NCBI GenBank assembly: GCA_964570935.1 | Contig: CAZMZP010000075.1 | Span: 19,173 to 83,172, forward strand | Direction of reading: 5' to 3' | Length of the DNA stretch: 64,000 nucleotides | Origin: an uncultured bacterium | GTDB taxonomy: Bacteria; Eisenbacteria; RBG-16-71-46; JAFGJU01 | Shown: piece by piece, positions 1 to 64,000 of the stretch | Position numbering within the stretch: position 1 is the stretch's first letter | How the letters are laid out: every line of letters starts with the position of its first letter | Notes under the pieces: model-generated | Told to the model about the DNA's origin: nothing | The model's database searches: none | The model's input: only the letters and a program-made list of their open reading frames with translations | Made by a program: the position numbers and the translations under genes

Positions 1-2
1 TG

Positions 3-713
3 GGCTACGGGACGAGTCTCGTGGGAGCGGGAGTGAGCCCGCTGAGCGCGGCCAGGCCCGTCCGGCTTCACTTCGTCACGATGGAAGAGCGCATGTGGTA
101 CAACCTCGACCTGAGCAGCCAGCAGTTCATGATCCCGGCCATAGTCGTAGTGCTGCTGACGATTCTGCCCATGATGCTGTCCGCCATGGGCCTGGTCAAA
201 GAGAAGGAGATCGGCACGCTCGAACAGCTCATGGTCACACCGCTCAGGAAACACGAGCTGCTGATCGGGAAAATCGTCCCCTTCCTCTGCCTCACATACA
301 TCGAGCTCACAATCGTGATGACGGTGGCGGTAACGCTGTTCAGGATTCCCATGAACGGAAGCTACGTGCTGCTGGCGCTGCTGGCCTCCGTCTATCTGTT
401 CTCCACGCTGGGGCTGGGCATCTTCATCTCCACGGTCACGCGCTCGCAGCAGCAGGCGATGTTCGTGGCCTGGTTCTTCATGGTGTTCATGATAATCATG
501 GGCGGGGTGTTCATCCCCATAGAGAACATGCCGGCCGGCCTCCAGAAGCTCACCTATCTTGACCCGATGCGCTATTTCGTGAGCATCGTGCGCGACATCT
601 TCCAGAAGGGCTCGTCGCTCGGCTTCCTCCTCAAGGACGTGATCCCGATGGCCGCGTTCGGGCTTCTAATCTTCTCCGCCAGCGTGGCCAGGTTCCAGAA
701 ACGAGTCGGTTAG
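3..713 (+). CDS. ABC-2 type transporter permease (YbhR-like), 5' truncated by window edge
   Basis: Open frame from position 3; EKEIGTLEQLMVTPL motif, multiple TM segments, DPMRYF near C-terminus. Confidence 0.9.
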   Translation, partial: GYGTSLVGAGVSPLSAARPVRLHFVTMEERMWYNLDLSSQQFMIPAIVVVLLTILPMMLSAMGLVKEKEIGTLEQLMVTPLRKHELLIGKIVPFLCLTYIELTIVMTVAVTLFRIPMNGSYVLLALLASVYLFSTLGLGIFISTVTRSQQQAMFVAWFFMVFMIIMGGVFIPIENMPAGLQKLTYLDPMRYFVSIVRDIFQKGSSLGFLLKDVIPMAAFGLLIFSASVARFQKRVG

Positions 714-864
714 GCCGGAAGGGCGCGCGCGGCCGTTCGACGGAGCGCCGGCCCGCGGGCGCGGTCGCTGGCGCGCCGGGCCGCAAGCCGGCCACACGCG
801 TTCTCATTTGCGTTGCGAAACTGGCCGCAATAGGGCAAGCTATGCGGACAAAGGAGGACTGCTG

Positions 865-1686
865 ATGAGCTTCACGGAAGTATTGCTCCTGCCGCGCGTG
901 TGGGTGAGCGCCATGTTCAGCGTTGCCGGCCTGCTGCTGCTTCTCAGGGCGAGGGTCACACACCGCCTGCGGCTTGTGTTCCTCTCGCTGGCGTTTTTCG
1001 TGTTCGGCGTGTCCTTCCTTCTTCCTCTGGGCCGTTTCTCGGAAGGCATGGGCATCCATCCCAGCCCGATATGCATAGTCGCCAAACCGTTCCTGTTCTT
1101 GAACGCCGGCCGGCCGGTCCCCATGGTGTTTCTGGCCATACTGGCCTCGGTGGCGGTGCTCAGTATCGTGGGGAACAAGCTTTTCTGCGGTTGGGTCTGC
1201 CCAGTCGGAGCCATCCAGGAGATCTGTCATCGCATTCCGCTGCCCGGAGGACTGAAGAGGAAGCTGCCGTTCGGCGTGACCAACCCCATTCGCCTGACGC
1301 TGTTTGTGGTCGCCGTAGTACTGGCCCTCGCCGCGGGAGTCGACCTGTACGATTACTTCAACCCGTTCGACTTTCTGCACTGGGGACTCCAGCCGCTCGT
1401 CATCGGGGTGTTCGCCTTCACCCTCGTCGCGGGTCTGTTCATGTTCCGGCCGTTCTGCTATGTTGTCTGCCCGCTGGGCCTGGTGACGTGGTTTCTGGAG
1501 CACGCGGCCATCACCAAAGTGAAGCTTGACAGGCAGAAGTGTACGAGCTGCAATGTTTGCGTCGAGCTGAGTCCGTGCCCGGCGGTGCAGCCGATACTGG
1601 ACGGCAAGGCCTCGCGGCCAGACTGCCACGCCTGCGGCCGATGCATAGAGGTCTGCCCCGAGAGAGCGCTCCGTTTCAGGGCGTGA
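865..1686 (+). CDS. Membrane-bound 4Fe-4S binding protein (NapH/RdxA/YccM-like)
   Basis: AAGGAGG 4-5 nt before ATG 865; FCGWVCPVG and FCYVVCPLG motifs; C-terminal CTSCNVCVELSPC and CHACGRCIEVCP. Confidence 0.85.
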   Translation: MSFTEVLLLPRVWVSAMFSVAGLLLLLRARVTHRLRLVFLSLAFFVFGVSFLLPLGRFSEGMGIHPSPICIVAKPFLFLNAGRPVPMVFLAILASVAVLSIVGNKLFCGWVCPVGAIQEICHRIPLPGGLKRKLPFGVTNPIRLTLFVVAVVLALAAGVDLYDYFNPFDFLHWGLQPLVIGVFAFTLVAGLFMFRPFCYVVCPLGLVTWFLEHAAITKVKLDRQKCTSCNVCVELSPCPAVQPILDGKASRPDCHACGRCIEVCPERALRFRA

Positions 1687-1793
1687 CCGGCTGCGGCGTG
1701 ACGGCAGCGCGCAACCAGCTGACGCACGGCGAGCGGCTGAGGCGCGTGGGCGCCTCACCGGCAATTTGGCTCAATGAACCTCGGAGGTCGTTG

Positions 1794-2597
1794 ATGCAGG
1801 CAAAACCACTCGAGAACAGCATGTCAGCGCGTAATACGCGGGCAGCGGGCCGTTCGTCCGGCCGGTGGGGCAGCACAGTCGCCGCCATGCGGCCCCGGGA
1901 CATAGTGCTGGCGGTCCTTCTCCTCGGCTCGGTCTGGGGAATGGTGGAAGTCGTGCTGGGTGGGGCCATAAAGCAGGCGGGGTTGCCGCACCGCGTGGCC
2001 ATAGTGGCCGGTCTCGGCATGGGGATAATGGGAATCGGGCTGGGCGCGTTCCGCCGGGTCTACATGCTTCCCCTCATCGCGCTGGTGGCGGTCTGCGTGA
2101 AACAGCTCGTGGTCCCGATTCTGCACGTCCCGCTTCTGTGCAAGGCCAATTCGTGTCTCGCGGTCCTGATAGAGGGAGGCGCCCTCGCGGGTCTGGTCGC
2201 TGCCGCGGGCTCCCGCCTTACCGGGCGTGATTCAAACCCTGACGTCGGCCGAGGTGTGGGGAGGGGGCAATGGCTGACCGCTGCCGTGGTCGCCGGGGGT
2301 GCAGCGCTCCTGGCCTCAGGCGCATTCCACACCGCCGGGATGAGGGTGGCGCCTTGTGACCATCTACTCTCTTACAATCGAGCCCTCGGCCTGCTCACGT
2401 ACGTCACAACGAGAGGAAGCTTCTGGGCGGTATCGTCAGCTGTGTTTTTCCCCCTCGGGTACGTGCTGGGACTTCGGCTCGAGGATTCTGTCGCGGCCGC
2501 CCGTCGGGGCAGACCCGCTCTGTACTACCTCGCCGCCGCGTTGTGTGTGGCCGCCTGCTGGGGAGCAAGCGCCGTGGCAATATCAGCCGGGTTGTAG
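1794..2597 (+). CDS. Hypothetical integral membrane protein
   Basis: GGAGG at 1783-1787 before ATG 1794; several hydrophobic segments; CKANSC motif; followed by terminator. Confidence 0.7.
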   Translation: MQAKPLENSMSARNTRAAGRSSGRWGSTVAAMRPRDIVLAVLLLGSVWGMVEVVLGGAIKQAGLPHRVAIVAGLGMGIMGIGLGAFRRVYMLPLIALVAVCVKQLVVPILHVPLLCKANSCLAVLIEGGALAGLVAAAGSRLTGRDSNPDVGRGVGRGQWLTAAVVAGGAALLASGAFHTAGMRVAPCDHLLSYNRALGLLTYVTTRGSFWAVSSAVFFPLGYVLGLRLEDSVAAARRGRPALYYLAAALCVAACWGASAVAISAGL

Positions 2598-2622
2598 GCG
2601 CTCCTTCATGACTGCTCGAAGA

Positions 2623-2656
2623 GGGGCCCGCTGTTAAAGCGGGCCCTTTCGTTTTC
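2623..2656 (+). terminator. Rho-independent terminator
   Basis: GGGCCCGC-TGTTAAA-GCGGGCCC followed by TTTCGTTTT. Confidence 0.75.
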
Positions 2657-2772
2657 CCGCGCAGTCCTGGTCTGCTTCTGGTAGAATGGCCTTGAGGAAA
2701 GACGCCGGGCCACGGCGAGCGAGCCGGGTGGCCCGGGAGACGCGGCGGCCTACTGCTGAACGAGGGAGGCAC

Positions 2773-4086
2773 ATGGTACCCGAGCCCGACACTTTCCCGG
2801 CGCCCCCCGGCGCTCTCGAAGAAGAAAACAGGCGGCTCAGGCGGGCCGTAGAAGAGCTGACCATACTGAACGACCTCGCGCGCGCCATAGGCGCCTCACA
2901 CAATTCCCAGGAAATAATGAACACCATCATCCGCCGGTCTCTGCGCGCGGTCAACGCGGAGCAGGGCGTGATAACGCTGGTGGACGAGAAGGCCAACCAG
3001 CCCATGAAAACCCTCATCCGCACGATGGTGAGCTCGGCAGAGCACCAGCCGCTGCACTTGAATCAGTCCCTTCTGGGCTGGATGTACTTGAACAAACGTC
3101 CGCTTCTGATCAACGACCCGGCCGCCGACGACAGGTTCAAGGGCGTGAGGTGGGACGACACGGTCCGCTCGCTTCTGTGCGCGCCCTTGCTCATCAAGTC
3201 CGAGCTGAAGGGCGTGCTGACGGTCTACAACAAGAGGGGCGCCACTGTTTTCACCGAGGAGGATCAGAGACTTCTCGCCATCATAGCCGGCCAGTCCTCC
3301 CAGATCATCGAGACCGCCCGGCTTTACGAGGAAGAGCAGGCGCTCGTTCACATGCGCGAGGAGCTGAGGCTTGCGTTGGACATCCAGCTGGGGCTCCTGC
3401 CCAAGAGCGCTCCCGTGGTGCCCGGGTACGACATCGCCGGCAGGAGCATTCCTGCCGAAGTCGTCGGAGGGGACTATTTCGATTTCATACACAAGGAAGA
3501 GGGCCAGCTCGCGTTCTGTCTGGGCGACATTTCGGGGAAGGGCATGCCCGCGGCCGTCCTGATGGCAAACTTACAGGCCACGATACGAGGCCAGACTCTC
3601 CTCAAGTGCAGCCCCAAGGAGTGCATGGGCCGCTCCAACACGCTCCTGTATCTCAGCACTGACCCGGAGAAGTTCGCTACGCTGTTCTACGGCATTTTGG
3701 ACGCCCGGAACCACCGGCTGTGCTACTGCAACGCCGGGCACGAACGTCCCTACATGGTGACCTCCGGCGGCAGAGACACCGGGAAGCTGGTGCGGCTGGA
3801 CGTAGGAGGCATCATCCTGGGCTGCGTCGAGCAGTTTCCGTACGAAGAGACCTGCGTGCCGTTAAACAGCGGCGACGTGGTCGTGGTGTTCTCGGACGGG
3901 GTCACCGAGGCCATGAGTGAGACGAGTGAGGAGTACGGCGAGGACAGAATCGTCCGGCTCCTGGCCGAGAACCCGAACGAGTCCGCCTCGGGGCTGATAG
4001 ACAAGCTCGTGGCGTCAGTCACGAAGCACTCGGGGAGCCGCTCACAGACCGACGACATCACTCTGGTGGTCATCCGACGGGAGTGA
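2773..4086 (+). CDS. GAF-domain PP2C/SpoIIE family Ser/Thr phosphatase (RsbU-like)
   Basis: GGAGG before ATG 2773; GAF region; GGDYFD, LGDISGKG, FSDGVTEA, TDDITLVV motifs. Confidence 0.9.
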   Translation: MVPEPDTFPAPPGALEEENRRLRRAVEELTILNDLARAIGASHNSQEIMNTIIRRSLRAVNAEQGVITLVDEKANQPMKTLIRTMVSSAEHQPLHLNQSLLGWMYLNKRPLLINDPAADDRFKGVRWDDTVRSLLCAPLLIKSELKGVLTVYNKRGATVFTEEDQRLLAIIAGQSSQIIETARLYEEEQALVHMREELRLALDIQLGLLPKSAPVVPGYDIAGRSIPAEVVGGDYFDFIHKEEGQLAFCLGDISGKGMPAAVLMANLQATIRGQTLLKCSPKECMGRSNTLLYLSTDPEKFATLFYGILDARNHRLCYCNAGHERPYMVTSGGRDTGKLVRLDVGGIILGCVEQFPYEETCVPLNSGDVVVVFSDGVTEAMSETSEEYGEDRIVRLLAENPNESASGLIDKLVASVTKHSGSRSQTDDITLVVIRRE

Positions 4087-4123
4087 TCGAGGCAGGGATC
4101 CGGATTCCTACCATGCCAGGAAC

Positions 4124-6427
4124 ATGGAAGACCTGACAGGCAAAACCATTTCCCATTACAGAGTGTCCGCGCGCCTGGGCGCCGGCGGCATGGGCGTCGT
4201 GTACGGCGCCGAAGACACGAAACTCAAACGTCCGGTGGCTCTAAAGTTCATATCCCCGGAACTGACCACGGACCCGGAGGCCAAGGAGCGCTTCGTCCAC
4301 GAGGCTCAGACGGCCTCGTCGTTTGACCATCCCAGCATCTGCACGATACACGAAATAGACGAAACTCCCGACGGACAGTTGTTTATAGTGATGCCGTTCT
4401 ACAGCGGCCAGACCCTCGACGATAGGATTCGGCGAGGCCCGCTTCCTCTTGAGACAGCGCTGGACATCTCGGTGCGAGTTGTCGAGGGACTCGCCATGGC
4501 GCACGGACGAGGGGTCGTCCACAGGGACATCAAGCCCGCCAATATCTTTGTGATGGACGATGGCCAGGTGAAGATTCTGGATTTTGGGCTGGCAAAGCTC
4601 GGGGGTCTGTCCAAGCTGACCAGGCCGGGCTTCACGGTCGGGACTATGGCATACATGGCCCCGGAGCAGCTGAAGGGTGAAGAAGTCGACGGGAGAGCGG
4701 ACATCTGGTCCATGGGAGTCGTCCTTTACGAAACACTGTCCGGACGGCCTCCGTTCAAGGCAGACTATCCCGAGGCGCTAATCTACTCCGTACTCAGCAC
4801 TGAGCCGGCGCCGCTCGGCAGCGGGGTCGGCGACCCCGCTGGAACGCTGGACCGCATAATCACCAGGGCGCTTGCCAAGAACCGGGAGTCCAGGTACCAG
4901 AGCGCAGAGGACCTCCTTCAGGCTCTGCAGGGCGTTCGGGATGGCCATGCTGTGGCCGGGGACACAGAACAGCGCCATTCCCCCAAACAGGTTCCTTCAA
5001 TCGCCGTGCTGCCGTTCGCGGACCTGAGCCCGTCCAGAGACCAGGAGTATTTCTGCGACGGGATGGCCGAAGAGATCATAAACGCCCTCACGCGGGTTGA
5101 CGGCCTCAAGGTGGTCGCGCGCACTTCCGCCTTCGCCTTCAAAGGAAAGAGTGATGACATCCGCGACATCGGCAGACGGCTTTCCGTTCAGACTGTCATG
5201 GAAGGCGGCGTGCGCAAAGCCGGCGACAGGCTTCGAATCACCGTGCAGCTCGTAGACGTGACCGACGGCTATCAGCTATGGTCTGAGCGGTTTGACCGGC
5301 AGCTCGAGGACGTGTTCGCGGTCCAGGACGAGATCTCCAGGGCCATTGTGGACAAACTGAAAGTGGAACTTTTGCACGACGAGATGGTCGAAGTGCTGAA
5401 GCGCTCCACCTCCAACGTCGAGGCGTACCAGCTGTACCTGGAGGGGCGCTACCACTGGAACAGGCGGACGGCCACCGGGCTCGCGAAGTCGATCGCGCTC
5501 TTCCACAAGGCCGTCGCGTTGGACCCGGGCTACGCGCTTGCACACGCTGGTCTGGCCGACGCTTACAACATTCTCACCGGCTTCGGCGAGGGCCCGGACG
5601 AAGAGCTGTTCAAGAAGGCGGAGGACGCGGCGGCCAAGGCGCTGAGCATCGACGGCCGCTTGGCAGAGGCGCACACGGCGCTCGCGTACGCACGAGCAGG
5701 GCGCTGGGATTGGGCCGGCGCCGAGAGGCAGTACGCCAAGGCCATGGAGCTTAACCCGGACTACGCCCCTGCGCAGCAATGGTTTGCTTCGTACCTGGTG
5801 GCCATGGGCAGGTTTGACGAGGCCCTTCGCCGCATGAAGACAGCCCGGCAGCTCGACCCGCTGTCCCTGATCATCAATCTCGGGGAGGCCAACGTGCACT
5901 ACTACGCCGGGCAGTGGGACGGAGCCGAGGAGCAGTGCAGAAAGGTCCTCGAGTTGGATCCTGGCTTCGCGCTCGCGCACCAGCGTCTGGGGGCGATCTA
6001 CTTACAAAAGGGGGCGCACGAGAGGGGGCTGGAGGAGTTGGCTGTGTCGGCTAACCTCCTTTCCGGTGATAGAATGCCGATACTCCCGTGGCTCGGATTC
6101 GGATACGGGATCGCCGGGAGGGCGTCCGATGCTGGCAAGGTGCTGGATGAGCTTGAGGCCCTGTCCAGGGAGCGTCACGTCCCAGGGACCATGTTTGCCA
6201 TGGTCTACGCCGGCATGGGAGACAAAGAGCGCGTGATTCGTATGTTGCGGAAGGCATTTCAGGAGCGGGAAAGCTCGCTGATAACGCTGAAAGTGGAGCC
6301 GGTATTCAGAAGTCTCCGTTCAGACCCGGCTTTCCAGGCGATACTCGAAGACATGGGGCTCGCGGGGCCGCCGCGACGCTCCGCTAGTGGGGCAGTTCTC
6401 GGAGAGAATACGCATGAAAAGACGTGA
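4124..6427 (+). CDS. Hanks-type Ser/Thr protein kinase with TolB-N-like domain and TPR repeats
   Basis: LGAGGMGVVY, VALK, HRDIKPAN, DFGLAK, GTMAYMAPE; then SIAVLPFADLS...DQEYFCDGMAEE and TPR-like helices. Confidence 0.92.
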   Translation: MEDLTGKTISHYRVSARLGAGGMGVVYGAEDTKLKRPVALKFISPELTTDPEAKERFVHEAQTASSFDHPSICTIHEIDETPDGQLFIVMPFYSGQTLDDRIRRGPLPLETALDISVRVVEGLAMAHGRGVVHRDIKPANIFVMDDGQVKILDFGLAKLGGLSKLTRPGFTVGTMAYMAPEQLKGEEVDGRADIWSMGVVLYETLSGRPPFKADYPEALIYSVLSTEPAPLGSGVGDPAGTLDRIITRALAKNRESRYQSAEDLLQALQGVRDGHAVAGDTEQRHSPKQVPSIAVLPFADLSPSRDQEYFCDGMAEEIINALTRVDGLKVVARTSAFAFKGKSDDIRDIGRRLSVQTVMEGGVRKAGDRLRITVQLVDVTDGYQLWSERFDRQLEDVFAVQDEISRAIVDKLKVELLHDEMVEVLKRSTSNVEAYQLYLEGRYHWNRRTATGLAKSIALFHKAVALDPGYALAHAGLADAYNILTGFGEGPDEELFKKAEDAAAKALSIDGRLAEAHTALAYARAGRWDWAGAERQYAKAMELNPDYAPAQQWFASYLVAMGRFDEALRRMKTARQLDPLSLIINLGEANVHYYAGQWDGAEEQCRKVLELDPGFALAHQRLGAIYLQKGAHERGLEELAVSANLLSGDRMPILPWLGFGYGIAGRASDAGKVLDELEALSRERHVPGTMFAMVYAGMGDKERVIRMLRKAFQERESSLITLKVEPVFRSLRSDPAFQAILEDMGLAGPPRRSASGAVLGENTHEKT

Positions 6428-7133
6428 AGACCTCGTCGTGTGCCAGGTGTGCAAGAAACGGAAGCGCCTGAGCGAAGTCCTGCCTGCCGGGATGGTGCGG
6501 GATTCAGTCGTGGAAGTAATAAAAAAGACTCACCCCGACTGGTCCCCGGACGGGTTTGTGTGCACGTCCGACCTGAACCACTTCAGGACGGAGTACGTCA
6601 GGCGGGCGCTGGAGGTGGAGAGGGGAGAGCTCTCGGCCCTGGAGAACGAAGTCGTCAGAAGCCTCAAGGAGCAGGAAACCCTTTCCAAGAACGTCAACGC
6701 GGAGTTTGAAAGCCGGCTGACGTTCGGCGAGCGGATAGCAGACAAAGTCGCCGATTTCGGAGGCAGCTGGCGCTTCCTGATAATCTTTGGCTCCGTGCTT
6801 GTGCTTTGGGTGGGGATCAACTCAGTCGTGATGCTCTTGAGGCCGTTCGACCCCTACCCCTTCATTCTATTGAACCTCATCCTGTCCTGCCTCGCGGCCG
6901 CCCAGGCTCCGATTATCATGATGAGCCAGAACAGACAGGAGGCCAAGGACAGGCTGCGGAGCGAACACGATTACAAGATCAACCTCCGGGCCGAGCTGGA
7001 GATCCGCCATCTTCATGCAAAGGTCGACCAGTTGATGAACCACCAGTGGCAAAGGCTGATGGAAATCCAGGAAATCCAGACCGAGCTTATGCAGCAATTA
7101 GTCCCCGGGACGCGGCCGCAAGACGAAAGCTAG
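6414..7133 (+). CDS. DUF1003-like membrane protein
   Basis: TFGERIADKVADFGGSW, FDPYPFILLNL, APIIMMSQNRQ motifs; N-terminal CQVC...FVC; start overlaps kinase 3' end. Confidence 0.85.
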   Translation: MKRREDLVVCQVCKKRKRLSEVLPAGMVRDSVVEVIKKTHPDWSPDGFVCTSDLNHFRTEYVRRALEVERGELSALENEVVRSLKEQETLSKNVNAEFESRLTFGERIADKVADFGGSWRFLIIFGSVLVLWVGINSVVMLLRPFDPYPFILLNLILSCLAAAQAPIIMMSQNRQEAKDRLRSEHDYKINLRAELEIRHLHAKVDQLMNHQWQRLMEIQEIQTELMQQLVPGTRPQDES

Positions 7134-7188
7134 ACCGTTTCCCCATTCTCGCCGCCCCGCGAGCCGACCGAGGCTCCGTCCTTTTGTG

Positions 7189-7217
7189 TTGACCAAATCC
7201 CTCCCTGACTGTACCGT
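7189..7217 (+). promoter_or_regulatory. Putative sigma70 promoter of the DUF6754-like/TldD unit
   Basis: TTGACC-17 nt-TACCGT. Confidence 0.45.
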
Positions 7218-7290
7218 TTTGCCTGGATACGAGTTCTATCGCTTGTTCTGGAGCCCGGGGCGAATCTGCTCTTTCCGAAAGGAGGAAAGA

Positions 7291-8526
7291 ATGCCCGTTT
7301 CATCCAGGAACCGAGTCTTCTTCCTGCCGCTCGCCGTGTTTCTTCTTGCCATGATTCCCTTCCTCGTGTTTTCAGCCCGTGCAGACGGCCAGCCGCCGCC
7401 CGAGCAGGTCGGCGCGGTTGGCGTCGCGGAGGCGGCGCCTGATTCGGTCCTCCTCATGTTGACGCCAGTGGGGCACTTGACCGCTTCAGACACGCCCAGC
7501 GACGAGGGCGGGAGCATGACGGTCAAGTGGACCGAGCCCGAGAACGCCGCCCAGCTCGGCCTCACGTACAGAGTCATGAGAGCCGAGAGCCACCAGGGCC
7601 AGTACGCGGAGGTCTGCGAGCTTGCGGCGGGGGAGCACGAGTACGTGGACGCGGGACTCACTGACGGCAAGCAGTACTGCTACAAAGTGCTGTCGGTCGT
7701 GGGGCCCAGTGTCGCCGAGTCGGCGCCGACCTTGCCCGCCTTTCCCAGGGGCAACTGGTTCAGGATGTTCCGGCTCAACGCCCTGGTGCTTCTCATAATC
7801 TTCTCCAGCTCCGTCCTCTTCTACATCGCGCGAGCTCGCGGGGGCAAGCCCATCTACATCAGAAAGATCGCCGGCCTGAACGCCGTGGACGAGGCCGTGG
7901 GCAGGGCCACGGAAATGGGCAAGAAAATCCTCTACATCCCCGGCATCATGAGCATCGACGAAATACAGACCATCGCCAGTCTGGCCATCCTGGGACACGT
8001 CGCGAAGCTGAGCGCCCAGTACAACGCCGATTTGGAGGTCCCCAACAAGGACCCGCTCACGTTCGCGTCGGCCCGGGAAACCGTGAGGGAAGCGTATCTC
8101 GAGGCGGGAAGGCCCGACCTGTTCAGGGAAGAGATGGTCAACTACGTGACCTACGACCAGTTCGCGTACACGGCCTCGGTCACCGGCAAGATGGTGCGGG
8201 AGAAGCCGGCCACGAACTTCCTGATAGGCTCCTTCTACGCCGAGAGCCTTCTTCTGGCCGAGACCGGGCAGTCAGTGGGCGCGATTCAGATCTCCGGCAC
8301 GGCGGAGGTCGCGCAGCTCCCGTTCTTCGTGGTGGCGTGCGACTACACGCTCATCGGCGAGGAACTGTACGCGGCCAGCGCCTATCTATCCAGAGAGCCA
8401 GTCCTCCTGGGAAGCATAAAGGGACAGGACCTCACCAAGCTCCTCCTCATGCTTGCTCTTGGACTCGGCGTTATTCTTGAGTCTTTCGGTTTGGCTTTTG
8501 TTAAAGACGCCTTCAGGATGCAGTGA
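7291..8526 (+). CDS. Signal peptide + fibronectin-III + DUF6754-like membrane protein
   Basis: AAAGGAGG before ATG 7291; signal peptide ending ARA; FN3-like segment (TVKW...YRVMR...YVDAGL...YCYKV); TM; IRKIAGLNAVDEAVGRATEMGK; C-terminal TM. Family name from recall. Confidence 0.75.
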   Translation: MPVSSRNRVFFLPLAVFLLAMIPFLVFSARADGQPPPEQVGAVGVAEAAPDSVLLMLTPVGHLTASDTPSDEGGSMTVKWTEPENAAQLGLTYRVMRAESHQGQYAEVCELAAGEHEYVDAGLTDGKQYCYKVLSVVGPSVAESAPTLPAFPRGNWFRMFRLNALVLLIIFSSSVLFYIARARGGKPIYIRKIAGLNAVDEAVGRATEMGKKILYIPGIMSIDEIQTIASLAILGHVAKLSAQYNADLEVPNKDPLTFASARETVREAYLEAGRPDLFREEMVNYVTYDQFAYTASVTGKMVREKPATNFLIGSFYAESLLLAETGQSVGAIQISGTAEVAQLPFFVVACDYTLIGEELYAASAYLSREPVLLGSIKGQDLTKLLLMLALGLGVILESFGLAFVKDAFRMQ

Positions 8527-8552
8527 CATAGAGGGGTAAAGGAGGTTAAGAC

Positions 8553-9215
8553 ATGCGCAAACAGGTCCCACTGCTTCTGACGTTTTGCGCAGGGATGATT
8601 CCGATCATTGCGCTGTTTGTGCCGGAGAGACACGTCAGCACCGTCAGCACGACGCTGGACTCCTGGCTGATAATAGTCGCCGGATTCGCCCTGCTGCTGG
8701 GTGTCGTGAACGTCATCCAGATGAACACGAACAAGATAAAGAGAAGAAGTTCGGGCTGGCCTTACGCCATCGTGCTTCTGGCGGGGCTGGCAATAATGGG
8801 CACCTTCGGGTTCGCGGGCGCCTTCGGTGGGTTCGGCGGGATCGTCACCCGCCCGGACGGCACGTCCACGCCGTTCGACTGGCTGTACCAGAACGCGTTC
8901 CTTCCGCTCCAGGGCACGATGTTCGCCCTCCTGGCCTTCTTCATGGCCAGCGCCTCGTACAGGGCGTTCCGGGCCAGGAACGTGGAGGCCACCATTCTTC
9001 TCGTCGCGGCCCTCATCGTGATGTTTGGGCGGATTCCGTTCGGCGAGATGATCTCCAAATGGTGGCCGCTCACGACGGAGTGGATCATGGCCAGGCCCAA
9101 CATGGCCGCGCAGCGCGGCATCATGATTGGAGCCGGGTTGGGCGCGGCCTCGATGGCTCTCAGAGTGATTGTAGGAATCGAACGGTCGTACCTTGGGCTT
9201 GGCAAAGGCGAATAG
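8553..9215 (+). CDS. Uncharacterised multi-pass membrane protein (module gene B)
   Basis: AAAGGAGG RBS; about 6 TM segments; GTMFALLAFFMASASYRAFRARN. Confidence 0.8.
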   Translation: MRKQVPLLLTFCAGMIPIIALFVPERHVSTVSTTLDSWLIIVAGFALLLGVVNVIQMNTNKIKRRSSGWPYAIVLLAGLAIMGTFGFAGAFGGFGGIVTRPDGTSTPFDWLYQNAFLPLQGTMFALLAFFMASASYRAFRARNVEATILLVAALIVMFGRIPFGEMISKWWPLTTEWIMARPNMAAQRGIMIGAGLGAASMALRVIVGIERSYLGLGKGE

Positions 9216-9228
9216 AGAGGAGAATGCG

Positions 9229-10104
9229 ATGAACCTAGAACGAATAATGCAGGTTGATAGGCGCATCATCTACCTCTTCGTCGCCGTGGGTACGATTCTG
9301 CCTATCATTTTTGTGATTGGACTTCCGGTTTCGATCACTCCACCCGTGCAGATGGCGTTTGACAGGATAGAGAACCAGCTCAAGGCGGGCGACGTGGTTC
9401 TGGTCTCCTTCGACTACGGTCCTTCCTCCGCCCCCGAGAACGCGCCCATGGCCGACGCGTTCCTGCGACACTGTTTCTCAAAGGGCATCAAGGTCATAGT
9501 GATAGCTCTCTATCCTCTCGGCGGGCTCTCGGAGGCCGTGAGCGAGCTCAACAAGGTCGTGGCCGAGTTTCCGGACCTCGAGTACGGCGTCGACTACGTG
9601 AATCTCGGGTACAAGGACGGAGCCCAGGCCGCTATGCGGAAGATGAACGAGAACATCCACGAGGTCTTCCCGACGGACTTGCGGGGCACTCCGCTCAATC
9701 AGATTCCCATGATGAAGGACGTGAAGAACTACGCGGACGTCAAGCTCTGCATCACTCTCGCGACCGGCATCATAGGCGAATGGTGGGCGAACCTCGTCAA
9801 CGCGCAGTTCGGCCTGCCCGTCATCGTGGGGCCCACGGCGGTCTCGGCGCCCAAGTACTACGCCTACTTGGAGGCAAAGCAGATGGCCGGTCTCCTGGGA
9901 GGGCTCAAGGGCGCTTCCGAGTACGAGAGACTTGTGGTTAACAAGTACCCTCATCTCGCCGAGGTGTACGCCACTCCGGGCATGTACACCGCCACGAAGG
10001 GTATGGACGTGCAGTCGATAGTTCATCTCATCATGATCGCGTTCATCGTTCTCGGTAACGTGGTTTACTTCACTGGGAAAAGAAAACCACGCAAGGCCGC
10101 ATAG
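9229..10104 (+). CDS. Uncharacterised membrane-anchored alpha/beta protein (module gene C)
   Basis: GAGGAG RBS; N-terminal DRR+TM, soluble domain with FDYGPSSAPE, C-terminal TM and basic tail. Confidence 0.8.
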   Translation: MNLERIMQVDRRIIYLFVAVGTILPIIFVIGLPVSITPPVQMAFDRIENQLKAGDVVLVSFDYGPSSAPENAPMADAFLRHCFSKGIKVIVIALYPLGGLSEAVSELNKVVAEFPDLEYGVDYVNLGYKDGAQAAMRKMNENIHEVFPTDLRGTPLNQIPMMKDVKNYADVKLCITLATGIIGEWWANLVNAQFGLPVIVGPTAVSAPKYYAYLEAKQMAGLLGGLKGASEYERLVVNKYPHLAEVYATPGMYTATKGMDVQSIVHLIMIAFIVLGNVVYFTGKRKPRKAA

Positions 10105-10114
10105 GAGGTCCGTC

Positions 10115-10747
10115 ATGCCAGGTTTGGGCACATGGCTAGCTGCATTCTTTACGCTATGCATGCTTAGCTTTCTATACAAGGACAATCCGTTTTTTAGGTT
10201 TGCCGAGAGTTTCTTCGCCGGTCTTTCGCTCGGCTACTACATCGGTATCGTCGCGAACCAGACCATAAAGCCGAATCTGGTGCTCCCGTTGGCGCAGGAG
10301 TTTTCCGCCAACTGGCACCTGCTGTTCGCCGGCGGACTGGGCGTCATGCTGTACTTCCGCTACATAAAGCGGGTGGCCTGGGTGAGCAGGTGGGCGCTGG
10401 CCGTGTACGTTGGCTACTACGTTGGCGTCAACATGATGCAGAAGCTCCACGGAGAGGTACTGCCGCAGGTCGGCGACACGATGCTCTCCCTGAGCTGGAA
10501 CGGTCTCGGGACGCTCTGGAATCTGGTGATGGTGGTGGGCGTGCTCTCAGTGCTCATCTACTTCTACTTCTCCGCCGAGCACAAGGGCGCGATCGGGGGC
10601 GTATCCAGGGTCGGCATCTGGTTCCTGATGGTGTCTTTCGGAGCCGCGTTCGGCTACACGGTGATGGGCCGTATCTCGCTGCTCATAGGCAGGATGGTCT
10701 TCCTGGTGAACGAGTGGGCGCGGCCTTTGATCGGCCTGATCACGTAG
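10115..10747 (+). CDS. Uncharacterised multi-pass membrane protein (module gene D)
   Basis: AGGAGG RBS; LSFLYKDNPFFRFAE; about 6 TM segments. Confidence 0.8.
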   Translation: MPGLGTWLAAFFTLCMLSFLYKDNPFFRFAESFFAGLSLGYYIGIVANQTIKPNLVLPLAQEFSANWHLLFAGGLGVMLYFRYIKRVAWVSRWALAVYVGYYVGVNMMQKLHGEVLPQVGDTMLSLSWNGLGTLWNLVMVVGVLSVLIYFYFSAEHKGAIGGVSRVGIWFLMVSFGAAFGYTVMGRISLLIGRMVFLVNEWARPLIGLIT

Positions 10748-10835
10748 GCCGCGTTACCCGGGTCCGGGTCCGGCCCGCGGACCGGCGGGCAGGGACGCGT
10801 GTGCGCTTCCGGGCTCCGGCCGGAATGGAGGAGGC

Positions 10836-12365
10836 ATGAGTCTAAGCGATGTCCTCGGGGAGAGAATCCCAAGAAGACAGTTTCTGAGACGGACAGTAAA
10901 AGGAGGGATTGTGCTTGTAGGGGCTCCCGTTATGGCGAGCTTTCTCTCGCCGGAGGAAGCCGCCGCCCAGGAGAAAGCGCTGAGTGACGTCTTCAAGAAA
11001 GACGACCTCACCTCGGTTCTCAAAGAGGCCCTGGCCGGTGGAGGCGATTTCGCCGACGTCTACGTAGAGCGGGTGTTCACGACCACGATCAGCTACTCCG
11101 AGAGCAAGGTCCAAAGCGTGAGATACGGGCTGGACAGCGGGGCCGGCGTCAGGGTCATCAAGGGTGACCAGACCGGATACGCGTACTGCGAGGAGTTCAG
11201 CAAGGGCGCTCTCAACAAGGCGGCGCGCACCGCCGGAGAAATCGCGAGCGGACCGGCCAGACAGAAGATCGCCAAGCTGTCCGTCAGGAGCTCCGTGAAT
11301 CACGTCCCGTACACTGTGGATCCCATGACGGTCAGGGAAAAAGAGAAGGTCCGCATGGTGGAAACGGCGGACAGGGCGGCGCGTGAGGTGGACCCGCGGG
11401 TCGCCCAGGTGACGATACTGTACCAGGAGTCCATGAAAAACTTCGTCCTGGCCAACTCCGAGGGCGTCTACGTGAGCGACGAGCTTCCGATGATGTGGTT
11501 CACGATAGACGCGGTGGCCAGGGACGGGGACAAGAGAAGGCCGGGCTACCTCCGGCAGTCGGCCAGAAAGGGTTTCGAGTTCTTCAACGACAACGACCCC
11601 GCGAAGGCGGGCGCGAGAGCGGCCAGGCAGGCCGTGCTCATGCTCGACTCGCGGCCCGCGCCCATGGGCGAGATGCCGGTCGTGCTGGCGTCCGGCGGCG
11701 GCGTGATGTTCCATGAGGCCGTGGGGCACGGCCTGGAAGCCGACGGCGTGAAGAATCAGACCTCCATGTTCACCGGGAAGGTGGGCCAGAAGGTCGGCAG
11801 CGAACACGTCACGCTGCTTGACGACCCCACGCTGCCGAACCTCAGGGGAAGCTACAACTTCGACGACGAGGGAACGCTCGCGCGGAGCAAAGTGCTGATA
11901 GAAAAGGGCGTCCTCAAGGGCTACTTGAACGACCTTCTGACCGCAACGTACCTGGGCGCGGCGCCTACCGGAAACGGCCGGCGTGAGTCCTACAGGGACT
12001 ACCCTCTCGTCAGGATGTCCAACACGTACCTGGCGACGGGCGAGCTCGAGGCAGAGGAGATAATCGCCGCCACGGAGAAGGGGATTTTCGCCAAGGAGCT
12101 CGGTGGGGGAGAAGTGGACACGTCTTCCGGCAACTTCACGTTCGCGGTCCGGGAAGCCTATCTCATAGAGAACGGGAAGTTGGGCGCGCCCATACTCGGC
12201 GCGACACTGATCGGGAACGGGCCGGAAACGATGAAGCGGATCGACATGGTCGGTAACGACATCTCTTACTGGCCGGGCACGTGCGGGAAGGGACAGTGGG
12301 TCCCGGTCACGAGCGGCGCGCCCACTCTCAGAATCGCGCGCATCACAATAGGCGGAAGAGAATAG
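10836..12365 (+). CDS. tldD: TldD family metalloprotease with twin-arginine signal peptide
   Basis: FHEAVGHGLEAD (HExxxH), GSYNFDDEG, GNGRRESY, RMSNTY, C-terminal CGK; N-terminal PRRQFLR...AAA. Confidence 0.92.
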   Translation: MSLSDVLGERIPRRQFLRRTVKGGIVLVGAPVMASFLSPEEAAAQEKALSDVFKKDDLTSVLKEALAGGGDFADVYVERVFTTTISYSESKVQSVRYGLDSGAGVRVIKGDQTGYAYCEEFSKGALNKAARTAGEIASGPARQKIAKLSVRSSVNHVPYTVDPMTVREKEKVRMVETADRAAREVDPRVAQVTILYQESMKNFVLANSEGVYVSDELPMMWFTIDAVARDGDKRRPGYLRQSARKGFEFFNDNDPAKAGARAARQAVLMLDSRPAPMGEMPVVLASGGGVMFHEAVGHGLEADGVKNQTSMFTGKVGQKVGSEHVTLLDDPTLPNLRGSYNFDDEGTLARSKVLIEKGVLKGYLNDLLTATYLGAAPTGNGRRESYRDYPLVRMSNTYLATGELEAEEIIAATEKGIFAKELGGGEVDTSSGNFTFAVREAYLIENGKLGAPILGATLIGNGPETMKRIDMVGNDISYWPGTCGKGQWVPVTSGAPTLRIARITIGGRE

Positions 12366-12392
12366 AAAACGCACGAGAGTTAGCGGAGGACA

Positions 12393-13754
12393 ATGATGGC
12401 TAGAAGTGGTCTGTCCGAGTGGCTGCTGGAACGACTCTCAGACTCGGGAGCCCAGGAGGCGGAGGTCTTCGCCGTCGAAGGCACCACGCTCGAGCTCCGG
12501 GTGAGAGAAGGCAAGCTGGAGCGAATCAGCCAGGCCCAGACCGGCGGCATGGGCATAAGGACGATCGTGAACCGGAAGCTGAGCTTCGTGTACACCTCTG
12601 ACTTCGGCAGGAGCTCTCTCAACGGAGTCGTCGAGAAGGCCGTGGCCCTGGCCCAGCAGGCGACCCCGGACGAGTTCAACCAGCTTCCCGGCGAGAAACC
12701 CAAGAGAGTGGTGATGGACATCTTCGACCCCGAGCTCAGGTCGATCCCCACGAAGCGAAAGACCGAGTACCTGAAGGAGATGGAGGCTGCCGCTCTGGCG
12801 CACGACCCGGCGGTGAAGAAGGTGGACGGCGCGTCATACTTCGAATACTGGGGTCGCGTGGAGGTGGCCAACACGCACGGTCTTTCCTTCGGCTATGACG
12901 CCAGCACGTGCGGAGTCGGTGTGGAGGTCGTGGCGGAGAAGAACGGGGAGATGGAGACCGGCTACGCCGGCTGGAACACCCGCCATTACAGGAAGATTCC
13001 GTCGCCGGCCGCGCTGGGCAAGGAGGCCGCCGGCAAGGCGGTCGCACTGCTGGGAGCCAGACCCGTGGCCTCGCAGAGGGTGCCGGTCGTGTTCTCGCCC
13101 GACGCCGGCTTCGCGCTCCTGGCGGCGCTGAGCGCGGCGCTGCAGGGGGACAACGTCAACAAGAAGGTGTCATACCTCGGAGAACGATTGGGAGAGAAGA
13201 TCGGCTCCGACCTGGTGACGATTCACAGCAACGGTAGGCTGCCGGACGGGCCGGGCAGCATACCGGTCGACGCGGAGGGAGTGGGCACGACCGACCTGGT
13301 GCTTTTCGACAAGGGCGTGCTCAAGAACTTCGCGTACGACTATTCGTCGGCGCTCAGGGCCGGGAAGAAGTCCACCGGCAGCGCGGTGCGCGGGGACTAC
13401 CGCAACGTGCCCGGGATCGGCATGAGCAATTATTACATGGAGAAGGGCGTCAAGAAGCCCGCGGAGGTCATCGGGGACACGCAGAGCGGACTGTACGTCA
13501 TGAAGCTGTCCGGCTGGTGGATGGGCATAAACCCCGCTTCGCCGGAGTTCTCGAGCGCCGCCTCGGGGCGCTGGATACGAAACGGAGAGCTCGCCGAGCC
13601 GGTTTCGCGCGTCACGATTGCCTCGACGCTCCCGGAGATGCTGTCCGGAGTGGATTCGGTAGCCGACGACCTGGAGTTCCGCGACACCACCCGCGTTCCT
13701 ACGTTCAGAGTGAGGGAGATGGCACTTTCGGGTGCGACCGAGGACAAGAAGTAG
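12393..13754 (+). CDS. pmbA: PmbA/TldE family protein
   Basis: Adjacent to tldD; GMGIRTIV, DAEGV, FSSAASGRWIRNGE motifs; no HExxxH and no signal peptide. Confidence 0.88.
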   Translation: MMARSGLSEWLLERLSDSGAQEAEVFAVEGTTLELRVREGKLERISQAQTGGMGIRTIVNRKLSFVYTSDFGRSSLNGVVEKAVALAQQATPDEFNQLPGEKPKRVVMDIFDPELRSIPTKRKTEYLKEMEAAALAHDPAVKKVDGASYFEYWGRVEVANTHGLSFGYDASTCGVGVEVVAEKNGEMETGYAGWNTRHYRKIPSPAALGKEAAGKAVALLGARPVASQRVPVVFSPDAGFALLAALSAALQGDNVNKKVSYLGERLGEKIGSDLVTIHSNGRLPDGPGSIPVDAEGVGTTDLVLFDKGVLKNFAYDYSSALRAGKKSTGSAVRGDYRNVPGIGMSNYYMEKGVKKPAEVIGDTQSGLYVMKLSGWWMGINPASPEFSSAASGRWIRNGELAEPVSRVTIASTLPEMLSGVDSVADDLEFRDTTRVPTFRVREMALSGATEDKK

Positions 13755-13784
13755 TTGATTCGGCGACGCGTCAGTGTATAAGTG

Positions 13785-13821
13785 GGGTCGGAGACGCCGG
13801 GCGTCTCCGACCCTTTCGTTT
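13785..13821 (+). terminator. Rho-independent terminator
   Basis: 13-bp stem GGGTCGGAGACGC-CGG-GCGTCTCCGACCC followed by TTTCGTTT. Confidence 0.85.
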
Positions 13822-13918
13822 GATCGCGGCGGGAATGTTGCGACTGGGGCGCCGTCGCGGCCTTGGGCGTTCCCGCGTCGATTCCGGGCATCACGCATCC
13901 GAACAAAGCGAGGCGAAC

Positions 13919-14419
13919 ATGCAACAGTCACCAATCTTCTTCCCCGACACGGCTGACACGCTCATCTCGCTCGGCAAGCTGCTGTTCGCCCTGGCATGCG
14001 GGGCGGCCATCGGTTGGGAGAGGGAAATCCACGAGAAAGCGGCCGGCCTGCGGACGCACATGCTGGTGTCGGCGGGGGCCTGCCTTTTCGCCATCCTGGG
14101 TCTGAAGTTCCAGCAGAGCGGCCAGCCGGCCGATTTCCTGCGGGTGGCTCAGGGCATCATGATGGGTGTGGGGTTCCTGGCCGGCGGAGTGATCTTCAGA
14201 GAGGGCCCGCTGGTGCGCGGCCTCACGACTGCGGCCGGGCTGTGGGTGATAGCCGCCATCGGTCTTTCGGTCGGGATGGGGGACTTCGCTCTCGCCTTCA
14301 TCGCGACCGTGCTCTGCTTCGTGACCGTGTCGGTCCTCGGGAAGGCCGAGCGCAAGGCCAAGATGCGGCTGGGGGGTGGTCAGGAGCGGCCTGGACACGA
14401 CGCAGGCGGAAAACAGTGA
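13919..14419 (+). CDS. MgtC/SapB family membrane protein
   Basis: IGWERE...AGLRTHMLV, QGIMMGVGFLAGG, GLTTAAGLW. Confidence 0.9.
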   Translation: MQQSPIFFPDTADTLISLGKLLFALACGAAIGWEREIHEKAAGLRTHMLVSAGACLFAILGLKFQQSGQPADFLRVAQGIMMGVGFLAGGVIFREGPLVRGLTTAAGLWVIAAIGLSVGMGDFALAFIATVLCFVTVSVLGKAERKAKMRLGGGQERPGHDAGGKQ

Positions 14420-14491
14420 GCGAGCCTGCGTCGGCAGGGTGGCGCACGTAGAGCGTTGCAGGGCACGTCGCACGCCGCAGGGCACTCGGCG

Positions 14492-15859
14492 CTATCTGAA
14501 GAACACCAGCGTTACGAGCGCGAACAACGGTATCAATATCCCCACCGACCATGCCATGTAGCCGAAGAAGCTCGGCATCTTCACTCTGTGGCTTTCCGCG
14601 ATAGACTTGACCATGAAGTTCGGCGCGTTTCCGATGTACGTGATTGCCCCGAAGAAGACCGCTCCCGCAGAGATGGCCTTCAGAAACGCCGCGAACTGGC
14701 CGCCGCTGGGGTCGGGGAGGACGCCGCAGAGCAATCCGTTGACGCAGGACTCCGGCACGTGGAGCCTGCCAATGGCCAGGTTGAAGAACGTGAGATAGGT
14801 GGGCGCGTTATCCAGGAAGCTGGAAAGGCCTCCCGCAGCCCAGAAATAGTGCGCGGGCTGACTCACGGCCCTTATCAGGAACGCCATGGCCCCGCTCTCT
14901 CCCGCCCTCAGTATGGCCAGAACCGGCAGGATCGTCATGAAGATCCCGGCGAAGAGGTACGCGACCTCGACGATCGGATGCCAGGTGAAGTTGTTGTCCC
15001 TTCTGACGTGCTTACGGGTGGTGCGGAGGGAAAGCACTCCCATCGCGACGATGATGAGGTCCCTTACCAGGTCAGCGGTCTCCATCTCCACCCCGGCTAC
15101 GCTGAACGACCCCGCGTTCCAGACGCCCGACAGCAGGACTGCGCCAAGGATTCCTGCCAGGAACAGCACGTTGTGCCCCCCCTCGAGCCGCAGCACTTCT
15201 TCCTCCTTCCGGGAAACTACCTCCGGCGACTCCCTCCGGTAGTGGAAGCTGTCGATGAGGTAGTGCAGCACCAGCAGGGTCACCGACACCAGAAGCATGA
15301 GGGGAAGGAGATTGAACGTCCATGAGAACGGGACGCCGTGGATGAACCCCAGGAAGAGCGGCGGGTCTCCCAGCGGCGTGAGCGCGCCGCCGATGTTGGC
15401 CACCAGGAATATCAGGAAGATAAACACGTGCTTCTTGCGCTTGCGGGCGGCGTTGGCCCTGAGCAGAGGTCTTATCATCAGCATGGACGCGCCGGTCGTG
15501 CCCATCCAGGAGGCCAGCGCTGTTCCCAGGGCGAGGAAGAGCGTGTTCATCAGGGGCGTGCCCTGGAGCCGGCCGCGCAGGAGGATACCGCCGGACACCG
15601 TGAACAAACCCCACAGCAGTATTATGAACGGGATGTAGTCTATCAGGTAAATGTGCAGTATCTCGCGGGCGGCCGTCCCCTTGAACACTATCAGGAACGG
15701 GATTGCGAACATGGCGGCCCAGAACACGGACACCTTGGGATAGTGGTCCTCCCAGTGCTTGGGAACGATAAGCGGCAGCAGTGCTATTGAGAGCAGGATG
15801 CCCACGAAGGGCAGGCCTGTCCAGAGCGGGAGTAAGGCACCCAGTTGCTCGCTTGTCAC
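14492..15859 (-). CDS. Putative sodium:proton antiporter (IT superfamily)
   Basis: GTG start; multi-TM; IGGALTPLGDPPLFLGF, SSFLDNAPTY, TYIGNAPNFMVKSIAE. Confidence 0.85.
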   Translation of the reverse strand: MTSEQLGALLPLWTGLPFVGILLSIALLPLIVPKHWEDHYPKVSVFWAAMFAIPFLIVFKGTAAREILHIYLIDYIPFIILLWGLFTVSGGILLRGRLQGTPLMNTLFLALGTALASWMGTTGASMLMIRPLLRANAARKRKKHVFIFLIFLVANIGGALTPLGDPPLFLGFIHGVPFSWTFNLLPLMLLVSVTLLVLHYLIDSFHYRRESPEVVSRKEEEVLRLEGGHNVLFLAGILGAVLLSGVWNAGSFSVAGVEMETADLVRDLIIVAMGVLSLRTTRKHVRRDNNFTWHPIVEVAYLFAGIFMTILPVLAILRAGESGAMAFLIRAVSQPAHYFWAAGGLSSFLDNAPTYLTFFNLAIGRLHVPESCVNGLLCGVLPDPSGGQFAAFLKAISAGAVFFGAITYIGNAPNFMVKSIAESHRVKMPSFFGYMAWSVGILIPLFALVTLVFFR

Positions 15860-15948
15860 GCCAGGCTCCGTGCTGTATGAGTGCGATTGCGGCGCGGGCG
15901 AACCGCGCGCCGTTACAAACCAGCCAATACTACATTGTCACAAACAGT

Positions 15949-15977
15949 TTGACCACAGCATATTGTTGTGATATTAT
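15949..15977 (+). promoter_or_regulatory. sigma70 promoter with extended -10, upstream of the metzincin leader
   Basis: TTGACC-17 nt-TATTAT with TG at the extended position, in an AT-rich patch. Confidence 0.65.
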
Positions 15978-16345
15978 AAAGTAAATACGTAAGTTACGCT
16001 GTGGCCTGCCGGATTCTCACCGAGCCCTTGGAACGCCGGGGGAAGCACATTGCCGGGGACTTTCTCACAGACACGGGAGCTCTGCTCTCCGGTTGACGCG
16101 TATGCTGGGTCGCCGTGCAGCTGGCACGGGGACCCTTGTTAGTTTAAGTCGGCAGGCGCCAGGAGCGCGGCTGCTGGCGGGCAAACTCCCCCTGCCGGCG
16201 CAATTGAAACTCACTCATCACGTCGTGCGGCATAACAGCATTTGAAAAGGGAGGTGATTCTCCCGGTCTCTGCCGGACAGTACCCGAAGATTCTCAAACG
16301 CTTGTTCTTGCTGACCTTCCGACGCCTTGAAGGAGGACACAGAGC

Positions 16346-17704
16346 ATGAGAGCCCATTGCTTGATCCTTCTGGTCTGCCTGTTCGCGGTCGCCGTCTGCG
16401 CGGCCCCCGCCGGCGCTGTGGTCGTGAAAAAGGACCTGGCCCAGCTCGGCCAGGAAGCTCACAGCATAATCACCGGAAAGGTCATCGCCGCGGAGTCGAG
16501 ATGGGACGCGGACGACGGCCTCATCAACACGTATGTCACTGTGCGCGTGCGCGAGCACCTGAAGGGCAAGCCCACGGCTTCCGAAGTGGTGATAAGAGTG
16601 CCCGGAGGCGAAGTGGACGACATGGGGTTGGCCGTATCGGACGCCCCGTGGTTTGACCCCGGAGAAGACGTGCTGGTGTTCCTGACCCCGGAGCTCAAGG
16701 GCGCACACTCGGTAGTGGGACTGTACCAGGGCAAGCTCACCATCAAGGACGGCAAGGTCGAAGAGTTCGACCTTCCGGTGGGTGAAGTCCTGAATCACGC
16801 GAAGGGCGGCGTGCCCAACAAAGCCAAGCCCTCTCCTGCCTGCTACAAGCTCTGCGGCTACAACTGGCTGGCCAACGGCTCGTATTCCGGCGGAAAGTGG
16901 GGACCCGGAAACCAGGGTTGGTCCATCAACAACAACAACTCGGACGGCATTACCGACGCCCAGGTCACGACCGCCCTGCGCGGCGGGACGGGCGCCTGGG
17001 ACGGAGCAGGCGCGTGCTGGGCCTTCGGGAACAACGCCGGGAGCGTGACGCACGACAACATAACCGGTCCTTTGCGGAACTCTGTAAACCTTTGTACGTT
17101 CGGCTCAACGGGTGGGTCTGTGGCAACGACGTACACTTGGTACGTAAGAGTGGGAAAGAGCAAGAACACCGTCGAGGTCGACCTTGTGTTCGACGACGGA
17201 TGGCTGTGGCAGTATGAGGCCTGCGGCTCAGGCAGCGCCTTCGACCTCCAGAACGTGGCGGCCCATGAGTTCGGCCACTGGCTGTGCGTGGCCGACCTGT
17301 ACGGGACCGGCGACACAGAGAAGACCATGTACGGCTACGTGGACTACGGCTGGTGCCAGCAGAGGACCCTCCACCAGTGCGACATAGACGCGGCGAAAGC
17401 CATATACGGCGCCTGCGCGGCGGCCATGCCGCTGGCTTCGGCCGGCAGCGCCCAGCCCGGCAGAGCCAGCCTGGGCGAGATCTCCTACTCGCTTCCAGAG
17501 GCGGGGCCGGTGGCCGTGAAGGTGTTTGACATCGCCGGCCGGCTGGTCAGGGTGCTCGCCAACGAGAACCAGGCTGCCGGCGCCCACACGCTGAGATGGG
17601 ACGGTTCGACTCAAGCCGGCAACAGGGTGGCTGCGGGCGTGTATTTCTACAGAGTCGAGACGCTTAGGCAGACCTGGTCCGACAAGCTGATACTGGTAAG
17701 ATAA
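16346..17704 (+). CDS. Secreted matrixin/M10-like metzincin with C-terminal FlgD-Ig domain
   Basis: AAGGAGG RBS; signal peptide; HEFGHWLCVAD zinc motif, Met-turn KTMY; C-terminal IFDIAGRLVR...WDG...GVYFYR-type tail. Confidence 0.82.
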   Translation: MRAHCLILLVCLFAVAVCAAPAGAVVVKKDLAQLGQEAHSIITGKVIAAESRWDADDGLINTYVTVRVREHLKGKPTASEVVIRVPGGEVDDMGLAVSDAPWFDPGEDVLVFLTPELKGAHSVVGLYQGKLTIKDGKVEEFDLPVGEVLNHAKGGVPNKAKPSPACYKLCGYNWLANGSYSGGKWGPGNQGWSINNNNSDGITDAQVTTALRGGTGAWDGAGACWAFGNNAGSVTHDNITGPLRNSVNLCTFGSTGGSVATTYTWYVRVGKSKNTVEVDLVFDDGWLWQYEACGSGSAFDLQNVAAHEFGHWLCVADLYGTGDTEKTMYGYVDYGWCQQRTLHQCDIDAAKAIYGACAAAMPLASAGSAQPGRASLGEISYSLPEAGPVAVKVFDIAGRLVRVLANENQAAGAHTLRWDGSTQAGNRVAAGVYFYRVETLRQTWSDKLILVR

Positions 17705-17741
17705 AGCGATTCAATCAGTTGGGAATCGCCCTGGACGTCCG

Positions 17742-17769
17742 GGGGAGGGCCGGGTTACCGTCCCTCCCC
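17742..17769 (+). terminator. GC-rich hairpin after the metzincin gene (possible terminator)
   Basis: GGGAGGGCCGG-GTTA-CCGTCCCTCCC with one mismatch; weak U-tract. Confidence 0.4.
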
Positions 17770-17792
17770 TCGACTTTATGCCGCAAGAAATG

Positions 17793-17821
17793 TGGACATG
17801 GCTGTGCGGCTGTGCCATAAT
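17793..17821 (+). promoter_or_regulatory. Putative sigma70 promoter of the cytochrome c operon
   Basis: TGGACA-17 nt-CATAAT with extended TG; palindrome TCAGA-GTGAT-TCTGA at 17821-17835. Confidence 0.55.
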
Positions 17822-18004
17822 CAGAGTGATTCTGACCTGAAGTCCTGGCGACACCCTGCCGCGGAACGTCGGATTCATTCCCCCCCTCGTGCGTCTGACT
17901 TTGTAGATGTTCCCGTTCACCGGCGTGGGCCGGTGAGCAGGGTAAGGTCCGGATTCCGTCGAGGTCGTCCGAGCGGTTCCCAAGAGGAGGAGGTAGGCAG
18001 ACAG

Positions 18005-18583
18005 ATGGTAAGATCAAGGTTCTCTTGCTGGACTCTGGCCCTTTCAGTCCTGATCGCGATGGTGTGTGTGGGTCTGGCTGCTGCGGCTGACGAGGCAAAG
18101 ACGGCCGCGACGCAAGCCAGCGCGGATGCCGCGAAACCGGCGGCCGCACCCGCAAAGGCGCAGAAGCACGCGTACGCGGGCCTGGCCAAGTGCAAGATGT
18201 GTCACATGGCCATCTTCAAGGCCTGGTCGGCGACCCCGCACGCCAAGGCGTTCGCCGCGCTGGACAGCACGAAGAAGCAGGACCAGGACCCCAAGTGCGT
18301 CAAGTGCCACGTAACTGGTTTCGAAAAGGGCGGATACACGATCGGAAAGCCCGCCACGGCAGGCTTCAAGGGAGTCCAGTGCGAAGCGTGTCACGGACCG
18401 GGCGCCGACTACATGAAAGTGATGAAAGACCCCGTCAAGGCGAAAGCGGCCGGCATGATCACTCCAACGCAGGAAGTGTGCGTGGGATGCCACAGCAAGG
18501 AAAGCCCGACCTTCAAGGGCTTCGACTACGCTGCGTACCTGGCCAAGGGTGTGCACAAGGTCCCGAAAGAAACCAAGAAATAG
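18005..18583 (+). CDS. Exported tetraheme cytochrome c (c554-like)
   Basis: GAGGAGG RBS; signal peptide; CKMCH, CVKCH, CEACH, CVGCH. Confidence 0.9.
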   Translation: MVRSRFSCWTLALSVLIAMVCVGLAAAADEAKTAATQASADAAKPAAAPAKAQKHAYAGLAKCKMCHMAIFKAWSATPHAKAFAALDSTKKQDQDPKCVKCHVTGFEKGGYTIGKPATAGFKGVQCEACHGPGADYMKVMKDPVKAKAAGMITPTQEVCVGCHSKESPTFKGFDYAAYLAKGVHKVPKETKK

Positions 18584-18599
18584 CGTCTATAAGAATCGC

Positions 18600-20069
18600 A
18601 TGAGAAATCTCGAGGAGGGAAGCCTGGGAAACTCGGAACGAAGATCCGCGTTGTCTTCATTGAACTCGTTTCTTGGCTCGTCAAGATTCGGGCTTATCCT
18701 GCTTCTCGTACTGGGATGCGTTTCCCTCCTCGGGATGTTCATCCCCCAGAACGCTCCGCCCGAATTATACGTCTCCCGTTACGGGCAGGCGTTCGGCAGC
18801 CTCGTTCAACTCACGGGCCTGGGCACCGTATACAGGGTCTGGTGGTACCTTCTACTCATAATCCTTGTTCTCATCAATCTTGTTGTCTGCTCGGCCGGAA
18901 GGATCCGGAGGAGCTTCAGGCAGGCCTTCTCCAGGCCTAGGGCCCAGGACAACGAGCTGCTTCAGAACACGAGACCGGTTGAGCTGGACGTGGAACCGGC
19001 GCTCCTGCATGATTCCCTGGCGCGCCGGCTGCGCGCGAAGGGATATTCTATCGACTCGTCCGTGAACGGTCCCGTAAGCCTGATCGCGGCCCAGAGGGGC
19101 ACGGTCTCGCGAATCGGATTCCTCGTCACCCATCTCTCCATAATAACCATACTGGTGGCCGGAGCCATCAATGGCAGGCTGGGTTACAGGCACCAGCAGA
19201 ACGTCAGGATAGGCGAATCGTTCGCCGTCGGAGAAATCGAGCCGGGCGCCGATTTTGACGTCAGGCTGGACGATTTCCAAATCGAGACCACCGAGACCGG
19301 ACGTGTCCGGGACTACAAGTCCGTTCTCACAGTCATGGAGGGCGGAAGAGAAGTAGTTACGAAGACGGTGGAAGTGAACCATCCTCTTATCCACGGCGGC
19401 CTTGGCTTCTTCCAGGCCAGCTACGGCCAGGACCCCTCCGCAATCAGGGACGCCCGCCTTTTCTACAGCGAGAGCGCGTTCGAAGCCGCGGACGAGAGCG
19501 GGTCTCCACACGGCGAGACTCCGCCCGTGGAGCTGACCCTGCAGTTTCGTCAGAAGGCTCCGGTGCCGGGCACCGACCTGGAGGTCGTCATCACGGACTA
19601 CGTGCCTCATTTCGTCAAGGACCTGGCCACGGGCGTGGTGTCGAGCCGTTCGGAGGAGCCGCAGCTGCCCGCGGTCAAGCTCGACGTGCTTCAGGACGGT
19701 AACGTGGTGGACAGCGGCTGGCTCATCGAGGGAATGGACTTTCACTCGAGAGACACCCTGCTCGGCCGTTTCCATTTTGCCTGGTACACTCCGCTCTTCT
19801 ACGCGGGGATAGACGTGACGAAGAACCCGGGCGTTTCTCTGCTCTTCGTGGGGTTTGCGGTGGCGAGCGTAGGCATCTTTCTTTCGTTCTTCGTCCCCTG
19901 GGAGAGGATTTGGATCAAGATAGACCAGCATGGCTCCGGTCGCAGCCAGGTGAGGATAGCGGGGACCTCCAGCAAGGGGCAGGCCGGGTTCAAGCGCCGG
20001 ACGGAGAGACTTCGCGAATTCGCTGCGGAAACAACGGGGCGGGAGAAAGGAGACGAAGGTGGCAGGTAA
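18600..20069 (+). CDS. resB: Cytochrome c biogenesis protein ResB/Ccs1 (System II)
   Basis: LGMFIPQN, GFLVTHLSII, VEVNHPL, FFQASYG, PGVSLLFVGF. Confidence 0.9.
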   Translation: MRNLEEGSLGNSERRSALSSLNSFLGSSRFGLILLLVLGCVSLLGMFIPQNAPPELYVSRYGQAFGSLVQLTGLGTVYRVWWYLLLIILVLINLVVCSAGRIRRSFRQAFSRPRAQDNELLQNTRPVELDVEPALLHDSLARRLRAKGYSIDSSVNGPVSLIAAQRGTVSRIGFLVTHLSIITILVAGAINGRLGYRHQQNVRIGESFAVGEIEPGADFDVRLDDFQIETTETGRVRDYKSVLTVMEGGREVVTKTVEVNHPLIHGGLGFFQASYGQDPSAIRDARLFYSESAFEAADESGSPHGETPPVELTLQFRQKAPVPGTDLEVVITDYVPHFVKDLATGVVSSRSEEPQLPAVKLDVLQDGNVVDSGWLIEGMDFHSRDTLLGRFHFAWYTPLFYAGIDVTKNPGVSLLFVGFAVASVGIFLSFFVPWERIWIKIDQHGSGRSQVRIAGTSSKGQAGFKRRTERLREFAAETTGREKGDEGGR

Positions 20070-20859
20070 CGACGTTGTGTTGTTCTGGGTGGCTCTGCTG
20101 GGGTACTTGGGCGCCAGCGTGCTCTACGTTCTTCAGATCGCTGTCAGCAGGAAATGGTTCGGCACCGCTGCGTTCGTGGCGCTGGTCGCCGGCTTCGTTT
20201 CTCACTCGGCGGCGATAGTCCTGCGCTACGTGGCGACAGGCCATCCCCCCTTCACCGGAATGTACGAGTACGCGTCGTGCCTCGCCTGGGCGACAGTGCT
20301 TTTCTATCTCATTCTCCAGGCCGGTCACAAGGCCCAGAACCTCGGAGTGTTTGTCTCCCCCCTCGCGTTTGCCGTGATTGTGGTCGCGTCGCTGTTTCCC
20401 AAAGAGGCGGAGAGCCAGCTCGTCCCCGCGCTGCAGAGCTATTGGCTGCAGATACACGTGACTATGGCGGTGCTCGGAGAGGGGGCCTTCGCCGTGGCCT
20501 TCGCGACCAGCATAATGTACCTGGTCAAGGAACGAGGCGTGAAACCCCTCCCCTCGCTCGAGACGCTCGACGACCTCACCTACAGGGCCATCGTGATCGG
20601 CTATCCACTCTTCACGCTGGGGGCGCTGTTCGCGGGCGCCATCTGGGCCTGGAAGGCGTGGGGCACCCCCTGGAGCTGGGACCCCAAGGAGGTGGGCTCC
20701 CTCGTGGTGTGGATAATATACTCCGCCTATCTGCACGCGCGCGTGACGGCGGGGTGGCGGGGACGGCGTGCCGCCGTGCTCTCGATAGTCGGGTTCTCAG
20801 CCACAATCTTCACGTTCCTCAGTAATCTATTCATAGGCGGGCTGCATTCCTACGCCTGA
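20059..20859 (+). CDS. ccsA: Cytochrome c synthase CcsA/ResC (System II)
   Basis: GTG start overlapping resB; GHPPFTGMYE, LQSYWLQIHV, WSWDPKE (WWD domain). Confidence 0.93.
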   Translation: MAGNDVVLFWVALLGYLGASVLYVLQIAVSRKWFGTAAFVALVAGFVSHSAAIVLRYVATGHPPFTGMYEYASCLAWATVLFYLILQAGHKAQNLGVFVSPLAFAVIVVASLFPKEAESQLVPALQSYWLQIHVTMAVLGEGAFAVAFATSIMYLVKERGVKPLPSLETLDDLTYRAIVIGYPLFTLGALFAGAIWAWKAWGTPWSWDPKEVGSLVVWIIYSAYLHARVTAGWRGRRAAVLSIVGFSATIFTFLSNLFIGGLHSYA

Positions 20860-20891
20860 TGCGACCGGCAGGCCGCGGGACAAGTATTCGC

Positions 20892-20920
20892 TTGTGCGCT
20901 CACCCCGGCGTGGCTAGAAT
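20892..20920 (+). promoter_or_regulatory. Putative sigma70 promoter
   Basis: TTGTGC-17 nt-TAGAAT. Confidence 0.5.
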
Positions 20921-21042
20921 GACCGTCGCCGCGACGGGGCAATGAGCCCGGCCGAGCCAGCCCATCCCGGCGACACCGGCACCTGGTGTCCGTAGCGTCA
21001 CCGGGCGTTCTCAGCATCAAAGCAAGCGGGTGGAGGTGAGAC

Positions 21043-22698
21043 ATGAGAGAAGCAGGCGTTCTCACCGGCGTTGTCCGGTCGTCCCGTCTCAACAAAGTTC
21101 CGGCATCGGCGCTCGTGGCCTTCTGTCTGGTGTGGGTCGTCGTCGCGGCGGCCGCGCCGGCGTGGTCTCAGACCGGGACTGTCGCAGAGCCTCCGGCCGA
21201 CGATGACTGCCTGATGTGCCACGCGCCTGGGCAAGTAGCTCCCGCGGCGGACGCTCGGACGATCAGGGCCTCCGCTCACAGAGGGCTTGCGTGCGCGGCG
21301 TGCCATTCCGCGGTGACGGAGCTGCCTCACGCGGACGAGGTCGCGCCCGTCACGTGCGCGGGCTGCCACGCCGAAGAAGCCGAGCAGTACCTGTCGCGGG
21401 GACACGGCCTCACGCTGGCGGAAGGCAGGACGCAGGCCGAGGCCTGCGGAGACTGCCATGGCGAGCCCCATTCGATCATCCCGGGGATGAGCCCCCATTC
21501 GCCCATCAACAGAAACCACGTTGTGGAGACCTGCGGCAACTGCCACGGCGACGTGGCGGAGGAGCTGGTGGCCGGCGCGCACGGCGCCGCTGCCGGGTCC
21601 GGCGCGGCGGACGTGCCGGTCTGCACTGACTGCCACGGAACGCACCTGATACTGCCCGAGACAGACCGTTCGTCGCCAGTGTTCCACACCGCGGTCGCGA
21701 GGACGTGCGCCGTCTGCCACGCCGACAAGGAGATGGCCACGAGGCACGGCCTCAAAGCCGACGTCGTGAAGACCTACAACGAGAGCTTCCACGGCCTGGC
21801 TCTTCAGTACGGCTCAACGCTGGCCGCGAACTGCGCCTCGTGCCACGGCTATCACAAGGTCCTTTCTCCGGACGACCCCGCGTCGCCCGTCAACAAGGCC
21901 AACCTTGAAGAGACCTGCCGGAAGTGTCACCCCGGCGCCGGGCCCAAAGTCGTCTCTGGCAGCGTTCACTCCTCCCCGCCGCAGAGTACGACGCCGGTGG
22001 TCAAGTATGTGGCCATCATCTACATGATACTCATAGCCTTCACCATTCTGGGCATGGTCGCTTACGACACCCTCGATTTCCTGAGGCGGGCCATCGACCG
22101 GGTCTGGAACAGAAAGGCAGCCCGGAAGATCTACGGGTCGCGGGTCTCCCAGAAAGTGCAGTACGGGCTGCTCGTCGCGAGCTTCGCCGTGCTGGCGTAC
22201 ACCGGATTTGCGCTCAACCGCCCGTACTCGTGGTGGACCGCGCCGCTCCGCTCGTTCGACAACCCTTCCGACGCCCGGGCTCTCATACACAGAATTGCCG
22301 CCGCGGTGTTCCTGGCCGTCTGCCTGTATCACATTCTAGAAGCCAACCTGACGAAGAGGGGCAGGGAGCAGGCCAGGGCCCTCAGGCCAGGCCTCAAGGA
22401 CTTCAAAGACCTTCTGGTCCAGCTCAAGTACAATTTCGGTTTCTCCAAACAGCGTCCGGCGTTCGGCAGGTACGACTACGTCGAGAAAAGCGAGTACTGG
22501 GCCATGGCCTGGGGAACTGCGGTCATGACGTTGACGGGCTTCCTCCTCCTGGCCGAGAACGTGACTTTGAGACTCTTCCCGCTCTGGGTGTCGGAGCTGG
22601 CCACGGGAGTCCATTTCTTCGAGGCCGTGCTGGCGGGACTTTCGGCGATTGTGTGGCACGCTTACTGGACCGTGTTTGATTCCCACGGGCACAAATGA
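21043..22698 (+). CDS. Nonaheme cytochrome c fused to FdnI-type cytochrome b (CbcL-like)
   Basis: GGAGGTG RBS; signal peptide; nine CxxCH (CLMCH, CAACH, CAGCH, CGDCH, CGNCH, CTDCH, CAVCH, CASCH, CRKCH); then TM helices with IHRIAA, EKSEYW, VHFFEA...WHAY. Confidence 0.88.
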   Translation: MREAGVLTGVVRSSRLNKVPASALVAFCLVWVVVAAAAPAWSQTGTVAEPPADDDCLMCHAPGQVAPAADARTIRASAHRGLACAACHSAVTELPHADEVAPVTCAGCHAEEAEQYLSRGHGLTLAEGRTQAEACGDCHGEPHSIIPGMSPHSPINRNHVVETCGNCHGDVAEELVAGAHGAAAGSGAADVPVCTDCHGTHLILPETDRSSPVFHTAVARTCAVCHADKEMATRHGLKADVVKTYNESFHGLALQYGSTLAANCASCHGYHKVLSPDDPASPVNKANLEETCRKCHPGAGPKVVSGSVHSSPPQSTTPVVKYVAIIYMILIAFTILGMVAYDTLDFLRRAIDRVWNRKAARKIYGSRVSQKVQYGLLVASFAVLAYTGFALNRPYSWWTAPLRSFDNPSDARALIHRIAAAVFLAVCLYHILEANLTKRGREQARALRPGLKDFKDLLVQLKYNFGFSKQRPAFGRYDYVEKSEYWAMAWGTAVMTLTGFLLLAENVTLRLFPLWVSELATGVHFFEAVLAGLSAIVWHAYWTVFDSHGHK

Positions 22699-25385
22699 AC
22701 GGCTCGCGAGACATTCCGCCCGGTGAGTCCGACGCGTCGGCGCCGGGCCCGACGTCGTCGACCGCGTCTGGGCCGGCCGCTCCCGAAGCCCCCGGTCAGC
22801 GCGCGGTGGAAGAGGGTGTCTCCGGGTCGCTGACAACACTCGTCCTCCTCCTTCTGGGGTTCACGGCTACGTCCGGCCAGATCTTCCTCCTGCGTGAATT
22901 CATAAGCACGTTCCACGGCAACGAGCTCGTCATCGGCGTATATCTGTCCGTATGGCTGCTGGCGACCGCCGCGGGCAGCGGTCCGGCGTACGCGTTCCTG
23001 GCGCGACGAACCGGCCGCGGAGCGCGCACGCCGGGCTCTCTCCATTCCGCCGGTCCGGAGACTTCGCTGCTTCTCCGGTTCGCGGTCGTCGAGGCGCTCG
23101 CCGCCGGAGGACTTCTGTTCGCGGTCGTTGGTCTGATGGCGCCTCCGGCGCAGCTGAGGCCGTCCCCCGGGGAAGTGGTCGGGCTGGTGAGCGCCCTGGC
23201 GTGCTCGGCCGTGTTCTTGTTTCCGTTCTGTGTCTTCCAGGGACTTCTATTCCCGCTGGGGGCCGCGTTGGTACGGAGTCGCGGACGCCGTGCGGGCCCG
23301 AACCCGGCAGGCGGGGAAGAGGGTGCGCCCGAACGCGCGGCACGAAACGTGATAACCGGGCGCGCGGCGTCCGTGTCGCGCGTTTATTTCCTGGAGGCGG
23401 CCGGCGCCGCCGCGGGAGGTCTTCTGCTCAGTCTTCTGCTGGTCCGTCTACTCGGCTCCTTCAGGATTGCGTCGGCCCTGGCTTCGCTCAACTTGTTTGC
23501 GGCGGCCGCGGTCGCGTACTCCGCGTCAAGAGCCGCCGGCGCCGTGTCCACGGGGCCGGCCGCGTCCTTGGAGCCCGGGGTCGAAGCCCCCGCCCGCCCG
23601 CTTGCGAGGCCGCGGCTGAGCCGGTGGCTGTCGTGGGTCCTTGCCTGCCTCTGCGGGGTCTCACTCGTCGTGTGTGTTCTGGACCCTGTCACCGGCAGAA
23701 CCGCGTCGCTCAAGTGGGGAGGCCTGACAGTGCGGGAGGTCAGGCAGTCGCGTTACGGCAACCTCGCCGTCCTGTCAGTTGACTCGCAGTACTCCGTCTA
23801 CCAGGATGGGCTCCTCGTCGCCACCACGGACGACGTCCAGTCTTCGGAAGAAATCGGCCATATACCCATGCTCGAGCATCCCCGGCCCGAGCGCGTCCTG
23901 CTGATCGGTGGAGGAATCGGCGGCGTCGTGCGCGAGATGCTGAAGCACCCATCTCTCGTCCGGCTCGATTACGTTGAGCTGGACCCCGACCTGATAGCCT
24001 TGGCCCGAGACGTCCTGCCGCGGGAGAAGGTGGCGGACTTGAGCGACCCGCGCGTGAGAGTGCTGTACCAGGACGGACGGCGGTTCCTGCAGACAACTGC
24101 CGAGCGCTACGACCTCGTGACGATGCAGGTTCCCCCTCCGTACACGGCACAGTTCAACAGATTCTACACGCATGAGTTCTTCGGACTGGTGCGGCGTCAT
24201 CTGAGGCCGGGTGGAGTGTTCGCCTTCGCCCTGCCGGAGGTGAAAGAATACGTCTCCCGGGAGCTGGCCTCGTTCCTGGCCGCGCTCGTTAGGACCGCCG
24301 CCGGCGAGTTCAGGACGGTGGTTCTTGTGCCGGCCAGCCGTAGTCTCCTGGTGTGCTCTCCTGACCAGAACGACTACGTCGTCGCGTCGCCAGACTCTCT
24401 GGTGGACCGCCTGGCCGCCCGGGGAGTGGTTACGCTGTTCGTGAGGGACTATTTCCTTTCGGCCACGCTGTCCCCGGACAGGCTGAGGTACGCGGAAGAG
24501 CGGGTCAGGGCACAGGACGGCCGCGTAAACACGGACTTGCGGCCGATAGGGTTCTACTATGACCTCGTGCTGTGGAGCGCGGAATACGAGCGGGTCGCGG
24601 CCGTGGGTCTGAGATGGGTATTCGCGCACGCGTGGGTGGTCTGGGCCGCGGCGGGCGCCCTGGCCGCGGCGCTCTTGCTCCCGGCCGTGGGCAGCCGCTC
24701 CCGGGCGCGCGGCGCGCTTCTGCCGTCGGCCCTGGCCGTGTCGGGCTTCGCGGCCATGGTGCTGGAGCTCGAGATAGTGCTCTGCTTTCAGCTCCTGTAC
24801 GGGAATCTGTACGACAGGATAGGGATACTGTTCACCGCCTACATGGTCGGACTGGCGGCGGGGGCGTGGACTGAGAGGCGGTGGAAATCCGGGCAGGAAG
24901 ACGCCGCCGGCGGGGGCACGCTGTCACTCGCGCTCACGCGGCCTGCCGTGCTGCAGTTCCTGACCGCCGGTTTCGCGGCTTGCTTCCTGGTCCTGGTCCA
25001 TTTTGCACCGCGAAGCGGAGTGCCGGCTGCGAGGGCGTTGCTCGAATGGCTGTTCCCGCTGCTTTCGGGCGTGGCAGGCGGGTTGGGAGGGGCCTTCTTC
25101 AGCTCGGCCGGCAGGGCGTACTTTGACCGCTCCGGCGGGCGCCGCCAGCGCGTGCAGACTGCCGGTGCCGGCTACCCGGACGTTGGGCTGGGTGCCACCT
25201 ACGCTTGGGACCTGGCGGGCTCCTGGGCCGGCGCAGTTCTCACGAGCTCGATTCTGTTTCCGGTGGTGGGGGTGCTGGTCGCCACGAGCGTGGTCGGCGG
25301 TCTGCTCGTAGCTTCCGGATGTGGACTGGTCCTGGCCGCACGCCGCGCTCAGCCCCATACGCCAGCAATCGGGCCCCCGCAGTAG
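22695..25385 (+). CDS. Multi-TM protein with central spermidine-synthase-like SAM-binding domain
   Basis: ATGA overlap with upstream gene; GQIFLLREF...GNELVIG; VLLIGGGIG, YVELDP, DGRRFL; TM blocks on both sides. Confidence 0.82.
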   Translation: MNGSRDIPPGESDASAPGPTSSTASGPAAPEAPGQRAVEEGVSGSLTTLVLLLLGFTATSGQIFLLREFISTFHGNELVIGVYLSVWLLATAAGSGPAYAFLARRTGRGARTPGSLHSAGPETSLLLRFAVVEALAAGGLLFAVVGLMAPPAQLRPSPGEVVGLVSALACSAVFLFPFCVFQGLLFPLGAALVRSRGRRAGPNPAGGEEGAPERAARNVITGRAASVSRVYFLEAAGAAAGGLLLSLLLVRLLGSFRIASALASLNLFAAAAVAYSASRAAGAVSTGPAASLEPGVEAPARPLARPRLSRWLSWVLACLCGVSLVVCVLDPVTGRTASLKWGGLTVREVRQSRYGNLAVLSVDSQYSVYQDGLLVATTDDVQSSEEIGHIPMLEHPRPERVLLIGGGIGGVVREMLKHPSLVRLDYVELDPDLIALARDVLPREKVADLSDPRVRVLYQDGRRFLQTTAERYDLVTMQVPPPYTAQFNRFYTHEFFGLVRRHLRPGGVFAFALPEVKEYVSRELASFLAALVRTAAGEFRTVVLVPASRSLLVCSPDQNDYVVASPDSLVDRLAARGVVTLFVRDYFLSATLSPDRLRYAEERVRAQDGRVNTDLRPIGFYYDLVLWSAEYERVAAVGLRWVFAHAWVVWAAAGALAAALLLPAVGSRSRARGALLPSALAVSGFAAMVLELEIVLCFQLLYGNLYDRIGILFTAYMVGLAAGAWTERRWKSGQEDAAGGGTLSLALTRPAVLQFLTAGFAACFLVLVHFAPRSGVPAARALLEWLFPLLSGVAGGLGGAFFSSAGRAYFDRSGGRRQRVQTAGAGYPDVGLGATYAWDLAGSWAGAVLTSSILFPVVGVLVATSVVGGLLVASGCGLVLAARRAQPHTPAIGPPQ

Positions 25386-26557
25386 GCGCAGCGTCCCCGC
25401 GACACTTTCATTTCGAGGATGGAATAGCCGGCGCGCTTGACGACCGGCTTCGTGCATTTGGGACAGTAAGTGTGCTCCGCCTCGTGTCCGGGCACGTTGC
25501 CGATGTAGACGTAGTTGAGCCCGGCGCCCTTCGCGATCTTCCAGGCCCTCTCCAGGGTCGATATCGGAGTCTGCGGCAGCTTCTTCATCTTGTAGATGGG
25601 GTAGAAGCGCGAGAAATGGAGCGGCACGTCGGGCCCGAGCTGCTTGGCCACCCACCTTGCCATGGACGAGAGCTCCGAGTCTCCGTCGTTTAGCGTCGGA
25701 AGCACCAGGTACACTATCTCGTACCACACGCGGGAGTTCTTAAGCAGGACCAGTGTGTCCAGCACCGGTTTCAGCGTGGCGTCGCAGACATCCTTGTAGT
25801 ACTTCTCCGTGAACGCCTTTAGGTCAACCTTCACGGCACCGAGGTGCCTGCAGGCCTCCAGCATGGGCTCCCGGTTGATGTAGCCGTTTGAGACCATGAC
25901 CGTCTTGAGCCCGGAGCGGTTTCCCAGCGCCGCCACGTCCATCATGTACTCAACAGCGACGACGCCCGGCTCGGAATACGTGAAGGCCACGGTGGACGCG
26001 GACGCCCGCCTGGCCGCCTCCACGGTCTCCTCCGGCGGCAGATAGTAGTTCTCCGTCTGCTCGGGCCTGGCCTGCGACATCTCCCAGTTCTGGCAGAACT
26101 TGCAGTCCATGTTGCAGCCGGCCGTGCCCAGAGAGAAAGACTTGGTGCCGGGCAGATAGTGAAAGAACGGCTTCTTCTCGATGGGGTCGACGTGGACGGC
26201 GCACGGAAGCCCGTGGCCGAGCGAGTAGTAAACGCCGCGGCGGTTTTCCCGGGCGCCGCAGTAACCCCTTTCAATGTCGCCCACCCTGCACTTCCTGGGG
26301 CAGACCTGGCATTCCACCTCCATCTCGGGAAGCTTCTTGTAGAACGACGCCTCCCTGGGTGGGGTCTGCCGCACGGGTTGTGCGCTGGCGCCCTGCTGAG
26401 CGAACGCGGCGCCTTCGGCGGCGCCGGAACCGAGGCGAGATCCCCCCGGGCCGGAAAACGGGAACGGAACTGGCGAAGAGGCCGGCGCCAGCGACGCGCC
26501 CAGGGCGCCGCCGGAGATCATTCCAAGTTTCTTCAGGAACTTCCTGCGGCCGCGCAT
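25349..26557 (-). CDS. amrS: AmmeMemoRadiSam radical SAM enzyme with Tat signal
   Basis: CQVCPRKC, RGYCGAREN, VDPIEKKPFFH, GCNMDCKFCQN (CxxxCxxC), FTYSEP, C-terminal CPKC/CAYC; N-terminal GRRKFLKK. Confidence 0.92.
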   Translation of the reverse strand: MRGRRKFLKKLGMISGGALGASLAPASSPVPFPFSGPGGSRLGSGAAEGAAFAQQGASAQPVRQTPPREASFYKKLPEMEVECQVCPRKCRVGDIERGYCGARENRRGVYYSLGHGLPCAVHVDPIEKKPFFHYLPGTKSFSLGTAGCNMDCKFCQNWEMSQARPEQTENYYLPPEETVEAARRASASTVAFTYSEPGVVAVEYMMDVAALGNRSGLKTVMVSNGYINREPMLEACRHLGAVKVDLKAFTEKYYKDVCDATLKPVLDTLVLLKNSRVWYEIVYLVLPTLNDGDSELSSMARWVAKQLGPDVPLHFSRFYPIYKMKKLPQTPISTLERAWKIAKGAGLNYVYIGNVPGHEAEHTYCPKCTKPVVKRAGYSILEMKVSRGRCAYCGGPIAGVWG

Positions 26558-27594
26558 CACGCCACCTCCAGATTGAGGACGTCGATGCCCGCGCGCTCCG
26601 ACACTCCGAGCCCGAGTGCGGAGGCCGCCGCCAGGTACCCGGGGTAGCGACCCTCCTCGCGGAACGTCCTCAGCCCGGCAGATTTTCTCAGCCTGTCGGT
26701 CTCTTCCAGACACACCGTGTCCAGAGCCACCGGGTCGGTGGAGACCAATATGCCGCCGAATTCCGTCGTCCACCTGGGCTTGTAACCTGGACCGCCGTGC
26801 ACCTGCACCCTCACGGCGTCACATACGTTGAGCCGCGTCTTCCTCCTTATCGCCGGGTGCGAATTCACGTCGGCCACGAAAGGAGAGCATCCGTTCGCAT
26901 GATACTTGTTGGGGTTGTGGATTGCCCCGTAGTTGTTCTTGAGCGCGGCCGAGACGCCGGCCAGGGAGTGCTCTTTCAGGACGGGCACGTTTATTATCGC
27001 GGTCGCCGTCTCGGTCACTATCCTGGAATAGCATGACCCGATTGACCCCAGCTCCGTCGGGAAGGTCTCGTAGCCCGCGGACGGAGCGTCCGTCCCGAAA
27101 CAGCGCGGTCCGTCCCCGGAGAAGTTGACCGCGAACCCGGCGGACCCGAGCTCGCGCGTGGTCCTGTCCCACACGAGGATGTTCTTTCCGCTAAGCCCGC
27201 AGGACATGAGGTTCTTCGTGATGGCGGCGACCAGAAGAGGAGACGTGGAGAGGGTCTTTCCGTTTATCGCGTTCACCTTGATTGCGACCACGTCTTCGGC
27301 GGAGAAGAGAGCTGCCCAGGCGTCGTCCGTTCTGGCGGCCCCGGTGAGGCGCCTCATGGAGGCGTCCAGGACCGCCTTGTAGAAGGCCGCCGGGTCGGAG
27401 GCGCCGCCGGTCTTTCTGGCAATCAGCACCAGGGCTCTTGCCGCACCTGCGGGTCGGGTCGCGGACGCTGCGCCGCCGGGCGCGGCACGGCCGAGGCCGG
27501 GGAACAGACCCACTCCCAGACCCGCCGCCACTGCCAGGGATCTTGTGACGAAGTCTCTTCGCGTGATGCGGTCGCGGCCGCCTGGCTTGCTCAT
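26557..27594 (-). CDS. DUF362-like protein with Tat signal
   Basis: TRRDFV signal; VAIKVN, INVPVLKEH...GVSAALKN, TDPVALD; stop overlaps amrS ATG. Confidence 0.82.
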   Translation of the reverse strand: MSKPGGRDRITRRDFVTRSLAVAAGLGVGLFPGLGRAAPGGAASATRPAGAARALVLIARKTGGASDPAAFYKAVLDASMRRLTGAARTDDAWAALFSAEDVVAIKVNAINGKTLSTSPLLVAAITKNLMSCGLSGKNILVWDRTTRELGSAGFAVNFSGDGPRCFGTDAPSAGYETFPTELGSIGSCYSRIVTETATAIINVPVLKEHSLAGVSAALKNNYGAIHNPNKYHANGCSPFVADVNSHPAIRRKTRLNVCDAVRVQVHGGPGYKPRWTTEFGGILVSTDPVALDTVCLEETDRLRKSAGLRTFREEGRYPGYLAAASALGLGVSERAGIDVLNLEVA

Positions 27595-27601
27595 GCGGCC
27601 C

Positions 27602-29191
27602 TCACTTCCTCTGCACTTCCCCTTCAGAGAACACTTCCGCCGTGAAAAGGTACACGTCCGCGTCCTTCTTCCAGGCGTCGGCCTCGAGCCCCGCTTTCTC
27701 GAGGCAGCAGTGTCTCAGGAACTCCTCCTTCGACCACCCGGTCTCGTCGGCCACCTGGGGCAGGTAGCAGCCGCCCCTTCCGCCCTTCATCACGTATATG
27801 CCGTGCTTCCCCAGCTCCAGCTCGCTTACGTCGCCCATCTTGCGCAGCGGGGACAACACCGATATCTCTATCTCGACCTTGTCCAGCTCCGGCAGCGTCA
27901 CCGGCGGGAACCTGGAATCCTGCGTGGCTGCCGACACGGCCATCTGCGAGACCACCTTGTACAGCGGCTCGTCCGCGGTGAACCTTCCAATGCAGCCCCT
28001 GAGCTGCCCGTCCCTGTGCAGCGTAACGAACGCACCCTGGTGGCCGGTGAGAGATGGATCAGTAAGCTTGAAGTCGGGCAGGGGCTTTCTTCTCAGGATC
28101 GCGTCGATGGAGACTCTGGCGACCGACAGCAGCTTCTTCCTGTCCGCCCTGCCCAGAGTCCCTTCGCTCATGGCCGCGGCCGGCTTTGGGACGGCCGCTT
28201 CCGGCGAAGGCCTCTTGCCGGCGCCGCCCCCGGAGCTCTCGTAGATCGCGGCTGCCGCGTAACCCACCACTCCGGTCTTGTCCCCGGACACGTCGCCCGA
28301 GTTGGCGTACTTGAGCACGGTTACGGCGTCCGCGCCCAGGGCCTTGCAGGCCGCCATCGTGATCATTACGGCCGCGCTGCCGCACATCGTGACGGCCAGG
28401 TTCTGCGCGGGTCTTCGCATGGTCGCCTCTTCCTTCGCGTACATCGTTTCCAGGTTCATCGTCTTCCATGATTCGACGGTCTCGCGGTCCACCCTGTTGG
28501 CGTCGTCGTAGGCCGGGTAGTGCGACAGGTCCGAGCTGGCCACGAACAGTGCCTTCCTGCCCTTGACGGCGCCGGCCAGAGCGCGTCCGAGCTCCTCGCA
28601 GCGGTCGGGCGGAAGGTCTCTCGTGACCACGGGAACTATCTTGAAGTCTTTCAGCACGCGCTGCAGGAACGGAAGCTGGACCTCCAGGGAGTGCTCCGCG
28701 ACGTGCGCGCCCGGGTCGTCCGTGAAGTCGCCACCAAGACTCACGATGGCACTGGCCAGGCTCTCGTCTACGGGGACGCTGCCGAGAGGGGTGCTGAAGC
28801 TTCCCGACGTGTATACCGCGGCCGCCTCCACGGGTGCTCTGTGAGAGGGTCCTATCAGTATCACGACGTCATAGTCCGCGCCGCGCACTGCGGAGAAGGC
28901 GTAGGCGGCGACCTGCCCCGAATACGCGTAGCCCGCGTGCGGAGAGATTATGCCGATTACCCGGCCCGGTACACGGGTCTCGGGCGTGTCCGCGCTCTTC
29001 AGGAATTCGTCCACGACGCGCCCCAGCTCCGAGGCCCCTCCGGGGTAAAACGCTCCCGCTACGGCCGGTCTTCTCACCTGGGCCACCTCCTTCCGAGCAG
29101 TTTCAGAAGTTCCGGAGCTGGAACAGGCCGACAGGACGGCCAGGCCCAGCGCCGACAGCATCACGGCAGAATGAAACCTGCGCCTCTTCAT
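27602..29191 (-). CDS. amrB: AmmeMemoRadiSam protein B (MEMO1) - protein A (AMMECR1) fusion, predicted lipoprotein
   Basis: RRPAVAGAFYP, PHAGYAYSG, EHSLEVQLPFL, SSDLSHY (MEMO); GAFVTL, LRGCIG, EISVLSP, YLPQVA (AMMECR1); lipobox LSAC. Confidence 0.92.
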   Translation of the reverse strand: MKRRRFHSAVMLSALGLAVLSACSSSGTSETARKEVAQVRRPAVAGAFYPGGASELGRVVDEFLKSADTPETRVPGRVIGIISPHAGYAYSGQVAAYAFSAVRGADYDVVILIGPSHRAPVEAAAVYTSGSFSTPLGSVPVDESLASAIVSLGGDFTDDPGAHVAEHSLEVQLPFLQRVLKDFKIVPVVTRDLPPDRCEELGRALAGAVKGRKALFVASSDLSHYPAYDDANRVDRETVESWKTMNLETMYAKEEATMRRPAQNLAVTMCGSAAVMITMAACKALGADAVTVLKYANSGDVSGDKTGVVGYAAAAIYESSGGGAGKRPSPEAAVPKPAAAMSEGTLGRADRKKLLSVARVSIDAILRRKPLPDFKLTDPSLTGHQGAFVTLHRDGQLRGCIGRFTADEPLYKVVSQMAVSAATQDSRFPPVTLPELDKVEIEISVLSPLRKMGDVSELELGKHGIYVMKGGRGGCYLPQVADETGWSKEEFLRHCCLEKAGLEADAWKKDADVYLFTAEVFSEGEVQRK

Positions 29192-29197
29192 GCCTTC

Positions 29198-29206
29198 ATT
29201 TTACCA
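29198..29206 (-). promoter_or_regulatory. Extended -10 element 6 nt before the ATG (leaderless-type)
   Basis: Minus strand reads TGG-TAAAAT-GAAGGC-ATG. Confidence 0.55.
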
Positions 29207-29253
29207 CAATGCGGCGCGGCCGGCGCGGGAACCGTTCGGGCGCCCGGTGCGGT

Positions 29254-29748
29254 TCAGTCGAGGGTGCTTATCGTGAGGTCGGGCCGCTCGAGCAGTTGGA
29301 ATTCTATTCCGACTTCCCCGAGCAGAGTGAGGGCGTCCTCGTCGGGATAACTCCCGCAGGCCACCACTCTCTCTATCTTGGCGTTGGCGAGGATCTTCGC
29401 GCACAGTATGCAGGGGGTGTGGGTGCAGTAGAGTGTGCCCTTCTGGATGCTGATTCCGTGAAGTCCGGCCTGTATGACGGCGTTCTGCTCAGCGTGGATC
29501 GCCCTGCAGACCTCGTGGCGCTCGCCGGACGCTATTCCTTTCGCGTCCCGGAGGCACCCGAGCTCCAGGCAGTCCTTCACTCCGGACGGGGCCCCGTTGT
29601 AGCCGGTCGTGAGGAGACGCTTCTCCTTCACTATCACGGCGCCGACGTGGTGACGCGTGCACGTCGAGCGTTCGGCCACGAGGAAGGCGATCTTCATGAA
29701 ATACTCGTCCCACGGGATTCTCGGGTGCCGCTGCCGGGGGGCGTTCAT
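29254..29748 (-). CDS. dCMP deaminase (ComEB-like)
   Basis: WDEYFMKIA...RSTC, TGYNG, HAEQNA, PCILCAK. Confidence 0.9.
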   Translation of the reverse strand: MNAPRQRHPRIPWDEYFMKIAFLVAERSTCTRHHVGAVIVKEKRLLTTGYNGAPSGVKDCLELGCLRDAKGIASGERHEVCRAIHAEQNAVIQAGLHGISIQKGTLYCTHTPCILCAKILANAKIERVVACGSYPDEDALTLLGEVGIEFQLLERPDLTISTLD

Positions 29749-31010
29749 CAGACCTCCTTTAGCTCGAGCTCGTGCTCGGGAAGGCGTGCGACGTCCGCGT
29801 GTCTGAAGAAGAGGTAGTACAGACAGCTTGCCACCACGTACAGCACTATCGCAACAACAAAAGACGGGACGTAGGAGTGACGCTCGATGAGAATGCCGCC
29901 CCACTGAACGCTCACGGCCCACGACGCGGTCCAGGCCAGCATCAGCATGCTGTTCGTGACGGCGTGCTCCTCCTTCCTGACCGACTCCATTGCGAAGTGG
30001 GTCGACAGCGGCTGGTTCATGTTCATCAGGGCGCCCCTCATCAGGAACGCGAACACCACGACGGGGAAGGACCTCGAGAAACAAAGGGCGAGCATGAACG
30101 GGATCGACGCGAGCTGCGTGACGACCACGCTTCTCATCAGCCCGAGCCTCGGCACGAACAGCGGCCCCAGGAGGGTGCCGGCGGTCATGAAGCACTGCAG
30201 GAGCGCGAACAATATGCCTATGGTCTCGGCCGACGCCCCGAAGAGGTCCCTGAAATAGAGGTTGAGGAACGGGATGATGAGGCCCGCGCCTATGCCGATT
30301 ATGAAGGCGGGCACGCACAGCTTCGCGATCAGCTTCCAGTCGGTCTTTCGAAGGTTTGCCAGGAACTGCGAGTGGGCTCTGACGTCCGGCCTCTCCTCCA
30401 CGATGGACATGAACGGAAGGGCGGAGAGAGTCATGACGATGACGCCGGCCAGGAGGGAATACCTGAACTGCTCCCCCGGCGACTGGGTGAAGTAGGAAAA
30501 CGCCCTGGGCAGGAAGCCGCCTATCAGACTCCCGACGAGCGCGCCCGCGGTGCTGACGGCGAAGTTCATGCTGAAAAGGTAAGTTCGCTCCTTCTCGCTG
30601 CTGTGCCGCATGAAGAACGGCGCGGACGCCACCCTGAACACCGCTATTCCGATTCCGGCGATGAACCCGGCCACCACTATCGCGTCCCTGTTGCCGGTGA
30701 GCACTTGGAGAGCGTAGCCGACCGCCATCACCAGCGTCGCAAACGTGAGGGCGGACCTGAAGGTGAACCGCCCGAGCAGAAGGCCCAGCGGAAGCGCCAG
30801 GATTACCGGGGCGAGGGACGTTCGGGACAGCACCTTTCCGATGTAGGATTCGGAGAAGCCCAATTCCTTGAAGTACAGGTTGAGGAGGAGCGAGAACATG
30901 GACGCGCCGGTCCATATGAGGAGACTGCCCAGAAGGAACGCTCTCGCGTTGGGAGGAAAAAGTCTCAGATGGGCGACGTAATCCCTGGTTCCTGCAAGGA
31001 GCTTGTTCAG
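29748..31010 (-). CDS. MFS transporter (start uncertain, possibly CTG)
   Basis: About 12 TM segments; LNLYFKELG, PFLNLYF; stop overlaps the deaminase ATG. Confidence 0.85.
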   Translation of the reverse strand: MNKLLAGTRDYVAHLRLFPPNARAFLLGSLLIWTGASMFSLLLNLYFKELGFSESYIGKVLSRTSLAPVILALPLGLLLGRFTFRSALTFATLVMAVGYALQVLTGNRDAIVVAGFIAGIGIAVFRVASAPFFMRHSSEKERTYLFSMNFAVSTAGALVGSLIGGFLPRAFSYFTQSPGEQFRYSLLAGVIVMTLSALPFMSIVEERPDVRAHSQFLANLRKTDWKLIAKLCVPAFIIGIGAGLIIPFLNLYFRDLFGASAETIGILFALLQCFMTAGTLLGPLFVPRLGLMRSVVVTQLASIPFMLALCFSRSFPVVVFAFLMRGALMNMNQPLSTHFAMESVRKEEHAVTNSMLMLAWTASWAVSVQWGGILIERHSYVPSFVVAIVLYVVASCLYYLFFRHADVARLPEHELELKEV

Positions 31011-31597
31011 TTCGTGTCTCTCTTCGCCACCACCGTGGCGTTGAAGCGTATCAGAGTCGCCACCCCCGTGACTGCCTGCGCGCTGCCGGAAGCGTCGAAT
31101 CTCATCCTTATGCCCACGCGGCATTCATCGGACGTAAGGAGCTCCCCTAGCTTCTCGTCTCCCCTCACGGTCACGTGGAGCGTGTCGGTGACTCCGGACG
31201 CCAGGTGGAGCAGCTCGGATTCGACGTACATGTCCGCGGGGATGTTGTCCGTATACGGCGCGGTCAGGGTGTCCGCCACGAACACCATGAACACGATGTC
31301 GGCGGAACCTGTCTGGTTCGCGAATTCAGAACTGATGTAGAGGTCCACGTACTCCACGTCGGCAAGGTCGGAAAGCCCCTCGGACAGGTTCAGTTCCTGC
31401 GGGTCCGAGTCTATGACCACCGGCAGCGGCGCCCCTGCCGGGATGGGCGGGTCGTCGCCGTACGTCTGCGTGACGGTCTCCGCGTCCATGAAGCTCAGCA
31501 CGTCCACGTTCATCGTCAGCGTACGGTCGCCGCAGCCCGGCGCGAGCAGGAGCGAGGAAAGCGAGACCGCGAGAATTGCCAGAGTTGTTCTTCTCAT
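31007..31597 (-). CDS. Hypothetical lipoprotein
   Basis: MRRTTLAILAVSLSSLLLAPGC lipobox; beta-rich mature part. Confidence 0.7.
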   Translation of the reverse strand: MRRTTLAILAVSLSSLLLAPGCGDRTLTMNVDVLSFMDAETVTQTYGDDPPIPAGAPLPVVIDSDPQELNLSEGLSDLADVEYVDLYISSEFANQTGSADIVFMVFVADTLTAPYTDNIPADMYVESELLHLASGVTDTLHVTVRGDEKLGELLTSDECRVGIRMRFDASGSAQAVTGVATLIRFNATVVAKRDTN

Positions 31598-31650
31598 TCT
31601 CTCCGCCTCTTCATTCGGATACCGGGAACTTCAACGGCCGAACGGCCGCC

Positions 31651-33006
31651 TCATAGTCTGAAAGACACCGCCAGGTCCACGGCCCGGTCGCCGGTCAGGA
31701 CGCTGCTGCTGGTAAAAAGCGCCAAGTCCATGCCGACCCTCCAGACATGGAAACCGGCGCCACCGGAGAACTGGAGCTTGCCGTTCGGGTCGAGCCACAT
31801 GCCGCTCCTGGCGGCTACGTTCCGCACGGGCATCTCGAACCCGGCGTGAAACACGGTTCGTGACAGGCCCTTTTCGATGTCAAAGGCCAGAGTCATGCCG
31901 GCCCACCTCTTCGCCGCGTTGAAAACCACTATGGCGGGCACCTTGCTCGTGTAGTCGAAGTTCTCCGCGATGGTATACGTCTCGACCTCGTCGGTCGAGT
32001 CGTCCATCGCCTGCAGTTCTCTGTCGGCCTCCCAGTGTATCTTGGTCATCACGTTCGTCACGCCCAGCCCGACCTCGTAGCCGGCCATGAACGCCGCCGC
32101 CCCCAAGTCCATTCCGGTCCCGTGCCCGGGCACGGCCGACTCGTCCGGCACCGACGTGGTCGACACGTTGGTGAAGTCCACGTCGAGCGGGTCGTCTCCG
32201 AATATGGTGTCGGGCGTAGTGAAGGACATCAGCGGCTTCGCGTTCGCGTAGGCGAATCCCATCAGGTACTTGAATCGCCCGCCGGCGTAGACGGCGAGGT
32301 CGTCCGAATGCCTGGGGTCCTTCCCGGAGTCAAGCAGCGCGTTGACCCGCCTGGCGTACCCGAAGCCGAGAGCCAGGGCGGCCTGGGCCTCGCCGCCCCC
32401 TTTCAGAAAATAGGCCGTGTTCGGCTCGAAATCCTGACCCCGGCGGAGCGCCCTCTCCAGCGTCGGACTCAGCTCGAGCTCGCCTTCCGCCACCACGAGC
32501 GGCGAAAGCCCCGCGAAGAAGCCCCGGACGGAAAAGCTCCCGGCCGGCTGGTCAAGGAGGCCGCCCAGCTCGAACGGCTCTTCCGGCACCACCTCCGCGA
32601 TGTCGCCAAGGTCGATCCTGAGCCTGTTTCTGGCCACGTCGATCACGACGTCGTCTTCGATGATGTCCGGGCTCTTTATTCTGAGGAAGACGGGGAAGTT
32701 GGTGGCCAGCTCCAAGATTTCAAGCGGGTTGAAGTCTTCGTCGTCCGGGTCCAGCTCCGGAGGGGAGGCCAGCACCTGGATTATGCCCAGCGGAAGCGGA
32801 ATGCTGCTTTTTAGAGCTCCCCGCGGCACGGCCTTGAACGCCACGTTCCTGTTCTGGGCCTCGGAGTAATCTGAGAGCACTACCCCTCCCATTCCGAGCC
32901 TCCTCGCATCGAACGAGCCCGCTTGGACGGCCCGGGCGCTGAACGACGCCGACACCAGGAGGGCCAGAAAGAAGGCGCGTGCGAGAACAATGGGGTCCCT
33001 GTTCAC
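31651..33006 (-). CDS. Outer-membrane beta-barrel-like protein (FadL/TraF/PorV-like N-terminus)
   Basis: GTG start with GGAGA; signal peptide; DARRLGMGG motif; alternating beta strands; ends VSFRL. Confidence 0.7.
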   Translation of the reverse strand: MNRDPIVLARAFFLALLVSASFSARAVQAGSFDARRLGMGGVVLSDYSEAQNRNVAFKAVPRGALKSSIPLPLGIIQVLASPPELDPDDEDFNPLEILELATNFPVFLRIKSPDIIEDDVVIDVARNRLRIDLGDIAEVVPEEPFELGGLLDQPAGSFSVRGFFAGLSPLVVAEGELELSPTLERALRRGQDFEPNTAYFLKGGGEAQAALALGFGYARRVNALLDSGKDPRHSDDLAVYAGGRFKYLMGFAYANAKPLMSFTTPDTIFGDDPLDVDFTNVSTTSVPDESAVPGHGTGMDLGAAAFMAGYEVGLGVTNVMTKIHWEADRELQAMDDSTDEVETYTIAENFDYTSKVPAIVVFNAAKRWAGMTLAFDIEKGLSRTVFHAGFEMPVRNVAARSGMWLDPNGKLQFSGGAGFHVWRVGMDLALFTSSSVLTGDRAVDLAVSFRL

Positions 33007-33073
33007 GTTCTCTCCGTTGGTGGTGTCACGGCCACTGCGCTGTGTCATTGCAAGTTGCGGGTTTCAGGCCGGG

Positions 33074-33103
33074 AAGCTAGCACACGGGCTGAGAAACGGT
33101 CAA
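33074..33103 (-). promoter_or_regulatory. Putative sigma70 promoter for the barrel-lipoprotein-MFS-deaminase unit
   Basis: Minus strand TTGACC-18 nt-TAGCTT with extended TG. Confidence 0.45.
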
Positions 33104-33111
33104 GGGTAAAC

Positions 33112-33146
33112 AAAAACCGGAGGGCCTCTTTTGGAAGCCCTCCGGT
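33112..33146 (-). terminator. Rho-independent terminator
   Basis: ACCGGAGGGC/GCCCTCCGGT stem followed by a T-run on the minus strand. Confidence 0.8.
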
Positions 33147-33239
33147 CGAGCGCAGGACTTGCTCTCGGATTATCCGGAGAAGGTCCTCACACAGCCGCCG
33201 CCCCGATCTTCCCTCCGCTCCAGACTCCGAGCGCTCTTA

Positions 33240-35177
33240 TCACTTCAGTATCACCATCTTCGTCTCTGCAACGTTGTCCTTCGTGAACAGCTTGCAGAAG
33301 TAGACGCCCGAAGAAACAGCGCGTCCCGCGTTGTTCCTTCCGTCCCAGGTGGCCTTGTGCTTGCCCTGGTCCATGACGCCCTGGTACAGAGTCTTCACGA
33401 GCCGGCCGGACACGTCGTAGACGCCCATGTCCACCTCGCCCTTCTCGGGCAGAGAGAACGTGATGGTCGTCACCGGGTTGAACGGGTTCGGGAAGTTCTG
33501 CTCCAGCGCGAACACTACCGGCGCCGCGGGCGTCACCGGGTCCACTCCGATCACGTTGACGAGGTCGATGTCCGCGTCCCTGCGGGGCTCGATTCTGAAG
33601 TCATCGTAGATGTAATCGATGGGACCGCAGATGTTCATCCACACGCCCGGAGTCGGTATGTACGTGTAGTTGCCGTTGTGGCCGACCATGGCCGTGTCGA
33701 GGGAGCCGTAGGTGTCGGCGACTTTCCACTCACCGAACTGGTCGAAGCCGACCGTGTCGGCCACGAAGACCGGGTCGCAGCGCACGAAGACGCCCTCGTA
33801 GGATTCGGCAGTCGCGGCGCCGGTCTTGATGAGCGCGGGGTCGACGTGCGCGGGTCCGGGCAGGGAGTTGCCTGAGCTGTGAACCGCGAGGTAGTCGAGT
33901 CCGGTGATCTCGGTCTTGTAGAAGTACTCGCTCACGTACCCCGACACGACTATGCTGTCACCTTCGGCAATCGGAGTGGGCGGACCACCGTAGATCTGAA
34001 CTCCGCTCCACGGGCCACCAGGACGCGTTTCCACGTAGAAGTGGGTGATGTACGGCCCGGTGTCGGCAGTAACGATTCCGGCAACGGTTACCTGCTGGGT
34101 CGTGAGCGCGGAGCTGTCGTTGTCCACGGCCTTCATCGCCTGCACCACCGAGATGGGCGTCAAGCCGCCCCTGAAGGCGTAGGTCTGCGGCTGCGGCATT
34201 ATCGTGCCGGGACCCTTGCTCTTCACCCCGGCTACGGTCAGTTCCTCGGCCGTTCCGCCGACCTGCGTTCCGGTCGTCAGGGTCACAATCTGCTCGCCCA
34301 CGAGGTCGAGGGTAGCCGACAGGACCTGCACCCCGGAACCTAGGTAGTAGTTGTTTATGTTCTCAGCCGTAGCTTCGTCTACTCTCACGTCAAACGCCGC
34401 GTTGATACCGGTGTTGGAAATGGCATAGGCTAGAGACAGGTTTGGCGCCGGCGGAGCGCCAGAGTAGACGATGTCATCAGCGTTCCTCGGACAGATGTGG
34501 TATCTGCTGTTCTCGTAGTGGCCGATACCAGCTATAGACGTCAGCACTGTGCCGATAGGCGGCGGGGCGGGCCCGGGGCTCACCATCTTGTTGGTCCTGC
34601 AGTACATGGTCGTCGTATCGGTCGAAGGGGCATTCTGCCTGAACCAGAAGCTCGTCAGAGGATACGCTGGGTCGATGCCCGTGACTACCACGTCCTGGAA
34701 CCTGATGAGAGTGCCTTCCCACTGCTCCGCAGTTGCGTAAGCGTACGGCCGCATACCGAACTGATTGCACTGTAGCAGCTTTGGCGCCGGCACGATCATG
34801 CTGTCCACTATCGTCCAGGCGAGCGGGCTGTAGATCAGCTCCGAGCCCGACAGCGAGTCGTGGACTCCGGAGGGATACTCCAGGTACCTGATGGAGTCTA
34901 TCGTCACCACGTGACCCACCCTCAGGCCGCCTGTAGACGTGCTGCCCGTGTAGACCTGGATACCACCGTACGGACCACCGGACTTCTGCTGCGCCCAGTA
35001 GCCGTAAGTGCTCACGTAGTCGATGCCGGTTACCACAACCGTGTCGACCCTGACGATAGTGTTCTGCGGATACACAAGCTGCTGAATCTCGTATATCGTC
35101 GCCAGGGTCGCTGCCGACGCCACGCCCGCGGTGACAAACAGCAGCGCAACGACCATTGCTAGAACTCGTCTTTCCAT
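33240..35177 (-). CDS. Secreted protein with repeated OB-fold-like modules, Ig-like segment and C-terminal FlgD-Ig/CTD
   Basis: AGAAGGAGG RBS; signal peptide ending ASA; TIYEIQ and TPISVVQ...VTVAGIVTA modules; QNFPNPFNP...YDVSGRLV...SSGVYF tail. Confidence 0.82.
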   Translation of the reverse strand: MERRVLAMVVALLFVTAGVASAATLATIYEIQQLVYPQNTIVRVDTVVVTGIDYVSTYGYWAQQKSGGPYGGIQVYTGSTSTGGLRVGHVVTIDSIRYLEYPSGVHDSLSGSELIYSPLAWTIVDSMIVPAPKLLQCNQFGMRPYAYATAEQWEGTLIRFQDVVVTGIDPAYPLTSFWFRQNAPSTDTTTMYCRTNKMVSPGPAPPPIGTVLTSIAGIGHYENSRYHICPRNADDIVYSGAPPAPNLSLAYAISNTGINAAFDVRVDEATAENINNYYLGSGVQVLSATLDLVGEQIVTLTTGTQVGGTAEELTVAGVKSKGPGTIMPQPQTYAFRGGLTPISVVQAMKAVDNDSSALTTQQVTVAGIVTADTGPYITHFYVETRPGGPWSGVQIYGGPPTPIAEGDSIVVSGYVSEYFYKTEITGLDYLAVHSSGNSLPGPAHVDPALIKTGAATAESYEGVFVRCDPVFVADTVGFDQFGEWKVADTYGSLDTAMVGHNGNYTYIPTPGVWMNICGPIDYIYDDFRIEPRRDADIDLVNVIGVDPVTPAAPVVFALEQNFPNPFNPVTTITFSLPEKGEVDMGVYDVSGRLVKTLYQGVMDQGKHKATWDGRNNAGRAVSSGVYFCKLFTKDNVAETKMVILK

Positions 35178-35395
35178 CTCTCCTCCTTCTAAGAAACAAG
35201 TCACATCGGATGGATTAGCGTGTGCCAAATCAAGATTGGGTCCAGAATCACCTCCGTTCGAACACAAAGAATTTCTAATACACTTAGCCGTCAGCAGTGA
35301 CGGTGAAGCCACCCTCGCGGTCGGGCACGAAGCCCGCCCCTCGATGGCAGTTCCGTCACCGGAACAGCTTGCAACTTACGCAATTAGCTAGGCTA

Positions 35396-35424
35396 ATTAT
35401 AACCTAAAACCGGGCAAATGTCAA
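35396..35424 (-). promoter_or_regulatory. Perfect-consensus sigma70 promoter
   Basis: Minus strand TTGACA-17 nt-TATAAT; palindrome AATTAGC-N3-GCTAATT at 35382-35398 overlaps the -10. Confidence 0.85.
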
Positions 35425-35531
35425 TCGAAACAGCTACCTGCGGAGGCAACCCTTGGGGCATGTGGACGGCCCGGCGTCGACCCGGGGTGAGGCGGCTGCG
35501 ACCAGGCGGGAAGCGCCCTTCGCCCCACCGC

Positions 35532-36173
35532 CTACTTGATGCCGTGGAGCCGCTTGTACTCCGGCCAATTCCTCTTTAACTCTATGAAATCAGGCAGGTT
35601 GGCCCGTAGGAGGAAGGGGTTGGTGAGTTTCTCTTCGCCCATGGTGGAGCGCGGCCGGACTCCGTAATCGTGGCCGGGCCAGACTTCGGTCGAATCGGGC
35701 AGGGGCATGAGCTTCCGGTGGAGGCTCTCGTACTCTCGTCGCGCGCCGTCTCCGAAGTCGGTGCCCCCGACCTTCCCGACGAACAGCGTGTCGCCGGTCA
35801 GCAGCTTCCCGTTGACCAGAACACAGATGGAGTCGAGTGTGTGCCCGGGGGTGTGGATGATGCCGGCGCGCAGCCGGCCGGCCTCGAGCTCTGTCCCGTC
35901 TTCCACCGCGATGTCGTGCGCGGCGTTCGAAGAACTGTGCGCCACGATGAGCGCGCCAGTTTCTCTCTTGACGGCGGCGTTGCCCGCGATGTGGTCGGCG
36001 TGCGAGTGTGTGTTTACGATGTACTTCACATTGACGCCGAGCGACCGCACCCGCGCGATGAGGTGGTCACAGTCGAAAGACGGGTCGACCACGAACCCGA
36101 CGCGCGCCTCTTCGTCGGCCGCAATGTAAGCGAAGTTCCTGTCGCCGCCGGAATCTATCTGCTCGAAGATCAC
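35532..36173 (-). CDS. MBL-fold hydrolase (glyoxalase II-like)
   Basis: THSHADH, HTPGHT, TGDTLF, PGHDY; GTGA overlap with PNP. Confidence 0.88.
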   Translation of the reverse strand: MIFEQIDSGGDRNFAYIAADEEARVGFVVDPSFDCDHLIARVRSLGVNVKYIVNTHSHADHIAGNAAVKRETGALIVAHSSSNAAHDIAVEDGTELEAGRLRAGIIHTPGHTLDSICVLVNGKLLTGDTLFVGKVGGTDFGDGARREYESLHRKLMPLPDSTEVWPGHDYGVRPRSTMGEEKLTNPFLLRANLPDFIELKRNWPEYKRLHGIK

Positions 36174-37009
36174 TTCTTTCCTATCTCCCTCACAAGTTCT
36201 TTGAAGAACGGGACCAGGCGCGTGACCGTCTTCCCGACGACCTCGGCCACTTCCTCGTGGCTCAGCTCGGCGTTTCCGATGCCTGTCGCCAGGTTAGATA
36301 TGCAGGAGAGCCCCAGCACGCGCAGACCCAGAGTGTTCGCAACGAGCACCTCGTGCGCCGTGGACATGCAAGCTGAATGAGCGCCGATCCTCCGCATGAA
36401 TTCGGATTCGGCTCCGGTCTCGTAGCTGGGTCCGGTAGAACTGCAGAGCACGCCCTGTTTCAGCGCGACGCCGTACCTTTCGGCCGCGCGCCTGGCCACG
36501 TCCATGTATACGCGGTCGTACAGAGCGGGGCATCTCCTTGCCAGGGGCTCCGTCTTCCAGCCGCACTCTCCCCTGAGTGGCTGGCGAAACGTCAGGTCTA
36601 TGTGGTCCTGCACGAGCATCACGTCGCCGGGTCCGATGTCGCGCGTGAACGAACCGCTGGCGTTGGTCACTATCAGGGAGTGAACCCCGAGCGCGGCCAG
36701 CACTCTGACCGGGAACGTGACGTCGGCCGGAGAATGACCCTCGTAAAGATGAACACGGCCCTGGAGTATGGCGACGTGAGTCTCCGCGAAGCGCCCCAGC
36801 ACGAGAAAGCCCTGGTGGCCGTGAACCGTGGGCGGCTTGAAGTGCGGGATGGTCGAATACGGGATGGCGCAGCCTCTGTCGACTTCGGCAACGAGCGGCC
36901 CGAAGCCGGACCCCAGGATGATTCCCAAGGAAGGGACAGCCGGGCATTCTCCACGGACCCGCCTCACCGCGTCTTTTACCATCTGGTCTCTTTCGTCCCA
37001 GTTCGTCAT
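36170..37009 (-). CDS. punA: Purine nucleoside phosphorylase (trimeric family)
   Basis: IILGSG, GRVHLYEGH, TNASG, GPSYET, MSTAHE, SNLATG. Confidence 0.9.
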   Translation of the reverse strand: MTNWDERDQMVKDAVRRVRGECPAVPSLGIILGSGFGPLVAEVDRGCAIPYSTIPHFKPPTVHGHQGFLVLGRFAETHVAILQGRVHLYEGHSPADVTFPVRVLAALGVHSLIVTNASGSFTRDIGPGDVMLVQDHIDLTFRQPLRGECGWKTEPLARRCPALYDRVYMDVARRAAERYGVALKQGVLCSSTGPSYETGAESEFMRRIGAHSACMSTAHEVLVANTLGLRVLGLSCISNLATGIGNAELSHEEVAEVVGKTVTRLVPFFKELVREIGKK

Positions 37010-37047
37010 CTGTTACCTTTCTTCGGCTGCGGCACGAGCGCCGCCGC

Positions 37048-37962
37048 TCACTGTCTTTCTTTCTGGTAAGGCACTCCGTCCGCCGCCGGCGGGACTGAGC
37101 GGCCTATGAAACCCGCCAGGACCGCGATCGTCGCGACGTACGGTATCATCTGGATGAATTGAGTCGGTACGTTTCCTCCCTGGAGCTGCATCTGGAGAGT
37201 CTCCGCGGCCCCGAAAAGGAGGCACGCGCCGGCCGCACCCAGAGGATTCCATTTTCCCACGATCATGGCGGCCAGCGCAATATAGCCCCTGCCGCTGGAC
37301 ATGCCGTCCGTGAAACTGTGCTGGTCCATCGCCAACCAGGCGCCTCCCAGGCCAGCCAGGGCTCCGCTGGCCAGCACCCCGGCGTACCGCATCGCGGTCA
37401 CGTTCACGCCCAGACTGTCCGCCGCCTCGGGGTGCTCGCCCACGGAGCGAAGCCTCAGCCCGAAAACGGTCTTGAAGAGCGTGAGCTGGCTCGCCGCCAC
37501 GACCACGACCGCCGCCAGGATCAGCGGCGAAGAGAATATCGTGGAGACGACCGGGATGTCCCGCAGCACGGGAATGGCCCACTCGGGCAGTCCCGCGATC
37601 CTGCCCGAATTGCTGGAGCTTCCGAAAATGACTTTCAGGAAGAAGCGCGTGGCGCCGGCGGCGAAGAGGTTGATGGCCAGCCCGCTCACTATCTGCTCCG
37701 CTTTGAGAGTAATCGTCACGACCGCGTGTATGAGGGCGGTCGCGACCCCGCCCGCCACCGCGGCCAGAATCCCCAGCCACGGGTTCCCGGTGTAGTGAGT
37801 GGCCAGCGCGCACGTGAACGCGCCGTTCAGGAGAATACCCTCCAGGGCGATGTTCACGACGCCGCCGCGTTCCGAAAACGTGCCGCCCACCGCGGCCAGC
37901 GTGTACGGCACGGATATCCTGATCGTCTGCGCCACGAACGTGAGGACTATCATCCAGTCCAT
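37048..37962 (-). CDS. Nucleoside-type ABC transporter permease (NupC/YufQ-like)
   Basis: SERGGVVNIALEG, GLRLRSVGEHP, GRGYIALAA. Confidence 0.9.
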   Translation of the reverse strand: MDWMIVLTFVAQTIRISVPYTLAAVGGTFSERGGVVNIALEGILLNGAFTCALATHYTGNPWLGILAAVAGGVATALIHAVVTITLKAEQIVSGLAINLFAAGATRFFLKVIFGSSSNSGRIAGLPEWAIPVLRDIPVVSTIFSSPLILAAVVVVAASQLTLFKTVFGLRLRSVGEHPEAADSLGVNVTAMRYAGVLASGALAGLGGAWLAMDQHSFTDGMSSGRGYIALAAMIVGKWNPLGAAGACLLFGAAETLQMQLQGGNVPTQFIQMIPYVATIAVLAGFIGRSVPPAADGVPYQKERQ

Positions 37963-37974
37963 CGCACCGGTTCC

Positions 37975-39096
37975 TTACCTGAGCGACCTCTTCTTCAACG
38001 ACACCGCAAGCGCGCCGAAGAGGTTGGTACCGACTATGACCGCGACAATGACTATCGCTTGGAGTATTTCCACCAGCTCCTTCGGCACGACGGAGTTTAT
38101 GACGAGCCCGCCGTAGCTCAGCGCCCCGAACAGCAGAGCCGCCAGCACCACGCCCAGCGGATGATTCCGGCCCAGCAGCGCGACCGCTATGCCCATGAAA
38201 CCTATTCCGGCCGAGAAGCCCTGTTCGTAGTAGTACTTGTAGCCCAGGACGAAGTCGACCCCCACCAGACCGGCCAGGGCTCCGCTGAGCGTCATTGCCG
38301 TCACGATCCCGGAGGCCACGCTCACTCCGCCGTACTCCGCCGCCCACGGGTTCAAACCCACGGCCCTCAGCTCGAAACCGTGCTTCGTCCTCCACAGGAA
38401 CAAGTACACGAGAACGGCCACCGCCAGGGCCAGGAACAGACTGACGTTCACGGGCGAACCCTTGAACGCCGGCCAGAACTGTTCGAGCCGCGGTATCTGC
38501 GCCTGCGGGGCTATCCTCGGGGTGTGAATCGTCTCCGGGACTATGTACACGTTCGTTACCATGTATCCGGTCAACGCGATGGCTATGAAGTTGAGCATGA
38601 TCGTGTTTATGACTTCGTGAGTGCCGAACCTGGCCTTGAGATACCCGGGTAAGGCTCCCCAGGCCGCGCCGCCCAGGGCGGCTGCCACGACGCAAAGCGG
38701 CACCAACGCCACACCAGGCAGCCCCGTCAGCGTGAACCCCACCCACGCCGTACAGAACGCGCCAACGTACAGCTGGCCCTCCGCGCCTATGTTGAAAAGG
38801 CCCGCTTTGAACGCCAGGGCCACCGCCAGTCCCGAGAAGATGAGGGGCGTGGCCTTAAAGAGGACCTGTCCGAACCCGTAGGAATCCCCGAACGTGCCCC
38901 TGGCTAGCCTGGCGTATACAAGGCCCGGGTCCTGTCCAATGGCGGCTATGAAAAGCGCGCCGACCCCAAAGGCGGCGGCAAGCGCGACCAACGGGACGCC
39001 CACGGCCCCCCCAAGGCTGAGGAGAAGACCCGTCCGGGTCCTTCCGGGTGCCCGGGTTTCGGGCGGCGCGTTCAAGTCAGTGAGATTGTGGTTCAT
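37975..39096 (-). CDS. Nucleoside-type ABC transporter permease (NupB/YufP-like)
   Basis: GLFNIGAEGQ, HEVINTIMLN, GFELRAVGLNP, GFMGIAVALLG. Confidence 0.9.
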   Translation of the reverse strand: MNHNLTDLNAPPETRAPGRTRTGLLLSLGGAVGVPLVALAAAFGVGALFIAAIGQDPGLVYARLARGTFGDSYGFGQVLFKATPLIFSGLAVALAFKAGLFNIGAEGQLYVGAFCTAWVGFTLTGLPGVALVPLCVVAAALGGAAWGALPGYLKARFGTHEVINTIMLNFIAIALTGYMVTNVYIVPETIHTPRIAPQAQIPRLEQFWPAFKGSPVNVSLFLALAVAVLVYLFLWRTKHGFELRAVGLNPWAAEYGGVSVASGIVTAMTLSGALAGLVGVDFVLGYKYYYEQGFSAGIGFMGIAVALLGRNHPLGVVLAALLFGALSYGGLVINSVVPKELVEILQAIVIVAVIVGTNLFGALAVSLKKRSLR

Positions 39097-39187
39097 TCGC
39101 TCACCGGTAGAAGTCAGCTTCGTGCCAAGGAGACTACGCCTGCGCGTGGCCGCGCTGCCGCCCCGCGTGAGCGGCCACCGCCGCGCA

Positions 39188-40747
39188 TCACGCAGTCGGC
39201 CGGCCGGCGCCGGTCATCAGGAGTCCCAGTTCCTTCTCGTCGGTCGCGGCCGCATCGACTGTGCTCACGACCCTGCCGCCGAACACGACGGCTATTCTGT
39301 CGCTCAGGCTCAGGATCTCGGACAGGTCCGCGGACACGAGCAGCACGGCCGTGCCGGCGTCTCTCTGCGAGACGAGACAGCGCCTGATGAACTCTATGGC
39401 CCCGATGTCCACGCCCCTGGTGGGCTGGGCCGCCACCAGCAGTACCGGCTTGCGGCCCAGCTCGCGGGCCACGACCAGCTTCTGCTGGTTGCCTCCGGAC
39501 AGCGCGCCGGCCCTCAGGAAGGGAGCCCGCGGCCTGACGTCGAACTCCCGGAGGGCCCACTCCGCGTTCGCCAGGACGGCGTTCGAGTCCAGAAACACCC
39601 GGCCGGCGTAAGGCGGCCTGAACTGAGAGCCCAGGATCAGGTTCTCACCCACGGTGAACTCCGTTATGAGCCCCCGCTTCAGACGGTCCTCCGGAATGTG
39701 CGCCACCCCGCGTTCGAGCATCTGTCTGGGAGACGAACCTGTGACGTCGTGGCCCCCGAGCAGGACTCTGCCGGAGGCCGGTTTCCTGAGCCCGGCGATC
39801 ACCTCCACGAGCTCCGTCTGGCCGTTCCCCTCGACTCCAGCCACTCCCAGGATCTCGCCGGCGTGGACGCTCAAGGAAAGGCCCTTCAGTCTGGGCACCC
39901 TGCCTGCGCCCAGCGCGTGAACGTCTATGAGCTCCAGCACCGCTCCGCCCGGCGCGGCAGGACCCTTGTCCACGTCGAACAAGACTCTTCTTCCCACCAT
40001 CATCATGGCCAGCTCCGCGGGCGACGAGTCCCGCGTGTCGACCATGCCCACGACCCTGCCGTGGCGCATAACGGTCACTCTGTCGGAGATCTCCATGACT
40101 TCGTTCAGCTTGTGCGTGATGAAGACGATGGTCTTTCCCTGCTCCCTCATCTTCCGCAGTATGATGAAGAGGGCGTCGGTCTCCTGGGGCGTGAGAACGG
40201 CCGTGGGTTCGTCAAGTATGAGGAGCTCCGCGCCCCTGAAGAGTATTTTCAGTATCTCTACGCGCTGCTGCGCTCCCACGGACAGTTTCTCGACCTGCGC
40301 CAGCGGGTCCACGGACAACGCGAACAGCCGGGAAAGTTCGTCTATTCTCCGGGACGCGGACTTGAGATCCAGGAACACGCCGGACCGCGAAGGCTCGGAG
40401 CCGAGGACGACGTTCTCGGCCACCGACAACTGCGGGATCAGCATGAAATGCTGGTGCACCATCCCGACGCCAAGCGAAATCGCGTCCGCCGGGGTCCTGA
40501 TATCGGTCCTCATCCCGTCGAAGGAAATGCGGCCGGAATCGGGCCTGTACAACCCGTACAGTATGCGCATGAGAGTGGACTTGCCCGCGCCGTTTTCACC
40601 CACCAGCGCGTGGATCTCGCCCTTCCGCACGTCGAGGCTCACGCAGTCGTTGGCCTTGACGAGGGCGAAGCGCTTGGATATGCCCTCCATTTGAAGGAAG
40701 GTCGGGGAACGGGGCGAAGCGGGGGTGTCACGTGGAGGGAACAACAA
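39188..40747 (-). CDS. Two-domain ABC ATPase (NupA/YufO-like)
   Basis: GENGAGKST, LDEPTA, LSGGNQQK, QPTRGVD; exact start uncertain. Confidence 0.92.
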   Translation of the reverse strand: MLFPPRDTPASPRSPTFLQMEGISKRFALVKANDCVSLDVRKGEIHALVGENGAGKSTLMRILYGLYRPDSGRISFDGMRTDIRTPADAISLGVGMVHQHFMLIPQLSVAENVVLGSEPSRSGVFLDLKSASRRIDELSRLFALSVDPLAQVEKLSVGAQQRVEILKILFRGAELLILDEPTAVLTPQETDALFIILRKMREQGKTIVFITHKLNEVMEISDRVTVMRHGRVVGMVDTRDSSPAELAMMMVGRRVLFDVDKGPAAPGGAVLELIDVHALGAGRVPRLKGLSLSVHAGEILGVAGVEGNGQTELVEVIAGLRKPASGRVLLGGHDVTGSSPRQMLERGVAHIPEDRLKRGLITEFTVGENLILGSQFRPPYAGRVFLDSNAVLANAEWALREFDVRPRAPFLRAGALSGGNQQKLVVARELGRKPVLLVAAQPTRGVDIGAIEFIRRCLVSQRDAGTAVLLVSADLSEILSLSDRIAVVFGGRVVSTVDAAATDEKELGLLMTGAGRPTA

Positions 40748-41804
40748 TCTCTCCGGAAACTATTTTTTGCTTGAGCGTCTCGACCCTGGCGCGTATGTCT
40801 TCGCCGATCAGTGCCTTGTTGTTGTCGTCGTACACGTAGCTGATCCCGCCCTCCTTGAGACCGAGCGCCCTCACCCCGCCCTCGAACGTGTTGTTCATCG
40901 CGGACTTTATGGTCTCCAGGACCGCGACGTCCACGTCCTTGATCATGCTCGTGAGGATGTAGCCCGGCGCCTCGGCGTACTGGTCGGAATCCACGCCTAT
41001 GGCCAGCTTGCCTTTTTCCCTGGCCGCCTCGAAGACGCCCAGACCCGTCGAGCCGGATGCGTGAAATATCACGTCCGCGCCCTTGGAGTACTGCGTCAGC
41101 GCCAGCTCTTTACCCTTGCTGGGGTTCTTGAACGCGTTGTCCGTGACGCCGGCGTAAGACACGAACACTTTCACGTCGGGCCGGACGTACGTCGCGCCGG
41201 CGATGTAGCCCGCCTCGAACTTCTTGATGAGGGGGATCTTCATGCCACCCACGAAACCTATCTTGCCCGTCTTGCTCTTCAGCGCCGCCACGGCGCCCAC
41301 CAGGAAGGAGCCCTCTTCCTCTCTGAACTTGAGAGCGACCAGGTTGGCCGGGATGCTGTCGGCGTCCGTGACCGTGTAATCCACGCACGCGAACTTCTTG
41401 TCTGGAAACTCCTTCGCGGTCTGCGTTATGTCGTCGGTGAACAGGAAGCCGATTCCGAAGATGACCCGCGCGTCTCCGTTGGCCATCAGACGGAGCGCGG
41501 AGGCCCTGTCGCTTCCTTCGCCCGGCTCGATGTACTCGAAGTCCACTCCCAGCTCTTCCTTGGACCTCACGAGTCCCCTGTAGGCGGAGTCGTTGAAAGA
41601 CTTGTCGCCCCTGCCGCCGACGTCGAACACCAGCCCGACCTTGAAAGCTGCGTTCGCGGCGCCCGAGTCCGTCTCGTCCGTCCCGCTCTTTTCCTTCTTC
41701 GCGCAGGACAATGCGCAGACCGTCAGAAAAAGCGCAAGGCAGAGCATCGCTGTCACGAAGAAACCGGCTGAGTGCTTTCGGCGCGCGGCGTGAAGCGTTC
41801 TCAT
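40728..41804 (-). CDS. BMP-family nucleoside-binding lipoprotein (PnrA/TmpC-like)
   Basis: GGAGG RBS; lipobox ALSC; GDKSFNDSA, GADVIFHASG, AIGVDSDQ. Confidence 0.9.
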   Translation of the reverse strand: MRTLHAARRKHSAGFFVTAMLCLALFLTVCALSCAKKEKSGTDETDSGAANAAFKVGLVFDVGGRGDKSFNDSAYRGLVRSKEELGVDFEYIEPGEGSDRASALRLMANGDARVIFGIGFLFTDDITQTAKEFPDKKFACVDYTVTDADSIPANLVALKFREEEGSFLVGAVAALKSKTGKIGFVGGMKIPLIKKFEAGYIAGATYVRPDVKVFVSYAGVTDNAFKNPSKGKELALTQYSKGADVIFHASGSTGLGVFEAAREKGKLAIGVDSDQYAEAPGYILTSMIKDVDVAVLETIKSAMNNTFEGGVRALGLKEGGISYVYDDNNKALIGEDIRARVETLKQKIVSGEIVVPST

Positions 41805-41842
41805 GAAGTCTGATTCCTCCAACTGGGTCGTTTCCGGCGCGG

Positions 41843-42526
41843 TCATTTCCGGCCGGACCTTCCGGCGCCTGGCTTCCCGGTCCCGGGTTTCCTGCCGGCG
41901 GGCTTCTTCGGGACTGTATTCTTTCCGCCGGACTTCTTCGCGTCGGACGGGGCCGGCCGTTCTTTCCCGGGCGGCTCGAAGCAGTGACGGCACCTGGCCT
42001 CGTACAGGTCGGCGGCGCCGACCACTATTCTCTCCTTGCTCGGGACCTTGCGTTGGGTCCTGTTCGCCGGGTTGCCGCAGACAACGCAGATGGCCAGCGT
42101 CTTGGTGATGTACTCCGCCACGGCCAGCAGCTGCGGCATGGGCTCGAAGGGCTTTCCGGTGTAGTCCTGGTCCAGCCCCGCCACTATCACTCTCTTGCCG
42201 CTGTCGGCCAGCTTCTGGCACACGCCTATGAGGTCGGCGCCGAAGAACTGCGCCTCGTCGATTCCGACGGCGTCCGCGTCCATGGCCCTCTTGAGTATTT
42301 CGCCGCAGTCGGAAACCTCCTGCGAGGGTATCCGCTGGAGATTGTGGGATACGATGTGGTCGCTGCCGTATCTCCGGTCTATCCGCGGCTTGAAAATGGA
42401 GACTTTCTGCCTGGCGATCTGCGCCCTCCTCAGCCTCCTGATGAGCTCCTCGGTCTTCCCGCTGAACATGCTTCCACAGATGACCTCGATCCAGCCGGTG
42501 TTCTTCTGCGGGATGTTCTCAGTCAT
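41843..42526 (-). CDS. tdk: Thymidine kinase
   Basis: [37 protein letters not shown]; basic tail. Confidence 0.95.
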
Positions 42527-42594
42527 TTTGCACCTTCCTCACGCGTCTCGCGAGAACGCGCCGGCGGCCGGCGCGGCAAGTCTCGACGCGACGC

Positions 42595-43209
42595 TCACAG
42601 CAGCGAGCGGATCTTGGTCTTTAAGAGATCGATGGCGACTACGTTATGTCCGCCCTGCGGGATTATGATGTCGGCGTATCTCTTGGACGGCTCCACGAAC
42701 TGCAGGTGCATCGGACGCACGCTGCTCTCGTACTGCTCGATTATGGACTCGATACCGCGGCCCCTCTCCCTCAAGTCCCGCTTGAGCCTCCTGATGAACC
42801 TCTCGTCCGCGTCCGTGTCTATGAACACCTTTATGTCCATCAGGGTCCGCAGTTCGACGTCGTCCAGGATGAGGATGCCCTCCAGCACGATGACGAGATG
42901 CGCCCCGATCCTCCTGGTCTCCCCGCTCCTGCGATGCTGGGTGAAATCGTAGATCGGCTGTTCGATCTGCCGGCCGTGGATGAGCTTCAGGATGTGCTCC
43001 CTGAGGAGGGGCATGTCGAACGCGTCGGGATGGTCGAAGTTCTGCCTGCAGCGCTCCTCGTACGGCAGGTGGCACATGTCGTTGTAGTAGGAGTCCTGCT
43101 TGATTATGACGACCTTGTCCGACCCCAGCTCGGAGTAGATGGTGTCGGCCACGAGGGTCTTGCCCGAACCCGACCCGCCCGCTATCCCGATGACGATGGC
43201 CTTGCTCAT
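42595..43209 (-). CDS. udk: Uridine kinase
   Basis: GGSGSGKT, NFDHPDAFD, EGIL, RDLRERGR, FVEPSKRYADIIIP. Confidence 0.95.
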   Translation of the reverse strand: MSKAIVIGIAGGSGSGKTLVADTIYSELGSDKVVIIKQDSYYNDMCHLPYEERCRQNFDHPDAFDMPLLREHILKLIHGRQIEQPIYDFTQHRRSGETRRIGAHLVIVLEGILILDDVELRTLMDIKVFIDTDADERFIRRLKRDLRERGRGIESIIEQYESSVRPMHLQFVEPSKRYADIIIPQGGHNVVAIDLLKTKIRSLL

Positions 43210-43221
43210 TCCTTCGACCTT

Positions 43222-43524
43222 TCAGTCACGCGGCCCCGGCCTGGCGCCGTCCGTCTCCGGCAGGTCCACGCTGTCGACGACGCCAACGATGACGGTTCTG
43301 ACGGGTCCCCTCTGCATCTTGAGGATCTGGGACGCGGCGTTTCCCTCGTCCGACACCAGCACCATGTCCCCGCCGCCGGCGCCCACGCTGTCCACTGCGA
43401 TCACGGGTTTGCCGCTGGGGGAGAGGGACAAGTCTAGCGGGCGGACCAGGAGGAGCTTCTTTCCGCGGAGGTCTCTATGCTTTACTGTGGCGGCTATCTT
43501 CCCCACAACTCGTGCAAGGAACAT
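43222..43524 (-). CDS. EutN/CcmL family microcompartment vertex (BMC-P) protein
   Basis: MFLARVVGKIAATVKH, KLLLV, AVDSVGAGGGD.VL, VIVGVVD. Confidence 0.9.
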   Translation of the reverse strand: MFLARVVGKIAATVKHRDLRGKKLLLVRPLDLSLSPSGKPVIAVDSVGAGGGDMVLVSDEGNAASQILKMQRGPVRTVIVGVVDSVDLPETDGARPGPRD

Positions 43525-44182
43525 TTTCACAACCTGCCAGCGTGCCGGACATCTCGCAATCGTGTGACTTGACGAGCCCCACGATCTCGTCGATCTTGTG
43601 CGCGTGCTCGATGAAATTCACGGTGTCGGTGTCGACCTCGTGGACTCGCGTCATCCTGCGCGCCCTCCCAAGCCATTCTTCGTAAGCGTCGTCGAGCGTT
43701 TTCAGATAGTCGAGCGTTATTGACTTCTCACTCTCCCGGCCCCTGTGCTTTATCCTGTCCATCAGGCTCACGGGTTCGGCGCGCAGGTAGATTATGAGGT
43801 CGGGCGGCCTGATGAACTCGAGCATCGTGTCGAACAGCGCCTTGTAGTTGGCGTAGTCTCTGTCGCACATGTGGCCGAGGCGGTTGAGCGTTCTGGCGAA
43901 GACTTCGGCGTCCTCGTAGATGGTCCTGTCCTGGATGAAGGAGACGCCGGATTCCAGCATCTTCTTCTGGGCCTGGAATCTCTTCGAAAGGAAGAAGATC
44001 TGGAGATGGAAGCTCCATCTGTTCATGTCCTTGTAGAAATCGTCCAGGTAGGGGTTGTCGATCACGGGCTCGTAATACGCCTGCCAGCCGGTCCGCCTGT
44101 TAAGCTCTCTCGTCAGGCAAGTCTTTCCGGCTCCGATGTTGCCGGCGATCCCGAGAAAAAAGCTCTTGTGTTCCACGGCCAT
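43475..44182 (-). CDS. Deoxynucleoside kinase (dCK/dGK family)
   Basis: GNIGAGKT, EPVIDNPYL, QIFFLSKR, DRTIYED, RGRESE. Confidence 0.92.
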   Translation of the reverse strand: MAVEHKSFFLGIAGNIGAGKTCLTRELNRRTGWQAYYEPVIDNPYLDDFYKDMNRWSFHLQIFFLSKRFQAQKKMLESGVSFIQDRTIYEDAEVFARTLNRLGHMCDRDYANYKALFDTMLEFIRPPDLIIYLRAEPVSLMDRIKHRGRESEKSITLDYLKTLDDAYEEWLGRARRMTRVHEVDTDTVNFIEHAHKIDEIVGLVKSHDCEMSGTLAGCENVPCTSCGEDSRHSKA

Positions 44183-44187
44183 GGTCC

Positions 44188-44757
44188 TCAGGGCACTCCG
44201 ATCTCCGACTCTTCCAGAGTGGCCACGTAGGGGAGGTTTCTGTACTTCTGGGCCAGGTCAAGCCCGTACCCGATGACGAACTTGTTCGGAATCACAAAAC
44301 CCACGTAATCAATCGCTATGTCGACCTCCCTCCTTTCGCGCTTGTCAAGAAGCGCGCATATCCTGAGCGAACGCGGGAGCCTGGCGAGGAGCATTCTCTT
44401 TATGTAGGACAGGGTAAGGCCGCTGTCCACGATGTCCTCTATGATGATGACGTCCTCGTTGCTGATGTCTCTCTCCAGGTCTTTGAGCAGCCGCACGACG
44501 CCGGAGCTCCTGGTGAGGTTGTTGTAGCTCGACACGGACATGAAGTCGATTTCGGGGTTGATGGTGAGATGCCTAACCAGGTCGGACAGAAACAGAAAAC
44601 TGCCTCTCAGGATTCCTATGAGGATGGGGGATTGACCGGGGTAGTCGCGGGAGATCTCGAGGCCAAGCTCCTTCACGCGTTTCTGTATTTGTTCTTCTGT
44701 GAGCAGGACTTCCATTGATTGCCCCGGGACCGCCGCCTGTCGCAGAGTGGATCGCAT
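44188..44757 (-). CDS. hpt: Hypoxanthine phosphoribosyltransferase
   Basis: GILRGSFLF, IIEDIVDSGLTL, FVIGYGLD, YRNLP; start could be 44757 or 44715. Confidence 0.93.
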   Translation of the reverse strand: MRSTLRQAAVPGQSMEVLLTEEQIQKRVKELGLEISRDYPGQSPILIGILRGSFLFLSDLVRHLTINPEIDFMSVSSYNNLTRSSGVVRLLKDLERDISNEDVIIIEDIVDSGLTLSYIKRMLLARLPRSLRICALLDKRERREVDIAIDYVGFVIPNKFVIGYGLDLAQKYRNLPYVATLEESEIGVP

Positions 44758-44783
44758 TACTTTGTTCCGCAACAGTGGATCGC

Positions 44784-44812
44784 TTGACCGTTTCCCGCAG
44801 CTTATGTATAGT
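44784..44812 (+). promoter_or_regulatory. sigma70 promoter of the deaminase-rpiB unit
   Basis: TTGACC-17 nt-TATAGT. Confidence 0.7.
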
Positions 44813-44877
44813 TCTATCTTACTTCACTGGTGACAAGCGGCGAACGGCTCTCTTGGCCGCTCAAAAAGCTGTGGTGG

Positions 44878-44906
44878 AGTCTAGCGCGAACGGATTCGGG
44901 TGTCAA
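44878..44906 (-). promoter_or_regulatory. sigma70 promoter of the hpt salvage operon
   Basis: Minus strand TTGACA-17 nt-TAGACT. Confidence 0.7.
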
Positions 44907-45013
44907 CTCTTAACTCTGGTTGGCGCTTCCGGATTCGGGGCGCTCCGCGGGCGGACGCACGCACGCTTCAGTGGGGTCACCCGCGGTCTCACGCCGCGTT
45001 GCAGGAGGTCAGG

Positions 45014-46375
45014 TTGGACGCAACTCTGTTGACGGGCGGCACCGTCATAACCATGAACGCTTCCAGGGAAGTGTTGCGGGCCGACGTGATGATAGAGGGC
45101 GGCGTCATCACCGCCGTCGGGCAGAACCCGGGTGGTTGGGCGCGGCGCGCTGCCGGACATTCCTGGCTTCGGACGCTGGACGTCGGCGGCAGCTACGTCC
45201 TTCCCGGCTTCATCCAGACTCACGTGCATCTTTGTCAGACGCTGTTCAGGGGCCAGGCCGAGGGAGTCGGACTCGCCGGCTGGCTGGACAGGATATGGAC
45301 TCTCGAAGCCGCTCACGACCCCGAGTCCATGCGCGCCTCCGCCGCGCTGGGCTGTAACGAGCTGTTGAAGGGCGGAACCACGTGCGTCCTCGACATGGGA
45401 AGCGTTCACCACACCGACCAGGTGTTCGAGGCCGCACGGGCGAGCGGCATAAGGGCCTTCTGCGGCAAGGCCATGATGGACGCCGGTGACCACGTGCCTC
45501 CCGGGCTCAGAGAGACCACCGACGAATCCATGTCTGAGGCGCTGCGGCTTCACGGGAGGTGGCACGGCGCCGACGGCGGCAGAATTCAGTACGCGTTCGC
45601 GCCGCGGTTCCTGGAAAGCTGCAGCGAAGACCTGCTGCGCGGGGTGGCCGCGAGCGCTCGCGAGATGGTCCTCCTCGTGCATTCTCACGCCTCCGAGACC
45701 GCCGCCGAGCTGGAGGACTGTAAGTCCCGGCACGGCGTGAGCCCCGTCAAATACCTCGAATCACTCGGGCTGGCCGGTCCGAACCTCGTGCTGGCCCACT
45801 GCATACATCTGGAGGACGACGACTTCAGAATCCTGGCCGAGACCGGTACGAAGGTGGCTCACTGCCCGTCCTGCAACCTCAAGCTTTCCTCCGGGATAGC
45901 GGACGTCGACCGTCTCGCGCGGTCCGGCGCGGCAGTGTCGCTGGGCAGCGACGGCGCCGCCTGCAACAACAACCTCGACATGTTCCAGGAGATGAGGACT
46001 GCCGCGCTCCTGCAGAGCTACAAGAATGGAGGCGGGCACCCGTGGGCAGGGCTGTTCCTGGAGGCGGCGACCCTGGGAGGGGCGAAGGCGCTGGGCATAG
46101 ACGGCATAGTGGGCAGCATCGAACCGGGGAAGAAGGCCGACCTGATTGTGGTAAACGTCTCGGGAGAGCACGCGCTCTGCGGCCCCGGCTGCGACCCCGC
46201 CACGAGGATCGTATTCTCGGCAAAGAGCTCCGACGTGAAGCACGTCTTCGTAGGCGGCCGCCCGATTGTCGCGGCCGGCGAGATCTGGCAGGGTCCGTAC
46301 GCGGGTCCGTCCTCGCGCGAAGTGACGGTCAACGCTTCGAGGGCGCTCGAGAAGCTGCTCGCGCGCTGCGCCTGA
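45014..46375 (+). CDS. Amidohydrolase, MTA/SAH/5'-deoxyadenosine deaminase family
   Basis: AGGAGG before TTG 45014; HVHLCQTLFRG, HSHASE, AHC, HCPSCNLKL, LGSDG. Confidence 0.85.
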   Translation: MDATLLTGGTVITMNASREVLRADVMIEGGVITAVGQNPGGWARRAAGHSWLRTLDVGGSYVLPGFIQTHVHLCQTLFRGQAEGVGLAGWLDRIWTLEAAHDPESMRASAALGCNELLKGGTTCVLDMGSVHHTDQVFEAARASGIRAFCGKAMMDAGDHVPPGLRETTDESMSEALRLHGRWHGADGGRIQYAFAPRFLESCSEDLLRGVAASAREMVLLVHSHASETAAELEDCKSRHGVSPVKYLESLGLAGPNLVLAHCIHLEDDDFRILAETGTKVAHCPSCNLKLSSGIADVDRLARSGAAVSLGSDGAACNNNLDMFQEMRTAALLQSYKNGGGHPWAGLFLEAATLGGAKALGIDGIVGSIEPGKKADLIVVNVSGEHALCGPGCDPATRIVFSAKSSDVKHVFVGGRPIVAAGEIWQGPYAGPSSREVTVNASRALEKLLARCA

Positions 46376-46401
46376 AACTGGCGACGGCATGAGGTGAAGG
46401 C

Positions 46402-46989
46402 ATGGAACGTCAGAAGATCACTCCGGAGAGAATAAGGAAAGTAGTGCGTGAAGTCCTCGAGGAGACGACCCGCGAAGGCCCCGTGGGCGCGACTCGCGTC
46501 CCGGCAGGTGCGCCTGCCGGTCCCAAGGCAAAGGCGCCTGGCGCCGTTGCGCTGGCCGTGGGCGCCGACCACGGCGGATTTGCCTTCAAGGAGCTCTTGA
46601 GGAAATACCTCGAGCAGGAACTGGGGATTGTGGTCAAGGACTGCGGCACTCACGGGCCGGAGTCGGTCGACTATCCCGACTTCGCCCTTGCCGTGGCCAG
46701 GGCCGTGGCGTCGGGCGAATGTGAGAAGGGCATCGTCGTAGACACCATGGGGATCGGGTCCTCCATAGCCGCCAACAAGGTCAAAGGAATCCGTGCCGCG
46801 CTCTGCCACGACGTGGACACCGCAAGGAACAGCCGGGCGCACAACGACGCCAACGTGCTGGCCTTGGGCTCCAAGGTGGTCAACTCCGGTCACGCCCGGC
46901 GGATAGTCAGGGAATGGCTGGCCACTGCTTTTGAGGGCGGCAGGCACGCCAAGAGAGTTCAGAAGATAACAGACGCCGAACGCGCGTGA
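46402..46989 (+). CDS. rpiB: Ribose-5-phosphate isomerase B-like protein with N-terminal extension
   Basis: GADHGG, DYPDFA, GIG..IAANKVKGIRAA, HNDANVL, FEGGRHAKRV. Confidence 0.9.
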   Translation: MERQKITPERIRKVVREVLEETTREGPVGATRVPAGAPAGPKAKAPGAVALAVGADHGGFAFKELLRKYLEQELGIVVKDCGTHGPESVDYPDFALAVARAVASGECEKGIVVDTMGIGSSIAANKVKGIRAALCHDVDTARNSRAHNDANVLALGSKVVNSGHARRIVREWLATAFEGGRHAKRVQKITDAERA

Positions 46990-47002
46990 AGCCCGAATAC
47001 TG

Positions 47003-47032
47003 TTGACGCAAACCGCGCCGTTTTGATACGGT
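47003..47032 (+). promoter_or_regulatory. Putative sigma70 promoter of the TBDR locus
   Basis: TTGACG-18 nt-TACGGT with extended TG. Confidence 0.4.
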
Positions 47033-47109
47033 TGATGCGCTCTAGTTCTGTCCGCGGCCGGACTGCCGCGCTTTCCTCTCCTATCCGAACGGAGGATGCG
47101 AAAAGAATC

Positions 47110-50025
47110 ATGACGAAAGTGACAGGCTATCCAAAGTCGTCGTCGGCTAAACACGCCGGGCCGGGGCCATGCCTCCGGCTCTTACTGTTGCTGTTCATCC
47201 CCGTCTTTCTCCTGCTGCCCGCCTCGGACGCCTACTCCCAGGGGGTTGGCCGAGTCCTGGGCAAGGTGCTGGACGCCGCGACCGGGAAACCACTGCCTTT
47301 CGCCAACATAGTCATACTGGAGACCCAATTCGGTGCCGTGTCCGCCGAGGACGGTGAGTACATAATCGTCGGGATTCCGCCGGGCGTGTATTCGGTCCGG
47401 GCCAGTCTCATCGGTTACACCGGCGTGGTCAGGAAGGACGTCAGGGTCACGGCGGACCAGGCCGCGAGAGCCAACTTCGAGCTCCAGCAGGTGGCCGTCG
47501 GCGGCAGGGACGAGGTCGTCATCTGGTCCACCAGGCCGATGGTCGAAGTGGACGTGGCTTCGACGAAGAGGAACATCTCGGCCGAAGAGCTCAGAGTCCT
47601 GCCCGTTGGCGAGACCGTACAGGACGTGATGGCGAGGCAGGCGGGTATCGTAAGCTCCAAGGACGAGCTCCACGTCAGGGGCGGCAGGACCGACGAAGTC
47701 ATCTACATAATAGACGGAGTGAAGATGAAAGACGCCCTCTCGGGCGGCTCCAGCGGCGACCTCATCGGCGCCCGGTCGGTGGCGGAGATGAGCGTCATCA
47801 CGGGCGGGTTCAGCGCCAAGTACGGCCAGGCCCTTTCCGGCGTCGTGGACGTGAAGGTGAGGGAGGGCGGCTCCGCGTACCGCGGAGGCATCACATATTC
47901 GACGGACCGTACTCCGCTGTTCAGCTATTACAACTATGACTATGTCGACTTCCAGCTCAGCGGTCCGGAACCACTGACAACGTACTTGCTGCCCAAGCTC
48001 AAGGCCAAGATCCCCGGGGAAGTCACGTTCTTCATGAACCTGTCCGGCGACGTCTCAGACACCTATCTTCCGGACTTGAACGACATGGCCGCGAGAAAGG
48101 ACCAGGTCACCGTCATAGAGGCGGGTGGGTTCCGCATCCCTCTGTACACCGGCGGAGACAAACCACGTCTGGTGTCCAGCTACAGGGACAAGATACTGGG
48201 CCGCGAGTTCACGTATGGTTCTTTCTTCAGCCCCAGGAGCGACAACAACTGGAGGGCCATCGGGAAGCTGGTCTGGAAGCCCAACGCGGCGCACAAGTTC
48301 GGCGTGTCAGCGACGAAATGGATAGGGATAGGACAGGGGTTCGCCGAGCACGACATCGGTGAGGTCGCCAAGAACATCACCAGCTACCCGTGGTCATGGA
48401 CCAACCGGCTCGACCATTACTACACAATCACCAGCGACCAGAACAGCTTCTCGGCTTTCTGGCGGCAGAACATCAGCAAGTCCTCGTACCACAACTTGCA
48501 GGTATCCAGGTATTTCAGCGCCTCGCACCGTGACGTGGCGGGGAAGAAGTGGAGCGGGTATGAGCAGCCCGACGACAGCGCGCTTCCCGACAGTCTCGAC
48601 TCCATCTACTTTATTGACAGCGGCGACGTCGCGGACTGGAGGGACAGGTACATAGAGACGTGGGGCCTCGCGTGGGACCTCACCAAGCGGTTCGAGCCCC
48701 ACCACGAGTTCATCACCGGGTTCGACAGCCAGTACGAAAACGTGCAGTACATCAGCATATCAAGACCCTGGGAGTACGACACGGACGGACTGGGGCGTGA
48801 GCACGACCTCTTCCACGTCTACCCCAACAAGGGCTCCCTGTACGCCGAAGACAAGCTCGAGTACGAGGGTTTCATTGCCAAGATAGGCGTCCGTTACGAC
48901 TACTGGTTCCCGGGTGAGGCCCTGGAGAGAGTGATTGACGACACCACCAACACGAACATCACGTCTTTCACGAGGGCCAACTTCTACCACGACACGAAAG
49001 AGGTCTTCGGTCATCGCTTCAAGGCTCACATGAGTCCGCGCCTGGCGATCTCCCATCCCGTCACGGAGAGAGACAACCTGTTCTTCAACTACGGGCACTT
49101 CACCCAGTGGCCGACGTACTACTACATCTACTCAAAGATCACGTCGGTGTCGAGCGAGAGCTATCCCAGGATAGGCAACCCCAACCTGAACCCGGAGATC
49201 GCAGTCCAGTACGAGCTGGGCGCAAGACACCAGTTCACTAACGACATGGCAGGCGACGTCACGCTGTTCTACAAGGACATCTACGACTACCCGACGGCCA
49301 CGCCGTTCACGCTGCAGGCGGGCATCGACCCGTCCACTGGGCAGCCCCTGCTGACCACGTTCTTCATTTACAGAAACGTCGACTACGCCAGGTCCAGGGG
49401 CGTGGAGCTGGAGTTCAAGAAGAGGAGAACCAACAACGTCTCGTTCGGCCTGTCGTACACCTATTCGCTGGCGACCGGCAAGAGCTCCGACCCCAACGCG
49501 GCCAAGCTGGTCCAGGAGGCCGGCGGCGACTTCAGCGAAGCCAACCTGGGCGAGGTCTACATGTGGTGGAACAGACCTCACAAGCTTACTTCCTGGCTGG
49601 AGTACCGGGTGCCGATAGACGCCCCTCCGGCGGAGTGGGGCAGGCTGAAGATCCCGCCCGGATGGTCCATCTACTTCTACTGGTACATCACGAGCGGGGA
49701 AGCATACACGCCCAGAGACTCGGAGGGCAGGGAGAGCGGTGAGGACTACTCCCGGAACGGACCGCTGGAGAGCCAGCTCAGCATGAAACTGACCAAGGTG
49801 TTTAAGCTGCGTAACGACAAGAGGCTCGAGGTCGTGTTCCAGGGCTGGAACATCCTGAACAGAAAGAACCCCATGGAAGTGGACCCACAGACCGGCGAAC
49901 CATACGAGCCGGGCGCGGGAACGATGATAAGGAACAACACGCTGTACTACCGCACGCAGTACAGCAACCCTGCGTACTTCGGCGTGCCCAGGAACTTCAG
50001 GCTGGCCGTCTCCTACGAGTGGTAG
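47110..50025 (+). CDS. TonB-dependent receptor with N-terminal carboxypeptidase-regulatory-like domain
   Basis: Signal peptide; GKVLDAATGKPLPFAN; plug HVRGGRTDE...IDG; GNPNLNPE; PRNFRLAVSYEW. Confidence 0.9.
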   Translation: MTKVTGYPKSSSAKHAGPGPCLRLLLLLFIPVFLLLPASDAYSQGVGRVLGKVLDAATGKPLPFANIVILETQFGAVSAEDGEYIIVGIPPGVYSVRASLIGYTGVVRKDVRVTADQAARANFELQQVAVGGRDEVVIWSTRPMVEVDVASTKRNISAEELRVLPVGETVQDVMARQAGIVSSKDELHVRGGRTDEVIYIIDGVKMKDALSGGSSGDLIGARSVAEMSVITGGFSAKYGQALSGVVDVKVREGGSAYRGGITYSTDRTPLFSYYNYDYVDFQLSGPEPLTTYLLPKLKAKIPGEVTFFMNLSGDVSDTYLPDLNDMAARKDQVTVIEAGGFRIPLYTGGDKPRLVSSYRDKILGREFTYGSFFSPRSDNNWRAIGKLVWKPNAAHKFGVSATKWIGIGQGFAEHDIGEVAKNITSYPWSWTNRLDHYYTITSDQNSFSAFWRQNISKSSYHNLQVSRYFSASHRDVAGKKWSGYEQPDDSALPDSLDSIYFIDSGDVADWRDRYIETWGLAWDLTKRFEPHHEFITGFDSQYENVQYISISRPWEYDTDGLGREHDLFHVYPNKGSLYAEDKLEYEGFIAKIGVRYDYWFPGEALERVIDDTTNTNITSFTRANFYHDTKEVFGHRFKAHMSPRLAISHPVTERDNLFFNYGHFTQWPTYYYIYSKITSVSSESYPRIGNPNLNPEIAVQYELGARHQFTNDMAGDVTLFYKDIYDYPTATPFTLQAGIDPSTGQPLLTTFFIYRNVDYARSRGVELEFKKRRTNNVSFGLSYTYSLATGKSSDPNAAKLVQEAGGDFSEANLGEVYMWWNRPHKLTSWLEYRVPIDAPPAEWGRLKIPPGWSIYFYWYITSGEAYTPRDSEGRESGEDYSRNGPLESQLSMKLTKVFKLRNDKRLEVVFQGWNILNRKNPMEVDPQTGEPYEPGAGTMIRNNTLYYRTQYSNPAYFGVPRNFRLAVSYEW

Positions 50026-50088
50026 GCGGGCCTGAGCGGGCGCGTTGACAGTGTGGCAAGTCGAACCAAGAGCAAAGATGGAGAGCCG

Positions 50089-51117
50089 ATGAGAAACCGC
50101 ACGCACTTCCAGCGCCGAGCCGCGACGGCCGCTGCCGTCCTGCTTGTCGCGACTCTTGTCCTGGCTCCCGGCGCCGCCTTTTCCCAGGTGAGCCTCGGAG
50201 GGCAGCGAGTCGGGACCGCCTCGGGGACCTTTCTCAAGCTGCCGCTCTCCGCGCCCGGCGCCGCGATGGCCGGCGCGTACGTGGCGGTGGTTGACGACGT
50301 AACCTCGGTGGGCTGGAATCCCGCGGGCCTGGCCAACATCGCTCAGAAGGGATTCTCGGTCACCCACATCCAGTGGTTCGCCGACGTGGACTACACCTTC
50401 GGCGCTTACGCGCAGCCGTGGGCCGGGTTCAACGGTTCGGTGGGGGTCTTCTTCGGCTCGCTCAGCACCATGATGGACGAGACCACCGAGTACATGCCTT
50501 ACGGAACCGGCAGGAAGTTCGCTTTCACCGACTGGCTCGCGGGAGTGTCGCTGGCGAGAAGGCTCACGGACAAGCTGATGGTCGGGGGGAACGTCAAGTA
50601 CGTCAGGGAAGAGCTCGGCGCGGACGTCGGGGGGCCGGTCACCAACTCGTGGCTGCTGGACGTCGGGACGAAGTACTACGTCGGACTCAGCACCGTGAGG
50701 ATGGCGATGTTCCTGTCCAACTTCGGGCCCGAGCTCAAGCCGTCCGGGACTTTCGTAGGACTGGCCGACGGCGTCCGGATCGAGCAGGACTACGAAGGAT
50801 TCGCTCCACCGACCATGTTCAAGTTCGGAATCGCGTTTGACCCCGTGAGAAATGACATGCACAGGGTCACAACGGCGCTTGAGATGAACCACTACGCCGA
50901 CAACGAAGAGACCATCAGGGTGGGAGCCGAATACGAGCTGGCGGATGTCGCTACCCTGAGAGGCGGATACGACCTCAACTCCGACGACATGGGTCCCGCG
51001 TTCGGCGCCGGGCTCAAGGTGAAATACGGCGGCGTGAACGGGACGATAGACTATTCGTACATGAAGGGCGAGTACCTCGGAAACGTCAACATATTCACGC
51101 TGAATTTCGCGTTCTAG
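50089..51117 (+). CDS. PorV/PorQ-like outer-membrane barrel
   Basis: Signal peptide; GTFLKLPLSAPGAAMAGAY, WNPAGLA; ends FAF. Confidence 0.85.
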   Translation: MRNRTHFQRRAATAAAVLLVATLVLAPGAAFSQVSLGGQRVGTASGTFLKLPLSAPGAAMAGAYVAVVDDVTSVGWNPAGLANIAQKGFSVTHIQWFADVDYTFGAYAQPWAGFNGSVGVFFGSLSTMMDETTEYMPYGTGRKFAFTDWLAGVSLARRLTDKLMVGGNVKYVREELGADVGGPVTNSWLLDVGTKYYVGLSTVRMAMFLSNFGPELKPSGTFVGLADGVRIEQDYEGFAPPTMFKFGIAFDPVRNDMHRVTTALEMNHYADNEETIRVGAEYELADVATLRGGYDLNSDDMGPAFGAGLKVKYGGVNGTIDYSYMKGEYLGNVNIFTLNFAF

Positions 51118-51187
51118 CGGAACCATTCGACCGCCGGGACTCAGTGGAGACGAAACCTACGCGGCGAAGCTTGAGGGACCTTACAAC

Positions 51188-52186
51188 ATGCATCGAACTA
51201 CCGGAATGATCCAGAGATCGGTCCGCGGACGCCTCTCCCCGACGTGGAGAAGCGCTCTGCTGTTCCTGCTGTCAGCGTCGCTGCTGGCCGGAGCGCTCGG
51301 CCTGGCCGGTTGCGGCCAGCAGCTCTCGAAGCCGGAAGAAACCCGTGGCGGCACCGGTGTCGTTCAGGGCAGGTACGTTCTCACTTACGAGTGGGGCGGT
51401 TTCCCGGGCACCACGGACGTGGTTGTGACGGTTGGAGGGTTCGTCTACGTCGCGCAGGAGAGCGCGCGAGTGGTGGCGTACAAGACATTTTTCCCGCAGC
51501 CTCATCCGCTCATAGCCCCGCTGGAGAATCTGTCGAAACCCGTGCTGCTGGCCGAGGGTCCCAACGAGGAGATTTACGTGGCCGACGCCGGCGACATGAC
51601 GGTCAAACACTTCCCCCGCTCCGGCGGCCTCCCCATCCAAACGTTCACTGACCCCGAATGGGCCGTGTTCGGCGGGATAGCAGTCGACGACGAGGGCTAC
51701 ATTTACGTCGCGGACAGCCAGAAGGATTTCATCTGGAAGTACACGCCGTCCGGCGACAGAGACACCCTGGGTGGTAATGGAGTTCTGAGCGAAAGCGGCG
51801 CCGGAATCGGCTACGTGATGCGGCCGGGAGGACTTTGTTTCGACGGCGCGTATCTTCAGGTGACGGACACGGGCCACAATCAGGTGAAGAAACTGGCCAC
51901 GGACGCCGTTGCGTCCTGCTACCTTTTCATAAACGGGCCTTCCCCGTCGGATCCATTCGACTCGCCTCTGGATTCCGACGCGGACGAATTGGGCAACATC
52001 TACGTCGCCGACACGGGAAATAACAGAGTCCTCAAGTATCTCGCGACGGGCGTGATCGACCAGACCGTGAACTGGGACACGACTTACGCGGTCGGTCCTC
52101 CGTCGGCGGTCGCGGCCAGAGACAAGTGGGTCTACATAGCTGACCCGCAGAATTCCAAGATACTCATCTACGAGTTGAGACAATAG
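51188..52186 (+). CDS. NHL-repeat beta-propeller lipoprotein
   Basis: Lipobox LAGC; repeated IYVAD, NIYVADTGNNRV. Confidence 0.85.
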   Translation: MHRTTGMIQRSVRGRLSPTWRSALLFLLSASLLAGALGLAGCGQQLSKPEETRGGTGVVQGRYVLTYEWGGFPGTTDVVVTVGGFVYVAQESARVVAYKTFFPQPHPLIAPLENLSKPVLLAEGPNEEIYVADAGDMTVKHFPRSGGLPIQTFTDPEWAVFGGIAVDDEGYIYVADSQKDFIWKYTPSGDRDTLGGNGVLSESGAGIGYVMRPGGLCFDGAYLQVTDTGHNQVKKLATDAVASCYLFINGPSPSDPFDSPLDSDADELGNIYVADTGNNRVLKYLATGVIDQTVNWDTTYAVGPPSAVAARDKWVYIADPQNSKILIYELRQ

Positions 52187-52241
52187 CGCGGGGCGCCAGG
52201 CGCTCTGACGGACGAGAAACAGAAAGGGAACAGGTTCACCG

Positions 52242-54197
52242 ATGCGCTCACTTCGAAAGACTCGGTTTTGGGCCGTGGCGGCGGCCACGCTCCTCGGCGT
52301 CGTTCTTATCCCGGGAACCGGAGTCGCCTCCGGTGACGTCTCGCACGATTCCCCGTTCCCGGTCGAGCCCGGCGTCCACTCGACCGCCCAGGCCGACTCG
52401 ATACGGTACGACCTTCGCATCCACGACGTCAGCAACATCGGTATGACCGTCACGAACTACGGCTTTCTGGGGAACAATTTCGTCAACAGAAGCGCGTCCC
52501 TGGAGTATCCGCTCGGCACCGGCATAGACCACCTCATCAGGGCGGGGCTCTGGATCGGCGCCGTGAACGCGCAGGGCGACACGCTGGTCACCACCGGGAC
52601 GATTGACGGCTACTGGAACACTCCGAGCGCGGCCGGAGTGGAGTTCTCGCCGGCTACGCTGGGCATCGAAGAAATCTCGGCCCTCCTGAACAATAAGTAT
52701 TACCACCCTGGCGCGTATTCGGAGCAGGATTTCATCGCGTTCTACAGTGATTCGTTCGCGGTGGGGTCCAAGCCGGACGAACACGTCACGCAGGGGCTGC
52801 TCCTGAAACAGCGGAGCATGGTGTGGAGCTACGACCTGGCGGACGCGTTCGTGCTCATCAGCTACACGCTCAAGAACATCAGCCAGAGCACTATGGGCGC
52901 CGTTCACATAGCCATGTACGGCGAGCTGGCTTCGGGCAACAAGAGCACGTATGTGACCTGGCCTCCCTCGGGCTGGTTCAGCAAGAAGGACATAGCGTAC
53001 TACGACACGCTGAGGATGGTCTCGGAGCACCACTACAACTTCGCCAGCGGCGCAGCCCCGTCGTGGGCCGGCATAAAGCTGCTGGGCGTCAAACGCAACG
53101 ACGTGCCGGTGGACTTCGCCACGACGCCGGTTTCCTTCAACTGGTGGGGCTGGGACCCCGGCGGGACCGACAAGGACGAAGACAACGAACGATACCTCCT
53201 GATGAGCAACGGTGAGATCGATGTGACTGACGGGTCCGAGGCCCCCCAGTTCGACGCGGTCGAGCTGCTGTCGGTCGGGCCGGTGGATTTTCTGGGCGCG
53301 GATGACTCGCTGACCTTCGCCTTCGCTTTCGTCGGCGGTGACGACCGAGAGGACCTTTTCCTCAACGCCAGCTGGGCCCAGAAGGCGTACGATTTCAACT
53401 TCGTCCTGCCGACTCCTCCTCCTTCGCCCGTCCTCAAGGTGGTACCCGGACGCGAGAAACTGACCCTGCGATGGGACGACAGCCCGGAGACGGCCAGGGA
53501 CCCGGTCACGGACGAGCAGGACTTCGAGGGCTACAGAGTCTACCTCAGCACCGACAATGAGACGTTCGGCATGGTAAGGCAGGCCGACAAGGTAGACACC
53601 ACCGGCTTCAACACGGGCTTCTCGCTCCTCGAGGACCCAGTAGAAATAGGCGGCGTGAGCTACAAGTACAAGCTGGTCATGGAGAACCTCAAGGACGGGT
53701 TCAAGTACTGGGCAACTGTCACGTCCTACGACACAGGCACGCCGGAAGTGCCCAGCCTGGAGAGCGGCAAGCCGCAGAACAGGGTTCTCGTCGTTCCCGG
53801 CCCGGAGCCGGCCGAGGCCAGCGCGAGTAAGGCAGCCGTGTTCCCCAACCCTTACAGGGTGCGGGCTCTGTGGGACGGGGAGTTCCTGAGAGACAGGTAT
53901 CTCTGGTTCACGAACCTGCCAACGAAGGCCCTGCTCCGGATATACACGCTGTCCGGAGACCTGGTGGACGAGATCAACTTCGACGGCGACACGTACCACG
54001 CTCAGGACGCGAGGGGCATATACGACGTCAAGACCGACCCGCTGGGACGTAACGCGCCCCTTCTGTCGGGCACGATGTACGCCTGGGACGTGATATCCAA
54101 GAGGGACCAGGCCGTCGCGACCGGTCTCTACATCTTCGTGGTCGAGGACAAGGCCACTGGTGACACGCAGGTTGGGAAATTCCTGATAGTGAAATAG
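52242..54197 (+). CDS. Secreted protein with FN3-like domain and C-terminal sorting-like domain
   Basis: Signal peptide; HDVSNIGMTVTNYG...EYPLGTG; LTLRWD...FEGYRVY; VFPNPY...IYTLSGDLV...TGLYIF...GKFLIVK. Confidence 0.8.
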   Translation: MRSLRKTRFWAVAAATLLGVVLIPGTGVASGDVSHDSPFPVEPGVHSTAQADSIRYDLRIHDVSNIGMTVTNYGFLGNNFVNRSASLEYPLGTGIDHLIRAGLWIGAVNAQGDTLVTTGTIDGYWNTPSAAGVEFSPATLGIEEISALLNNKYYHPGAYSEQDFIAFYSDSFAVGSKPDEHVTQGLLLKQRSMVWSYDLADAFVLISYTLKNISQSTMGAVHIAMYGELASGNKSTYVTWPPSGWFSKKDIAYYDTLRMVSEHHYNFASGAAPSWAGIKLLGVKRNDVPVDFATTPVSFNWWGWDPGGTDKDEDNERYLLMSNGEIDVTDGSEAPQFDAVELLSVGPVDFLGADDSLTFAFAFVGGDDREDLFLNASWAQKAYDFNFVLPTPPPSPVLKVVPGREKLTLRWDDSPETARDPVTDEQDFEGYRVYLSTDNETFGMVRQADKVDTTGFNTGFSLLEDPVEIGGVSYKYKLVMENLKDGFKYWATVTSYDTGTPEVPSLESGKPQNRVLVVPGPEPAEASASKAAVFPNPYRVRALWDGEFLRDRYLWFTNLPTKALLRIYTLSGDLVDEINFDGDTYHAQDARGIYDVKTDPLGRNAPLLSGTMYAWDVISKRDQAVATGLYIFVVEDKATGDTQVGKFLIVK

Positions 54198-54261
54198 CCG
54201 CCGGAAACTGCGCGGGGAGACGGCGAGACGGAGACACTCCGACACACGGAAGACGAGAAAC

Positions 54262-55725
54262 ATGAAACAGAAAAACCGAACCAGCAGCTCATTCAAGGCT
54301 CCGAAGGCGCGCGCGCCCCGTTTCACGCGGCGCGCGGTCGTCACGGCGGCGCTTTGCCTTCTGACCGTCCTCTCGTTTGCCGCTCTCACGGGGTGCTCCA
54401 GGGACCTCGGAAAGCTGCATCCGAACACTCCTCCCGAGACGGGGGTGTTCGTGCAGGGGCCCCTGGACACAGTGCGGTACGCGGTGAAGCTGTACTGGTG
54501 GGGTCAGGACGCGGACGGCGAGGTCGTCGGGTTCTACTACCAGTGGACTCTGGACGGCGCGGATCCGGTCGACACCGACTGGACTTTCACTGCGGCCAAG
54601 AACAAGGACTTCGTCCTGCCGGTTCCGAGCGGCTACGCTGTGCAGACTTTCTGGGTGAAAGCCGTGGACGACAAGAACGAAGAAGACCCGTCACCCGCGA
54701 CGCAGAATTTCCCGGTGGTCAATTCCATGCCGTCAGTGGCGTTCGAAGAGGACGCCCTTCCTGACACCACTCTGCCGGCCGTGTCGTTCTACTGGCAAGG
54801 CACCGACCCCGACGGAGATGCCACGGTGGCGTACTACGTCCTCTGGCTGGACGGCCAGGAGGACACCCCGATTATAGTCGCGGGGGAAGACACCACTATG
54901 GGTCCCGATTACATCACCTCGTACGGCGACAGGACTGTGTATCTCAGGGCGATAGACGAGGCGCAGGGCTCGAGCGAGGTGATTGCGCACGCGTGGCACG
55001 TGATCGCTCCGGTCGGAGACGTCCTGCTGGTGGACGACGTCCCGGCAAGCGTGGCCGGCGCTGCCACGACGGACGCCTTCTACCGCGCGACCCTGGATTC
55101 CCTCATTCCGACTCACGCGTACACCGTTTTCGACGTGGGAAGCCAGGGCACCTTCCGCTCGCCGCGCGAGATCAGCCTGATACTTCCGCTGTTCAAGCAG
55201 GTCGTGTGGTACGGAGACACCCGCAGCACGCCCTCCGCCGGGCTGTCGATGGGGCAGGGCGGAATCGCGGAGTTTCTGGACAACGGCGGCAGCATGTACG
55301 TCGAGGGAGTCGCCGTCCTGGGCGACAACGGTAGTTTCACGTCGGAGTTCGCCGCGCAGTACCTGGGCGTGGACAGCCTGCGGACTCAGTACATCTCTCC
55401 GACCCAGCCCAACTCAACGAATTTTGGCCTTCTCAACGGCTGGGTGCTGTATGGCAACCTGTCTCTAGGACTGGATTCTCTGAGGAGTCAGGCGATTCTC
55501 GCTGGTTGCGAAATCGCCCATCCCTCGTCGTACGCCGAAACGCTCTACTACCTTCTGCCGGGCGCCTTCTCGGGTCAGACCGAGAACTTCTACCTCGGAA
55601 CGATCGTGCGCGGCGGCACGTTCCGCACCGCGTGCGTGACCTTCCCCATCAGGAGGTGCAACGGGTACGCCACCGCCAAGCAGGAGGTCGCGAAGATCCT
55701 GACGATGCTGGGGATCGGCCAGTAG
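54262..55725 (+). CDS. Hypothetical lipoprotein with Ig-like repeats
   Basis: Lipobox LTGC; two W.G.D.DG...Y modules with VKAVD/LRAID; C-terminal VLLVDD alpha/beta domain. Confidence 0.78.
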   Translation: MKQKNRTSSSFKAPKARAPRFTRRAVVTAALCLLTVLSFAALTGCSRDLGKLHPNTPPETGVFVQGPLDTVRYAVKLYWWGQDADGEVVGFYYQWTLDGADPVDTDWTFTAAKNKDFVLPVPSGYAVQTFWVKAVDDKNEEDPSPATQNFPVVNSMPSVAFEEDALPDTTLPAVSFYWQGTDPDGDATVAYYVLWLDGQEDTPIIVAGEDTTMGPDYITSYGDRTVYLRAIDEAQGSSEVIAHAWHVIAPVGDVLLVDDVPASVAGAATTDAFYRATLDSLIPTHAYTVFDVGSQGTFRSPREISLILPLFKQVVWYGDTRSTPSAGLSMGQGGIAEFLDNGGSMYVEGVAVLGDNGSFTSEFAAQYLGVDSLRTQYISPTQPNSTNFGLLNGWVLYGNLSLGLDSLRSQAILAGCEIAHPSSYAETLYYLLPGAFSGQTENFYLGTIVRGGTFRTACVTFPIRRCNGYATAKQEVAKILTMLGIGQ

Positions 55726-55884
55726 CAAGTTCCCCGGCCGGACGGCATCTCATCCGTGGCCCGCGCGGCGCGGGCAGCCGCGCGAACCCCGGCGGCCGAG
55801 CCGGAGCCACAGCTCAAGACGCGAAAAGGGACGCTGAGCGATCAGCGTCCCTTCTTTGTCGTGCGCCATCAGCCGCGACGCAAG

Positions 55885-56301
55885 CTAGCGTCCCTTTTTC
55901 TTGCCCAGTCTCTGCTTTCTGAACCTGCCGGGAGTCACGCCCGCGTATCTCTTGAAGGCGTTGTAGAACGTGGACTGGCAGCCGAACCCGAGGTCCGGGT
56001 AGATCTGCTTCACCAAATGGGGCTTGGCCGTGAGCATCTGCTTTGCCCTTTCGACCTTCAGCCTGTTCACGAACTCCCACATCTTCTGGCCGGTCTGTTT
56101 CGAGAACGCCCTTGAAACGTGCTCTCTGCTGAGACGGAGGGCCTTGCTGATGTCGCTCGAGGAATGAATGTTGGCAAGGTTCCTGTCGATGTACTTCAGA
56201 GCGTTCACGACGGCGGGGGACAGCCGCTTGGCCGTCCTCGGGTCCGACATCAGCTTCTTGACACCGGAGCTCCCTGGTTTGAACTGCTTCTTCATCTTCA
56301 T
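55885..56301 (-). CDS. Stand-alone AraC-family HTH regulator
   Basis: GGGAGG RBS; LSREHVSRAFS, LGFGCQSTFYNAFKRYAGVTPGRFR; 138 aa with no sensor domain. Confidence 0.85.
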   Translation of the reverse strand: MKMKKQFKPGSSGVKKLMSDPRTAKRLSPAVVNALKYIDRNLANIHSSSDISKALRLSREHVSRAFSKQTGQKMWEFVNRLKVERAKQMLTAKPHLVKQIYPDLGFGCQSTFYNAFKRYAGVTPGRFRKQRLGKKKGR

Positions 56302-56874
56302 CTGACCTCCCGTCCGTAGGGTAATTGATGAAGGCGATTGACTGGTACGGTCGCTGCAGAGACGCGGTCCGGCTCGGGGACGGATCCCCTCCGGCCTCTT
56401 CTCGATTCACGGCCGCGGGCTCCATACCGCCACTCACAGAGCCCGAGTATGCCACAATCCCGGAACCCGGAAACTCTCCGGGACCCGTACGAAAGCCCAC
56501 TAGCAGGGTCGCTAGTCAATAGATAACATTTTTGTGTGGTCTAAGTCAACCGAAAGCTGGGCACCTGTCTCACGAAAAGTGATGGACTAGCTACAACAAC
56601 TACAACGCAATGCTCACATGTTGTCAATAGGCATTTTTCCGCCCCCTCCCGCCGCGCGAAGGCGGCGTACGCGCCCGTCGGGGAGGGGTGTACCGCGGCC
56701 ACGCGACCGGCGGGCCGTGCCCGGCCGTCCCAGACGCCTCTTGCCTCGGGGCGCGCGGTAGGATAGATTAAGGTCTGACCTCGCGGCGCCGCGAGCTCTG
56801 AGGCGCGGACCGGCGGCCAGGCGGCGGCAGTACGCGCCTGGCTTCGACTGATTCGACTGTCGAGGAGGGTTCTG

Positions 56875-58086
56875 ATGCCGAATGTAAGACTGCCCGACGA
56901 CGTGGTCGTTCCGGGGCAAAGCAAGATAGTGCTGCTCGTGCTGGACGGACTGGGTGGAATCCAGGACCCCCGTCACGGCAAGACGGAGCTCCAGGCGGCC
57001 CGCACGCCGAACCTCGACAAGCTGGCCGCGGAGGGCACGTGCGGAGTGCTCGACCCGATCGCGCCCGGGATCACGCCCGGCAGCGGTCCCGCGCACATGG
57101 CGCTGTTCGGATACGACCCCCTGACATGCAACATCGGAAGGGGAGTGCTGTCCGCTCTCGGCGTGGGCTTCGACCTGACACCCAGGGACCTCGCCGCCAG
57201 AGCGAACTTCGCCACCGTGGATTCCGCCGGGAACATCACGGACAGACGCGCCGGAAGAATCTCCTCGGAGGAGAACTCGAGGCTGTGCGAGAAGATCGCC
57301 GGGTCCGTGAGGCTGCCCCCGGGCGTGGAGCTCTTCATCCAGACGGAGCGGGAGCACAGGGCCGTGGTGGTGTTCAGGGGCGACGGGCTTCACGACGCAG
57401 TCTCGGACACGGACCCTCAGCGCACCGGCGTCAAGCCGCTGGACCCGGTTCCGCTCGTCCCCGAAGCCGGGAAGGCTTCCGGCATCGTGCGCTCGTTCCT
57501 GGACCAGGCGCACCGGGCGCTGGCCGACGAACGGCCGGCCAACGCCGTCCTGCTCAGGGGGTTCGCGGTTCAGAGACCGTACGCGTCCTTCGCGGAGCGC
57601 TTCAAGCTGCGGGCGGCGGCGATAGCCAAATACCCGATGTACAGGGGGCTGGCGCGGCTCATCGGCATGGAGGTCCTTCCGGCGCGCGAGGACCTGGACG
57701 CCGAGATGGAGCTCCTGCGAGATGAATTCCGGAAACACGACTTCTTCTACTTCCACGTGAAGAAGACCGACAGCAGCGGTGAAGACGGCGACTTCGCCGC
57801 GAAAGTGAAGGCGATAGAACACGTGGACTCGAGGATTCCCCACCTGATGGCGCTGTCACCCGACGTGGTCGTGGTGACGGCGGACCACTCGACGCCGTCG
57901 CTGCTCGGCGCTCACAGCTGGCACCCCGTGCCCGTGCTCCTCAGGGCGAAGAGCTGCAGGGTGGACGAAGTCGGAGCCTTCGACGAGATAAGCTGCGCGA
58001 GAGGCGGGTTCGGCAGGATGCCGATGGTCACCTTAATGAGCTTGATACTCGCCCACGCGGGACGTCTGAGCAAGTACGGCGCGTGA
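56875..58086 (+). CDS. apgM: 2,3-bisphosphoglycerate-independent phosphoglycerate mutase (ApgM type)
   Basis: LDGLGG, TPNLD, PGSGPAH, HVKKTD..GEDG, TADHSTP, HSWHPVP. Confidence 0.92.
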   Translation: MPNVRLPDDVVVPGQSKIVLLVLDGLGGIQDPRHGKTELQAARTPNLDKLAAEGTCGVLDPIAPGITPGSGPAHMALFGYDPLTCNIGRGVLSALGVGFDLTPRDLAARANFATVDSAGNITDRRAGRISSEENSRLCEKIAGSVRLPPGVELFIQTEREHRAVVVFRGDGLHDAVSDTDPQRTGVKPLDPVPLVPEAGKASGIVRSFLDQAHRALADERPANAVLLRGFAVQRPYASFAERFKLRAAAIAKYPMYRGLARLIGMEVLPAREDLDAEMELLRDEFRKHDFFYFHVKKTDSSGEDGDFAAKVKAIEHVDSRIPHLMALSPDVVVVTADHSTPSLLGAHSWHPVPVLLRAKSCRVDEVGAFDEISCARGGFGRMPMVTLMSLILAHAGRLSKYGA

Positions 58087-58161
58087 CGGTACGCCGGCGA
58101 GTGCGGGCCGGCGCCGGGAAGGCGGCTGGCCGGTCACGCACGAGGGAAAGGGAGGTTCGAA

Positions 58162-58722
58162 TTGGCCGAAGAAAACGATCACGAAGCCGCAGTCGGCAGA
58201 TGGCGCAAGGCAGTTGAAGACAACCCGTTCGACCCCGGAGCGCACTACGGCCTGGGTGTGGCCTACGGCCAGTGCCGCATGTACCTGGAGGCGATCGAAG
58301 AGCTGCGGAAGGCGGCCAAGCTCTCGCCCGACGACGCGGACATAAAGCTGGGCCTGGGCCTGATGTACAGCCAGGCCGGGTTTCCGGAAGAGGCGATCGA
58401 GCAGCTCAAGGGAGCCTCCGCCATCCTGCCGGAGGACTCGGACGTTCGTTCCAGCCTCGGCCAGGTCTACATGAAGGTTGGCCGCTTCGACGAAGCCATA
58501 GAGGAGCTGCGCAAGGCCGCGACCCTCAGGCCCAACGACAGGGAGATCTACTATCTGCTGGGGGACGCGTACTGCTACAAGGGCATGTACGACGAGGCCG
58601 CGGCGGAATACAAGAAGTCAATGAGAGAGCTGCAGCTGGAGAGCTTCAAGAGAATGCGCGGGGTCCAGCAGCAGAGCAGGGAGAAGATAAAGGCCAGGCT
58701 GTCCAAGCCCGCCAACGAATAG
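58162..58722 (+). CDS. Tetratricopeptide repeat protein
   Basis: GGAGG before TTG; about four TPR-like repeats. Confidence 0.85.
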   Translation: MAEENDHEAAVGRWRKAVEDNPFDPGAHYGLGVAYGQCRMYLEAIEELRKAAKLSPDDADIKLGLGLMYSQAGFPEEAIEQLKGASAILPEDSDVRSSLGQVYMKVGRFDEAIEELRKAATLRPNDREIYYLLGDAYCYKGMYDEAAAEYKKSMRELQLESFKRMRGVQQQSREKIKARLSKPANE

Positions 58723-58759
58723 ACTCGAAGCTGGACCACAATCGAAGGAGGATTGGGAA

Positions 58760-60514
58760 ATGTCCGCCAGACGGTCACTGATAGCGCTACTGGTTTTTTT
58801 CTGCGTGCTGATCTTCATAGCGGTGGTTTTCGTCCTGGTGTTCGTGGGAAGAGCGCCCGAAGTCAAGGAGGGAAGCTACCTGGTCCTGTCGCTCGGCGGA
58901 GACATTCCGGAGGAGTCTTCCGGCTACTTCGACATGCCGTTCCTCGAGAAAGAACAGGTCACGATGAAGACTCTGCTCGAATGCGTGGAGAAAGCGAAGG
59001 TCGACCGGCGGATAGACGGAATCGTGGTCAAGATCATGCCCTTCTCCTTCGGCTGGAGCAAGGCTCACGAAATCAGAGAGAAGCTGGCCTGGTTCAAGGC
59101 GAACTCCAAGAAGCCGGTCGTGGCCTACATGATAATGGGCGGTGACAAGGAATACGCGCTGGCGAGCGTCTGCGACAAGCTGCTGATGCCCGAGGAGGGC
59201 GAGCTGTTCCTAGACGGCCTCATGTCCGAGGTCGTGTTCCTGAGGGGCATGCTGGACAAGATGGGCGTTGTCCCCGACCTCGAACACATCGGCGCCTACA
59301 AGAGCGCCTCCGACATGCTCACGCAGCGGACGTTCACTGAGGCGCACAGAGAGGTCACCAACTCCATGCTGGACGACGGGTTTTCGAGGCTCCTCAAGGT
59401 GATCGCTGACGCGAAGGGCCTGAGCACCGCGGAAGTAAAGAAGATCGTGGACTCTGGCCCCTACACGGCTGCGGAGGCCTACAAAGCCGGTCTCGTGGAC
59501 AGCCTCTTGTACGAAGACGAGCTGCCCGGGGTGCTGGGAGTCGAGAACGAGAGTCACTTCAAGACGGTTTCGCTGGAGGACTACGCAAGGGTGAAGTCCT
59601 CCACGCTCAAGCTGGGAAGAGGGCCCAAGATAGCCCTGGTCTATGCGGTAGGCACCATCACCGAAGGGAAGAGCTCCTTCAGCCCCATGTGGGGCAGGAC
59701 CCTGGGCTCCGACACCATGGTGGAGGCGCTGAAGGAAGCCGCCAGGGACGGGGACATCAAGGCCATAGTCCTCAGAATAGACAGTCCCGGTGGTTCCGGC
59801 CTCGCGTCTGACTTCATCTGGCGGGAAGTGAACAGGGCCAAGGCCAGAAAGCCGTTCATAGCCTCCATGTCGGACGTCGCCGGGTCCGGCGGCTATTACA
59901 TCGCCATGGCGGCGGACACGATCGTGGCCGAGCCGGGCACAATCACGGGTTCGATCGGAGTTGTGAGCGGGAAGTTCGCCACAGCCGGGCTCTACTCCAA
60001 GCTGGGTGTGAATCGGGAAATCGTCACGCGCGGCGAGCGCGCCGCGATGTTCTCGGACGTCCGCGCCTTCACGCCCGCCGAACGCCGAAAGCTGCTGGAG
60101 CGATTGTGGGAGTTCTACACGAGCTTCTTGCGGAAGGTGGCCCAGGGCCGTGGCATGACGGAGGAAGAAGTCGACAAAGTCGGCCGGGGGAGAGTCTGGA
60201 CCGGGGCTCAGGCCGTCGAGATAGGCCTCGTGGACGTCCTTGGAGGGCTGGACGAGTCGGTCGAGCTGGCTAAGGCCAGAGCCGGCATCCCGAAGGAGTC
60301 GGAAGTCACCCTGGTGGTGTTTCCCAAGCGAAAGATATCCATGCTGCAGAAGATAGTGAGAGCCTTCTCCGCCGAGTCGTACGAGACGTTCGAGGCGAGC
60401 CTGGGGGTGTTTGCCCCGGGCGGGAAGGCGACCCTCGAGGCGCTTCGTGCGGGAAGCCTGTTTTATCCCGGCGAGTCCCTGTACCTGATGCCATATCGGA
60501 TCGAGACGCAGTAG
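58760..60514 (+). CDS. sppA: Signal peptide peptidase SppA (two-domain)
   Basis: N-terminal TM; GAYKSASD, LRIDSPGG, AGSGGYY, ITGSIGV, GRVWTG. Confidence 0.92.
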   Translation: MSARRSLIALLVFFCVLIFIAVVFVLVFVGRAPEVKEGSYLVLSLGGDIPEESSGYFDMPFLEKEQVTMKTLLECVEKAKVDRRIDGIVVKIMPFSFGWSKAHEIREKLAWFKANSKKPVVAYMIMGGDKEYALASVCDKLLMPEEGELFLDGLMSEVVFLRGMLDKMGVVPDLEHIGAYKSASDMLTQRTFTEAHREVTNSMLDDGFSRLLKVIADAKGLSTAEVKKIVDSGPYTAAEAYKAGLVDSLLYEDELPGVLGVENESHFKTVSLEDYARVKSSTLKLGRGPKIALVYAVGTITEGKSSFSPMWGRTLGSDTMVEALKEAARDGDIKAIVLRIDSPGGSGLASDFIWREVNRAKARKPFIASMSDVAGSGGYYIAMAADTIVAEPGTITGSIGVVSGKFATAGLYSKLGVNREIVTRGERAAMFSDVRAFTPAERRKLLERLWEFYTSFLRKVAQGRGMTEEEVDKVGRGRVWTGAQAVEIGLVDVLGGLDESVELAKARAGIPKESEVTLVVFPKRKISMLQKIVRAFSAESYETFEASLGVFAPGGKATLEALRAGSLFYPGESLYLMPYRIETQ

Positions 60515-60560
60515 ACGGCGGCGCGACCCCCGCCGCGGGCGCCGGAAGGAGGCGGTCAAC

Positions 60561-61391
60561 ATGAGCAGGAATCTGTTGTGCGCGGGCGCAATCCTGATTC
60601 TGTTGTGCGCGCCTGCCGGGCGTTCGGCCGGCACCGGCGATGTCCGTCCAAGCTCGGAGACGCCCCTCGGCTTAATGGTTCTGTCTCAGGCCACTTCGTG
60701 CGACGCCGGCGCGGCTGAGGCCTCACCGGCGAAGGTCACGCCGAAAAAGGGAGTGCAGGCCATGCTGGAAAAAATACACTGGCTGGGACACGACTGCTTC
60801 AGAGTGGACGGCGAGAAGGTGGTGTATTTCGACCCGTTCGAACTTGGCGCCGGAATGGTTCCGGCGGACGTGGTGTTGGTCTCGCACGACCACTTCGACC
60901 ATTGCTCGCCCGCGGACATAGCTGCCGTGACTAAGAAGGGCACGGTCGTGGTCACGACGGCTGCCTGCGCCAAGAAGCTGAAGGGGGAGATCAAGGTCGT
61001 CAAGCCGGGCGACAAGCTGGCGGTTCAGGGTATCAGCATAGAGGTCGTTCCGGCCTACAACGTGGACCCCGCGCGCAAGCAGTTTCACCCGCCCGGCGCC
61101 GGCGGCGCGGGTTTCATAGTCACTCTGGGGAAGAAGAGGGTGTATCACGCCGGCGACACGGACTTCATCCCGGAGATGAAGACGTTCAAAGTGGACATCG
61201 CCCTGCTGCCGGTCTCCGGCAAGTACGTCATGACCGCGGAAGACGCCGCGAAGGCGGTCCAGGCCATGAAGCCCGAGGTGACCATCCCGATGCACTACGG
61301 AGGCATCATCGGGGGCCGCAAGGACGCGGAAACGCTGAAGAAGCTGGTCGCGCCCCTGAGGGTCGAGATACTCACTTCAGAGAAGAAATAG
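60561..61391 (+). CDS. MBL-fold hydrolase with predicted signal peptide (alternative internal start at 60762)
   Basis: WLGHDCF, SHDHFDH, YHAGDTD, PMHYG. Confidence 0.85.
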   Translation: MSRNLLCAGAILILLCAPAGRSAGTGDVRPSSETPLGLMVLSQATSCDAGAAEASPAKVTPKKGVQAMLEKIHWLGHDCFRVDGEKVVYFDPFELGAGMVPADVVLVSHDHFDHCSPADIAAVTKKGTVVVTTAACAKKLKGEIKVVKPGDKLAVQGISIEVVPAYNVDPARKQFHPPGAGGAGFIVTLGKKRVYHAGDTDFIPEMKTFKVDIALLPVSGKYVMTAEDAAKAVQAMKPEVTIPMHYGGIIGGRKDAETLKKLVAPLRVEILTSEKK

Positions 61392-61495
61392 CCGGAAACC
61401 CCGGCGCGGCGTTCCCGTCGGTTCGTGCCGGGACGCGCGGAGCCGCGGCCGCCGGGTCGGCACGATGGCGTCTCCGTCCTGCTGTCCGGCCGCGC

Positions 61496-62176
61496 CTACG
61501 TAAGCTCGAAGCTCTCGCCGGGCTTCAGCACCACGCACCTGCTGCGCGTTTCGCTCTCCACCTTCTGCTTGAAGGCGAACGGGTCCTGCTTCACCAAGTC
61601 AAACGTCCCATAGTGCATGGGGATTACGACGGCAGGCCTTATCAGCTTCACCGCCTCCAGCGCGTCTTCCGGCCCCATCGTGAAGTTGTCGCCTATGGGC
61701 AGAAGCGCCGCGTCCACCCGCCTGTCCCCTATCAGCTTCATGTCGTAGAAGAGCCCGGTGTCGCCCGCGTGGTACACGTGCTTGCCTTCGATGTCCAGGA
61801 ACACTCCGGCGGGATTTCCGCCGTACGTCCCGTCGGGAAGGCACGAGCCGTGGTGGGCGATGGTCAGCTTGACAGTGCCGAAGTCGAAGCGGGCCGCGCC
61901 TCCGATGTGCAGCGGGTGAACTTTGCAGCCCAGCTTTTCTGCGTACGAGGCGATCTCAAAATTGGATATCAGCGTCGCGCCGGAGGTCTTCGCTATGGCG
62001 GGTGCGTCGCCGAAGTGGTCGCCGTGCCCGTGAGTCACGATGACGTAATCCACCTTGAGGTCTTCCTTCTTGATCGTGCACAGGGGGTTGCCCGTGATGA
62101 ACGGGTCGACGATGAGTTTCTTGCCGGCTCCCTCGATGAGGAAAGCGGAGTGGCCGTAGTAAGTGAGCTTTGTCAT
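61496..62176 (-). CDS. UPF0173-like metal-dependent hydrolase (MBL fold)
   Basis: GGAGGTG RBS; YYGHSAF, DPFITGNP, THGHGDH, YHAGDTG, PIGDNFTM. Confidence 0.9.
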   Translation of the reverse strand: MTKLTYYGHSAFLIEGAGKKLIVDPFITGNPLCTIKKEDLKVDYVIVTHGHGDHFGDAPAIAKTSGATLISNFEIASYAEKLGCKVHPLHIGGAARFDFGTVKLTIAHHGSCLPDGTYGGNPAGVFLDIEGKHVYHAGDTGLFYDMKLIGDRRVDAALLPIGDNFTMGPEDALEAVKLIRPAVVIPMHYGTFDLVKQDPFAFKQKVESETRSRCVVLKPGESFELT

Positions 62177-62394
62177 CTGGGTGTCACCTCCGGTTTGGTC
62201 TGGGACGGCCACCATACTAACACCGCGCGCCGTCCTGCTCAAGGGAGGGCCGGCGGCGGCCGTGCGGGGCGCAGTCGCGGTGCCCGCCTTCTGAACGCAC
62301 CGCCTCCCGGCCGGCCGCGCAGGGCGCCCGGCCCGTCGCGCCCGGTTCTATCGCGCCGGAGGATGTGCTATTCTGAGTGACGAGGTGACTTCTG

Positions 62395-64000
62395 TTGAGC
62401 GAAGCTCAGAACGCGAAAATAGCTCGGATGTTTGACGCCATCGCGGACGTCCTGGAGTTCAAGGGCGAAATGGTGTTCCGCGTGAACGCTTATCGCCGCG
62501 CCAGCCGCGTGCTGCAGGACCTCAGGGAAGACGTCACGGTCCTGTGGAAGGACGGGAGGCTTGAAGAAGTGCCCGGAATCGGCGAGGGCCTCGCCGAGAA
62601 GATCGCCGAGTACCTCTCGACCGGCAAGATGAAAAGGTACGAGGAAATCACAAGCGGAGTCCCCTCCAGCCTCATCGAGCTGCTGCGCATACAGGGCCTC
62701 GGGCCCAAGACCCTGGCTCTGGCCCAGAAGAAGCTCAAGGTCCGGAACCTGGAAGACTTGAAGAGAGTCATAGACGACGGCTCGCTGGAAAAGCTACCGG
62801 GCATGGGCGCCAAGAAAGTCGAGAACATCAAGAAGGGAATTCAGCTCTTCGTGGCCAGCAAGGAGAGGATGTCGATCGGCGTGGCGCTCCCGATCGCGGA
62901 ACGCATCATCGCGGAGCTTCAGGAAGCCGCCGGGGTGAAACGGATCTCGGTCGCCGGCTCCCTCAGGAGACGCAGAGAGACCATAGGCGACATAGACATA
63001 CTGTGTGACGGGAAGAACGGCGCCGAGATCATCAGCAAGTTCACGCGACTCCCCAGCGTGGCGCGCGTGCTGGCGGCCGGCGACACGAAGGGCAGCATAG
63101 TGGTACAGGGCGGGGTCCAGGTGGACTTGAGAGTGGTGGAGCCGGACTCGTACGGCGCGGCCCTGCAGTATTTCACCGGCTCAAAGGCCCACAACGTCAG
63201 GGTCAGGGAGATGGCCAAGAAGAAGGGCCTCAAGGTGAACGAGTACGGCGTGTTCAAGGGCAAGAAGAGGATTGGGGGAAGGGACGAGGAGGACATATAC
63301 GGGGCGGTCGGGATTCCGATTATGCCGCCCGAGATACGAGAGGACTGGGGCGAGATAGAGGCGGCGGAGAAGGGAGAGCTTCCGGAGCTTGTGGAGCCGG
63401 GGGACATCAAGGGGGATTTCCACGTCCACTCGAAGTACAGCGACGGCATCGCGTCCATCGCTGACATAGCGGGGAAGGCCCGTTCCATGGGCTACAAGTT
63501 CGTTGCCGTATGCGACCACTCCCGGTCGGCCAGGTACGCAGGCGGGATGGAACCCAGGGAGCTTCTGAAGCAGATAGAGGAAATTAGGAAAGTGAACGCC
63601 GGGCTTGGAGGGAAGGGCTTCAAGGTTCTGGCCGGCGTCGAGGTCGACATCAAGGCCGACGGCACTCTGGATTTTTCGGACGACCTGCTCGACAAGTTGG
63701 ACGTGGTAGTGGCGTCCATACACAGCGGCTTCAAGCAGAGGGTGACTGAGCGGATGGTGGCGGCCATGAAGAACCCCCGCGTCCACATCATCGGCCACCC
63801 GACCGGCAGACTCATCTCGCGACGCGAGGGCTACGAGGTCGACCTGGACAGGGTCATGGAGGCGGCCAGAGACACGGGCACCGCCTTGGAGATCAACGCC
63901 TACTACGACAGGATAGACCTCTCGGACCTGAACTGCCGCAAGGCCAAGGAGCTGGGTGTCACACTCTCCATCGGCACCGATTCCCACAGGCTGGAGCAGC
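62395..64000 (+). CDS. polX: DNA polymerase X / PHP 3'-5' exonuclease, runs off the window
   Basis: Not in the ORF track (no stop in window). GAGGTG then TTG 62395; AYRRA, GIGEGLA, AGSLRRRRETIGDIDIL, VDLRVV, YFTGSKAHN, HVHSKYSDG, GTDSH. Confidence 0.92.
   Translation, partial: MSEAQNAKIARMFDAIADVLEFKGEMVFRVNAYRRASRVLQDLREDVTVLWKDGRLEEVPGIGEGLAEKIAEYLSTGKMKRYEEITSGVPSSLIELLRIQGLGPKTLALAQKKLKVRNLEDLKRVIDDGSLEKLPGMGAKKVENIKKGIQLFVASKERMSIGVALPIAERIIAELQEAAGVKRISVAGSLRRRRETIGDIDILCDGKNGAEIISKFTRLPSVARVLAAGDTKGSIVVQGGVQVDLRVVEPDSYGAALQYFTGSKAHNVRVREMAKKKGLKVNEYGVFKGKKRIGGRDEEDIYGAVGIPIMPPEIREDWGEIEAAEKGELPELVEPGDIKGDFHVHSKYSDGIASIADIAGKARSMGYKFVAVCDHSRSARYAGGMEPRELLKQIEEIRKVNAGLGGKGFKVLAGVEVDIKADGTLDFSDDLLDKLDVVVASIHSGFKQRVTERMVAAMKNPRVHIIGHPTGRLISRREGYEVDLDRVMEAARDTGTALEINAYYDRIDLSDLNCRKAKELGVTLSIGTDSHRLEQ

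Follow-up and report, generated by a model that had tools for sequence, protein, structure and literature searches.

Genomic context of the RPI gene

The gene referred to here as RPI (46402..46989, plus strand) is predicted to encode a protein of the RpiB family with an encapsulation peptide (EP), comprising 195 aa plus stop, of the type found in sugar-phosphate-utilising (SPU) bacterial microcompartments. It lies in a 64-kb window, the whole stretch of DNA that was analysed, on contig C75 of an assembly of 2.48 Mb in 105 contigs which is 94% complete. A Shine-Dalgarno-like GAGGTGA was read off the sequence at 46391..46397 (plus strand), its GAGG core being located 7 nt from the ATG at 46402. 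Furthermore, the alignment with database homologs showed that these start at an identical M-E-x-x-K-I-T-P-E-R-I. Since close homologs share the same start, the N-terminal extension of RPI is regarded as translated and not as the product of an over-extended open reading frame.

RPI is preceded, at a distance of 26 nt, by a gene putatively encoding an amidohydrolase (45053..46375, plus strand; PF01979, E 1e-75) which is nearest to the 5'-deoxyadenosine deaminase / MTA-SAH deaminase group. Its start is uncertain, the listed open reading frame beginning at the GTG at 44900 and the homology at about M52. The best model was that of the 5'-deoxyadenosine deaminase (NF005557), with a score of 507.6 bits that is below the cut-off of 522. 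A comparison of the N-termini revealed no EP on the amidohydrolase, which begins directly at its domain. The pair of amidohydrolase and RPI was detected in all four other genomes of the family and in no other family examined.

On the opposite strand, a divergent operon for nucleoside uptake and salvage (36170..44772, minus strand) was found in the same order as in a complete relative genome (L012) and in another MAG (L013). It consists of hpt (44188-44772), dNK (43475-44182), a BMC-P gene, udk (42595-43209), tdk (41843-42526) and the genes for a Bmp lipoprotein, an ABC ATPase (39188-40747), two permeases and PNP (36170-37009). The spacer between hpt and the amidohydrolase gene contains generic promoter-like hexamers only, and an Rfam scan of the whole window gave nothing at gathering scores. 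The BMC-P gene (43222..43530, minus strand; PF03319, E 1.3e-25), predicted to encode a microcompartment (BMC) vertex protein of the EutN/CcmL type, occupies a satellite position. It overlaps dNK by 56 nt (43475-43530, minus strand), and an overlap of 50 nt is likewise called in the complete relative (L012:6875-7153 versus 7104-7805), which suggests that translation of the vertex protein is tightly coupled to that of the nucleoside kinases.

Further upstream of the nucleoside cluster the minus strand encodes a 553-aa protein (29254-30915) with a cytidine/deoxycytidylate deaminase domain at its C-terminal end (residues 402-519), while its approximately 400 N-terminal residues have no Pfam match. 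It is followed by two open reading frames lacking Pfam matches and by a T9SS-sorted protein.

Downstream of RPI a TonB-dependent receptor is encoded (47023..50025, plus strand, start uncertain). Such receptors (CarboxypepD_reg and Plug domains) were found at most 1.5 kb after RPI or the RPI-DERA pair in many genomes of the class (L040, L050, L055, L059 and others), DERA being the deoxyribose-5-phosphate aldolase. In the window, up to 56000, the genes after the receptor code for an outer-membrane channel-like protein, a protein with NHL repeats and secreted proteins of large size. A surface capture module for substrates derived from nucleic acids may be encoded in this region.

The N-terminal extension and the RpiB fold

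The structure of RPI was predicted with AlphaFold2 from a 33-sequence alignment, resulting in a mean pLDDT of 88. The model comprises an N-terminal helix at residues 8-23 (PERIRKVVREVLEETT; 46423..46470, plus strand; pLDDT block of 80-90), a disordered linker at residues 24-49 (REGPVGATRVPAGAPAGPKAKAPGAV; 46471..46548, plus strand; pLDDT from below 50 to 58) that is rich in Pro, Ala and Gly, and a fold of the RpiB/LacA/LacB type at residues 50-194 (46549..46983, plus strand), for which the pLDDT was 86-98 per 10-residue block and mostly above 94. The assignment of the fold agrees with Pfam PF02502 (residues 52-189, E 2.8e-55) and with matches to RpiB structures of Escherichia coli (1NN4, 2VVR) and Clostridium thermocellum (3HE8) at E values of 1e-34 to 2e-44.

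Within the segment of residues 6-22 (ITPERIRKVVREVLEET) the hydrophobic positions I11, V14, V15, V18 and L19 are spaced i, i+3, i+4, i+7 and i+8. The hydrophobic moment amounts to 0.62 for residues 8-23, with a maximum of 0.84 over a stretch of 11 residues. The observed value was reached by 2.5% of shuffled sequences of the same composition. The helix is kept in the homologs, and gaps in the alignment reveal a highly variable length of the linker between them. The sequence-only reading of this DNA, which had proposed an amphipathic helix and a Pro/Ala/Gly linker ahead of an RpiB fold, is thereby borne out on each of these points.

Active site

In ungapped alignments with 1NN4, 2VVR and 3HE8 the codons GAC ACC ATG (46741..46749, plus strand) encode Asp114-Thr115-Met116 in the place of Cys66-Gly67-Thr68 of the E. 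coli RpiB. The substitution of Asp for Cys that had been noticed in the sequence, where the canonical loop CGTGIG reads DTMGIG, was thus located by these alignments: the GAC at 46741-46743 encodes Asp114 opposite Cys66. A second active-site change beside that of Cys66 concerns Thr68, which is replaced by Met116. In the E. coli enzyme Cys66 acts as the catalytic base and Thr68 as the proton shuttle, and the roles of the other pocket residues follow from the RpiB literature. A study of SPU microcompartments (PMC11585597) likewise names Cys66 and His99, and furthermore cites the RpiB of Mycobacterium tuberculosis as working with a carboxylate base, Glu75.

The position of Glu75 is occupied by S120 in RPI. 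Hence, the combination that characterises a canonical RpiB, namely Cys66 (or the actinobacterial Glu75) as base together with Thr68/Ser71, is replaced by D114, M116 and S120. The remaining pocket, in contrast, is retained, since D56, H57, H147, N148, R181, H182 and R185 of RPI correspond to Asp9, His10, His99, Asn100, Arg133, His134 and Arg137 of E. coli. These seven residues are invariant among RPI homologs of 45-60% overall identity.

RPI reaches 163.7 bits with the equivalog model TIGR01120 ('rpiB'), above its cut-off of 138.65, and would therefore be read as a normal RpiB on the basis of the score; public records accordingly label its homologs 'ribose 5-phosphate isomerase B'. This name is probably a functional misnomer in the case of RPI, which, because it has neither the Cys66 base nor the Thr68 proton shuttle, should not be filed as the ribose-5-phosphate (R5P) isomerase of the cell.

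Besides RPI the genome encodes two RpiB paralogs, one with the loop CYSGIG (Cys at the position of Cys66) and one with the loop GGSGNGE of the Glu75 type known from M. tuberculosis. Both are able to cover the isomerisation of R5P, so that this housekeeping reaction is independent of RPI, and it is on them rather than on RPI that reconstructions of the pentose phosphate pathway in these genomes should be based. The Cys-type paralog (contig C104, L009:1459 to the contig end) shares one open frame with serine hydroxymethyltransferase (GlyA). An apparent fusion of this kind was found in two genomes of the class, the second being L062 in G006.

Microcompartment shell and predicted cargo proteins

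A metabolosome locus was detected on contig C5. It contains, in this order, the genes predicted to encode PTAC (PduL), two BMC-H proteins, a BMC-P protein, an aldehyde dehydrogenase (AldDH), a PduS/RnfC-like flavoprotein, a BMC-T protein and a second BMC-P protein. The BMC-P gene of the window (43222-43530) is the third of the genome and completes a BMC-P triplet as it has been described for SPU and related BMCs, so that the genome encodes the shell of an aldehyde dehydrogenase metabolosome with a BMC-P triplet. As the sequence-only reading presupposed, the genome does contain BMC shell genes, with two BMC-H, one BMC-T and two BMC-P genes on C5.

Amphipathic helices resembling EPs were identified on the AldDH (DRISALVDSVLNRL) and the PTAC (LSQITTAVLARVRERL) of the same genome and on the DERA of a genome of the same genus (EELVERITKEVLLRL). 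Because these three proteins carry similar helices, the helix of RPI is considered to belong to a set of like cargo peptides. Together with the shell genes on C5 this speaks for the earlier proposal that RPI is a cargo enzyme of a BMC.

The only class II aldolase of the genome (PF00596, 280 aa; contig C10, L066:1207-2049, minus strand) is encoded between a glutamine synthetase and an NAD(P)HX repair enzyme, distant from all shell genes. Its C-terminal extension comprises the motif CETCGYCG, a linker rich in P, A and G, and an amphipathic helix (EKRLSDIITAVINEITQEG); judging from the sequence, this looks like a C-terminal EP. In PMC11585597, EPs at the C-terminus are mentioned solely for the class II aldolases of SPU5.

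The signature aldolase

Profile search, protein searches and tblastn detected neither DERA (PF01791) nor DeoA or DeoB in the 94%-complete assembly. However, contig C51 terminates (position 1, L070) part-way through a gene whose counterpart in a relative (G004) directly precedes deoB-DERA-deoA, and a full-length EP-bearing DERA with 75-100% identity to the query is encoded in each of the four remaining family genomes, including one of the same genus. Due to these two findings the absence of DERA is attributed to a break in the assembly and not to biology; a genuine loss, which would have left a SPU-like BMC without its signature enzyme, was rejected as the best reading on the same grounds.

Past the end of C51 the assembly lacks 12 kb or more of the syntenic region. 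In the public sequencing runs with the best match, a fraction of 0.25-0.28 of the sampled words was shared, and these runs yielded short contigs at 3-5x depth from related strains. They include contigs approximately 85% identical to the DERA locus of the same genus at similar depth, which are fragmentary and not assignable to the organism of the window.

RPI homologs in related genomes

Orthology of RPI was examined in 40 related genomes. It was found that 28 of these contain a total of 29 homologs with Asp at the position of Cys66, most of them with an EP-like helix. All 30 database homologs that were aligned likewise combine the Asp with the helix and a linker of variable length. Since this combination is common to the Asp-type homologs of the related genomes and to the database homologs, it is not a matter of chance.

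DERA adjoins 15 of the 29 Asp-type RPIs, which have the Asp at the position of Cys66 and the retained His99 in common with the orthologous RPI of the window (D114, H147). One of the homologs (L056, G029:C192) is a natural RPI-DERA fusion whose two domains are separated by an EP-like helix (VSDEDLERIAHQVQQLL), an arrangement also reported from SPU3 loci. The loop DTMGIG(SS) occurs in all five genomes of the family of the window, compared with D[AGSH]AG[IV]G(S) in the other 24 Asp-type homologs. In a tree of the RPI domain the clade of this family was recovered (90/38 support); the deep branches are unresolved with long paralog branches inside, and no clean clade of the Asp type or SPU type separates from the Cys and Glu paralogs.

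While the Asp-type RPI adjoins DERA in other families of the class, it follows the amidohydrolase in the family of the window. The usual placement of a SPU RPI, in the BMC locus and beside DERA, does not apply here, as the gene is located on another contig than the shell genes and adjoins neither these nor DERA. In the complete relative a DERA with an EP-like N-terminus is encoded in a deoB-DERA-deoA operon distant from both the shell locus and RPI. The SPU system is thus distributed over at least four loci, namely shell and core, RPI with the satellite BMC-P, deoB-DERA-deoA, and the class II aldolase. Callers that depend on BMC loci would under-describe such a system, since its cargo is recognisable by EPs only.

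Comparison with known systems

According to Sutter et al. (2021), SPU loci combine a pfam01791 aldolase with an RpiB-type protein of pfam02502 (PMC8217296). The exchange of Cys66 for Asp and a typical N-terminal EP were subsequently described for all RPIs of SPU microcompartments (Commun Biol 2024; PMC11585597). In the same study the purified RPI of Chloroflexi bacterium GWB2_54_36 showed negligible R5P isomerase activity, R5P being the sole substrate assayed, and bound the signature aldolase DERA in a complex of approximately 1:1 stoichiometry. The altered specificity that had been suspected for the gene of the window is in agreement with the behaviour of this ortholog.

Taken together, the RPI gene very probably encodes an EP-bearing cargo protein of the SPU type. 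With respect to the EP and the Cys-to-Asp exchange this is a correct but ordinary find, as both are already published for the whole family of SPU RPIs. RPI resembles these proteins in its RpiB fold, the exchange of Cys66 for Asp with retention of His99, and the N-terminal EP helix with an unstructured and poorly conserved linker. Its genome likewise encodes AldDH, PTAC, a PduS-like protein and a BMC-P triplet, and orthologs of RPI in the class are located beside DERA or fused to it. It differs in that its gene is located outside the shell locus and not beside DERA but after a deaminase-like amidohydrolase, in a nucleoside salvage neighbourhood which holds a satellite BMC-P. Further differences concern the linker of about 26 aa, compared with about 75 reported for the RPIs of SPU BMCs, and the loop, which reads D-T-M instead of D-[AG]-A. 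The name of the Eisenbacteria lineage is absent from the main text of both SPU BMC papers (PMC11585597, PMC8217296). What is particular to the Eisenbacteria family of the window is the scattering of the SPU system over several loci and the separation of RPI from DERA, and the residual interest of the gene lies in this scattered, EP-defined organisation and in the function of SPU RPIs.

With the RpiB/AlsB of E. coli (1NN4, 2VVR) and the RpiB of C. thermocellum (3HE8), RPI shares the fold and the equivalents of the seven retained pocket residues, but it differs from both by the exchange of Cys66 for Asp and of Thr68 for Met and by its N-terminal extension of 49 residues. The EPs of PduP, PduD and EutC are comparable in consisting of an N-terminal helix of about 16 residues, with hydrophobic residues at i, i+3/4 and i+7/8, on a flexible linker, whereas the cargo and the type of BMC are different. 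The EP of RPI presumably resembles these peptides in sequence as well.

LacA, the subunit A of galactose-6-phosphate isomerase, is likewise an RpiB-family protein in which Asp takes the place of the catalytic Cys (PMC11585597). Unlike RPI, it functions together with LacB in a heteromer, the Cys being contributed by the LacB subunit. RPI scored 110.8 bits with the LacA model NF006380, far below the cut-off of 164, and a LacB-like gene is not among the three RpiB-family genes of the genome (loops DTMGIG, CYSGIG and GGSGNGE). An identity as LacA was therefore rejected.

Proposed role of RPI

By analogy with the characterised systems, the N-terminal helix of RPI on its flexible linker is presumed to act as an encapsulation peptide. 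It would co-aggregate RPI with the EP-bearing AldDH, PTAC and DERA, in this organism possibly also with the class II aldolase, and would dock the protein to the shell that is encoded on the other contig. In the lumen RPI may bind the SPU deoxyribose-5-phosphate aldolase as its Chloroflexi ortholog does. Deoxyribose 5-phosphate would there be split into glyceraldehyde 3-phosphate and acetaldehyde, the latter being converted to acetyl-CoA and acetyl phosphate. We infer that RPI itself has kept the ability to bind a sugar phosphate other than R5P, which it probably also isomerises by using Asp as the base.

Such a retained ligand-binding or catalytic role on another substrate than R5P is the reading that we favour, and we consider its chances to be about even. 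It is favoured since both the Asp and the pocket are invariant at 45-60% identity, which would be unexpected of a mere adaptor, and since in this family RPI has parted from DERA and become linked with a deaminase. The invariant pocket and the uncoupling from DERA are a mild argument for a real role of this kind, and make the proteins of this family a natural test system.

The strongest competitor is a non-catalytic adaptor, an idea raised by the authors of the Chloroflexi study (PMC11585597) for SPU RPIs in general, according to which a dead RpiB domain serves as an EP-bearing scaffold that recruits and organises DERA in the core of the microcompartment. The negligible activity of the ortholog and its stoichiometric complex with DERA (PMC11585597) point in this direction, as do the replacement of both Cys66 and Thr68 and the known RPI-DERA fusions (L056 and the SPU3 loci). 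However, a dead pocket would be expected to drift, yet Asp114 is present in 29 of 29 homologs and the other pocket residues are invariant; moreover, the gene is located apart from DERA in an operon with a deaminase in the family of the window, and the lack of activity refers to R5P as the only substrate assayed in PMC11585597. A pure scaffold thus appears possible but less probable than a retained role. Proteins with comparable tasks are the inactive EP-bearing copies of AldDH in some GRM loci and CcmM in carboxysomes.

In this family the RPI that is separated from DERA might be a working isomerase whose substrate, different from R5P, is a sugar phosphate stemming from nucleosides, for instance a 5-deoxypentose phosphate supplied via the deaminase and PNP, with the product passed on to the EP-tagged aldolase. 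We regard this as speculative and improbable, but if true, the microcompartment would handle more than deoxyribose 5-phosphate. Its most explicit form, an isomerase of 5-deoxypentose or other nucleoside-derived sugar phosphates which, together with the deaminase, PNP and the EP-tagged aldolase, brings about a release of acetaldehyde inside the microcompartment similar to that of the DHAP shunt, is slightly more doubtful still. It would account for the operonic amidohydrolase nearest to the 5'-deoxyadenosine deaminase model, the PNP gene in the divergent operon, the class II aldolase with its C-terminal EP-like helix and the family-specific DTM loop, which differs from the D[AG]A of the DERA-adjacent RPIs. 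However, the amidohydrolase remains below the cut-off of that model (507.6 versus 522) and could act on any purine or nucleoside, and the aldolase is encoded elsewhere beside glutamine synthetase. To our knowledge, moreover, the known isomerases of 5-deoxyribose and MTR-1-P belong to the MtnA family and not to RpiB.

Finally, it seems very unlikely that RPI is an ordinary cytosolic ribose-5-phosphate isomerase B with an irrelevant or mis-called extension and Asp as the base in place of Cys: the equivalog score, the public names of the homologs and the functional carboxylate base of the M. tuberculosis enzyme (PMC11585597) would fit, but the extension and the start codon are kept across the homologs and the Shine-Dalgarno-like sequence suits the ATG at 46402, two other paralogs of the Cys66 and the Glu75 type are available, the ortholog has no R5P activity (PMC11585597) and the Asp type occurs in association with DERA and with genomes containing BMCs.

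Cysteine motifs adjacent to EP-like helices

Three of the predicted cargo proteins, PTAC, DERA and the class II aldolase, share a CxxCxxC(xxC) motif that adjoins the EP-like helix; it is absent from RPI. The main text of PMC11585597 does not contain the terms 'CxxC', 'iron-sulfur' or 'zinc', and 'cysteine' refers there to other matters. The motif reads AACQECGYCPG at the N-terminus of PTAC (L008:13916-14647), CVVCVGCGEC or CLTCIACGEC at the N-termini of DERA (L015:1279-2142 and L063) and CETCGYCG at the C-terminus of the aldolase (L066:1207-2049), and may represent a metal or Fe-S site tied to encapsulation.
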